Assembly (NCBI RefSeq): GCF_001194135.2
Contig: NC_068986.1
Coordinates: 83,015,518 to 83,078,682 of the forward strand
DNA from: Octopus bimaculoides
Lineage: Eukaryota
Direction: 5' to 3'
Length of the DNA stretch: 63,165 nt
Shown: positions 1 to 63,165 of the stretch, piece by piece
Layout: each line of letters begins with the position of its first letter
Position numbering within the stretch: the first letter of the stretch is position 1
The notes under the pieces: model-generated
What the model was told of the DNA's origin: nothing
Seen by the model: only the letters and a program-made list of their open reading frames with translations
Database searches by the model: none
Translations under genes and position numbers: made by a program

Positions 1-1915
1 TAACGTCCGCCTTCTATGCTAGCATGGGTGGGACAGTTTCACAAGAGCTGGCCAGGCCAAAGCCTGCACCTGAATCTTGTGACTGTTTTGGCAGGATTTT
101 TACAGCTGGATGCCCTTCCTAACATCAACCACTTAGCAGAGTGGACTTAGTGCTTTTGTCATGGCTCAAGCACAGACGAGGTGAATAGTGCTTTTTATGT
201 GGCACAAGCACAGGTGAGGTCAGTTTTGGCAAGTTTGTTACAGCTGGATGCCCTTCCGAACACCAACCACTTTACAGTGTGGACTGGGTGCTTTTAAGTA
301 GCACCTGCACTGACAGGGTCACCAAGTACTTGTAAGACAAAAAAAAAACACCTTGAAGAGGGGAGGAGGTGATCTTGTGTTGGATGATGTAAAGGTTATA
401 GTGAGACAGATACAGGTGTATTGCTGTAGAGGAAGTACAAGGTTACCCGGCCAGAGAAAGAAAGATCAGGAATGAAGACAAACAGGTGTGCTGCCACAAA
501 GGAAATACACTGTTGCCCAACCCGAGGGAAATGCAGGAGGAGAGAGAGTGGGAGACAGCAGAATAGAGAGGGTGGCAAAATGCCAGACATACTCACAGGG
601 ATCAGAATATAAATGGGATGGTTGAGTAAAGGAAGAGAGAGATATAGATGGGGGCAAGTGCCAGGGCATACCCTTGAGGTGTGAATGCCATAATATAAGT
701 GGCAGGATATTGTGTAGGAAGTGTGATTAAAGAGTGCGAGTAAGTAGCAAAAGACCTGGGTATGTATAGAGTTGTGGGGAGGGGGGCTACTGGATAGCAA
801 TAATATAGAGGAACAAGGGTGTGAGGACAGGATTGAGGAGTGAGAGCTAGGCATAGTGAATGAAGGAGTTACATGTGGGTGGAACACACAGGTCAGGGGC
901 TAGCAGATATCAATAATAGAATGAGGCAGGGCATGTGGGTAGATCACACAGGTTGGGGGCAAGCAGAGAGCAATGATACAGTGGCACAGGGCCAAGAGGA
1001 CAGGATTGGGGAGTGAGAGGTAATCAAAGTACATGAAGCAGAAATGTGAGGAAGAGAACAGATGTAGTTTGGTTTGTTGTGGTAGAGTGCGTGAGATGTT
1101 TTCTTAAGTGTGGGTGGGACACACAGGGCCTCTAGAGCTCAGTTTCACTGACGTGGGCGGGTCTTCTCTAGAATTTCATATCACCAGACATCTCTATTGT
1201 CATTTCCTCTGTGAGGCCCAACATCCTGAGAGCGGTCCTTACCACTTCACCCCACATCTTCCCGGGTCTCCTTCTTCCACAGGTACCATCCATTTTCAGT
1301 GATTGGCACTTCTTTATGCAGCTGTCCTCATTCATATACATCACATGTCCAAACCAGCGTAGTCTTCTCTCTTGCATACTACATTTGATTTCTCTTATGC
1401 TCAACTTTTCTCTCAATACATTTGCACTTTGCTGTACATGTTGGATGTTGCACATCCAACAGAGCATACTGCATTCATTTCTCTCCAGTCTACGTGTGTC
1501 TTCTGCATTCAGAGCCCATGTCTCACTACTATGGTGTATAGCCATTCATACACAAGCATCATATAGTCTCCCTTTCACTCTGAGAGAGTCCTTTTGTTGC
1601 CAACAGAGGTAATAGCTCTCTGAACTTCCTCCACCCAATTCTTATTCTAGAAACAATACTTCCAGAGCATCCTCCACCATTGCTAATTTGGTTACCTAGG
1701 TAACAGAAACTATCTACAACCTCAAGAGAGCCTCTTGGGCATTTGAGAGAATCTAAGTCCCGTGTGCTCTTAGTGCTTTTTGTTCCTACACATCTGCCAC
1801 AAACAAAGACTACTTTATCTGTTAATCTACCTGTGATTCCACTGCACCTCTTATGAGTCCATAGTTTACACTGCAGGGCTTATCCCTTGGTTCTGTTCTC
1901 ATAATTGTTTCATTA
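1..1915 (-). mobile_element. RTE-clade LINE 3' fragment (RT C-terminus plus a long pyrimidine-rich 3' UTR and tail)
   Basis: ORF 1168-1545 (-) HSSETWAL...MQERRLRWFGHVM is a typical RTE C-terminus. The 3' tail matches the copies at 38246 and 52005, and the purine-rich 380-1090 tract matches 43560-43990 in reverse. Confidence 0.75.
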
Positions 1916-2069
1916 ATCCAGTAACAACAATACAGAGAATGTAGCCCTTAAAACGGTTTTTGAGTATTTATTGAGAATACCAAACTGTCTTACACAGGAT
2001 CTTGTTTTTAGGAATTCCCAATAAGTTATGAATACCCAAATTGTGAAGTCAGTTATGTAATAATCAAAT

Positions 2070-2335
2070 GTGGAATAGCCTTGACCTTTCATAGCTTGCA
2101 CTCGGGTGTCCAAGTCAAGTAATGCTTCATTGTAAATGGTATTATTGTACGTAGCAATTTCTGCTGAGGTTTGCCTTTGAATCCTTCCTAGATGTCCATG
2201 TTTGATGCAGGCTTCTCTATAGGTCGTGCAGACTTCCCATTGTGTCTTAGAAAGTCTGTGAATGATGTAGGACCTCTGACAGTGTGTAGCAGAAAGAAGC
2301 ATTCCTACTGATTAGGGTGCACAGTGTACACCCAC
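2070..2335 (-). mobile_element. Helitron RepHel remnant, internally deleted
   Basis: EVCTTYREACIKHGHL and YNNTIYNEALLDLDTRVQAM resemble the Helitron linker motifs TYREAC..GLL and IYNEALI.IED. Confidence 0.5.
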
Positions 2336-2804
2336 CTGATGGCCCCACTTCTGAAGACAGCATCTTCTTTCCAACCCTCAGTGCATGTTCCTTGCTTGAG
2401 CCTGTTCCATCTATTTTGTGTCTAGGTACAGTAAATGGGGATCTCTACATACAACAGTGTTCAGGCAAACAGATTACATTGGCATAATTTGAAGAAAGCT
2501 GTCAAAGTGGTTTCTCAAGGATTCAGAACTGTTTCGAGCATTGTCTTCTATGAAATATACATGCTGGCTATATTCAAGACATACAAATAGATTTTAAGGT
2601 GTTCCTACATGTAAACAGTGTGTGACTTTTGTGTTGACAGTGCATTTGTCTAAAAGCAGAACAGTTCTTCATGCAGTGCTTGTCAATTGGCTGAAGTGAC
2701 ATGAAAGGTATCATCATTCATGGTATATTCATGAATAAGTGATTAACTAAAATAAGTGGATCTATTGTTTAGGAAAATACTATTTACTTGTTTAAGGGTT
2801 GTCA

Positions 2805-2975
2805 TCATCATCATCATCATCATCATCGTTTAACGTCCACTTTCCATGCTAGCATGGGTTGGACAATTTGACTGAGGACTGGTAAACCGGATGGCTACAC
2901 CAGGTTCCAATCTGATTTGGCATAGTTTCTACAGCTGGATGTCCTTCCTAATGCCAACCACTCCGAGAGTGTAGT
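2805..2975 (-). mobile_element. RTE-derived 3' tail with (CAT)n microsatellite
   Basis: (catcat)n-gtttaacgtccactttccatgctagcatgggttggac, shared with many copies in the window. Confidence 0.75.
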
Positions 2976-5555
2976 GTAGTACTGGATAAATTGCAAAAAT
3001 AACTCTAACAGTTCAAATACTAAGAAATAAGCATACTCAATTTGATTTATACCAAATAATATAGGAAAATGAATGGGTTATTTCCCTTGACTGTTAAAAT
3101 ATGAAATAGCTTTTTTCCAATGATAACTTTATATATTTACTGTATCCTAGAACTGTTCATATAATTCACTTATTTACATTCATTATTACTGATTTGAAAC
3201 AAATCTTTGTTGACTATTGTTTTTACATGTAAACAGCGAGTTATTGTGTTGGGCCTTTTTACTCAAAAAAATAATTCATTTGGTAGATTAAGGTTTTCAA
3301 ATGTTACTCTGCTTATCAACTTTATTCTGCACTAACGATCAAATAGCTTCTTTTATCTTCAGCCATAGATTCATATCTTGTCAGAATAAAGCAGTGAAAC
3401 CGACTTAAAGTATGTAGATGGGTAGGTTGTTGTTCCATCTAATGTGACTCTGTTCAAAAGGCTGTAATCTTGTTTGGTAGTAAACCCGGTATGAAGAAAT
3501 ACATGGAACAAATGTGATAACTTTAAATACGTTTATTGTGGTTACATGTATATATACACAAGCTGAATGAAAGTGGTTGATGGACATTTATTCATATATC
3601 TACATGCATCTGCATGGGTTGAATGTTAGCTGTTAAGCTTGGTGAGAAGCTCATGAACTGCGATGCATTAGAACCAGTGCAGTGTGTTGGTGCTGTGTAG
3701 ATGTTGTTGACAACGTTGGTGAGAGACATGAGTGGTGGCGACGAAGATGGAGGTCGCTGCAATGTGGTCAGTAGTTAAACTTAGAAGGTCTGAAACCAAC
3801 AGACGTTGAGATTAGAAGGAAGTCAGCTTTTATAGCTGCTGGTAGGCTCATATGCTGATTTGGAACAGACTGTCTCATGTGACTTATTTGAAGGCTGCCA
3901 TTGGTTGGGTTGCATATTAGCGCATGATAAAGTAAGAGACAAATTGCACCAATACCAACCAATCAGAATGGTAGACACAATGGGGTCCAAAACAGCGCCC
4001 AAAGGTTAGCTGTTACCTGCTAAGTTTGTATGTCTGTTATATAATTGAGAGAGGAAGTTCACTAGAGTTTGCTACAAGTACATAGCCTCGAAGTACCATA
4101 GAGTTTGGACATACAGGGTGCATTGGTTAGTTGTAATAGGGCAGTGATCAGATGATACAATAGGTGTGGAGACAGCATATAGTGAGTTGAAACCAAAAGT
4201 CCAAGCAGTTTTTGTTTTTCTATTTTCAAAGAGAAAAGAAACATAAATATGAAAGAGAACAGCAAACAAGCCCCACACTTTCATGAGAGAAAGAAAAGTT
4301 AGGGAGAACAGGTCTATATTAAAGTTTAAAGAAGAGGCAAAAGGGGCATTTTTAACATATCCAAACACAAAGTGTCTGCATATTTTTTGCAAGTAGGTTG
4401 ACAGAAGGACCACTTCTATAAGACTCTTCTATCAAACTGTCGAACCCATGCCAGAATGGAAGGACATTAAATAATGACAATTCATCTCTTCTCAGTGATG
4501 AGAGCTATGTGACATTAGGAAAGCAATCCTACAGCTGATCAGTTAATACTGAAGCTGTACTGGTGATCACTAAGGAGGGAATGAGACTCAAAATACTGAG
4601 GCTGATCAGTATGTTTCAATTGTTTCTGTGGTGGTGGTGGTGNNNNNNNNNNNNNNNNNNNNNNNNNNNNNNNNNNNNNNNNNNNNNGGGGGGGGGGGAA
4701 CAACGATTTAAGCCACCTTGAGTAATCCTTTGAGTAATCAAAGGGTTTCTTTCACCCAGGTCTCTTTGATCAGAGGGATGGCAAAGCCAATATGTCTCAG
4801 AGATACAACCAAGCGAATAGATTACTAAGAAAGTCAGTAATGCCAGAGTCAAAAGCATCAATAGAATGTGTTCCATTTGTAAGTTTGATTAATAGCAGTT
4901 GACTTACTGAATTCGTACACCTTTGTAAACAGGTATTGCTTTTGTGCTTTCAGGGTGTCAATCCATCCTATACATGTCAAGCTGAAGCCCTAGGGTGATG
5001 TTACTTTAGTCCACAACAGTTTGATTATAAAACAGATGATATTGGTTTACATGTTTACCAGTAACAAATCAAACAATGGTGTTAACTTCCTTGGTAACCT
5101 ATGTACCTGGTTGTATCTCTCAGATATGTTTTTGATCCTCATATCACAGGACTCTGGAAAACCTTTTACTCTCTGCTTCTCTTCTATCAAAATACACACA
5201 GTGCCTGGTTCTTTTTGTAGTTATTTCATATTGCATGTTCTACATATAAAATCAAAGGAGAAAAATATAAGAATATATCATCTTTATTTCAATTTTGGAT
5301 TATTTACAGGAATATCCATAAAATGTGATGAGGTAAAATTTAAAGATTTTGAGCCTCAGAAATGTGATGAAAAAGACTGAGTATAATAACAAAAATGCCC
5401 AAACAAAAAGAGAGTTTGTGAGAATGGATAATGACACAAATTTATCACCTACTTTGTATTAAGCTGAAGGTTACAATGATATTTACAAATTAATATCCAA
5501 ATTACCATAAAGTCATGAAGAAATCATGATGTAAATAGAAGAAATTATAAAATTA

Positions 5556-6801
5556 TCAAGTCATTAAGAATGAAATGTCTGATTTTCTTATGCACAAAGT
5601 TTGACAGTCATTAATTCTAATGTTTCATCCTGACAATTCTTTGTTTTACAACATTGAAGAGTTACATCATCACTTTTTGAAATGCAATTCATGGTGTCTG
5701 ATTATATTGTAAGTTTTCTCTTGTAATTCAATTTTTGTGAACCCATGGATAGATAAAAAATTCATGTTGTTTATGAATATGAGTTCTGTCGTGGAACCAA
5801 TGCATCCCAGACAGCTGGAAACACCAATGAGGTGTTTGGTGAAGATGTGGCGAATGAGTGCACTGTACGTTGATGGTTTGAGAAGTTCCGGTCTGGTGAC
5901 TTTACTCTTGAAAATCAGCCCCATGGTAGACCTGAGATCAAGGTGGATAATGATGAGCTGGAAACTGTAGTGGAAGTGGATACATCTCAAACTACGTGTG
6001 AATTAGCAGCAAGGTTTGATGCTTCAATTCCAACTGTATTGGTCTATCTGAAACAAATCGGCTAGGTAAAGAAGCTGGACAAGTGGGTACCACATGAACT
6101 GAACGAGCATCAAATGACACATCATCTTGAAACTTGCTGTTCTTTGCTGTGACAGCATAAAAAAAGAACCATTTTGGCATCGTATTGTTATGTGTGATGA
6201 AAAATGGATTCGTTTCAACAAAGCAAGCATTCTGCATAGTGGTTGGATAGAGACGAAGTGCCTAAACACGATCCAAAAAAGAATATTCACCAAAAAAAGC
6301 TAATGGTGTCTATTTGGTGGTCCAGCACTGGTGTCATCCACTACAGCTTCACGAGACCTAGTGAAATGATGAGTGAACTTGCAATTAAGCAATTGAAATT
6401 TGTCAATAGAGACAGGCCAATTCTCTTGCAAGACAATGCTTGACTACATGTTGCACAAAGAACACTACTTAAGTTACAGGAACTGAACTTGGAAGTACTC
6501 TGTCATCCACCATATTCACCAGAACTTGCACCAACAGACTATCATGTTTTCCAGGCATTACACAACATATTGTGAGGTAAAAACTTCAAATCTGAAGAAG
6601 ATGCAAAAACAGCCTTTCATGATTTCATAACCTCTTGCTCTCCAGAATTCTTCACTGCTGGCATAAATAAGCTACTGATAAAATGGAAAAATTGTGTTGA
6701 TAATTCAGGTGCATAGTTTAATTAATTGCATTGCCTTTTGTTGAGATAAAGTAAAATATACTTTCAGTTCAAAATCAGACATTTCATTCTTAATGACCTG
6801 A
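5556..6801 (+). mobile_element. Mariner (DD34D) transposon, full length, transposase disabled
   Basis: TIRs tca(a/g)gtcattaagaatgaaatgtctgatttt at both ends with TA target duplication. Motifs WFEKFRSGDF, WVPHEL, CDEKW and YSPELAPTDYH carry in-frame stops. Confidence 0.95.
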
Positions 6802-7343
6802 TATATAACTATTTACCAAGAGGATCCTTTTCAAGATGAAGTACATACATAATAAATTTAAATCAGAATATACATAAGATACATGAAAGAATGTATATAA
6901 AATTCAGAATACATATAAAACACATATGCCATTAGGCAATGTTGAAATATGCTGAAATAAATGCACTAAATATGTTTTGTGCATTCATTGTAACACAATA
7001 ACTGTACAGTGAAATCATTTCCCATTTATGAGAATACATTTCTCAGCTATTTAGCCACACAGTCAAATCAACAGTATCATTCCTCCTTTCTGGAAATATG
7101 TTAGTTTGTAATGTGTGAATATACTGAAATAATGCTTTTATTTAAAATATCACTGGTAAGTTATTTCACCCAATTTAGATATATAAAATAAAATATTGGG
7201 AAGTTGTTCTTTCAGTGTTAAAACTTCTTTTTTCTGTGAATACATTTAAAAATTATATTTTTCTGATAGAATGAATTTTGATAGTGGTGTGTTAACTCTT
7301 CTATATGAAGAAATAAATGTATAGCTAAATTAACGAGTTTTTA

Positions 7344-7696
<353 letters not shown>

Positions 7697-8290
7697 CTAT
7701 CCTGTATGAATATGTTTGTGAGTAGTTAAGATTATCACTTCAGAAAGAGATTTATTATGGATATCACTTTGATATAATTTATCTAGTGTATGAATACGTT
7801 TTGGGGTAGTTACATGAAGATTCATTTTCTTTTGTGCATGAATTTGTCTGTGGCGAGTTAAGATAGAACTTTGAGAGAAAGACTTACCACAGATATCACA
7901 GTGATATGGCTTCTCTCCAGTATGAATATGCCTGTGAGTAATTAAATTTATTCTAGCAGAGAATGATTTACTACATATGTCACAGTGATGTGGTTTCTCT
8001 CCTGTATGAATACGTATGTGAGTAATTAAGCTAGATCTTTGAGAGAAGGATTTACCACAGATATCACAATGATATGGCTTCTCTCCTGTATGAACATGTT
8101 CATGGGTAGTTAGGTTACCTTTCAGGGAGAATGACTTTTTACAGATATTACAGTGGTATAAGGCCTTCCCTGTTACTTTCAGCGTCTCAGTAGGAAAATC
8201 AATACTTTTATACTGTGGTTTACAATTAATTCCATTTTCATATAGTGTATTTTCCATTCTTTTCCTTCTTTCACTACAATATATATTCAT
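7697..8290 (-). CDS. C2H2 zinc-finger protein (ZNF1), 197 aa: 4 intact fingers followed by degenerate fingers; alternative start at 8257
   Basis: The ORF has four C-x2-C-x12-H-x3-H motifs with TGEKP linkers. Its N-terminus MNIYCSERRKRMEN parallels ZNF3 [14 protein letters not shown]. Confidence 0.9.
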   Translation of the reverse strand: MNIYCSERRKRMENTLYENGINCKPQYKSIDFPTETLKVTGKALYHCNICKKSFSLKGNLTTHEHVHTGEKPYHCDICGKSFSQRSSLITHIRIHTGEKPHHCDICSKSFSARINLITHRHIHTGEKPYHCDICGKSFSQSSILTRHRQIHAQKKMNLHVTTPKRIHTLDKLYQSDIHNKSLSEVIILTTHKHIHTG

Positions 8291-8619
8291 TTGTATTCTT
8301 TTTATATTTTATTCCAAACAAATATTTCTACAATTATATTACCATCAACTGTGATTTTTGTAGGTATCAGGAAATGTTGCAACTTCTTTGTAAATATATC
8401 CAATTTTAAATAGAAGACAAAATCATTTTGTTCAGATTTCAAAGAGAACTGTGAAAAAAACAATTGTTACCAATAACATCTCTCAGAGGCTATAAGTAAA
8501 TATTTCACAGTAATTCATTACAGTTTTATATAAACAGGGTTACGTCTGTCCTGCAAAACATCTTTTAGTCTATAATATGATGTATATGAAGAAAAAACTT
8601 CTTTCCTTTCAACATCAGC

Positions 8620-8650
8620 TGATATTCTGAAATAATAGAGAAACCATATA
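8620..8650 (-). promoter_or_regulatory. Candidate splice acceptor opening the ZNF1 coding exon (exon starts at 8626)
   Basis: TTTCTCTATTATTTCAG|AATATC; the same motif precedes ZNF3, followed by a leader of similar length (336 versus 339 nt). Confidence 0.65.
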
Positions 8651-8781
8651 AGATACAGAAGACACATACAAAGAATGGATTTAACAGTGAAAATATCACA
8701 TTTATACTTTCTAATTGTAGGCATAGACTTTGAACTCTGCTTCTACCATTTTCCTTCCTATCTATATATACATATACAGTA

Positions 8782-9823
8782 TAGGGTGTTTGGGTTAAAT
8801 TTCACAAATTTTTGTATCTTTTTTTTTTTTTCAGAAATAGCTTAATGTATTGGTGAACAATCAATGGCATTGGAGAGCATAAAGTTTAAAGTCATAAAGA
8901 ATAAAAAGTTTAGAATGGTACAACAATGCACTATAGAACAAAAAATGGACTATATACCTGTTGTAATTTGGTTCTCTATAGTCTGATGATATTTCAGAAT
9001 TAAAATTCCTTCTTCAGATCTTCTTAGCTGGAGTCTCTGCTATAAACTGTTTTCCAACGGTTTGTTGAAAAAAAAATTAGATGACATGGAGGACTGGAAG
9101 CCATCTGAATATTGGAAGTTAACTGTATCATGATGATTTGCACTGGGCATCAAAATGTTAATATCATGGCTGCTGCTCAGTGCTGTGAACACTATAAAGG
9201 TTCTAAGATGTGACATGGACAGATGCAATGGAGACTATAAAGCTATAGCCAGCAGGAAGAGACACAACAAGCATTCTGACTGCATTCACAAGCCAGAATT
9301 CATCCCCACATCTTTGAGCAGGACCTTAGGCTCAATTTGGATGACTATGTGAAGCTGGTGGAGACTGTGCTCAATCCTTGGCTGGAGAGGGTTGCTGCTG
9401 GAAGGCTATATATGTGGCAGCAGGATTCAGCTCCTTGCCATACCTACAGAAAGAGTCATGAAGTGATTGTTGGAAAATGTCTATGACTTCACCAACCCTA
9501 ATTTCTGGCTTCCAAATTCCTCCAATTGTAATTCCATGGATTACTATGCATGGGGCATGATTGAGAAAGACACCAGCCACTCTGCCTGCAACATCAAGGC
9601 CAAGCAGGTGGCGAAGATCACAGTGTTTGAAGATCTTCCCAGGGATGCAATGAGGAATACATGCACAAGGTTCAAGAGCCAGCTTGAGGCTGTAGTGGAA
9701 GCTGAGAGCGACTACTTCAAGTAAACTTATCTCCCATCCATAATCTAGTTGATACTTTTTGGATGGGATATTGTGATTTCTTTTCCTTTAATGCAAACTG
9801 TCAAATTTAGCCCAAATACCCCG
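8782..9823 (+). mobile_element. Degenerate Tc1/mariner element (maT/DD37D-like)
   Basis: Imperfect TIRs (tagggtgtttgggttaaattt and aaatttagcccaaataccccg) with TA flanks. Remnant QQDSAP...FWLPNSSNCNSMDYYAWG matches WPPNSPD.NP.DY. Confidence 0.85.
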
Positions 9824-9839
9824 TATATACATATATATT

Positions 9840-10026
9840 GGTACTACTAAAGCAGAGTGGTCCCGAACGCGCAGTCGCGCGTCCGCGTTAGCTAGTCGTG
9901 AGTGGTCGATCCTAACCCTAACCCTAAACACGTATTCATTTGCGCACGCGCACTTTTTGAAAGATCGACCACTCACGACTAGCTAGCGCGGGTGCGCGTT
10001 CGGGACCACTCTACTTTAGTAGTACC
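9840..10026. mobile_element. 187-bp MITE with long TIRs and an 8-bp TSD (TATATATT); Merlin-like
   Basis: Ends are GGTACTACTAAAG and CTTTAGTAGTACC. The arms pair over about 70 nt, and TATATATT is identical at 9832-9839 and 10027-10034. Confidence 0.9.
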
Positions 10027-10424
10027 TATATATTAAAGGAGAAATGGTTACTACTCCCCTTGACAAGGGTACAAGAGATAATCTGATCTTTCTAACACAC
10101 ATATATAAACATATATATGAATGTACGTAAACACACACACATACAATGCGGTTGATATTCTGACCATATCGCACGAGGAGTTTTTTAGGCGGGCAATTTA
10201 AACTGGTCGTGTGCATACGTGCATATATATATACAAAGTATAGGCATAACTAAGTATATACAATTACTATAGACCCAATAAAAAATGTCACAATATAGTG
10301 AAGAATGGCAGTATATAAATTAATACTCACGTGATTACAGTTGATATAAGGAAGATATCACTAAATATTCAAATAGAATTTTCAGTCGAAGTGGATAATG
10401 ACAGCTTTTAAAGAAATTCTAAAT

Positions 10425-10570
10425 TTTACCGCAGACGTTACTTTATACTTTCAGATCAACATAGTGAATGTTGTTGTAGCTATTTCTTCACACGGTTAAT
10501 TACCAATCATCCATATTTAATTAGGGTCTTCTAATGTGTGTTCGATGTAAACTTGATACATGTGGATGAA
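10425..10570 (-). promoter_or_regulatory. Candidate non-coding first exon/promoter of ZNF1 (donor GCG|GTAAAA, exon ends at 10430)
   Basis: Non-repeat sequence with several CpGs and a GT donor upstream of the ZNF1 acceptor. Inference only. Confidence 0.3.
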
Positions 10571-11191
10571 ACAAAACAAAGTTTGTCAGGGGAAGTTACT
10601 CTATTTCTCTTTTTTATATTTTTCTAAATACATTACGAATGATTTAAAACATTTTGCTCTGAAATATGTGTGAGTTTTTCATTGATGTCCACTGGTTCAT
10701 CTGCCATCATTAAATCATGATTCATTTTGGTATTTCGAGAAAAAGGAGAGAAAGAGATTACATCCATGAGCAATACAAAAAAAAAAAATCTTCAACTTTT
10801 TTGCCAAAAGGAAACAACTCCGACACACCGGAGGGGTACTTTTCATCTCTATACCGAAAACCCCAAAATCGTGTTGCATGGAAGTCTTACGCCGGTGAAC
10901 CAGAGAAACGATTGTGTTATAAGCAATCCGACAACGAAAAACATCAACCAGATGTTCGCTTTCGAATCCGCCAGAATGTATTAAGAATGAATAGACAGAA
11001 CATAATTTGTAGCACAAAATTTGCTACCATTGCAATTAAGATGTATTTAGGAGCAACTCGTTCAAGGTCCTCAACTAAGGCCAAAATTCTTCGCTCTAAA
11101 TAACCCGTTAAAAAATTAATAAAACACCAATTTTAGGGATTTTTTCGTTTTCTTCTAATGACAACTCTTAATCAGAAAATTTTCAAAAATT

Positions 11192-12371
11192 GGGGCTAAG
11201 AATTGCATCTCCTTGAAAAATGCATTAAAATAAAAAATTCCGATTCCTACATTTTAAATGTCGGAGATTGCGAATATGCAACAAAAAAATATTTTTTAAA
11301 AATTTCACTCTCCTCTGCCCACAATTTAAAGTTTTTGATTTTGTTTACTTTAAAGGGATTGTAGCGAATTGACGAACATATGCAAATCGACATTAAATAT
11401 AGACAAAATCATTAAAGTGAAAAGAATTTGCCTTAAATAATCGTAAATGATAATTAAATGTAAATTAAATATGCACCACTTTATGAGAAACAAACATTAA
11501 TATGTTTAATAAGGGGCTCAAATTTTCCACCTCCCCCAATTTTAAGTTTTGAACTTTTTTATCCATTTATTTATTTGTCTGTCCATTTATCCCTATCCGT
11601 TTATTCATAAAATATATTTGCCAACTAAATGTAGCGGTCCTCTACAGGACCGTTACATTGTTTTTAGCCCCAGGAATATATATTTATCTATCTTTCTCTT
11701 TATACACATATCTATACGCTTATTGAATTTAAAATTTTGAAATGTGGTTTCCTGCATATTCGGAATCTCCGTCATCGAAAACAGAGAATAAAGGATCTAT
11801 TCTATCTCAATCACAGATTTTTAAATTAATTTTTTTAACTTAACAGTTTGAAACTTCAAATACTGGTAGAATTTCTCACATAGAATACGGCTTACTCTGA
11901 ACATTTTTGACCAAATTTCGTGTTTTAGAAGTTATTTCGTGTTAAAGTTGTTGTATTTGGGTAATTTCAGCCAATCAACGACGTGTATTTGGTTGAAGAA
12001 AGCTACTGCTGTTTGCAATAGTAATTGAAGAGGAACAACTACTGGGTCATCTCTACTAAATGTCACTATTCTGTTCTATTCGTATGTTGTGTGAAGATGA
12101 TATCACTTTTATCTCTCTTCCTTTCTAGTCATCACCGTGCATTCCTTACTCTTTCCATCCCTTGTACACTATCAACTTGCAGCCAGCGAGCGAACTTGTC
12201 ACTGCCACTACAATTACCGTATTTTCCGGTGCATAAGCTGTTATTTGTTTTGTTTTACCTTCATGTTTTGATATTATTATTTTTTTCATCTAATAAACGT
12301 GGGAATACGAAAAAAGTTTTTCAAAAAAATGCATATTTTTTCGGGAGAGGTGCGATTCTGCATTAGCTACC
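11192..12371. mobile_element. Second MITE family (GGGGCTAA TIR), copy with nested repeat fragments
   Basis: 11192-11790 is homologous to 39923-40500, and a degenerate right TIR gagaggtgcgattctgcattagc lies at about 12345-12371. Confidence 0.65.
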
Positions 12372-13094
12372 AAAATTAGTTTTGCATGATGATGATGATG
12401 ATGACGAATATTGCAGTATTTATAATAAAGAAGTCAGAAGCATTTAAAGTTACGTAATTTTAGCCAATGGATTTTAAACCACTGCCCTCAGCGTGAGTTG
12501 AAACTTTCTGGTCATGGCAACTCCACTTCCTTAATTCTATGGCTATGTAAACTTGAAATGTAGTAGGAGACAATGCCGAGAGCCTGCGTCTGTTGGAAGA
12601 GGCAAGTGGTTGTGCAGATGACTTTCTTTCGCCTTCTGTTTGTGAGGACACTGGATTCATGTCATTGAAATATATAAATTTAAATGCTTTTATCTTGTTA
12701 ATTAGTAATTTTTCGAAAAAACAAAACAAGACAAAAAAATGAATGTGATATTCATCATCAGCAGGCATGATTACATCTATGTAGGAAATTTGAAAACAAC
12801 CCATTGAGAACTGAAAAGTGGTTGGAAGAAAATCTAAAAGGATTAATTTTGCTTATTAAAACATCGTTGGTGAAATGCTTTTGGTTTCATTTTGTGATAG
12901 CCATCACACAGAAAATACTAGCTTCCAAATTCTGTTTTTTTAATTAGGAAAAAAGGATCAAAATTTAAACCTCTAACATTTTTCAAAAAATTTTCCTTAA
13001 TAAACAAATCACAAAATTGGAGTCAGTGTGAAAAATGGCCCCAATTTACCAAATTAAAAATTTTTTTGCTTAATTTCAAAATCTGTGACAACAA

Positions 13095-14195
13095 CAGAAA
13101 AGATCCCTCTTCTCATAGTGAAGGGTAGATTATCTGATTCTTATATGCTAAATCTGGTGCTGCAGAGTAGTGAGACTTGGGCCTTAAATGCAGAGGATTT
13201 GCAAATGCTAGAAAGAAATGTGAGCATGTTTCAATGAAGGTATAATGTCAGCATATCTGAATGATATAGTACAAATGACTTAAGAAACAAGGAATCAGAT
13301 ATAGTTTGCAAGAGACAACACTGTTGGTATGGGCATATGATGTGTAAAGAGGATGATAGCTGCAGAAAATCACTGAGCATGCAAATTGGATAGTGCCTAT
13401 GTAAATGTAAGACCATGAGAAATGGAACAGAGTAGCAGAAACTAATATTAAGATGCTGAGTTTCACGAAAGGGACCACAATTGGTAATATGCTGTACTGG
13501 AGAAAACCAGGCAATCATAGCAGAGAGAATACAAATAAGAAGGGTGTTGGTGGCTGGGATACTCTTGCTGTATTCACTCACTGCCTTCCTTTCTCTTACT
13601 ATCCTCTTCCCACAGCCTGTTTTACCTGGGTTGCTTTCACTGTATATGTCATCTGCTATTCACACTCAACTTCTACCTCTCTCTCACTCCTCTTATTACA
13701 TTCACTCACAGCTCCACCTCTTTGTCCCTATTTCTCTCACCATAGCTTCTCTGCCACCACAACATTCATTTCTCACTCTTTAGCCCACCATCATAAGCTT
13801 ATGCCTCTTTCTTTCAGTGTTCGTCTTCTCACAACCTCCTCAGATTCTCATCTTTCTTCCTCTCATGCCCCATTCTTCTCACATATTCACCCTTAAATGT
13901 GGGATAGCACTAGACCCCTCCACAACCCAGTTTATCATCCTTTTCTTTCTCACTAATCCCTGACACTACTCTTTCTCTTTTCCTTTTCCCTTCCCAACAG
14001 TGTCCACTTTTAATTTCTTCACTATCAACCTCTCGCAACAATAAATCTGTTTCTCTCACCATACTCAGCCTTCCTTTGTCACCTCTTTTAAAGTCATCCC
14101 TTTCTCCTGTTACCTTTTTTAGCCAAGGGACTTTTTTAGTTTTGCTACTTACAGAGTGACCACACTAATCTTGGTGTTATAAGAAAAGCATCTTA
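13095..14195 (+). mobile_element. RTE LINE 3' fragment with pyrimidine-rich 3' UTR
   Basis: SETWALNAEDLQMLERN-like remnant at about 13170-13230, followed by a pyrimidine tract like the RTE copies at 1-1090 and 43560. Confidence 0.65.
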
Positions 14196-14199
14196 TACA

Positions 14200-14560
14200 C
14201 TTTATATAGTGAATGATAAATTCCATTGTCTATGAAGCACAGGTTTCAGTGGATTATGGCAACAGTTGGACAGAAATTGCAGTAGTGGAAGGAAAATTTA
14301 AATCCAGCTATAACAATCATCTTTTGAGTTTTAGGCACCATGATAAAAAATGTTCAATGACACTTTTGGCTTTAATCTGGAGGTTTAAAGACGAAGGAAC
14401 CAACTACAACATCAACTGGAAGACCATCTCCAAAGCCAGACCCTATATTAACAGGTCAAAAAGATATTCAGTATTATATCTTGAGAACCTCACATGATTA
14501 CATAAATTCCAGGAATGAGATTTTTTCTGTATATCCACATTTTAAGGAATACATTTTGAC
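14200..14560 (+). mobile_element. Penelope-like element, GIY-YIG endonuclease 3' remnant
   Basis: EGKFKSSYNNHLLSFRH...LIWRFKD...INWKTISKARPY matches the Penelope GIY-YIG C-terminus (FK.RYNNH..SF, WKLK, A.PY). Confidence 0.75.
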
Positions 14561-15357
14561 AGAATTTAAAAAGAGGCCACTAGACACATAGTTTAACCAT
14601 TAACATCTTGTTTATGTCTTTTGACATTGCTTATTGTAACACTGATTATTTCCCTCCTGTTTTTCTTTTTGTCTTCTTCCTTACCAGCATTCCTTGTTTA
14701 AACATTATCTGTTTAGAAAAGCAACTGACAAACGGTTTTGTTTTTAGCTTGACAAATAGCAAAATAAATTTATGTTTCAACCAGGAAATCCTGTGTAGCT
14801 GTATTTAACAAAAATTGTGGCTTTTATTATAACATTACATATATACACAGATAGATATATAATCCAAATAAGAAGACAAAGAAAGAGTTTATCACATCTT
14901 TAATGATCAGTTATAGTTGTTTCGGTACCACTCTGTTTTTAACACCATTGCATGCAAAAGTTCCAAGTGAAAAGTTATGAAATATTTGGGGCTTTAAATA
15001 ATGGAGTGGCATTTCATAAGACTTGAATCAAAAAGTGTGCTCTTACATTGTGCGTCTGTCAAGCACTGTATTTTAATTATATCTGGAGGAAACAAGAAGT
15101 TTAAAATAAAAACAAAAATAAAAATGGTGAAATAGCAGACAGGCCTTAGACAATAGTAATACCAAAACAGATAAAGATAAGTTAGAAGAAAAAGAAGACA
15201 TAAATGGTGAGGTAGGCTAATAAAAAAAAAAAATTGTCAGCAACCAAAATAATAATGATCAAGTGAGTATAACAATAAAGAAAGCATATCTCAAAAAAGA
15301 GAATGAGAAAGTGATAATGCTGTAGAAATATAAACATCTAATATTAATAATAATAAT

Positions 15358-15571
15358 CCTTTCTATTGTAGGCACAAGGCCTGAAATTTTGGAGAAGAGA
15401 TTTTAAGTTGATTACATTGACTCCAGTGCATAACTGGTACTTATTTTATCGACCCCGAAAGGATGAAAGGCAAAGTTGACCTCAGCAGAATTTGAACTCA
15501 GAATATAGTAACAGACAAAATACCGCTAAGTATTTCACCTAGTGTGCTAATGATTCTGCCAGCTCCCTACC
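15358..15571 (-). mobile_element. tRNA-derived SINE (family with the gtcgactttgcctttcatcctttcggggtcgataaa core; MetaSINE-like)
   Basis: Reverse-complement match to the copy at 49874-50086. The superfamily name is from memory and tentative. Confidence 0.8.
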
Positions 15572-15608
<37 letters not shown>

Positions 15609-17304
15609 CAACAACAGTAAGAATAGGTAGGACATGAACAACATTAATGATAATGAAGACAAACTGAAGACAGAGGTTGTATTAATAATAGTGATGATGA
15701 TAGTGATGGGCCAAGAATGATGCAGATAAGAAATGGATAGCCACTGACTAAAAAAAACCTATGATGGTGTTGGTGGATGAAATAGGTAAAGAAAGCAGAC
15801 ACATGCAATAAAACACAAAATTGGGTGAAATGGGAGAGGTAGTACTGAGGGAAACCAATTGCTGGTAACTTTTCATTCTGAGATGCTAAGACATAAAGGA
15901 TTTAGAGTTGATAGGGGCAGGTGAGCTTATGAAAAACAGAAAAGTAAATAACTAAATAAATGGGAGAAAATGAAGTAGGTATTTTAAAAAAATATATATA
16001 TATCTATTTAAAATGCTAATGTTAAAAGCTGAAAGAACACAGAATTGAGAATGAAAATAAAATAAAATTAGAATAGATTTAAGACAAAATAGTATAGAGA
16101 CAAAGAGAGAAACAAATAAAACTAAACAATGAATATTAATGTGACAGGAATAAATGCTTAATAGCAAGCTAGTTATTTACAGGGGTGGATATTAAAAGTC
16201 ACTGCATTGAAAAGGTGGAGAAATGGTAGATAGCCTTGAGGCCTAGTTGAGTGTTGCATTGGAAATAACCTGTCAATCTAGCCTTCCAGCACTTTAATGA
16301 ATGAATGTATATATGCATTCATGTACACACACAAATACACATATATAAATATATGTATACATACACATATATTATATACATATATCATGAGTTGGTGTGC
16401 AAAACAATGATGGGAATAAACAAATTGAAGACCAGTTGAAATATGTTTGAGAAATATTTAAACTTATAAAGGGTTTACACTGAAGTTTGTTGTAGAGAAA
16501 AAATTCTCACTTGAGACAAAAAAGGTGTTAGAGCATGGTGGTCAACTTAGAATACCCTCTATTGGACTGATAGGTGCATTTTCAAATTGTTAGTTCACTT
16601 TCAAAAATTCATTCATGCACAACAGAAGCAGTATTAGTTTAAAATAACAATATGTATACTGTTAAATGCAGATACATCACAGAAAGCCAAACTAACTGCA
16701 GTATTCATCCTCAGATAAAATTTCTTCTAGACATACAGTGTTAGATAACACAAAAATATTTAAGTAGCAAAGTGACAGAAATGCATATTTAGCAATACCA
16801 CCACCACCACTGTTGGACAATTTTCATCCACTATTAATATAATTTTGTGTTATATAATACTGCGCATCTGTAGGAGATATTATCTCAGGATGAATACTGC
16901 AGTTAATTTGGCTTCCCATGATGTATCTGCATTTAGTATGATATACAGATTGCTACTTTAAACACATTCTGCTTCTGTTGCACATGACAAACTTTTATTC
17001 AGCTCTCCAGCTACTTGCAATATCAGTGATTTTTTAACCACTATTTTTCTATGTCAGTGACAATGGATTTTGCTTTAGCATGTGGCTGCCAGTGGGTATT
17101 TGCTACTAATAAAGCCCCAAAAGGCAGAAATGTGCATCTAGCAATACCATCACTGATGCTGGATGATTTTCGTCTGCTACTGATATATTTGTGTTTTTTA
17201 ACACTATGTCTATAAGAAATATTATCTCAGGATGAATACAGCAGTTGATTTGGCTTTCTGTGAGGTATCTGCATTTAGTATGATACACAGTCTGATGTAT
17301 GTAA

Positions 17305-17341
<37 letters not shown>

Positions 17342-17419
17342 AAAGTACATACAAACAAAAGTATATACATACATATGCAAAAGTATATGCATACATGCAC
17401 AAAAGTATATACATACACA

Positions 17420-17950
17420 CAGAGTCCTCACTTAAGGTCATTGTGCTATAACATTGATGGGAAATCTATAAAACCAAAGTAAAAATTCACAACACATATG
17501 CCTATCAAACTGAATTTGTTTGCTTTACTTCTTCTTTCCATTTTTTCTTCCTTTGCAACCAGTTGTTTTCAATTCAGTAATATACATAAATAAGTCAATA
17601 AACAGATAATGATGGATAACAATGCATGATATTAATTTTTTTTTATTTCACGGCTTTCTTTTAAGACACAATCTTTCTACATTTATTATGTATTTAACAG
17701 AGATACAACTCTTTTAAGGCATGACAATACTTAAAATATAAAAGGGTGGAGTTCCTTGAATCTCATGGCCAAAAAATATCTAATGAGGACCTCATAGAAA
17801 GTAGAACAGTACTGTGAGTGAAAATGCAAGACCACCAGGTATTTTAACTACTAAAAGATTTGTCAGAGAGTATCCTTATTTTAGATAAAGCTATGGCAAT
17901 TTTCACCAAAAAAGATCTTCAAAGAGAAAAAGTTAAGAACAAACAGGTTA
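17420..17950 (+). mobile_element. Tigger/pogo-like remnant
   Basis: cagagtcctcacttaag TIR-like start and an EFLESHGQKISNEDLIE-like remnant at about 17748-17800. Confidence 0.4.
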
Positions 17951-18364
17951 ATAATGAGCGACTTCAACTTCTAAAAAAAATTATACAATCCACGGTGGTG
18001 CATCAGCATGGCCGCAGCTCTGAGCTGAAACTTTGAAATGAAATGAAATGAAATCATAAGAAAAATAATGCAAGATAACAGACTTTGTCCAAGTTCTTTA
18101 AAGAAACAACCGTCTTATTGATTTGTATTAATATTTAAGTGTTTGTTTACAATTTTGTTGATCTTTTTGTGACTAGGAATGTAACTCTCTTTATATCAAT
18201 GAACATTGGTTAAATTGGTTTTGCTTTATGTTATTTCACTTAAATTTGCTCTTCTCAAGCACCTATCAATGACATTAAATGAGGACTGTGTGTGTGTGTG
18301 TGTGTATATAATTTCTTCTACCATAGTAGGCATAAGGCTCGCTGCTTTTATAACAATAATAATC

Positions 18365-18575
18365 ATTTCTACTATAAGGACAAGGCCTGAAATTTGGTGG
18401 GAGGGGCTAGTTGATAACATTGACTCCAGTGCTTGACTGGTACTTATTTTATCGATCCCGAAAGGATGAAAGGCAAAGTTGACCTCAGTAGAATTTGAAC
18501 TTAGAACGTAAAGACGGATGAAATGCTGTTAAGCAGTTTGCCTGGCATGCTAACAATTCTGCCACCTTGCTGCCT
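18365..18575 (-). mobile_element. tRNA-derived SINE, same family as 15358
   Basis: Core ggtacttattttatcgatcccgaaaggatgaaaggcaaagttgacctc. Confidence 0.8.
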
Positions 18576-19709
18576 TAATAATAATAATTCTGGGCCTTGT
18601 GCCTAGAGTAGAAAAGATTGTATAATAATAATAATAATTCTGTTTTGCCATAGCAGGATCAACAAGTTGTTTAAACTCAATATGCATGTAGGTGTCCCAA
18701 TGCCACCAATACCCTTGTTAACATTGCCATGCCCAGCCATCCATGTCTGAATTACTTATTTTCTTAGTTTCTGGTGCCTGACAACCAACTTATCACAGGA
18801 AAGGTATCCAGCATTAGAAAATCTGCCTCATCCAAAGTCATGCAAGCATGGAAAAATAGACATTCAAATAATGATGATACACGCACACACACACACACAC
18901 AATTTCTACATACAATGGGTTTCTGTACAGTTTCTGTCTACTACATTCTGTTCACATATTTATAAGGCATTGGTAAACCTGAGGAAGCTATAGCAGAAGA
19001 GAATTGCCCAAGATGTTCTGCATGCAGTGGAAATGCACCCAAACTCAGAAAGTTTTGCAAAGCAAACTTATGAACCACATAGTCATGCTTGAACCTATGT
19101 ATATTAAATACTTATTATTAAACCCCTGAAAATGTGTTGTATAGGCACAAGGGAGTCTGTGTGATGAAGAGGTTTGTTTCCCAACCACATGGTTTTGGGT
19201 TCACTCCCACTGTGTTACACTTTGGGTGTGTGCCTTCTACTAAAGCCCAGGACCAATCAAAGCATTGTAACTGGATTTAGGAGATGGAAGGAAACAACTG
19301 AAAAGAAGCGTAGTATACACACACACACACAAGATCAATGAATATGAATAGAAATATTGTGCAAATTATGTTATGTACATTTCCATAGAATGGTTATTTA
19401 TTTGCATATTAATGTATTACTTTGTGAAACCACATAACCAGACATTTTCATCACATATCTTTGTATAAATGACAGGTGTGTGTGATATTTATTCACTTAT
19501 TATATTTTACCCTGCAGTAAATGTGCAGCATATTGTTATTAAATACAATGGATTTACAGTGTGCTTAAGAATCATAAATTAACTAGTTAAGTTTTCAGTT
19601 TGTTTTATTGACTGGCTGATAGACAGAGAGTATCATTGGTATTCTTCCAAAGTAACCTGTGAGCAGGAGTGCTAAGTTAATTGCCTGGATCTTATAGATC
19701 CCAACTACT

Positions 19710-19758
<49 letters not shown>

Positions 19759-20017
19759 GTGTGTATGTGTGTGTGTATTTTTGTCTTCTTGACAGTGCAC
19801 AATTGTTGTAAATGAATGTCATTTGTTTCCAATGTTCTGCAAAATCAGGTATGGCCATGGGGAAATATTACCTTGCTTAGAAACAAGTAAGGGTTGGTAA
19901 CAGGAAGGGCATCTGGCCATAGAAAATCCACCTTAATAACCTCAATCCAAGCCATGCAACCATGGAAATGTGGACATTAAAATGATGATGAAGAAATGAT
20001 AATGATTATTTAGTAAT

Positions 20018-22636
20018 TTAGTATATAAACTTAGACCCAAAGATGTCTAAGTGGCCAAAAGCATTTGTCCCTCCACTGTTCCCACTGCCATCATAGTCAA
20101 AGTCATCTTTTTTCTTTTTTGTGCTGTCTTCATCTTTGACCTGTGATAATTTTTCCTTGAAATACCTTTCATTGTCTTTTGAAATTTCATTTTGAAATCT
20201 TTCTGGAATTACAGATTTTTCAAGCAGTTCTTCTAGATTACAGCATAACTCACCTGAATCTAATAGCTCTTTTGTTACACGTCTATATATAAAAAAGTAA
20301 GGAGTGTCACTTTTTGATGATTTAAGTGTATCTGAAAAATTATACTTTGTTTCTGTTACAGATTCATCATTAAAAATATACCAGTTGTCTTTTAGTAAAT
20401 TACTCAAGTTTGTATAATGTTCATTAATTAAACACGAATGTCGGGATAGCAATATACAATGTCCGGAATCACTGTTATAACCAGAATGAATAACAACAGA
20501 ACACAGTACATAATTAATATCTTCCTCGACAACCAAACTCTCATCATTTGTAGTGAAACATTTTAAACATAATTCTTTTGGATAATTGACATAAGCCATA
20601 ATTTTAGACCGCTTTTTATTCTTTTTATTATAAGAAAATCTTGATAAAGTTAGATTTAAATATTCTGGAGCGTCTATGAGGAAAACTTGTCGAATTCCAT
20701 CACGATAATCATTACAGTTTGGACACTTAAATTGATTACTAACCTTCAATTCTTCCACTGTGAAGTAATTCTGTATTAAGTCTCGAATATCGAGTTTATC
20801 ATTTATATTTTTCTCTTCCTTCACCTCCTCCTCCTCATCATCATCATATGGTAATGCTAGGAGCAAAAACGAAAATCTTTCTTCGTATTTTGTTTCAGTT
20901 TGACATTTTAGACACCTTGTAGAGTTTCTGAGCTTACCAAAAAATTTTCTATCAATTAGCGTTCTTGATTTACTATCTACTATTTCGCATTTAGTTATCT
21001 CTCCCTTATTTTTATCACTCAAATCTGACTCTGTTTTCATGCTGTTTTTCTTTTCTTCCTCATCAAAAGCATTCAGAAGATGTGACAAAAACTCTGCACA
21101 GTCTTGCTGCTCATATTTTGCAAACCATGAAGGATTAGCGTTGCAATAGAATTCTGATGGGTAAAAAGAAGGCCGTTGGCTTGATAGTAGATAGGAGAAA
21201 ACTTCTTGTAGTTTGCTGATGATTCCACCAGGGGGCACTGGCATGCCTAATACCTCTTGTCTAAAATTATCCAACATAAAGAGCACCTGAATAGCTGAAT
21301 TCATATAACACGAGTTTTTCACATTGCACAATCCAGTTTTGCGTGTTAGAGTCTTCTTAATTTCAAGAGGAGGAACAGTAAAATTTTTGCAATTACTAGT
21401 ATTACATAATGCTGCAAGAGGTTTTACTTTATTTAATTGCAGTTCTTTGATTGAGAAACAAGTCTGTCTATATTTTATAAATGGTTCTTTAGAATGCCAA
21501 TATATTTCCAACTCCATATTGGCCAATAAGATTTCAATGCATGCTAAACCTGTGCTGCTTTTTTCCTCTGCTAATATTGGAATGATGTCAACCAACGACA
21601 TTATCATGTGAGAGGTACTATCAGGACTCATCTGTATCTTTGTATATATATGTACCAAGATCTTAGCTGCAGATTCTCTAGAAGCAATCGGTTTCAGCAT
21701 GTTGACTATGAAAACAATAGTCTCCTGAGCAATTTCTTTTAAAACTTCATCAAATCCTGCTGCTGCTAATTTTTCAAATATCCCAATTATCCATATATGT
21801 ACTCGTTGAGAAAATGGCCAATCCAGCCAATGTAAAATTTGATAAATTGTGTTGGAGATTCTAGGTTTATTAATTACATCAATATTAATTAAATCAATAA
21901 TTTCTTCTACTGATTTAACTGGTATTTGACTCAACGTTCCAAGACAGACAGAAGGACTGTTAAATGGCTGCGAAATTAAGGAAAACAGATAATGAACTGA
22001 ATTTTTCTTTGTGTCATCATTAGAATTATTAGGGTTACAATTTTCCCATAATTGAAATAAAATTTGTCCAGCTGTATTTATTGTTTTAACTTCTCGTAAA
22101 AAATTAACTCCTTGTTTTGGTGTTCTAGTAACATATAAAATATCAATAATCACACAACAGAAATCATATCGTTGATAAACAGGAACACATTTAGGCTGTT
22201 TTATCAATAAAGAAAAGATTATAGCTAAACACTGTAAATTACTGTTCTGTTTTAAAAATATTGTGATTAACTGCTGGAAATATTTCACTAATGATGCATA
22301 GCATTCAGTACCTTTTAAAATTTGTAATGATTTTTCGATGATAACAATGGCTGCTGTTGGATTTTGGTGTGAATTAATTAAGATATCATTCATTAAAACT
22401 TTGTTGAAGTATTTTTGAAATATCTCTTCATTGTTTCTTGCCCAATTTTCGTAAAGTCGAACACCAGATGTACATTGGAATGCAGTTTCTCCATCTAATG
22501 ACCATTTTACTGCAAGATTTAAAACTGGGACTGTGTCTTGTGCTGTTTTTGGTGATTTTAATATTTTTTGTAGAATTTTTTCTTTAAGGATATCTGGGTG
22601 ATTAGAAACAAACAGTCCTTGAAGAATTTGATCCAT
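20018..22636 (-). CDS. Ubiquitin carboxyl-terminal hydrolase of the USP35/USP38 family, 872 aa, CDS without introns
   Basis: Cys box GLCNVKNSCYMNS, QQDCAEFL, zinc-finger subdomain CLKC...CPNC, His box VVIHSGYNSDSGH and WYIFNDESV. It has a long helical N-terminal region and a Gly-rich C-terminal tail like USP35/38. USP35 versus USP38 cannot be resolved by eye. Confidence 0.92.
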   Translation of the reverse strand: MDQILQGLFVSNHPDILKEKILQKILKSPKTAQDTVPVLNLAVKWSLDGETAFQCTSGVRLYENWARNNEEIFQKYFNKVLMNDILINSHQNPTAAIVIIEKSLQILKGTECYASLVKYFQQLITIFLKQNSNLQCLAIIFSLLIKQPKCVPVYQRYDFCCVIIDILYVTRTPKQGVNFLREVKTINTAGQILFQLWENCNPNNSNDDTKKNSVHYLFSLISQPFNSPSVCLGTLSQIPVKSVEEIIDLINIDVINKPRISNTIYQILHWLDWPFSQRVHIWIIGIFEKLAAAGFDEVLKEIAQETIVFIVNMLKPIASRESAAKILVHIYTKIQMSPDSTSHMIMSLVDIIPILAEEKSSTGLACIEILLANMELEIYWHSKEPFIKYRQTCFSIKELQLNKVKPLAALCNTSNCKNFTVPPLEIKKTLTRKTGLCNVKNSCYMNSAIQVLFMLDNFRQEVLGMPVPPGGIISKLQEVFSYLLSSQRPSFYPSEFYCNANPSWFAKYEQQDCAEFLSHLLNAFDEEEKKNSMKTESDLSDKNKGEITKCEIVDSKSRTLIDRKFFGKLRNSTRCLKCQTETKYEERFSFLLLALPYDDDEEEEVKEEKNINDKLDIRDLIQNYFTVEELKVSNQFKCPNCNDYRDGIRQVFLIDAPEYLNLTLSRFSYNKKNKKRSKIMAYVNYPKELCLKCFTTNDESLVVEEDINYVLCSVVIHSGYNSDSGHCILLSRHSCLINEHYTNLSNLLKDNWYIFNDESVTETKYNFSDTLKSSKSDTPYFFIYRRVTKELLDSGELCCNLEELLEKSVIPERFQNEISKDNERYFKEKLSQVKDEDSTKKKKDDFDYDGSGNSGGTNAFGHLDIFGSKFIY

Positions 22637-22752
22637 GTTTTCGGTCAGAAAAATTTTATTCAGTAAACTTGGTAAATATCATCCATGAGATATTTTTATG
22701 TAACTGGAAAGCTGTTTCTCCATCTAATAATCATTTTACTCCAAGATATTGT

Positions 22753-22825
22753 TTTCAATATTATCTTATATTCTGAAATAGAGAAAAAGTATACAATGTA
22801 GAGGATATTTAAAAGTAGAAATGCA
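22753..22825 (-). promoter_or_regulatory. Candidate splice acceptor of the USP coding exon (exon starts at 22772), ZNF-type
   Basis: TTTTTCTCTATTTCAG|AATATA, lying 136 nt upstream of the USP ATG. Confidence 0.65.
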
Positions 22826-22934
22826 ACAATGGAAATTTTACTATATATCTATATTAATAACTTTTAGACACAGAAATTTATCTAAGTGACTGAAATTTAT
22901 TTTGTAATTTGTTATTAATATTATAACATAACAA

Positions 22935-23350
22935 TGGTGGCAAACTGGCCAAATCATAAGCATGCCAGTTAAAATGCATAGTGGCATTTTATCCGTCTTT
23001 GTGTTCTGAGTTCAAATTCTGCCAAGCTTGCCTTTCATCCTTTCAGGGTCAATAAAATGAGTACCAGTTGGGTACAGAAATCAATGTAATTGACTACCCA
23101 CAACCCCAAATTTCAGGCCTTTTGCCTATAGTAGAAAGGAATATTATAACCTAGGCAGCTAGCTGGCAGAATTGTTACTGCGCTGGGTAAAATGCTAAGT
23201 GGCATTTCATCCATTTTTACATTCTGAGTTCAAATTCTGCTGAGGTCAACTTTGCCTTTCGAAGTCAATAAAATAAGTAGTAGTTGAGCACTCGGCTCAA
23301 TGTAATCAACTTACCCACTTACCCAAAATTGCTGACCTTGTGCCAAAATT
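22935..23350 (+). mobile_element. Two tandem SINE copies, same family as 49874
   Basis: Repeated gttctgagttcaaattctgc...gcctttc cores at about 23003 and 23221. Confidence 0.75.
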
Positions 23351-23429
23351 TAGATATCAATATTATATCATAACACTTAACGTGGATCAAATCGAGGGAC
23401 TGGTTATCCACATCAACAGTAGCTTAGTA

Positions 23430-24686
23430 TGAGGTGGTACCAAGAGGTTCTCAGACAAGTTATATTTAATAAAAAATAACTTATTTACCTAAGTTTTAAC
23501 ATCATCTCTTTCAAAATAGTCACCTTGTATGGCAATACACCAGTCCCAGTGTTCCTGCCACTTTTGAAATCCAGCCTGGAAGTTATTTCTTATAAGTGAG
23601 TTGAGGACTTTCGGCGATTCACTCTGGATCTCCATAACAGTGTTAAAATGGTAGCCTTCGAGTTGCATTTTCCTCTTGGGGAAGACATGGGAGTCTGTAG
23701 GTGCTCAATCTGGTAAATAGGGTAGGTGCAGAAATGATACTATGTTGCTTATTTTTGGAGAGCTTAGTGACAGGGTACATTGTTGTCATGAAGAATCCAA
23801 TTCTTCGTGCTCCACAGATCCAGTTGCTTTCGCCGAATATCCTCCCTCAAACACTTCAAAACGTTGCAGTAGAACTCTCTATCAATGGTCTGGCCCTGGA
23901 GGGTGAATTCTCAATGCACAATACCATAGATGTCAAAAAAAATGAGCATGCTCTTGATTGAGCTGTGGCTCTGTCATGCCTTCTTCAGTCAGGGAGATGA
24001 AGGGTTCTTCCACTGTGATGACTGCTGCTTCATCTCAGAATTGTACCCATAGACCCAACTCCTGTCACTGGTGATGGTCCTCGACATGAAGGGCGGGTCA
24101 TCAGTGGCACACTGACAGAAATCTTGACTGATGCAATGTTCTATCTGCTTGGTGGTCAGCAGGCAGAGGATAAACTTGGCAGAGACATGCCACATGTTCA
24201 ATTTAGACATTAAGATTGCCTGCACAGACCCATATGACCAACCAACAACATCAGCAATGTTGTCGACTGTCCTATGTTGATCTTCATGCACAAGCTGATA
24301 AATTTTCTCCACATTTCTGGGGGTGATGCTCATGGAGGGTCTTCCAGATCGCTTGTCATCTTCTAGGGATGTTCTGCTTTTCAAGTGCCTATGCCATTGC
24401 TTCGTCGCTATATGCTTAATGAAGTATGTTCAATGCCTCTGTAGCAGAGTTTCCAAGTTTAATGCAAAATTTCACATTGGCTCTTTGTCCCAACTTCCTG
24501 TCCATCATAAAATCAGACTACAGCATACACATGATCACAAAAACACAAATTGTGAAGTAAATACAGCAATGTCACACAACAATTGCCTCATAAGGTCACC
24601 GCTAGTTCTCACTGTGCATGCAACCACGTACTGCCATCTGTTGGTGCACTATAGAACTAGTCTGGGAACTTTCTGTTACCACCTTG
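23430..24686 (-). mobile_element. Mariner transposon, full length, disabled
   Basis: TIRs (t/c)(g/a)aggtggta(c/a)c at both ends with a TA flank on the left. ORF SLEDDKRSGRP...ITSDRSWVYGYNSEMKQQSSQW carries the DD34D N-terminal catalytic motif. Confidence 0.9.
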
Positions 24687-24733
24687 TGTGTGTGTGTATA
24701 TATATATATACATATATACACACACACACACAC

Positions 24734-25122
24734 GAGGAGTGGATGTGTGGTAAGAAGCTTGCTCCCAACCACATGGTTCCATGTTCAGTCCCACTGTGTG
24801 GCTTGTTGGGTTAGTGTCTTCTACAACAGCCTTGCAAGTGGATTTGGTATATGGAAACTGAAAGAAGCCCATCGTACATATTTATATGTGTGTGTGTGTG
24901 TGTGTATACGTATTTGTGTATCTGTGTTTATTACCCCAGATCACTTGATATTTATGTTGATGTGATTATGTCCCCATAACTTAGTGGTTCAGCGAAAGAA
25001 ACCGATAGAATAAGTACTAGGCTTACAAAGAATAAGTCCTGGGATCGATTTGTTCAATTAAAGGTGGTGCTCCAGCATGGCCACAATCAAATGATTGAAA
25101 TGGGTAAAAGAATAAAAGAATA
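24734..25122 (+). mobile_element. tRNA-derived SINE with internal (TG/TA)n and (aaaagaat) tail
   Basis: Homologous to 56707-57108, with an A/B-box-like head. Confidence 0.85.
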
Positions 25123-25214
25123 TCATCATCATCATCGTTTAACATTCGCTTTCCATGTTAGCATGGGTTGGACGATTTGACTGAGGACTGGCGAACCAGA
25201 TGGCTGCACCAGGC

Positions 25215-26147
25215 ATAAAGAGAACAGCTATGTTTGCAGCTTCAAATACGCATTGGAAGCTGCCCCTGCACCAAAATATACTGTTGTCATCGATGCTGAC
25301 AAGAAGCCACCTGGCTCCCATGCAGGCCGTTTTAACGCACTCACATGCAATGAAATTGCTGTGCTTCTTCATAGAGAACACCACAACAAATGGGACATTA
25401 TCCTTCAGTGTAGGGACAAGATCCTGGAAAGGATCAGTGAGACCCACGGGTCCTTCGACGCAATGCAATACTTTCTTCTTTTTCTAGATGGTACTAATGG
25501 ATATCACTTCGGAATTCTTTTGTGCAACAGCAACAAAACTGTCTCCTGCAAGCAATTCTATGTTTACCATTGTATAGTCCACGATGCCTGCTTCAATCAC
25601 CTCCACCATACAAGAAACCTTTTCCAACAATTTACTGTGGACATGTGCATGAAAATGGAGTCCGAAAGATTCTGCTACATTAAGCAAAACCAAAAGCACT
25701 TGTGTTTGGAGAACTACATTCACCTTTGAGATGGTATTAACACTGATGTCGCTCCCAAAAACCTTGGAAAAGTGTGCATATTTCTGTCAACATTTACAGG
25801 AAACCCTCACTACATGTACAAATGCACAGAGGACGCCATGACATACGTGTGCCACTGTGGCAGACCCAACCTCTTCATCACTTTCACCTGCAACTTCAAG
25901 TAGACAGAAATCAGCAGTGAATTATTCCCAGGGCAAAAGGCCAAAGACAGACACGACCTTCTGGCCAGAATCTTCAACAGAAGTTGACAAAACTAATGGA
26001 ACTCTTTCAAAAAGATAAGGTGTTTGGAGATGTTAGGTGCCACATGTACTCCGTTGAGTGGCAAAAGGGAGGCCTGTCACACGCTCATACTCATTTGGCT
26101 CTCAACGAAAATCAGCGCCACTGACATTGACAGTATTATATCTGCAG
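25215..26147 (+). mobile_element. Helitron Rep (HUH endonuclease) fragment, disabled
   Basis: HAGRFNA..CNEIAV, RNLFQQFTVDM..KMESERF.YIKQNQK.L, GRPNLFITFTCN, VEWQKGGLSHAH (the VEWQKRGLPHAH motif) and DIDSIISA. Confidence 0.92.
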
Positions 26148-27850
26148 ACCATGCAGAACATCTGGTGGCAGAGGAAAGCAGAGGAGATGCAAAACTATGT
26201 GGACCAATGAGACTTGTGCCATTTTTATGCCACAATCAAGATCTTTGGCCTCACAAGGTCGTCAGTGGGTGGCCTGAAGAACACAGCTGGCTCTGCGATA
26301 ACTGACACCCAGGGGAGTCTCGATTGCCGGAAGTCCCATTTCGGGAGCTTACTTAACAACCTCTCACACACTCTTGGCAATCTCTTCCAAATCACCCCAC
26401 AGCTCCCCATTTGCCATTGGATGTCCCTGTTGCCCTCAGCCCATGAGTTCAACAAGGCATTCAAGTGCATGAATCCGGGCAGAGCTCCAAGACCAGACAA
26501 CATCCCATTTGAGTTTTTCACACATGGAGGACCTGAGCTGAGAAATCATCTGATGCTCCTTATCCTCAAGATCTGGAAAAGCAAGACCCTCCCAAACAAC
26601 TTCCACAAGGCAGACCAAGAGGATTGCAACAACTATGGGTGTATCTCACTCCTGAGTACTGCAAGCAAGATCTTTGCTTGTATCCTACTCAACCGCCTCC
26701 TTATCCTTGCAGAAGATGTCCTCCCTGAGTCCCAGTGTGGTTTTCGACCTTCTCGAGGCACAATCGACATGATCTTCTGTGCCTGCCAACTTCAGAAGTG
26801 TCAAAAACAACAACAGCCTGCAATGTTCATCTTCTGGGATCTAAAGAAAGCCTTTGACAAGGTCCCCCATCCTGCAATGTGGGCCATCCTTGCTCGGTTT
26901 GGATGTCTGCAAGACTTCATTGCCCTGGTCCGCTCCCTTCACGACGGCAAGGTGGGTAGGGTATGCCATCAAAATACCCTCACAGACCCATTTCCCATCA
27001 CTGGGTGTCTTAAGCAAGGATGTGTCTTGGCACCAATCTGTTTCTCTTTGTACAATGCCACCATGTTCAACGAAATCCCACTGGACTCACCTTCCATCAG
27101 CATGTGTTATAGCTTGGATGACGGACTCTTCAATCTCGCATGTCTCCACGCAAAGATGAGTACCTCCACCATCTCAGTCTATGAGATGCAGTATGCCGAC
27201 AACAATGCCACCCCAAGCAAGACCATAAATGACCGATCTTTATAACAAGGTTTATGAACACTTTGGCGTGCAGGTAAACATATTAAAAAATAAGACCCTG
27301 ATCCAACCTGCACCAGGCTAGAACAGTCCACCCACAAACATTAGCATCAAGAGCTAACAACGAGGTTCTTCACCACACCTCTCTACCAAGCATTGAAGCC
27401 ACCATTCTTCACCATCACTTCCGCTGGGCAGGTCATGTCCAGCATATGGAGCCCTTTCGACTCCCAAGGACCATGCTCTATGGAGAACTTGCAATTGGAA
27501 CAAGACCCAGAGGAGGCCCAAAATTCTGTTTTAAAGACCAGCTCAAACAGACCTTGGCTCAAACTAACATCCAGCCATCCTCATGGGAACAGACTGCCAT
27601 GGATAGGACAGCCTGAAGGACTATCATCCACAAGTGAGCCAGCTCCTTCGAGCAGAACAGACGACCGAATGAAGTAAAATGCAGGAAAGGAAAGGAGCGT
27701 CTTCAACATCCTCGACCTGCACCGACCATCCTGTGCAAATTCTGCCTACGACTCTTTCACCACCAATTTGGACTCCAAAGTCACATTTGGCACAAACATC
27801 TGCCAAGGAGACTGGATAGAAACTGACGAACCCAATGCTTGGATAGAAGC
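26148..27850 (+). mobile_element. RTE (BovB-like) LINE reverse transcriptase fragment
   Basis: APRPDNIP, NYGCISLL, LPESQCGFRPSRGTIDM, DLKKAFD, KQGCVLAP and YAD motifs, with frameshifts downstream. Confidence 0.93.
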
Positions 27851-29559
27851 TGGAGCCAATGATATTTTTTTATATATACCCAGGCCTACTTCCCATTTTT
27901 TTAGGAGAGGGTAGCCACAACAAGACACACACCAGGCATTCCATTCATTTCCCAGCTTAAAGAGGCGAGCCCCATTCTGTGCTCAGGTTAAGGCATAGAA
28001 CGCAACCCCCAATATCAGCAGTGGGGCCCAACAGCATATGCTGGTACTGTACCCCTTTGAGCAACATCAAATTCATTCATCCATCCACAAACACTCTCCA
28101 TGTTTTCCTATCATTTATAAACTCTCATACCTCTCTCACTTCAACACTTCTAACCACCAAAGCTTTCCTCATTCCATCCATCCACACAAACTGAGGTCTG
28201 CTTCTGGTTCTGCTGCCTTACCATCTTCTCCTCATCCATCCTCATTTAGTAAAAACGAATATCCAAAGAGTGTGCATTAAATGGCTGTATTCTAGGTGTA
28301 ACACCCAAGAAATGATGTGGCCAACCACCACGAAAATGTTTACGCATGTACAGGAAGTATGGTATCATCTCCCACTCAAAGGATTTTGCCCACACAGCAT
28401 AAGTTTTGACGGGAAAAAATAAAGACAGACACTTTTTGAACGCACCTCCTCTTTCTACCTTTCTCATCCAAGCTCACTCAACCATCTTGAGGCATATAAG
28501 AAACCTCATGTACCCTACGTAAGGGACCTGCTTCTACCTTATAATCATCTACCTATACTCCATTGACCATTACTCATTTTGTAATTATGATACATTCTCT
28601 AGAAGGTAATTTTAATAAATCAAGAATTTATGTTGTAGGATATTTCATACACTTGTATTTCTGTGTTGTTCAAATACACGCAACTGGCCAGTCTGCCATA
28701 TTTCTCTTTGCTCATTTTATTTAAATTATACATATAAATGTAGAGGGAATATGAAACATGAGTATAAAGTCAAAGAGCACGAGGTCAACGAAAATCTCAA
28801 CTTTTAACAATTTCTCTTTCCTTTTTTTTTTTATCACCTAGCGGATAAATGACGAAATACAAAGGGGAAACAACTTTAAAAATTTTAAACTTGTTTGTAT
28901 AGAGCACTCACTGTTTACATGTGAAAAGTTGACAAAGGTTGTATGTAAACAATAGAGTTTTATGTCCCTTCGATGATGCAGTAATTATAATAGAAGTGAA
29001 ATACATAAACAATGGCGTGGGGGGAAACTTATTTTCGTGTCCTAACTTTAACTTAAGGTATATAGTACTTTCTCCAAACTTAAATGTTGATTTGTTACTT
29101 TTGAAAACCCAAGAACAGGTGTTGCAAAAAAATAAAGTAGTTTCCGTATTTTTCTTCAGTAAGAGGTTGGACAGTTACATGGGATCGAATTTTACCTCAT
29201 TATACACTCTAACTTCTGACATTGGCACAAAGCCACACATTTTGATAAAGTATATTAAATCCACTACAGTGCTTGAACCGGTATCAAATTCATAAATATG
29301 AACTTATAAAAATTACCAAGGTGGGAATTGAACTCAGAAAACAACAGGATGTAGCTTAATACTAATTTTACTATCCCCCACCTTTTCGAATTAAATATAA
29401 ACATGTACACATTCTCATCAAATGAAATCAACAATATTACTTGATATATCAGATATTAAAAATATTGCTCAACCATATAAACTCAGTTGTATATAATTAG
29501 TAGCATATATACCTGGATCATGCCTATCTGCAGTCACTAATGCATCTAGCGTCAATCCT

Positions 29560-29830
29560 TGTGTACCAATAATTTGGTAACAATAATTACAGCGTTAAAT
29601 ATAACTTCCTGTGCAAAGGGATATAACCGTTGACTTCTTGTAGGCGGTGACCAATTAGACTTTGGCGAATACTTAATATCATATCTACGCCAAAAGCAGT
29701 ATTATTTTATGGAAAAGCAAAACTTACCGAAAGTGAAACTATTAGATGGGGGTGCGAAACTATTAATACTAATATGTGAATAAGAGGTGGGTGTGGGATA
29801 TATAGTAATGTGCTAATATCGAGGAATATT
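29560..29830 (-). promoter_or_regulatory. Candidate promoter/first exon of the USP gene (donor TCG|GTAAGT, exon ends at 29728)
   Basis: CpG-enriched unique sequence and a consensus donor upstream of the USP acceptor. Inference only. Confidence 0.35.
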
Positions 29831-30012
29831 TCGTAATTTGATTTAATATTGTTACTTTACAATGTTTATAAAATTATCAGATATGCAAACAAGAACAATT
29901 AAAAGAGTTAAGGTTTACTTTAACACCTGGCTACCGAAACAAAAAAAAGTGTCAAAAAATGTGTATAAAACGAATATGAAAACAAAATTTGCGCTAACGA
30001 ACCGGGGAGGCG

Positions 30013-30318
30013 AGGAGAGGACTTTCACAATATCCGATTTGTTCCCTCTTAACTTTTAGGAAAATTGATATCTTTCAATGAAATTTTATATAAATATCTT
30101 TCAAACGGCATATATTACGATTATAAAGAAATTTGTGAGGAAAATTTTTTTCCGAGGAGGTGGGGAGAGGACTTTCGGAAAACTCACACGATCCGATTTT
30201 TACCCTCATAACTTTTAGGGAAATGGATATCTTTTAATGAAACTTTATATAAAGACCTTTCAAACGACATAGATTACGATTATAAAGAAATTTGTGGGGA
30301 ACATTTTTTTTTCAGAAG
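30013..30318. repeat. Two-copy tandem repeat of about 150 bp, probably internal to a non-autonomous DNA transposon cut by the gap
   Basis: ggagaggactttc...ttacgattataaagaaatttgtg occurs at 30014 and again at 30164. Confidence 0.75.
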
Positions 30319-30486
30319 AGTGCGTTGGTGCATTTGGGGAGATGTGCTGCAAACAACAGCTAAATCGCCGTTAACTTTTTCCCATTGTGAAACCATATTC
30401 AACGCCCGTATTTATGAATTTTTCTCTCACCATGATACAGGGGATCTTTTTTAAAACCTTTTTTTTTTGCTCAAACGAAAATTAAT

Positions 30487-30924
30487 NNNNNNNNNNNNNN
30501 NNNNNNNNNNNNNNNNNNNNNNNNNNNNNNNNNNNNNNNNNNNNNNNNNNNNNNNNNNNNNNNNNNNNNNNNNNNNNNNNNNNNNNNNNNNNNNNNNNNN
30601 NNNNNNNNNNNNNNNNNNNNNNNNNNNNNNNNNNNNNNNNNNNNNNNNNNNNNNNNNNNNNNNNNNNNNNNNNNNNNNNNNNNNNNNNNNNNNNNNNNNN
30701 NNNNNNNNNNNNNNNNNNNNNNNNNNNNNNNNNNNNNNNNNNNNNNNNNNNNNNNNNNNNNNNNNNNNNNNNNNNNNNNNNNNNNNNNNNNNNNNNNNNN
30801 NNNNNNNNNNNNNNNNNNNNNNNNNNNNNNNNNNNNNNNNNNNNNNNNNNNNNNNNNNNNNNNNNNNNNNNNNNNNNNNNNNNNNNNNNNNNNNNNNNNN
30901 NNNNNNNNNNNNNNNNNNNNNNNN
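30487..30924. other. Assembly gap (other gaps: 4643-4687, 38897-38906, 56110-56209)
   Basis: Runs of N. Confidence 1.
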
Positions 30925-31949
30925 TGAACACCTGAGATTCTAACTGAGCAAAACAAAACTTGCCCCTACATCCCCTTTGTGACAACATTAAAAGCAATTT
31001 ACTTGGAAAAATTATTTCTTTCAATTTACACAAATCATCAGCATTTTTATGACTTGCATTTTTTGCATTTTTCCAAATTCATTTAATCTTAACACGATTA
31101 TACACTATATAACATTGTGTATGGGGTTCACGATTAAGACTCCATCTGCATATAAAACAAACAAAAAAAGCCTATGGAATGGATTTTGCAGGCATGATGT
31201 AGATTCAATCCTAGATAGCTAAATTTAAATTAACACTTTAACAGCAGTTTACATTTGCCAGATGCCCGCTACTTGATGCTTCTAACCTCTTATAAGCCAC
31301 CAAAAGCCAGATTTAAGATAACAAGTACCACCAATGAAATCTGTTGTTCTTAACGATATGTCTATCCTTCTGGATAGTTATAAAAACAAGAACCCCCAAG
31401 CAAAAGTCAGTCAGTGAGTGACAACTCGAGTGAGAGACAGCTACCATCAGTTAGTAAAACAGACTGCTAGAATCATGGTCACAAGCAGGCAGCTACTATA
31501 GACAAATGGTCATAAGTTTATGATCAGCAACTATGAGACCCAACCTCCCTCAACTCTGCAACTCTCACTGGCTCACTTTATTTTCTCTTACAACATCGCT
31601 CTATTTCTATCTGTAATTACTACTACACAATCACAAGCTATACAAGGAAAATCTAAGATATCTACCTCTACTTCGCATGCTTTTGGATTCTATCACCTGC
31701 CTGTTGAGGCAAGGTACATACAATGTAATGGTAAATAAATATTTTCTTCACAACTTCAATCACTGTTCTTTCATCTTTACATAATGGCAATCAATGAAGA
31801 ACCAATGCTTAGAAACTGATTACAACTCCAACATACCATATTAATGTTTGTAAGAATGACCGTGTGAACCAAAAGGAGAAATGGTGACGAATGAAAAAAC
31901 AGGCTCCTTTTTATGGCGATTTACCCTAATCTTGCTTATTTGCTTATGA

Positions 31950-33480
31950 AAGCCCATCAAAGGTGATGACAGCATTGATCCACAACATTCATCCTCCTCT
32001 GCCTCCAGCACATTGTTTCTCATGGGAGTGGAGATGACTGACAAGACCAATACAAGATAGGCAGATCCCATGGCACTGAGGGCACTGCAAGTGACACTGA
32101 ACAACAGTCAGAGGGGGTTGATGATGTCTCCTCCTCTCTTCTGTGTTTGATTTCAAAGCACTCAACTCCAGTCAGGGACTCCACTCCATTGGAAGGGACA
32201 CCACATAAAATGCTTGAGAGGATCATGAACACAAAGTTTTGGATGTCCAGTCTCAGTCTCACTGAAAAGGAACATCTTAGGGAGCCAGTTACCTAAATTT
32301 TTGATTTACATGGCCCACTCAGCAGAGAAGACAGTGAAGGATGCAAGCCTCAATGCTGTAGATACTAGCCCTCAGGAGGATTTTTGTATGAGACACCTTA
32401 TCCTTCCGCATGAGACTGAGGATACTTTAGAGCGATCTGAAATGGAACATTTCCAGTTGTCTAATCTGGTACTGATAAAGGGTGCATCATTCACACCCTT
32501 ACAGGAGGGTGATACACAGACAGCTCAATAAATGGAGATCTTTGTACTTGCTCTGAAAGACTCATTTGCTGAGTCTCCTGAATGATGCAGAGGCCAAGTT
32601 GATCCAATGAAGTATCTTATTATTAAGGAGTTCACCTACAATAGAGAAACATTATCAATAAGAATACGACTGAGAAGGATATGAGTATGGATAGGCTGAT
32701 TCACTTGAAGACCAAGTTGAGAATAGGCACTGTTCATTGAGTTTGTCATGGGTTGAAGAGAGGAAGAGGTATAAGATAGTGTAGCTGAATTGTCAGCATA
32801 CTGAATCTTGTACACTGTGGTTGAGAGAATTTTTGATGTGGCTTTCAGGTAGCAAATGTTAAAGATGCCACCATAGAAGTACCAGATACAAATTCCATCT
32901 TTGGTGAACAGTTTCATAGAAATAACAGTTACAGCCACCAGGTAAATGTTAAACCATATATGGGTAAGGATGCATCTTTCTATTACTGTCACCTGAACAT
33001 CAGTGGGTTCCAAGGCTTCACCACCAAGTGTCACTCTCACTTGCATACCATCATGAAACTTCTGGACAATCAAGAGAATCAGTGGTGGACAGCCAAACAT
33101 CTGAAGCAGGCACCGTAACATAGGATGGATGACTGTGTCAAATGCCTTTGTTATATCAATGAAGGCATAACATACGTCTCTCTGCTGTTCATGACACTTT
33201 TGAAGAGGACAAGCCACAAATATCATGTCAGAAGTGCTTCTTTCTGTTCGAAGTTCACACAGGGACTCAGGCATAAACAGGTTGACAAAATGAAATAGAA
33301 GATGTCAGAGGAGAATATGTGAGAGGATAAGAGAGATTCTTCTGCAGCTGCTGCACTCTGCATGCTGTTCCTTGTACTTGTAGATTGTGACAATATTGGA
33401 GTGCTTCCACCTGTCAGGTATAGTCTTCCCCTGCCAACAGAGAAGAAACAAAGAGTGAAGATGGGATAGGAGATGAGGCC
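31950..33480 (-). mobile_element. RTE LINE, RT to 3' end, degenerate
   Basis: PESLCELRTERSTSDM, DITKAFD and QYADN, plus a 3' CPQCHGICLSCIGLVSH motif. Confidence 0.85.
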
Positions 33481-34194
33481 CACCTTACTTGAACATATAT
33501 ATTTTAATCATATATATATATATGTAAATACTTGGCTCTAAATGTGTCCTGGGTATGACTTTAAACTGCATCTAGCAGTGGGGTCCTGGTACAGGAGTTC
33601 CAGGGCTTTAAGGAGTGTGGAGTCACTTCTTTACCTCTATTGTCCCCAGATCTACTCTGATCCAGAGCAGTAACACCTGTTAGCGTCCCTGCCTTACCCT
33701 AATCTAGGAAACAGAGTAAATGTTTCCAATTTCAATAAAGGACAATCTATACTTTTGAATTATTTTTTCTCCCAACTACAAAAAACTGTAACTACAAAAT
33801 TGCTTGCATTCACAATAGCATGGATATTTTAAGATTCTCATTCCTTTAACTCCTTTTCTGGAAACCTCTCATCTAAATGAAAGTATGCATTATTTTATGC
33901 AATTATTAATTGTTATTAATTATTTGATTATTATTGCAAATGTGAGATTTATCAATTACAGTATAAGCATCTTCAATTCACTGACAGTGGTAGAAAAAAA
34001 TCAAAAAAGAAATCAGACAACTGTCACAAAGTTATGCATGGTGGATTTGGAGCCTTTGTGTTACAATAAAATTTCCAATAAATTTTCTCTGAGTATCTAC
34101 TGTAATGTTTGACAATGAGGATATTCTTTTCTTTTTAAATCTTCAAAATGCTACATACCAACAAATGAATATAACATAAATATAACTAGGGGGC

Positions 34195-34740
34195 ATAGCC
34201 AGTTCAGGATAAACACTACAGGCATGGAAGTACCATCAGTCGGGCTTGCCCAAGATGCACACAGAGCGACGAAATTGTTCTGCACACCCTCGTCTGGTGC
34301 CTAAGCATTCCTAACTTGTGGGTTTATGTCAAACATCTGCTGCTGCATGTAGGATGGATCCGGCTATCAGCTGAGTCCATCGTGAAGATTGCCCTGCCAC
34401 CTTTCTTTGGCCAGAAAGGACAGGCAGTGTTTCTTGTCTTTAGTGGAAGAGGTTGTGTGGTGGACCAGATGAAAAGGGCTGAAGACACACTCTCCTGTTT
34501 GGCCAAGCCCTCATCAACTTTTTCAAGTTTGACTTGAATGTGAGGGTAGAGAGGGAAGTGTTACCCACCAGCAATTTTGTTAAGAGGTGGGTGAATATAG
34601 TGTGACTGGCCCATGGGAACAGACCTACTCTAAGCATGCACCTCAAGATCGAGGGTAGATGAAGAAGAGAGGGCACTTGGTCTAGAGATCAAAGGGATCG
34701 TGGGTTTGTGGGGTTTCCACAAAAGCCCTTGGAAGTCTCC
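34195..34740 (+). mobile_element. Tx1/L1-clade LINE ORF2 C-terminal remnant
   Basis: Zinc-knuckle-like CPRCTQSDEIVLHTLVWC followed by EVVWWTR.KG and F.KRW motifs. Confidence 0.6.
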
Positions 34741-34875
34741 CTTTTTAGTGATATTAATTGTTAAAATTTTCTTTATTATTGTTATTTACAAGTTTCAATC
34801 CCATTTTATTTGAATTGTATTTTTCTGTACCGTCACCAATCTTTTATATGAACCTTCAGCGGTTAATAAAAAAAG

Positions 34876-34910
<35 letters not shown>

Positions 34911-35196
34911 ATATCCGATTGAATCGAAGAAGCAAATTAATATGAGTGAAGGCGTTTCTGAATGTATTGGATTATGTTAGGGACATCTAATTTACAACAC
35001 CGTTGTCATTTAGACTAGGGAAACATTGTGAGTAACACCGCCAATCTTATATTACGAGCATAGTGCTGTTTATGTAAATGTTTCGTATGTAGTGATTACT
35101 CTTATAAATCAAATAAGCACTGTCCCTCCATATCGATGAAGCATAATAGATTATTTTCATATTTCTCAGTTTGTTAAGAATTCCTCGAAAATCAAC

Positions 35197-36342
35197 ATGG
35201 AAGACGTTAATCACTTGGACACTTTAAACAATATAGATTCAGTTACACAGACACACAGCAATGAGAAACCTTTACGTAGTGAAACATTTACTAAACAAAG
35301 ATCATTACACGGAAATGTTAGTGAATATCGTTGTGAGATATGTAGGAAAACATTCTCCTCGGAACAAGAACTCTTCACACACAAAGAAATACACAATAAG
35401 GAAAAGCCATACCAATGTGAAATATGTGGAAAATATTTTGTCAATAACAGTTGTTTGACGAGGCATAAAAGAATACATACTGGAGAAAAACCTTACTATT
35501 GTGAAATATGTGGGGAATCTTTTATTCAGAATTCGTGTCTTGTTGCCCACAAACGTAGTCATACTGGAGAAAATCCTTTTCAATGTGAAATATGCGGCAA
35601 ATCGTTTCTGGATAATAGTAAATTAACAACACATAAAAGGATACACACTGGAGAGAAACCGTTTCACTGTGACGTGTGTGGAAAATCTTTTACTCAGAAT
35701 TCTCATCTTGTGGTTCATAAAATAATACACACTGGAGAAAAACTTTATCAATGCGAAATATGTGGGAAATCATTTGTCTCTAACAGTAACTTGACAATGC
35801 ACAAAATAATACACACGGGGGAAAAACCCTTCCACTGTGAAATATGCGGGGCATCTTTCACTCAGAATTCTCATCTTGTTATTCACATACGTAGTCACAC
35901 TGGCGAGAAGCTGTTTCACTGTGAAATTTGTGGGAAATCGTTTATAAATAACAATCACTTAAAAAGGCATAAAAGAATACATACAGGAGAAAAACCGTAC
36001 CCCTGTGAAATCTGTGGAAAATCTTTTGTCGATAATAGTGATTTAACAAAACACAAACGAATACACACTGGAGAAAAGCCGTTCAACTGTGAAATATGCA
36101 GGAAATCCTTCACTAATAATTCGAAACTTGTTATCCACAAACGTAGTCACACTGGAGAAAAACCTTTCCGCTGTGAAATATGCGGGAAATCTTTCATTGA
36201 AAATTTTAAGCTTACAATCCACAAACGTAGCCACACCGGAGAAAAACCCTACCACTGTAAAATGTGTGAGAAATCTTTTGTATCTAATGATTACTTAAAA
36301 AGGCACGAACAAATGCACATTGGTAGGAAAACTTTAAATTGA
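35197..36342 (+). CDS. C2H2 zinc-finger protein (ZNF2), 381 aa, 12 tandem fingers of CEIC type
   Basis: Twelve C2H2 motifs with TGEKP-type linkers. A candidate 5' intron spans 35028-35169 (ATT|GTGAGT ... TTTCTCAG). Confidence 0.95.
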   Translation: MEDVNHLDTLNNIDSVTQTHSNEKPLRSETFTKQRSLHGNVSEYRCEICRKTFSSEQELFTHKEIHNKEKPYQCEICGKYFVNNSCLTRHKRIHTGEKPYYCEICGESFIQNSCLVAHKRSHTGENPFQCEICGKSFLDNSKLTTHKRIHTGEKPFHCDVCGKSFTQNSHLVVHKIIHTGEKLYQCEICGKSFVSNSNLTMHKIIHTGEKPFHCEICGASFTQNSHLVIHIRSHTGEKLFHCEICGKSFINNNHLKRHKRIHTGEKPYPCEICGKSFVDNSDLTKHKRIHTGEKPFNCEICRKSFTNNSKLVIHKRSHTGEKPFRCEICGKSFIENFKLTIHKRSHTGEKPYHCKMCEKSFVSNDYLKRHEQMHIGRKTLN

Positions 36343-36500
36343 GAAACATGAGAAATTTTCTCTTGTAAGTGTTAAAACTCAAAGTTTACTAACATTGAGC
36401 ATCTATCATGGTGAATGAATATGTCGGAATTCATTCTCTTTGAATTCTCATATTGTTGCCTACAAATTGTTCTCATATTGTTGCCTACAAGAGGTAGTTT
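36343..36500 (+). pseudogene. Decayed zinc-finger repeats 3' of ZNF2 (a further remnant at about 36845-36905)
   Basis: The frame continues LN*ET*EIF where FNCEICGKSF is expected. AATTCTCATATTGTTGCCTACAAA resembles the NSHLVAHK codons, and a tgtgaaatttgtggaga remnant lies near 36880. Confidence 0.7.
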
Positions 36501-38245
36501 GCCTAAGGAACGAATTCCTTTTTGGTAGTTAGATTCACTCAAAATACATTAAAAAAAACCATAGCAAAAACAAATTTCACCTTTAAAGCAAGACAGGTGT
36601 AATAGTTAAAATTTACCGAAAATAAAAAAAGATGATAATAAAGATAAGTACAGCAATTTAAAATATGTAGGGAATCATTCAGTGTTAAATAATTCTACAC
36701 TTGTAATCTACAGCTGAATACAAACACAAAACAATTTTCAGTAGAAATTGTGTTAAAATTATTTATTGGAACTCAATCTCTGAGTTCTAGTCTTGTAATC
36801 CACAGCTACATAACTAGAGCTTCTTATAGAAACACAATCTCATTAATCACGACTGGAAAACAAGGGTAATGCCTTGTAAATGTGAAATTTGTGGAGAATT
36901 AGTCTCTCCAAATGCCTTGTCAGACGTGAATATATACAGAAGGAAAATATTGAGAACATTTTCTATGAATAGGAGTAAAAAAGACAACTTTAGAAATCTT
37001 TTTGACATAAAATTGTGACAAAATTTTCACATTAATATGTTTATTAAAATCTGATAAATATAATATTTGTTGGTTGATATTTTCTGGAGAGTTCAAATTA
37101 TCTTTTCTAAACTTATTTACCACATAAATTTTACATTTGTAAAGTATTTTAACAGTATGCTTATACCTAAGGCAGTTAGAGCATGGAACATTTCTTCCTC
37201 AGTCAATGGTATTCTGGAACAGTTGTGGGCCCTGTACTCTGGCCAGCCTGAGCAACTGACCATGCCACTGCTCTCCACCTTCAGACCAGACTCTACTCTC
37301 TGACCTTCCATTGAAAAACAAACTCATCCACAACTTCTAAATTCTACTTTCTGAGCCCTGTGCCACCACTCCTTACTTTCAAAACAATATAGGAATCTCA
37401 CCAACCTTTTTGTAAGAAGATCCATATTGCCTGGCCCCACACAACCAGGCACTTTTAAGTATGCTTGCTGATAGTGCAACACTTGCTCCTACAACACTAC
37501 AACCATCACTGGGCCTTAGTCATGGTATCACATTACCCAGAACTTCTGTTGCACATCTTCCAACCTTAAAGTATGATCTGTAAACTCTACATTACTCTGT
37601 ATTGAGGAAATGCGATGCGCCTTGCCAATTATTTTTGGGTGCACATTCAAAGTATGCTACTATGTATGCCTGGTCATCCTGTTGCCACCCACTCGAACAC
37701 AGGCCATTTCATTACTCACTTAGCTCGCTGCATCTTCATACACCCTAGGACCATATGCTGAAAGAAATGGAAGGACCAACATTATATATTCGAACTTGCT
37801 ACCACGTCAGCAGTGGGTTTAAATGAACATTTTCTATCTGCTCCTACACCTATTCTTAGTTCAACAATCTCTTATCCTTCAACTCCTCTCACGCTGCATT
37901 TTCTCCTTTCAACTGCTGCTCTTCATTTCATTTCTCTTTCCTTCTACCTCTTACCCACTTTCTACTATTCTTGTTTATGTATGAAGCTCATTTCTTGTGT
38001 TCCTCATCAGTTGCAGCCAGTTTCTCAAACTAGAGGATGTAAAACTCTACTGCCTTTCTTTAATTTCACTCCTGTCAAGCTTTCTCTGAAGAAAAACTCC
38101 ATCTGAAATAGACTTTCCACTCTTTATGGCAGTTTTACTGCACTCTTTCAATAGACTTTTCTCAGTTTTGCCAACACAGATCAAAACCAGTTTCTTTGGA
38201 TTCTGTTTTATTTGATAGTGCATATTGATAGCTTAGTTTTAGTAA

Positions 38246-39190
38246 CATCGTCATCGTTTAACGTCCGCCTTCCATGCTAGCATGGGTTGGACAATTTGAC
38301 TGAGGACTGGTGAACCAGATGGCTACACCAGGCTCCAATCTGATTTGGCAGAGTTTCTACCGCTAGATGCCTTTCTAAACGCCAACCACTCCGAGAGTGT
38401 AGTGGGTGCTTTTATGTGCCACCAGCACGAAGGTCAGTCAGGCGGTACTGGCAACTGCCATGCTCAAAATGGTGTATTTTACATGTCACCTGCACACGAG
38501 CCAGTCTGGCAGCACTGGCAACGATCTTGTTCGAATGTCTTTACACGTGCCAGGAAGGTGACGCTGGGCACAGGTGACATCACGATTTTGCTTGCCCCAA
38601 CAGGTCTTCGCAAGCCGAGTTTCATATCCATTGAAGGAGACTACGTTGGCATGGCTGCCAGTTGTTGAATTTAGTTCGATTTCGATTTCACTTGCCTCAA
38701 CAGGTCTTTGCAAGCGGAGTTTAGTGTCCAATGAAGGAAAGTACGCATAAGTGGGCTAGCTACACCCCTAGCAGAGGCTTTGGATTTAGGTCTCACTTGG
38801 CTTGCCGGGTCTTCTCACGCATAGCATATTTCCAAAGGTCTCGGTCAGAAGTCATCGCCTCGGTGAGGCCCAATGTTCGAAGGTCGTACCTCACCANNNN
38901 NNNNNNGAAGTCATCGCCTCGGTGAGGCCCAATGTTCGAAGGTCGTACCTCACCACCTCATCCCAGGTCTTTCTGGGCCTACCTCTTCCACAGGTTCCCT
39001 CAACTGCTAGGGTGTGGTACTTTTTCACATAGCTATCCTCATCCATTCTCGCTACATGACCATACCAGAGCAATCGTCTCTCTTGCACACCACAACTGAT
39101 GCTTCTTAGGTTCAACTTTTCTCTCAAGGTACTTACACTTTGTCTAGTATGCACACTGACATTACACATCCATCGGTCATATTGCTTCAA
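38246..39190 (-). mobile_element. Young RTE LINE 3' fragment with 3' UTR internal repeats and (CAT)n tail
   Basis: ORF 38891-39265 contains RWMCNVS...VQERRLLWYGHVARM...GRGRPRKTWDEVV; the 3' UTR is long and well preserved. Confidence 0.92.
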
Positions 39191-39922
39191 TGATTGACAA
39201 GTTGAAGGTGTCGATATTCTGTTGCTTTTTCTCCTAATAGACCCAAGAATACATTGATTGGTCATTTTTTTAATTCCAGTTCATTGCTGATTGAACAGGT
39301 ATTTCAACTGTGAGCATCCTGGATTACATTGTCCAAAAGATAGTAGCAAGTTGGATCATGATGTAGAGGCTCTTTTGTTGGCTCAGAAATTCTACCATGT
39401 CATAGTTATTAAGTCTTGACATGTAACCAAGCAAGATCAAGTGACATCTGAGGATTGTTGATGACATTGGTAGTTGTCTAAACTGTTCTTTGATTTGTTT
39501 GTTGTGTATATATTATCTTGGTTTCAGATAGCAAGTTATTTTTTATAAATATCTAGTTTCAAACTGGTTGAATTTCCTTTTCTGATAGGATTTTAGATGC
39601 CATGGATCTTTATATAGCACACTTGAAATATGAAAAGAGCTTGAGCCTTAAATCTTTCTGTTTCTCCAGTTTTCTATAACTATTTGAAGGCTTCTGATGT
39701 ATTACCAATACTACATTAACTTTGATAATCCATGTCATTCTGATGTTGAATAGAATTCTACAGGTAGGTGAATATTTTGATATTTGCTTTCTTGATAAAT
39801 TCTAAAGCTATAACAGTCAGTCTCTTGCAATTATAAATAATCTGTTGTCCCATCAATGCCAGCACGGAAAGCAGGCATAAAATAAGGAAAGAAGGAAAGT
39901 TCATCCATTACATAAAATATAT

Positions 39923-40675
39923 GGGACTAATGCAGTTTCGCACCTCTCCTTGAAAAATGCATTTTTTTCCAGATTCCTATGTTTTTAAATGTCGGAGATT
40001 ACGAATTTAAAAAAAAAAATTTGCCCCCCCCCCCATTTTTGATTTTGTTTACTTTAAAGAGATTGTAGCGAATTGACGAACATATGCAAATCGAAATTAA
40101 ATCCAGACAAAAACATTAAAGCGAAGAGAATTTGCATTTTACTTGTGTGAATAAGAATTTAATGTAAATTAAATATACACTATTTTATGAGAAGCAAACA
40201 TTAATGTTCAATAATTAATGTTATAGAGTTTAATAAGGGGCTCAAATTTCACCCTCTCGCCCAATTTTAAATTTTGAACATTTTCATCCATTTATTTATT
40301 TGTCTGCATCCCTGTCAGTTTATTCATAAAATATATTTGTCAACTAAATGTGGCGGTCCTATAGAAGATGATGTTACTGTTGTTTTTAGCCCCAGGAAGA
40401 CATTCATACCTATCTATCTCCTTATGCTTATTGAATTTAAAATTTTGAAAAAGTGGTTTCTTGCATATTCGGAATCTCTGTCATCTAAAACATAAGCGGA
40501 AAAAAATTTCGAAAAAGTTCAAAATTTTAAGTGGAGTAGTAGTGGTGGTGGTGGTGTTTAAAAATTAATTTTTTTGTATATTCATAATCTCTGACATCTT
40601 AAAAGTAGGAATCTGAAAAATGTTTTTTAAAAAAAATGCATTTTTAAAGGAGAGATGTGAAACTGCATTAGCCCC
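39923..40675. mobile_element. 753-bp non-autonomous DNA transposon with GGG(G/A)CTAATGCAG TIRs and an 8-bp TSD (AAATATAT); Merlin-like
   Basis: TIRs of about 45 bp; AAATATAT is identical at 39915-39922 and 40676-40683. Confidence 0.88.
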
Positions 40676-42229
40676 AAATATATACATTGGCAAAAACCTA
40701 CATATCTATATATATATGATACCACTCTTCAGTCCTCTCTAACCTTGTTTACCCAAGTGTCATTCATATGCAACCTTAGATACTTTATGCCAAACCTACA
40801 CTGACTTCATGAAAAGAGACCTAGTGAGCATCCTTCAGTGAGATCATGCTAATCATGAAAACACAATCACTATTAGACATTACTGTATGCTTACCTATCT
40901 ATGTAATATTACCATATTCCACTATTAAACATTAACGACATTCAAATAAAACCCCTCAAAGTCACTATGGATGTTAAGCCATACCATTTCTAGCAAAGTC
41001 TTTAGACAAATCCAACACCACAACCTGTAGAATACTGCAGGTGGGTAAGATATGCACTGTATTTCTTTTTTTTTCCACAAAAAATTCTTTGGATTTCTCT
41101 GTTTTCAACAAATCCTTTTTTTTTTAATGCAAATGAGCTTAATTGATTTAAGCATGGTATTTGTCCACCTCCTTTTTAATCTCCCTGCCTTTTCCTCTAT
41201 GAAAAATATTGCTATAAGGTATCCTGAATGTGAACGGAACTCTAATTGAAAATGAGTCAGGTGGTAGGAAGAAGCAAAAAATGAGCCAAGTGGTATTGAG
41301 AAGCAAAATCATTTGCAGGTTCATAATAATCTGTGAAGATGGAGCTGTTGAGGAAAATAATGAATTTCTAATTTTACAAACTCATGTCAAATTACTGTTT
41401 TGATCTGAAGCCTTAGAAGGTGTTTTTACATGGGTTGTTAGAGATTATTTTAAACATTTAAAACTTATCCAATAGAATACCAAAGAAAGAATTCTATGGA
41501 TGCTCTCATGCTGGTCCAGTAATGTTGCTATGGGAACATATAGCAATTCCAACTTCTGATGTATCAAAAATGGCTGCATCTGATTCGGTGAAATTTCCCC
41601 CAAAATATCAGTTCCTCCAAAAGTGATAAGATTTTCCTAATTAGCATGAAAAACTACGTGTCTAAAAATGTTCTAAAAAAAAAAAAAATCGGATCTGATG
41701 TGTGAAACCAAAAACATCCCATGTATGACATAATTCCTTTCACTCAAATTCAACTTTCAGTTCCTAAACATTCTTCCAGTTTCATTTTGATGACGAATTT
41801 TCTAAAGTACTACCCAATATTTTACTTTCGTTTTATTACGCTGATCTTTGCCGACTCCAGTAGTTACACTTTCTGGAAACGTCGTCAATACTTTTCAGTG
41901 TTGACTTATAAACCTTTAGTAGTTAATTATGATTGCTAAAGGAAATGTACGTACCAACTGCAAGTGTAAATTGGTCTACCCAATAGTGTTACACCGCTAA
42001 ACGTAATGGTATTTTTAAGCAATGTATTCGTTTATGGTTAATGGGTTGGATGTGGTGCTGAAGAAGGAGCAATAACTCCTGAAATATGCATATACACTCA
42101 TTTTCTATTTTCGATCACATTTTCACATAGACGTATTCATATACGAAACATCGTAACTTTCATTGCTGGCTCTGAATTATATAGAATATCTGCAAGAATT
42201 AACTTAAAAAGCAAAATAAATAAACGTAT

Positions 42230-42330
42230 GTGTGTGTGCGCGCGCTTGTTCGACACGAGCTCTCTCTATTTTCGTCATGCGCATTCCAACCGGATATTGA
42301 CTGTTGTGCTCCACGCGGTAAGAACACATG
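42230..42330 (+). promoter_or_regulatory. Candidate promoter/first exon of ZNF3 (donor GCG|GTAAGA, exon ends at 42317)
   Basis: CpG-dense patch in an otherwise CpG-poor region, followed by a good donor. Confidence 0.4.
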
Positions 42331-43280
42331 AATCGGACGACATCGGTTAAGAAAATAATCTGTTGAATATGGAACATTAAAAGCATCGCAAACAATTGCT
42401 TTTAACTATACAGATGTACACAAACCGAGTAGTAACTATATCTATAAACTGACACTCTTGATCACCACCTCTGACTTCATCGTTATTGCTGTCATTTATA
42501 CGAGGTACATTTTTGTTTATTGTTTTTTTCACTCACTCGACTTCTTTCATTTATTTATAATGCCTCTTATCGTTTATTGAAACGAAAGTAAATTTTTTAA
42601 AATTAAAGTACGAAATATTCCTAGTTTCTATTTCATACTTTACTGCTAAGGTAATCTGTCGAGAGTGATATTAGTTTCTTGACGGCTGTGATGATGAATT
42701 TTGTCAGTTATATGTTGAAATAATTTTCAATTCATTCTGTGGCTAATATTAGCCTGGGACTGTCTCTGGTCAGTCTTGCTCACGCGGTCTCCATGTAACT
42801 CGCAATCTTGTCTGTTGCTTACCTTGCGATCCAATTCATTCTCACGGTGTCTACTCTGTCACTCCTATCGCCCCCCCCCACTATTATCTTTAAACCGTGT
42901 AATGTGACCGACCCATTTGTATTCTTGATGGTAGTGCACTGTTATTGATTCCTCTCTGTTGTCGGATCCAGGTGTGGCCCCCTCCGATCATGCAGAATGA
43001 CACCATACACTCCATCTTGTTCTGTACAGTGAGTGTATTCTTATGGTGGTGTTTTGTACTTGCGTTTTACTTCATACATCATCACTGACGTAATGTGTAT
43101 TCGTTGAAGACGATCCTCATATTGGCCTTGATGCTTCTTAATGATGTCCACTCTCCCAAAGTCCGCTTCATCCGAACTTTGATCTTCTCAAGATTTCTCA
43201 TGAGAATACTGCATCTTGTATCGCTGTTCTCCCAAGAGGGATAAAACTGTCCACCTCCTCAATGGTCTGGTCGTCTATAG

Positions 43281-43557
43281 CAGGGGTTTTCAAACTTTTT
43301 GACTTGCAGACCCCTTTATATTTCAGGCTTTACCTTAGGGACCCCCTTATACACGCTTATGAAATTTATACATAAATATTTGCTTAAAATGACATATTTT
43401 TACATTTATTTATTTAACAGTATTTAACAAATAGGTTTATTGTCAATTAAAAGATTTCGATTAAAAAACATATATAAAATCAAATTGCCCATAAAAAGTA
43501 TTTGCTGTCCACGGGCCCCCTGTCTTGTCCTTGCGGACCACAGTTTGAAAACCCCTG
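43281..43557. mobile_element. hAT (Charlie-type) MITE
   Basis: TIR CAGGGGTTTTCAAACT; 8-bp TSD GTCTATAG at 43273-43280 and 43558-43565. Confidence 0.92.
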
Positions 43558-43565
43558 GTCTATAG

Positions 43566-44226
43566 TGACATCCACTGAGGCAATGTGGTTATTGCATATG
43601 GAATCCAACTAGTCGGCTGGTGATATGGAAGTTGGTGAGCATGCCTTCCAGATCCTACACAATGTCTGCATTTGTCACCTACTTCCCTACCTCCCTTATC
43701 ATCCCTCAACACTTGTTCTTTATTCATTATATCTATCCCCTCACCCATACCCAATCTCGTAACTCTCCCATATATTCTTGCAATCTTTACCTATCGTCAT
43801 ACCTAATTCTGTCTCCCACTCTCTTCTACTTTGAGGGTCCACCCATACACCTCATTATCACTATTTTTATCTCTTTTGCAGCTCCACCATGACCACTTCC
43901 ACTCTTCTTCTCTTCTAAACTATGAGTAGCCTTGCAGTTCCTCTACTGCAAGAAAACTGTTCTGTTCTGATCCCATCTCTCATCACCTAGCATAGAGCCA
44001 CTGCCCTTGGTGTTCATAGTATTGCAAGCTGCATGGCAATCTCACTCATGCTGGTACCATGAATAAAAGCCCCCATTACTCATTGTAAAGCGATTGGCAT
44101 TAGAAAGGGTATCCAGCTGTAGAAACCTTACTAAAGTAGACATTGGAGCATGATGCATTTGTTGGACTCATCGGATTCCATTTAATCCATGTGAGCATGG
44201 AAGATAAGTGTTAAATGATGATGATG
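43566..44226 (+). mobile_element. RTE-family 3' UTR and tail
   Basis: Pyrimidine tract followed by gcattagaaagggtatccagctgtagaaac...(gat)n; reverse homolog of 1-1090. Confidence 0.65.
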
Positions 44227-44919
44227 TTTGTAACCATGACCATCCACATTTTTCTCAAAATGTAAGCATATTTAGATTACAGAATTCCTGATGCAGTGCA
44301 TTTATTCTTTATCTATCAGTACCACCACAAGCATCCAATCATTTTTCTATGTATGCATTTTAAACAGCAAATATATGTATTAAAGGATGTATTTTATATA
44401 TGTGTATATTATCATCATCCTTCAGCTCTTTAGCATTCAGATTACTCTGTAGAATGTAATGCTTATTTATTCACATTAAAAAAGTTAATCATGTATTATC
44501 TCTATAGCTTTGAGACTTCAGTGATAGGATTGTTTATTTTTAGAATTTCATTGCAGGGTAGGTTTGATATTGCAATTTAAACATAAAACAGGTACATTAT
44601 TTGGGCTGGATATGGTTAATTGAAATGCTAAAGGGTTAATACTCTTCTATGCTGGTATGAGTTGGATAGTCTTAGATTGGATTCAACAGGTCAGAGGATT
44701 ATCATGCTCCAATATCTGCTTTGGCATGGTCTCTATGGCTGAATGTCCTTTCTGATACCAACCACATTACAGAGTGTATTGGCTGCATTTTTTATGGCAC
44801 CAGCACTGGTGAGTTCACTATGTTGCTTGCAAGATTAAGCTCTCCATTGACTGTGTGGGCCTACAATAGAAAAGAACGCAGCTTTATACTAGGTGAAGAA
44901 AAGTTAGAGTATGAAGGAA

Positions 44920-45470
44920 GGGTTTGAACATTTTTCGAAATTCTTTTCTCCTGTTTTTGACGACAGAGATTCCGAATATGCAAGAAACCACGTTTTCAAA
45001 ATTTTAAATTCAATAAGCATATAGAGATAGATAGATATGAATGTCTTCCTGGGGCTAAAAACAACAGTAACATCGTCTTCTGTAGGACTGCCACATTTAG
45101 TTGCCAATTATATTTTATGAATAAACGGATAGGGATAAATAGATAAACAGACAAATAAGTAAATGGATGAAAAAGTTCAAAATTTAAAATTGGGGGGGGG
45201 GGAATTTGAGCCCCTTATTAAACTTTATAACATTAATTATTAAACATTAATGCTTGTTTCTCATAAAATGGTGTATATTTAATTTGCATTTAATTATTAT
45301 TTACGATTATTTAAGGCAAACACAAGTAAAATGCAAATTCTTTTCACTTTAATGTTTTTTTGTCTATTTAATTTTGATTTGCATATGTTTGTCAGTTCGC
45401 TGCAATCTCTTTAAAGTAAACAAAATCAAAATTTTAAATTGGGGGAGGGGAGAAATTAAAAAAAAAAACT
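44920..45470. mobile_element. Internal fragment of the GGGGCTAA-TIR MITE family, inverted relative to 39923
   Basis: Reverse complement matches about 40020-40510 (e.g. cctggggctaaaaacaacagtaacatc). Confidence 0.85.
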
Positions 45471-46544
45471 ATAACAGGCATAGGAAGCGAACCCATATAT
45501 GCACATATGATAACTTCACAGGCGGCTGCAACAACATTTACCACAATGGCAGCAGCATAGGCGAACACAAACAGTGAGTTACAAGAATGGTACATAAAGT
45601 CGGCTTCAAAGGTAGCCATAGCGGTAAGTGGGTAGGGGAGGGTCATAGTGCTACTAAGAACAATGACACATGCATCCACACACAGACGCATGCGCATATA
45701 AGGATACACATCATAGAACAAAACGGAATAGGCAGAGCAGGAGCACACACGAGGACTGAAAGTGTCGCTGAGGAGGTCACAGATGTGTGATGAAAGATTT
45801 CTGGACAGTGGACATGAGTTAGAATAAGAACAGTAATAAACAAGTGAATGAATATATAGTGCAGGTATTTGGCAGAAAAAAAAAAAAAGAATGACCATCT
45901 CAAAATACAACAATATTTATATCTATAGTTTGTCATCATCACCAGTTTAACGTTCACTTTCAAGTGCTGGCACGAATTGGACGGAATTTGTTGTGGATGA
46001 CTTTCTATAGCTGGATATTCTTTCTGTGGCCAATCCTCACCTGTTTCCAGGTAGGGTAATATTTCCTCATGATCAGACATGTTTTCACTGAAGATAGGAA
46101 ATGAAGGACACCTCTTGTATGACAGTGACACAACTATCACATGATGTTAAACTAGGGCGACACTAAGATATATATATATCATTTAATGTCCCTCTTCCAT
46201 GCTAGCATAGGTTGGACAATTTGACAGGAGCTGGTGACCCTGATAACTACACTAAACTCAATTGTCTGCTTTGGCATAGTTTCTATGGCTGGATGCCCTT
46301 CCCTAAAGCCAACCACTTTACAGAGTGTACTGGGTGCTTTTTAACTTATATAGATACATATACAATAAGTTTCTTTCTGTTTCCATCTATGAAATCCACT
46401 CAAGGCTTTAGTTGGACTAAGGCTATAGAAGACATGCCCAAGGTGCCACAGAGTAGGCCTGAACCTAGAATCATGAGGTTGGGAAGCAAACTTCTTACCA
46501 CACAGTTGTGCTTTCACCTGGATTTATTAATATAGAAACATAAT

Positions 46545-46625
46545 AAAATTTAAATTTTTTACATTTTAAGCATCCTCCATTTATACTATCTTTCTCTTAT
46601 TTCAGAATATCGGAAGACATTGGTA
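46545..46625 (+). promoter_or_regulatory. Candidate splice acceptor opening the ZNF3 coding exon (exon starts at 46606)
   Basis: Polypyrimidine tract TTTCTCTTATTTCAG|AATATC, homologous to the ZNF1 and USP acceptors. Confidence 0.65.
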
Positions 46626-46944
46626 TAAAAAAAATTTGTACATTGGATGCATCATCAATATTTATCATATTTTAAAGACTAAACGAAGAAATACAGAAAA
46701 GATGCAACCCTGTTCATATAGATCCATGGTAGAATCACTGTGAAATATATCCCATGGACTGAGATTAAAATGAAATATTTTTACATTTTGAAGAGTGGAG
46801 TATGTACAAAATGATTTTGCATTCTAATTAAACTTGCATTACAAATAAATTTGCAGTGACCTCAGATATTGACAAGGATTAGAATTCCTGGAAATGTGTT
46901 GGAAGAAATACTTGTAAGGAATATGATATAAAAGCAAAATATAA

Positions 46945-48594
46945 ATGTGTATATATTGCATTAAGAAAAGAAAAATTATGGAAAATATATCATATGAGAA
47001 CAAGGTTAAATGCAAAACAGATTCTAAAAAAATCAATTCTGATGAGCTGCTGAAAGAGAGAGCAAAAACATCATTCCTCTGCAATAGCTGTGGTAAATCA
47101 TTCTCTCAAAAATGTAATCTTAATATTCACAAACGTATTCATACGGGAGAAAAACCATTTCACTGTGATTTCTGTGGTAAATCATTCTCTCAAATAAATC
47201 ACTTAACTAAACATAAACGTATTCATACGGGGGAAAAGCCATATAGTTGTAATTTCTGTGCTAAGTCATTTTATGGAAGTGGTGAACTAACTAAACATGA
47301 ACGTATTCATACAGGAGAGAGGCCATATCACTGTGATATCTGTGGCAGATCATTCTCTGTAAATGATCACTTAACTAAACACAAACGTATTCATACAGGG
47401 GAGAAGCCCTTTCACTGTGATATCTGTGGTAAAGCATTCTCTTGCAATGGCGATATACCCATACACAAACGCTCTCATACAGGAGAGAAGCCATATGATT
47501 GTGATATGTGTGGTAAATCATTTACTACAAAAGGTCACTTGACAACTCATAAACGCTCTCATACAGGTGAGAAACCATATCACTGTGATGTCTGTGGTAA
47601 ATCATTCATTCAAAACTGTCAGTTGATTAGACACACACGCATTCATACAGGAGAGAAGCCTTATCACTGTGATACCTGTGGTAAATCATTCTCTGAAAAT
47701 GCCCATTTAATTAATCACAAACGTATTCATACAGGAGAGAAGCCATATCACTGTCATATCTGCAATAAGTCATTTTCACGAAATGATCATTTCACTCAAC
47801 ACAAACGTATTCATACAGGAGAAAAACCATATCACTGTGATATCTGCGGTAAATCATTCTCTGTAAGTTTTCGGTTAAAAATTCACACACGTATTCATAC
47901 AGGAGAGCAGCCATATCACTGTGATATCTGTGGTAAATCCTTCTCTGAAAAAGGTGACTTAACTAAACACAAACGCATTCACACAGGAGAAACCCCATTT
48001 CAGTGTGACATCTGTGGTAAGGCATTTTCTAGAAATGCTAATTTAACCACTCACAAGCGTGTTCATACTGGTGAGAAACCATATCACTGTGATATCTGTG
48101 GTAAATCATTCTCTCATGGAAATGTCTTAATTGCACACAAATACATTCACACAGGAGAGAAACCATATCATTGTGATGTCTGTGGTAAATCATTTTCTCA
48201 AGCAAGTCACTTAAGTAAGCACAAACATGTTCATACAGGTGAGAAGCCATATCATTGTGACATCTGTGGTAAATCATTCTCTGTTGGAAGTGCAGTAACT
48301 GGACACAAACGTACTCACACAGGAGAAAAACCATATTGTTGTGATATCTGTGGAAAGTCATTCTCTCAAACAAGTCATTTAACTGCTCACAGGCGTGTTC
48401 ATACTGGAGAGAAACCATATCACTGTGATGTCTGTGGTAAATCATTCTCTGTAAATGATTCCTTAACAACTCACAAACGTATTCATACAGGAGAGAAGCC
48501 TTATCACTGTGATATCTGTAGTAAATCATTCTCTCAAATAAACCACTTGACTAGACACAGATTTATCCATACAAGAGATGAAGCATCGCTGTAA
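46945..48594 (+). CDS. C2H2 zinc-finger protein (ZNF3), 549 aa, 18 tandem fingers of CDIC type; alternative start at 46978
   Basis: Eighteen C2H2 motifs with HTGEKPY linkers in one uninterrupted ORF. Confidence 0.95.
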
Positions 48595-48790
48595 TAATTG
48601 GTGATTCATTCTCTCAAGATGATGACTTACTGCACATATATTTTTACAGGAAACTATATTGCTAATATCTTTGGTAAATCATTTTCTTCAAAGGATCACT
48701 TAACTAAACACAAGCATGCTCATACAGAAGAAAAACAATATTGCTGCTATATCTGTGGTACATCATTCTCCTAAACAGGTCACTTAACTA
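48595..48790 (+). pseudogene. Decayed zinc-finger repeats 3' of ZNF3
   Basis: Finger-like DNA with indels and stops, e.g. ggtaaatcattttcttcaaaggatcacttaactaaacacaagcatgctcatacagaagaaaaac. Confidence 0.85.
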
Positions 48791-49873
48791 TATATGTATA
48801 TATTCATATGGAAAGTGACTGTAGTTGAATGTATTACTTCTGATATAATTAAAATACCATTGTAATGGTGTACTCAAAGTATTCAGAGCTGAATGAGAAG
48901 CTACTACATCAAGCATTTGTTGACTGGAGAAAGCCTTTGAGTTCTACACTGTAGCTTGGTGGTTATTAAGAAATCTTAGTGGAGATGAATGGTTTATGAG
49001 AGCCATGCAAGCCATCCCTGTATTACAGAATATATATATATTTGGATGGGGGCAACACTATGCAGAGACAGTAAAGCATTGAAACAAAAACACTACTAAT
49101 GCACCAGTTATTACGCAGATGTGTAAAATATACAATTTGGTCTACTCAATTTACTTTAGCTTACAAACCTACAAACAGTAGGTTTGTAAAGCAGTGTCTG
49201 TGGATTGTTGAAGGGAGAGTATTCAGTCATCGATGAAACTAGCTCAATTTCCTCTTTGTTCATGAAGGTATATAAACCTACAAACTAGGTTTGTAAGCAG
49301 TGTGTCTGTGGATTGTTGAAGGGAGAGTACTCAGTCATCGATGAAACTAGCCCAGTTTCCTCTTTGTTCATGAAGTTATATATATAGGGTCAAGGTGTTC
49401 ACAGCATTGGCTAAAAACCTAAGATGTATTCTGCAATATTACTGTGAATGCACCAGTAATTTTATTATTGATTTATTTGACTTTATAGAGGAATTGTTAA
49501 GAAATATATTCTCATAAATCAGATATGATAACATCAGTGTAAAGTTAGGTTACAACTAAATATTGTTACTATCTCCAAGGCCTTTTGACACAAAGAGCCT
49601 CCATATATTCTCTGCTTCTGTTTCAGTTCCCACCCTATTATAATCTTTCTCTTTACTTGTTGACCAAGTAGGCCTAAGCCTTCCTCTTTTGTATCTTGGC
49701 CTGTCCATTTAAGTTGGTTCTAACCATCATCATCATCATCTTATTAACTCTTAAAAGTTCAGTACCACAAATAACTGCAACTGTCACTGGGTTCCTGAAC
49801 TACACATGATTTATTCTTTACATTATTGAAGCATCTTCAAATTTTCACATTTTTTAATAATTTATTAGTCCAA

Positions 49874-63165: not shown

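Follow-up and report, generated by a model that had tools for sequence, protein, structure and literature searches.

The window is the whole stretch of 63,165 nucleotides of Octopus bimaculoides DNA that we analysed; positions are counted from its first letter, and it carries an N-gap at about 30.5 kb. The gene studied here lies on the minus strand. Its product is a 'ubiquitin carboxyl-terminal hydrolase 38-like' protein with two Pfam domains, Usp38-like_N and UCH, and the locus is organised as follows.

20018-22636, minus strand: coding sequence of the USP35/38 orthologue, a single exon of 872 amino acids plus stop (open reading frame, Pfam, orthologue identity, dN/dS)
22637-22797, minus strand: presumed 5'UTR or promoter, about 160 nt 5' of the ATG, kept between Octopus and Argonauta (blastn)
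21527-22504, minus strand: Usp38-like N-terminal domain, amino acids 45-370 (PF21246, E = 1.9e-36)
20285-21337, minus strand: USP/UCH catalytic domain, amino acids 434-784 (PF00443, E = 3.2e-38)
21299-21322, minus strand: Cys box V439-N446 (VKNSCYMN), with the catalytic C443 at 21310-21308 (alignment to the C450S position of 5txk)
20435-20464, minus strand: His box G725-S734 (GHCILLSRHS), with the catalytic H726 at 20461-20459 (alignment to 5txk and orthologues)
20366-20371, minus strand: N756-D757 of W-Y-I-F-N-D-E, the third triad residue, kept (aligned to wylfNDtrv of 5txk)

The window protein is 98% identical to O. sinensis XP_029637918.1 and 74% identical to the Argonauta hians protein. 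At the nucleotide level, blastn matched positions 4855-7625 of L001 to window positions 22797-20018 (79% identity); the match stops at the stop codon and reaches 160 nt upstream of the ATG. The N-terminal domain aligns with the N-domain of human USP38 (4rxx, E = 1.4e-21) and the catalytic domain with USP35 (PDB 5txk, E = 2.9e-43). An AF2 model of the catalytic domain (pTM 0.77) has 5txk as its best fold match (TM 0.79 on target). In a neighbour-joining tree, the USP35-like and USP38-like vertebrate representatives (P0015 and P0017) cluster together. Hence, we take the gene for the octopod orthologue of a USP35/USP38 gene that is single in invertebrates. It is functional and consists of one exon.

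The His box sets this protein apart from its family. The reverse complement of positions 20464 to 20441 is GGA CAT TGT ATA TTG CTA TCC CGA, i.e. G725 H726 C727 I728 L729 L730 S731 R732. An earlier reading made from the letters of the window (hereafter the sequence-only reading) had reported GHCILLSR at 20441-20461; this interval is exactly H726-R732 and lies on the minus strand, which that reading had left unstated. It had also given GHYYCYAR as the motif of USP35-type enzymes and GHYYSYAR as that of USP38. Both are found where expected: SGHYYCYARE of human USP35 (5txk) aligns to SGHCILLSRH of the window, and P0017, a USP38-type vertebrate representative, has GHYYSYARN. The octopod His box is indeed non-canonical for a USP35/38-type enzyme, since the non-octopod relatives keep GHY. 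All of about 130 non-octopod family representatives have it, mostly as GHYY[C/S/T][Y/F]x(R)HS. Across 37 aligned orthologues the column of the GHY tyrosine is 100% Tyr and the next one 97%, and the first of them is Cys in both octopods. The family signature G-H-Y(-Y-[C/S/T]-[Y/F]) is therefore absent from the octopods, which have GHCILL or GHCTLL. Their sister clade (P0003, P0152, L008), placed next to them by the neighbour-joining tree and by common features, has GHYYCFGR. We infer that these organisms are non-octopod cephalopods (P0003, P0152, P0037 and L008/P0050 correspond to the Logan/ENA assemblies SRR27666070, SRR27666064, SRR21372852 and ERZ21867824, respectively). The octopod gene is 37% identical to this sister clade and far more diverged than the genes of other molluscs. 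One cluster member, P0164 (loci L009/L010), was spurious and unrelated to USPs, and a search for a gene record of Nucella P0019 found none.

The unusual motif is fixed across the octopods sampled. The same frame and motif are present in the window, O. sinensis, O. vulgaris and a third Octopus-like species (L011-L013). The 24 nt from GGA to CGA given above are identical in the independent O. sinensis assembly, the O. vulgaris annotation has the same protein motif, and the third species has TGT ATA TTG CTG in three separate sequencing-run assemblies. Argonauta hians reads GHCTLLSQ in the same frame (codons TGT ACA TTA CTA), and its differences from Octopus in the rewritten segment, I>T apart, are silent; all are synonymous or conservative in the present frame. 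This agreement between species refutes the idea that paired, compensating sequencing or assembly errors hide a true in-frame TAT TAT TGC TAT (TATTATTGCTAT). We found nothing in favour of such an artefact other than the N-gap, a sign of an imperfect assembly, and consider its probability negligible.

The open reading frame of 872 codons is intact in five octopod species. Relative to Argonauta, dN/dS is 0.17 over the whole gene and 0.08 over the 60 codons around the His box. With a dS of 0.76, the whole-gene value excludes neutral decay, and together with the intact frame it rules out a pseudogene. The motif recurs in five or more independent octopod assemblies, that of Argonauta with its distant protein among them, and is under purifying selection. 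Hence, GHC(I/T)LL is an old change of the octopod stem that yielded a functional sequence. The sequence-only reading had left a choice between an allele that changes or kills activity and a pair of assembly errors. Neither holds as worded, given fixation in these assemblies and an omega of 0.08-0.17.

The gene could still be thought a decaying retropseudogene or a dead pseudo-enzyme, in which the new His box and the G440K change ended activity, so that the protein is either heading for loss or persists as a scaffold or ubiquitin binder without catalysis. The rest of the family invariably keeps the GHY tyrosine that octopods lost, and its equivalent in USP7, Tyr465, lines the ubiquitin-tail channel and donates hydrogen bonds (PMC12566277). 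The active-site loop has also changed: both octopods carry G440K and T442S at positions where the family is conserved at 95% and 97%, respectively, so that the Cys-box signature G-N-[T/S]-C-Y/F is replaced by K-N-S-C-Y, with the oxyanion Asn441 and Cys443 kept. The lack of introns would fit a retropseudogene as well. Against decay stand the intact frame and the low dN/dS. Against a dead enzyme stands the conservation of the catalytic machinery. The triad is complete (C443, H726, which corresponds to the His of sGHyy in 5txk, and N756/D757) and its residues, N756-D757 included, are invariant across octopods and sister clade. The same is true of the four cysteines C575, C578, C638 and C641, which form the zinc-ribbon CxxC...CxxC of the fingers. 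Furthermore, USP53 and USP54, long called inactive, proved to be active linkage-specific deubiquitinases (PMC12037411). We therefore consider decay or inactivity unlikely, and the octopod protein is most likely still a thiol protease, to judge from its conserved residues. In the AF2 model, C727-S731 is predicted as a beta-strand after the catalytic His, which suggests that the rewritten, hydrophobic stretch still forms the strand behind this residue. With the GHY tyrosine gone and Gly440 of the Cys loop turned into Lys, the channel for the C-terminal tail of ubiquitin is probably remodelled.

The octopod gene also differs from its relatives in structure. The coding sequences of Octopus and Argonauta are uninterrupted in genomic DNA, whereas Lottia, Pinctada and the sister-clade genomic contig (L008) have intron positions in common, all absent from the octopod coding sequence. 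The loss of all ancestral coding introns suggests that a retrogene replaced the original copy, and this is probably what happened in the octopod lineage. No canonical octopod USP35/38 copy appeared in word-indexed or cluster-collapsed searches. Neither a poly(A) remnant after the stop codon nor a target-site duplication is visible at the octopod gene. The homology between Octopus and Argonauta ends at the stop codon, which is expected for an old event, as is the missing poly(A). The His box was rewritten on the same long branch as the intron loss and the fast evolution of the gene, a coincidence that points to relaxed or altered constraint.

How did the new motif arise? Read in the +1 frame, the stretch around the His box gives D I V Y C Y P D, so that V-Y-C-Y, and with it the canonical Y-C-Y, can be read one base off frame, as the sequence-only reading had observed. 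It had explained this by a compensated +1/-1 frameshift, with a base gained right after the catalytic His. A frameshift is the most parsimonious origin, but the insertion is better placed one codon further on, after the first Tyr codon. Directly after the His, it would require three substitutions to turn Y into V; after the first Tyr codon, a single substitution is enough. The elements of this history would be the following.

20456-20458, minus strand: codon TGT (C727), in which the invariant GHY Tyr became Cys by one in-frame A>G transition, TAT>TGT (column and codons of the 37 orthologues)
20455, minus strand: putative 1-nt insertion (A) at the head of the shifted segment (Needleman-Wunsch alignment of Octopus and Lottia)
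20447-20454, minus strand: eight putatively ancestral bases TATTGCTA, the TAY TGY TA of Tyr-Cys-Tyr (gapped alignment, motif scans)
between 20447 and 20446, minus strand: putative 1-nt deletion (Needleman-Wunsch alignment with Lottia)

In this history, the transition TAT>TGT would first have turned the invariant Tyr after the catalytic His into Cys. An A inserted after the TGT codon would then have caused the ancestral TAY-TGY-TA to be read as ATA-yTG-yTA, i.e. Ile-Leu-Leu, and a one-base deletion would have brought the frame back at Ser-Arg-His-Ser. The His box of stem Octopoda would so have passed from G-H-Y-Y-C-Y-(S/A)-R-H-S to G-H-C-I-L-L-S-R-H-S, with a new hydrophobic strand that was tolerated, fixed and then placed under purifying selection. 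The inserted A and positions 20454-20447 now read ATA TTG CTA (I728 L729 L730), so that the shifted stretch spans 8 nt only (the three codons of I-L-L). The Needleman-Wunsch alignment of Octopus and Lottia is GGACATTAT-TATTGCTACTCC / GGACATTGTATATTGCTA-TCC. An unbiased aligner thus recovers exactly the proposed gap pair against Lottia DNA. The pair is found in three of four scoring schemes, with an exact 8-nt block between two 1-nt gaps and in-frame matches that resume at once on either side. Both indels would be present in all five octopod sequences and neither in any outgroup; no species has only one of them.

Several counts are consistent with this origin. From an ancestral YYCY, the present sequence takes two indels and one substitution against at least nine in-frame substitutions; from YYCF, two indels and two substitutions against at least eight. 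Y-C-Y shifted by +1 gives [I/V/L]-L-L under every combination of synonymous codons, a set that makes up 0.44% of tripeptide space. Under the gene's own codon usage, only 5% of the codon choices for I-L-L are compatible with a frameshift. The string TAYTGYTA occurs once in the 2,619-nt coding sequence, at the His box (the background is 26 per 126,330 positions, counting both strands of the window). In 11,323 other tests of an empirical scan, just 4 off-frame tripeptides matched the family consensus (3.5e-4 per test). The chance of an off-frame YCY is about 0.002 for this site alone and about 0.02 gene-wide, after correction for the 12 windows of conserved tripeptides that octopods have replaced in full. 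By BLOSUM62, computed by hand, the shifted path scores about 26 units above the in-frame path over three residues. This is less than two default frameshift penalties of the FASTX type, and hence, for a segment of this length, the alignment score by itself is not decisive.

The same changes could have accumulated without any indel. On the long and fast octopod stem, ordinary in-frame substitutions, by drift or selection, may have taken Y-Y-C-Y/F stepwise to C-I/T-L-L, for example by Y>C, Y>N>T/I, C>F>L and Y>F>L, and the off-frame Y-C-Y would then be a coincidence of AT-rich codons. The low identity of octopods to their sister clade makes this plausible. The 12 fully replaced windows fall into about six segments, of which five have no off-frame trace, and thus wholesale substitution does occur in the octopod gene. 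One of the chance off-frame matches to conserved columns lies in this very gene, in the Cys box (ALY, residues 451-453). Position 4 is already Phe in the sister clade, a single step away from Leu, and Ile or Thr at the second position suits a buried strand, as do hydrophobic residues in general. Once corrected gene-wide, the chance of the off-frame match falls no lower than about 0.02. The gap pair is seen at the DNA level against Lottia only. The match is not visible against the closest outgroups, which have the codons TAC TAC TGT TTT and therefore blur it. A Y-C-F ancestor with TGT would give I-L-F when shifted, so that the frameshift history must assume an ancestral TGC or Tyr. Lastly, the off-frame reading in Argonauta is V-H-Y-Y and not Y-C-Y. 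On the other hand, the route by substitutions demands at least 8-9 changes within 12 bases, in the motif that the family conserves best, and radical intermediates in two columns with 97-100% Tyr. These changes would have to end, by chance, in the small fraction of tripeptides and codons that a frameshift predicts, between flanks where in-frame conservation is perfect on both sides. We regard an origin by in-frame substitutions as a credible history, well short of an even chance.

The off-frame motif itself is eroding. In Argonauta (TTG>TTA) and in one Octopus-like species (CTA>CTG), the hidden Y-C-Y decays at sites where changes are silent in today's frame, and it is a fossil without function of its own. 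Other accounts of the off-frame signal were discarded. Programmed ribosomal frameshifting would, by reasoning, take two opposite shifts within 12 nt, and the off-frame motif varies (YCC in the P0162 species, VHYY in Argonauta). RNA editing back to Tyr was dismissed by reasoning only: A-to-I editing cannot convert TGT to TAT. A micro-inversion was rejected by inspection, since the reverse complement of TATTATTGCTAT is unlike the observed sequence.

The taxa best placed to tell indels from substitutions are those that break the octopod stem (vampyromorphs, cirrates). Word-indexed searches for them gave only O. sinensis and Argonauta, and an exhaustive search gave just one octopod cluster. Hence, ancestral codons and intermediates are unobserved. 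The sequence-only reading had counted orthologues that share GHCILL as evidence against an indel history. GHCILL is indeed shared within octopods, but this cannot separate the two histories when no taxon found divides the stem. We rate a frameshift origin of GHC(I/T)LL as moderately probable, because the searches gave no intermediate taxon and because other segments of the gene were replaced without leaving a trace.

Compensated frameshifts are thought to feed protein evolution mainly in poorly conserved regions. The wider scenario that we tentatively put forward, and hold to be slightly short of an even chance, is that a frameshift struck a catalytic motif in stem octopods, during or just after the retrogene replacement, and created a selectively maintained strand GHC-I/T-L-L with Cys in place of the GHY tyrosine. 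If true, the enzyme would have an altered grip on the C-terminal tail of ubiquitin or of a ubiquitin-like protein. The His box would also be a natural example of a frameshift that gives functional novelty within an enzyme's catalytic core, rewriting a core strand of a cysteine protease while the gene continues to work. The initial Y>C step admits a more speculative reading. A-to-I RNA editing produces the same recoding as TAT>TGT, and in these heavily editing animals the change could be an edit that became hard-wired. Whatever the origin of the motif, octopods offer a natural 'GHY-less' USP whose triad is intact, on which the role of the invariant tyrosine and of the aromatic strand in catalysis and in recognition of the ubiquitin tail can be tested. 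It is also a warning for annotation: non-canonical motifs in lineage-specific retrogenes need not be errors or pseudogenes.

Among known systems, the octopod protein is closest to human USP35 and USP38 (peptidase family C19; 5txk, the USP35 catalytic domain with ubiquitin, and 4rxx). It shares with them the two-domain architecture, the fold, the triad and the zinc ribbon, and differs in having GHC(I/T)LL for GHYYCY/GHYYSY, K-N-S-C for G-N-T-C and a single-exon coding sequence. USP53 and USP54 have atypical residues near the catalytic His and were mis-annotated as pseudo-enzymes (PMC12037411). Like them, the octopod protein has a USP fold with the triad kept and without 'obligatory' residues adjoining this His. 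In USP53 and USP54 the deviation precedes the His (BL2 loop) and activity has been demonstrated, whereas in octopods it comes after the His, at the Tyr and along the strand, and is known from sequence. The putative retrogene replacement has a parallel in amphioxus SYCP1 (PMC5803294): there too, a multi-exon ancestor gave way, in one lineage only, to a functional single-exon copy. Finally, evolution by pairs of compensatory frameshifting mutations (pCFM) has been documented, with cases in RAB36, ARHGAP6, NCR3LG1, RASSF4, SPATA24 and Wds; among about 36,000 surveyed genes of vertebrates and insects, just six high-confidence cases remained after filtering (PMC8935012). The octopod His box would resemble these cases in its two close 1-nt indels on one branch, with no intermediate left, a presence in several species and a radical change of residues. 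Its span of 8 nt lies within that of the published pairs (7-99 nt). The published pairs are recent, lie in less conserved genes or regions and have unambiguous DNA alignments. In contrast, the octopod pair can be inferred only statistically, and it would have struck the most conserved catalytic motif before the split of Octopus and Argonauta, to be followed by purifying selection.

The octopod USP35/38 orthologue, annotated as 'USP38-like', has the following coding sequence and domains.

20018-22636, minus strand: USP35/38 coding sequence, uninterrupted ORF of 872 codons
aa 45-370: Usp38-like N-terminal domain (E = 1.9e-36)
aa 434-784: USP/UCH catalytic domain (E = 3.2e-38)

Among solved structures, it is closest to 5txk, the catalytic domain of human USP35 (E = 2.9e-43), and to 4rxx, the N-domain of human USP38 (E = 1.4e-21). 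Reverse-complemented, window 20464-20441 reads GGA CAT TGT ATA TTG CTA TCC CGA, i.e. G725-H726-C727-I728-L729-L730-S731-R732, and HMMER places 'SGHCILLSRH' opposite 'SGHYYCYARE' of human USP35. The +1 frame at this His box reads D-I-V-Y-C-Y-P-D. Codons, +1 frame and alignment bear out what a sequence-only reading had reported, a GHCILLSR box with an off-frame Y-C-Y at 20441-20461; the strand, which it had not given, is minus.

HMMER, run exhaustively against 1.84 billion representatives, retrieved 128 proteins at E ≤ 1e-30. Every non-octopod with an extractable His box (approximately 130) has G-H-Y, mostly as GHYY[C/S/T][Y/F]x(R)HS. Among 37 aligned orthologues, the first Tyr following the His is invariant (100%) and the second nearly so (97%); octopods have C and I/T there. 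Judged from these sequences, the octopod state is derived and unique. Octopods are nested within molluscs in the NJ tree, together with their sister group, a clade containing the proteins P0003 and P0152 and the genomic contig L008, all with a GHYYCFGR(H/Q)S His box (another, partial sequence, P0037, shares 73% identity with P0003). A long stem branch leads to the octopods: identity between Octopus and P0003 is 37%, between Octopus and Lottia 31%, and between P0003 and Lottia 35%.

The window protein shares 98% identity with O. sinensis XP_029637918.1 and 74% with the orthologue in Argonauta hians; clustering at 90% groups it with one O. vulgaris protein and a third Octopus-like sequence.

Codons following the catalytic His in octopods
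Window and O. sinensis: TGT ATA TTG CTA TCC CGA (CILLSR)
Third Octopus-like species, three independent run assemblies: TGT ATA TTG CTG TCC (CILLS)
Argonauta hians: TGT ACA TTA CTA TCA CAG (CTLLSQ)

Between the window and Argonauta, dN/dS (Nei-Gojobori) is 0.17 for the whole gene (dS 0.76) and 0.08 for the 60 codons around the His box. Because the same motif occurs across octopods and these ratios are low, the non-canonical His box is fixed in all octopods available, arose before Octopus and Argonauta diverged and, in the frame now read, is subject to purifying selection. On this basis we reject, as they were worded, the two options initially offered, a double-indel allele that changes or kills activity or a pair of assembly errors: the agreement in frame between O. 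sinensis, the three runs of the third species and Argonauta, with the low dN/dS, rules out sequencing or assembly error and a private allele as the source of GHCILL.

On sequence comparison, we consider a compensated frameshift a somewhat probable origin of this strand.

His-box codons of Lottia and Octopus
Lottia: GGA CAT TAT TAT TGC TAC TCC AGA CAT TCA
Octopus: GGA CAT TGT ATA TTG CTA TCC CGA CAT TCG

An unbiased Needleman-Wunsch alignment of the two gave GGACATTAT-TATTGCTACTCC over GGACATTGTATATTGCTA-TCC in three of the four scoring schemes tried, i.e. a TAT>TGT substitution, insertion of an A, eight exactly matching nucleotides, deletion of one base and then identity in frame again. In such a scenario, TAT>TGT would have turned the Tyr after the catalytic His into Cys, an A inserted after the first Tyr codon would have opened the shift, eight ancestral bases would then have been read out of frame over three codons, and a one-base deletion would have brought the frame back. 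The indel origin proposed earlier is thus plausible from the Lottia alignment, but with the insertion after the first Tyr codon rather than directly after the His. Any N+TAY TGY TA yields [I/V/L]-L-L whatever the codon choice, and Octopus has I-L-L. The in-frame and the frameshift route would involve the following numbers of events.

Events from each ancestor, in frame or by frameshift
Octopus, YYCY ancestor: at least 9 substitutions, or 2 indels and 1 substitution
Octopus, YYCF ancestor: at least 8 substitutions, or 2 indels and 2 substitutions
Argonauta, YYCY ancestor: at least 9 substitutions, or 2 indels and 3 substitutions
Argonauta, YYCF ancestor: at least 8 substitutions, or 2 indels and 4 substitutions

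For a random tripeptide with the composition of the octopod gene, the chance of being frameshift-compatible is p = 0.0044; for compatible codons given I-L-L, p = 0.05. TAYTGYTA occurs once in the CDS, at the His box (2e-4 per position across the window). In an empirical scan of four CDSs, an off-frame tripeptide equalled the family consensus in 4 of 11,323 other tests. The probability is ~0.002 if the His-box site alone is tested and ~0.02 when corrected for the 12 conserved tripeptide windows (~6 segments) wholly replaced in octopods. The expected probability that all eight bases stay unchanged in the Octopus lineage after its split from Argonauta is ~0.36. The block is intact in Octopus, with one synonymous change in the third species and one synonymous change plus one I>T in Argonauta, a pattern that fits a fossil motif decaying neutrally while selection acts on the new frame.

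Several observations keep our confidence in the frameshift moderate. Searches for orthologues found no taxon subdividing the octopod stem branch. The DNA-level off-frame match is with the distant mollusc Lottia only; the closest outgroups use TAC TAC TGT TTT, whose shift gives I-L-F, except from an ancestor with TGC or Tyr. The octopod lineage has replaced five further conserved segments, none of them with an off-frame trace. At the Cys box, V451-L452-F453 (CAG GTG CTC TTT ATG; window 21281-21289, minus strand) reads GCT CTT TAT in +2, i.e. A-L-Y as in the consensus QALYM. This is probably a chance match, the in-frame V-L-F being already conservative, and illustrates the kind of false positive that the frameshift test can give. 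Finally, the prior is low, because a survey of vertebrates and insects left only six compensated-frameshift candidates after all quality filters, in less conserved regions (PMC8935012). The prior is higher for a retrogene on a fast branch.

In genomic DNA of both Octopus and Argonauta, one exon holds the whole CDS. Lottia, Pinctada and L008 have introns at matching positions (after ~aa 310, 395, 460 and 495 in P0003 numbering, plus one C-terminal); the comparison of loci L005, L007 and L008 with window 20018-22636 (minus strand) gives at least five positions common to Lottia, Pinctada and the sister clade, all without introns in octopods. Simultaneous disappearance of every coding intron is what classically marks a retrogene. 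Since the octopod CDS lacks these introns and no canonical second copy was seen among the octopod proteins searched, retrogene replacement is the likely context of the intron loss; no poly(A) remnant is left at the gene. The data suggest a retrogene replacement during the long branch that also saw the His box rewritten. In L008, the frame moves by a single base from one tblastn segment to the next within the last large USP exon (~8113-8115, aa 570/571). The His box is unaffected by this change, which reflects either an indel error in long reads or some very short feature that was not recognised.

Around the gene, the 63 kb resembles octopus genomic DNA: it contains C2H2 zinc-finger genes, fragments of LINE reverse transcriptase and of Helitrons, microsatellites and an N-gap.

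7697-8290, minus strand: multi-finger C2H2 zinc-finger ORF
35197-36342, plus strand: long multi-finger C2H2 zinc-finger ORF
46945-48594, plus strand: long multi-finger C2H2 zinc-finger ORF
23989-24384 (minus), 25253-25729 (plus), 26214-27245 (plus), 32636-33274 (minus): transposon debris near the gene
~30480-30950: N run (assembly gap)
17.1-17.4 kb, ~19.65 kb, ~24.7 kb: examples of the many (TA)n/(CA)n microsatellites

The two long ORFs have 11 and 17 matches to the Pfam zinc-finger double-domain model, and zinc-finger gene clusters are typical of octopus genomes. The debris comprises a mariner-like transposase remnant (called by eye, without Pfam match), a Helitron_like_N fragment and two LINE-type reverse-transcriptase fragments.

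Neither compensated frameshifts nor retrogene replacement (PMC5803294) is a new phenomenon. Our literature search found no paper on a USP38-like gene in cephalopods. The apparent novelty is a USP35/38 orthologue that lacks GHY, is maintained by selection and bears the signature of a compensated frameshift in its His-box strand.

The protein keeps its catalytic residues Cys443 (opposite C450S in the alignment with 5txk), His726 and Asn756/Asp757, as well as all four cysteines of the zinc ribbon. In an AlphaFold2 model of aa 426-795 (pLDDT 73, pTM 0.77), C727-S731 lie in the beta-strand after the catalytic His; the top fold match of the model is the USP35-ubiquitin complex 5txk (TM 0.79 on target). 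Octopods lack the conserved Tyr after the His and also differ at two conserved Cys-loop positions (G440K, T442S), which suggests co-adaptation of the two active-site loops. The Cys box (window 21299-21322, minus strand) goes from G-N-T-C to K-N-S-C in Octopus and Argonauta, and other columns at least 90% conserved in the family are altered in octopods (L644Y, Y636F, P692K, F341T); together they may reflect co-adaptation with the rewritten His box. At C727 (window 20456-20458, minus strand), Y>C (TAT>TGT) is the same recoding as A-to-I RNA editing. Because coleoids edit their RNA heavily, a 'hard-wired edit' origin of C727 is conceivable. We infer that the octopod protein still acts as a thiol protease, its tail channel having changed; alternatively, its role may be non-catalytic. 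USP53 and USP54 are active and specific though they lack 'obligatory' residues beside the His (PMC12037411). The octopod protein is likewise a USP without the conserved residues beside its His, but activity is known for USP53/54 and predicted for the octopod protein.

Follow-up and report, generated by a model that had tools for sequence, protein, structure and literature searches.

A deubiquitinase gene flanked by zinc-finger genes

The stretch of Octopus bimaculoides DNA analysed here (the window, 63,165 nt) carries a gene for a USP38-like deubiquitinase, hereafter USP, in the company of C2H2 zinc-finger (ZNF) genes, two of which, ZNF1 and ZNF3, flank it. The USP protein of the window maps to O. 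bimaculoides assembly GCA_001194135.2, sequence CM046606.1, at approximately 83.03 Mb. The features on which the analysis rests are as follows, with strands given relative to the window and exon positions (+) and intron positions (-) counted from the putative acceptors.

7245..8290, minus strand: finger region of ZNF1; the ORF ends after 197 aa, with more finger coding out of frame at 7245-7577
8258..8737, minus strand: ZNF1 5' module, with intron end 8627-8737, putative acceptor (first exon base 8626) and leader 8258-8626
20018..22636, minus strand: USP38-like deubiquitinase ORF, 872 aa, uninterrupted, stop codon included (ORF scan and Pfam)
22637..22747, minus strand: USP-specific 5' leader, +26 to +136; not ZNF-like, ~70% identity to the Argonauta leader
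22748..22772, minus strand: ZNF-type exon start of USP, first ~25 bases, AATATAAGATAATATTGAAAACAAT; similarity to the profile HMM stops at 22750 or 22748 (see also alignment A3)
22773..22860, minus strand: ZNF-type intron end before USP, with pyrimidine tract, CAG and the conserved element TTTTAAATATCCTCTACATTGTATAC, which fits the family consensus TTTTAAGTAGCCTCTATATCTTACACTG
35197-36342, plus strand: ZNF2, a C2H2 gene
46524..46977, plus strand: ZNF3 5' module, with intron end 46524-46605, putative acceptor (first exon base 46606) and leader to the MEN start codon
46945..48594, plus strand: ZNF3 ORF, a multi-finger C2H2 protein of 549 aa from the first ATG

ZNF1, with its interrupted finger region, is probably a decaying ZNF copy whose 5' module is intact.

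The octopod gene is a predicted USP35/USP38-type deubiquitinase. Pfam places a UCH domain (PF00443) at residues 434-784 of its translation (132.2 bits against a cut-off of 23.9) and a Usp38-like_N domain (PF21246) at residues 45-370 (126.3 bits against a cut-off of 27), and both GLCNVKNSCYMNSAIQ and VVIHSGYNSDSGHC, which we take to be the catalytic Cys-box and His-box of USP enzymes, are present. While this domain architecture is that of other USP35/USP38 deubiquitinases, the octopod protein is strongly diverged (~30% identity to other molluscs) and shorter (872 aa, as against 930-1050 aa), and its coding region lacks introns. Orthologues in Octopus sinensis (XP_029637918.1) and Argonauta hians (GAB1609849.1) are 98% and 74% identical to the protein of the window. 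Synonymous divergence (dS) of the coding region is 0.057 between O. bimaculoides and O. sinensis and at least 0.76 between Octopus and Argonauta, and dN/dS is 0.12-0.18; purifying selection keeps the ORF.

Among the matches found, the closest non-octopod relative of the octopus protein is an 848-aa USP38-like sequence (P0006, 38% identity) on the ~3-kb contigs L003 and L004 (Logan SRR27666070 and SRR27666064), which may come from a decapodiform cephalopod. The ZNF-type exon start was not found within the 527 nt upstream of its ATG, and the sequence was left out of the dating of the fusion. A 52-aa member of a USP cluster (P0156) was rejected as a relative, its context being unrelated and prokaryote-like.

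A ZNF 5' module at the start of USP

In USP, the exon behind the putative acceptor begins at 22772 (minus strand). A first-pass annotation of this DNA had quoted intron-end and exon strings for USP, ZNF1 and ZNF3, all of which are found in the window as written, and had counted 16 of the first 20 exon bases of USP as equal to those of ZNF1, which we also find. The 11-mer TTTCAGAATAT occurs in the window only at the acceptor sites of USP, ZNF1 and ZNF3; the expectation from shuffling is 0.17 occurrences, and none of 100 shuffles gave three. When positions 22600-22920 of USP were compared by blastn with both strands of the rest of the window, the acceptors of ZNF3 and ZNF1 ranked first and second, in gene orientation and with the AG in register (E 1e-6 and 8e-6), followed by a match at E 0.002. 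The pairwise alignments run from -88 to +17 with ZNF3 and from -111 to +20 with ZNF1, so that the similarity to ZNF3 does reach well upstream of the pyrimidine tract, as had been claimed.

Comparison with other acceptors, a check proposed at the outset, gives the same picture. As a null we drew on ~108 kb of octopod DNA, where 216 other sites with a pyrimidine tract and YAG served as candidate acceptors. Aligned to USP over -111..+25, ZNF3 scores 38.5 and ZNF1 31.5, which is 6-8 sd above these controls (mean 10.5, sd 3.3, best unrelated site 17). The intron-only part (-111..-21) gives 25 for USP against ZNF3, with a null maximum of 15. Converging acceptor sequences, as AT-rich DNA might produce them, do not explain scores so far above those of the controls. 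For the intron similarity to -88, local gene conversion with ZNF3 was considered and set aside as unneeded, because ZNF modules on other chromosomes score similarly against USP (20 and 19, compared with 25 for ZNF3); a conserved intron element of the family, including a branch-point-like CTTAC or CTAAC, would be sufficient to account for it.

The homologous intron ends are closely preceded by SINE copies, two in tandem at USP (22909-23366, minus strand) and one stretch at ZNF3 (46381-46505, plus strand). They mark the upstream edge of detectable module homology at these two genes.

Six further copies of the module were located in ZNF-cluster DNA of other chromosomes, two in O. sinensis (L015, CM016888.1) and four in O. 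bimaculoides (L016, CM046629.1). Each of the six stands ~150 to 450 nt upstream of a finger ORF, and most run into a shared leader of ~350 nt that extends to a ATGGAAAAT start. The first part of the module is intronic, and in it the conserved element TTTTAAGTAGCCTCTATATCTTACACTG precedes a pyrimidine tract and CAG; the second part is the exon start, A(A/T)TATC(A/T)GATGACATTGGCAT, so that CAG is followed across the junction by AATATCAGATGACATTGGCAT. In our alignment of the acceptor regions (A3), the USP sequences conform to this ZNF pattern. Locus L011 (P0200) lacks the module, its similarity being confined to the N-terminus and ~50 nt before the ATG. No matches came from searching proteins with the aligned N-terminal peptides of the ZNF genes.

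A profile HMM was built from eight ZNF modules only, with USP excluded, and run over 379 kb of cephalopod DNA. After the training sequences, its next-best matches are the USP acceptors of each species: 30.5 bits (E 4e-8) for a further Octopus species (L012), 22.9 bits (E 9.5e-6) for O. sinensis, 22.1 bits (E 1.7e-5) for the window at 22830-22750, and 14.5 bits (E 0.004) for Argonauta hians, which reaches E 7e-4 with a profile of -30..+30. The best unrelated match has 12 bits (E 0.02) and the best on reversed decoy sequence 5.4 bits. Over the -20..+25 core, USP-to-ZNF scores of 11-21 fall mostly inside the range found between ZNF paralogues (14-30). The 5' intron end and exon start of USP are thus homologous to the 5' module of ZNF genes, and the module is family-wide and present on several chromosomes, which bears out the homology behind the ZNF origin first suggested for this part of the gene.

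The homology has a sharp downstream limit. Although the profile runs to +45, the USP alignments to it end at +22 to +25 in all species, in agreement with the junction 20-25 nt inside the exon that had been proposed. Beyond +25, USP has neither the ~350-nt ZNF leader nor a MEN... finger ORF, and carries only the first part of the module. An extended homology was sought between the USP leader (+22..+136) and the leaders of ZNF1 and ZNF3 and was rejected, the similarity not being significant (shuffle p 0.02-0.2). The USP leader from +26 to +136 presumably derives from the 5'UTR of the parental mRNA. Set against the 5' architecture of tandemly expanded C2H2 ZNF families, then, the acceptor module of USP lines up with the intron end and the first part of the leader, both conserved there, but where those genes continue into the ZNF leader and finger ORF, a deubiquitinase gene follows instead.

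Splicing, age and origin of the coding region

The acceptor at 22772 is putative. A pyrimidine-rich tract ending in CAG is kept in all 12 sequences of alignment A3 while the exact sequence of the tract varies, which is the signature of an acceptor. In addition, the RefSeq model P0204 splices exactly into a paralogous module acceptor, at position 20883 of L016, and its C-terminus EYQMTLASKNWLHRCTSSFKD is read from the leader exon of that ZNF gene. The donor of P0204 lies in a finger-linker codon (HT, then G^GTGATA) at L016 14047, so that the model joins one ZNF array to the module of the next ZNF gene and terminates in the leader exon of the latter (O. bimaculoides CM046629.1). From this structure, tandem ZNF genes appear to make read-through chimeric or truncated transcripts.

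On the donor side, a candidate end of exon 1 at 29728 (G/GTAAGT) had been put forward, and this part of the earlier proposal does not hold up. The site falls within a 37-nt stretch of the window (29692-29728, minus strand) that is missing from O. sinensis (L001, ~5672), an indel that removes the GTAAGT donor, so the candidate is not conserved even at a dS of only 0.057. Comparisons of the upstream regions of USP, ZNF1, ZNF3 and other ZNF loci, which were swamped by SINEs and other repeats, revealed no shared first exon or promoter. A ~500-nt element examined as a possible shared first exon proved to be an unclassified repeat with three copies of 79-85% identity (44951-45453, plus strand; 40037-40523, minus strand; 11309-11784, minus strand), two of them upstream of ZNF1 and ZNF3 in gene orientation. 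Look-ups with the USP protein of the window and its cluster members gave genomic records and three Logan contigs (L012-L014), with no RNA-derived contig among them. The three contigs follow the genomic order through the presumed USP 'intron' and end in repeats or microsatellites, so that they carry no information on splicing. The presumed intron also holds fragments of reverse transcriptase (RVT_1) and of Helitron_like_N, besides a run of Ns at an assembly gap (25253-27245, plus strand; 32636-33274, minus strand; 30487-30924).

Comparison with Argonauta dates the structure. The Argonauta acceptor, TCTATTTCAG, is followed by the exon start ATTATCAAATAGTATTGGCAAC, the same structure as in Octopus, and at several positions (TATC, TTGGCA) the Argonauta sequence is nearer to the ZNF consensus than that of Octopus. 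DNA homology between the two genera starts ~20-30 nt upstream of the CAG and continues through the leader and ORF, the pattern expected at a functional exon boundary. With acceptor and exon start shared by both genera, the fusion is older than their split.

The genomic neighbourhood is less uniform. A check of synteny for a neighbouring ZNF gene in other cephalopods had been suggested, and Argonauta answers it in two ways: the acceptor and exon start are there, but no ZNF gene lies within 10 kb of the Argonauta USP on either side. Hence the host of the fusion was not necessarily ZNF1 or ZNF3, which may have arrived at this locus later. A cwf18 gene lies 5 kb downstream of the Argonauta USP; none was found in the 63-kb Octopus window. 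Repeats of one family follow the USP stop codon in both genera, within ~15 nt in Octopus (19830-20003, minus strand) and at ~100 nt in Argonauta (L002, 12727-12850), with other copies in the window at 45933-46110 and 51175-51285; the post-stop repeat may be an old insertion in the 3'UTR shared by both.

With respect to the coding region, the first-pass annotation had called USP intronless, and the comparison with other molluscs sustains this: in O. bimaculoides, O. sinensis and Argonauta the genomic range of the coding region equals the length of the ORF, whereas the scallop orthologue has 7 coding exons over 11.5 kb. The absence of coding introns in octopods fits a retro-copy; complete intron loss without retroposition would be the alternative. 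A second cephalopod USP35/38 was found neither in a word-indexed protein search nor among the 20 best-scoring representative clusters named, so the gene looks like the only orthologue of the lineage, and the same protein searches gave no multi-exon parent elsewhere. The earlier proposal that a USP35/38 copy had landed at this locus is accordingly borne out as to its lack of introns, but what had been called a copy looks like the sole orthologue of octopods, no extra one appearing among the proteins searched. A sole intron-free orthologue fits either the replacement of a multi-exon gene by its retrogene or the loss of introns in place.

The classical scars of retroposition were sought around the gene. 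The 2 kb that follow the USP stop codon hold no A-rich tract; the search for a target-site duplication returned just an AT-rich 12-mer, probably a chance match, which lies 1.65 kb beyond the stop; and no remnant of a host ZNF gene was found 3' of USP, neither by tblastn with three ZNF proteins over 8300-20018 (nothing below E 4) nor as a ZNF leader. The lack of finger remnants and of poly(A) 3' of USP, already given as a caveat to the original proposal, is thus confirmed by searches for both. At the age of this gene (dS at least 0.76) no such scars are expected to survive, and their absence neither supports nor refutes a retro-origin.

A probable chimeric gene, its alternatives and its significance

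In our reading, the octopod USP38-like gene is probably an old chimeric gene, a retro-copied USP35/38 fused to the 5' end of a ZNF gene. A processed USP35/38 transcript would have given rise to a single coding exon consisting of its own ~110-nt 5'UTR and an intron-free ORF of 872 aa, and this exon would have been fused 22-25 nt downstream of an acceptor from the 5' module family of octopus C2H2 ZNF genes. The acceptor, the pyrimidine tract and the branch-point region would accordingly be of ZNF origin, and transcription would be expected to begin in a non-coding exon further upstream, which splicing would join to the coding exon at 22772. Under this history the fusion would have taken place before Octopus and Argonauta diverged, and purifying selection would have acted since then on what is apparently the only USP35/38, a case of retrogene replacement. 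What the sequences show is that the module is homologous, where the homology breaks off, that the coding region lacks introns, how old the structure is and that the ORF is constrained. That retroposition was the mechanism, that the module passed from ZNF to USP, that the acceptor is really used, and that a ZNF promoter and exon 1 came with it, we infer; the replaced finger ORF of the earlier proposal is a further conjecture. As a chimeric or replacement retrogene, USP has good support from sequence homology and moderate support as to mechanism.

It is conceivable, though unlikely, that the module moved to USP and no ZNF gene was ever disrupted at this locus, whether by template switching of reverse transcriptase from USP mRNA onto unspliced ZNF pre-mRNA or through a DNA-level junction produced by exon shuffling or duplication. 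Such a transfer would agree with the lack of ZNF remnants downstream of USP, with the absence of ZNF genes within 10 kb of the Argonauta orthologue, and with a detectable intron homology of just ~60-110 nt. The last of these says little, however, because ZNF paralogues on different chromosomes likewise lose intron homology within ~60-110 nt, and neutral remnants would in any case be erased at a dS of at least 0.76.

The direction of transfer has also to be considered. The module might originally have been USP's own, captured by a founder ZNF gene as an intron end plus ~25 nt and then spread by expansion of the ZNF subfamily. The USP structure is indeed old and common to Argonauta, while the ZNF modules were sampled from Octopus alone, and ZNF1 and ZNF3 sit on either side of USP. 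But the module is present in at least eight ZNF genes on three chromosomes or scaffolds of two species, where it is mostly continuous with the shared ~350-nt leader that USP lacks, and transfer from USP would leave the intron-free coding region to be explained by a second, independent event. We consider this reverse direction rather improbable. Parsimony favours transfer from ZNF to USP: in many ZNF genes, spread over several chromosomes, the module runs on into the gene's own leader, and a single event then accounts for the foreign 5' end of USP as well as for its intron-free ORF.

Very unlikely, in our judgement, is a reading in which the shared element is a core promoter and transcription start (a TATA-like box near -35 with an initiator-like TCAGAAT), that is, a promoter type common to USP and the ZNF genes. 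It draws on TAAATAT and TATAATAA, which stand at -37..-30 in Octopus and Argonauta, and on the fact that conservation between these genera sets in just ~25-30 nt before the CAG. Neither ZNF1 nor L016b conserves the TATA-like box, though, and both the pyrimidine-rich tract plus CAG, retained with varying sequence throughout the 12 aligned sequences, and the exact use of L016 20883 by a RefSeq model speak for a splice acceptor. Chance or convergent similarity can hardly be the answer: the DNA is ~34% GC and splice acceptors have a common consensus, but the scores lie 6-8 sd above the 216 controls, the profile gives E values of 1e-5 to 4e-8 in Octopus with a best decoy of 5.4 bits, and the match spans non-consensus intron and exon positions in four species.

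The chimeric reading of USP has precedents, and further chimeric retrogenes include jingwei in Drosophila and TRIM5-CypA in the owl monkey. Retrocopies that integrate in host genes can give chimeric transcripts with upstream host exons, and retrogenes can also gain new 5' exons (PMC4772013); an example is the mouse Taf9 retrocopy in Ak6 (Carelli et al. 2016, PMC4772013). Like chimeric retrogenes of this kind, the octopod USP has an intron-free, presumably mRNA-derived ORF behind a putative acceptor and intron of another gene, and its expression, like theirs, would depend on a borrowed 5' exon and promoter. It differs in that the borrowed part is apparently only non-coding, with no fusion protein, that the junction lies inside the terminal exon of the host rather than in an intron, and that its host would be one of a ZNF family that has expanded massively.

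A second parallel is the 'orphan' retrogene SYCP1 of amphioxus, which replaced its multi-exon parent and co-opted local regulation (PMC5803294). There, as apparently in octopods, the intron-free copy is the only family member left while relatives are multi-exon, and a regulatory input co-opted from the insertion site would be a likeness too; for the octopod gene, the loss of the parent is deduced from protein searches rather than from inspection of whole genomes. Host-gene capture and retrogene replacement are already well documented in mammals, flies and amphioxus, and what is new is the octopod lineage. Our literature search found no paper linking USP38 with octopus.

The first-pass annotation went on to suggest that ZNF clusters act as expression cassettes for new non-ZNF genes. 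This statement about clusters at large is a generalisation from a single case. In its broadest form, the ZNF 5' module would be a portable splice-in cassette: read-through of ZNF arrays would splice cryptic donors in finger linkers, as in P0204, into the next module, whatever ORFs lie behind a module would be expressed, and USP38 would be merely the first to be detected among several non-ZNF genes that ZNF clusters of cephalopods have captured by this route. We offer this as a speculation with little chance of being right in full.

For the biology of cephalopods, the gene offers a concrete and datable case, older than the Octopus-Argonauta split, of how an intron-free copy may gain a spliced 5' structure from a gene of the expanded cephalopod ZNF family. 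The gene appears, moreover, to have become the only USP35/38 deubiquitinase of its lineage. The ZNF 5' module itself, with TTTTAAGTAGCCTCTATATCTTACACTG, a pyrimidine tract and CAG followed by AATATCAGATGACATTGGCAT, provides a genome-wide probe for whether ZNF clusters have given 5' ends to other genes.
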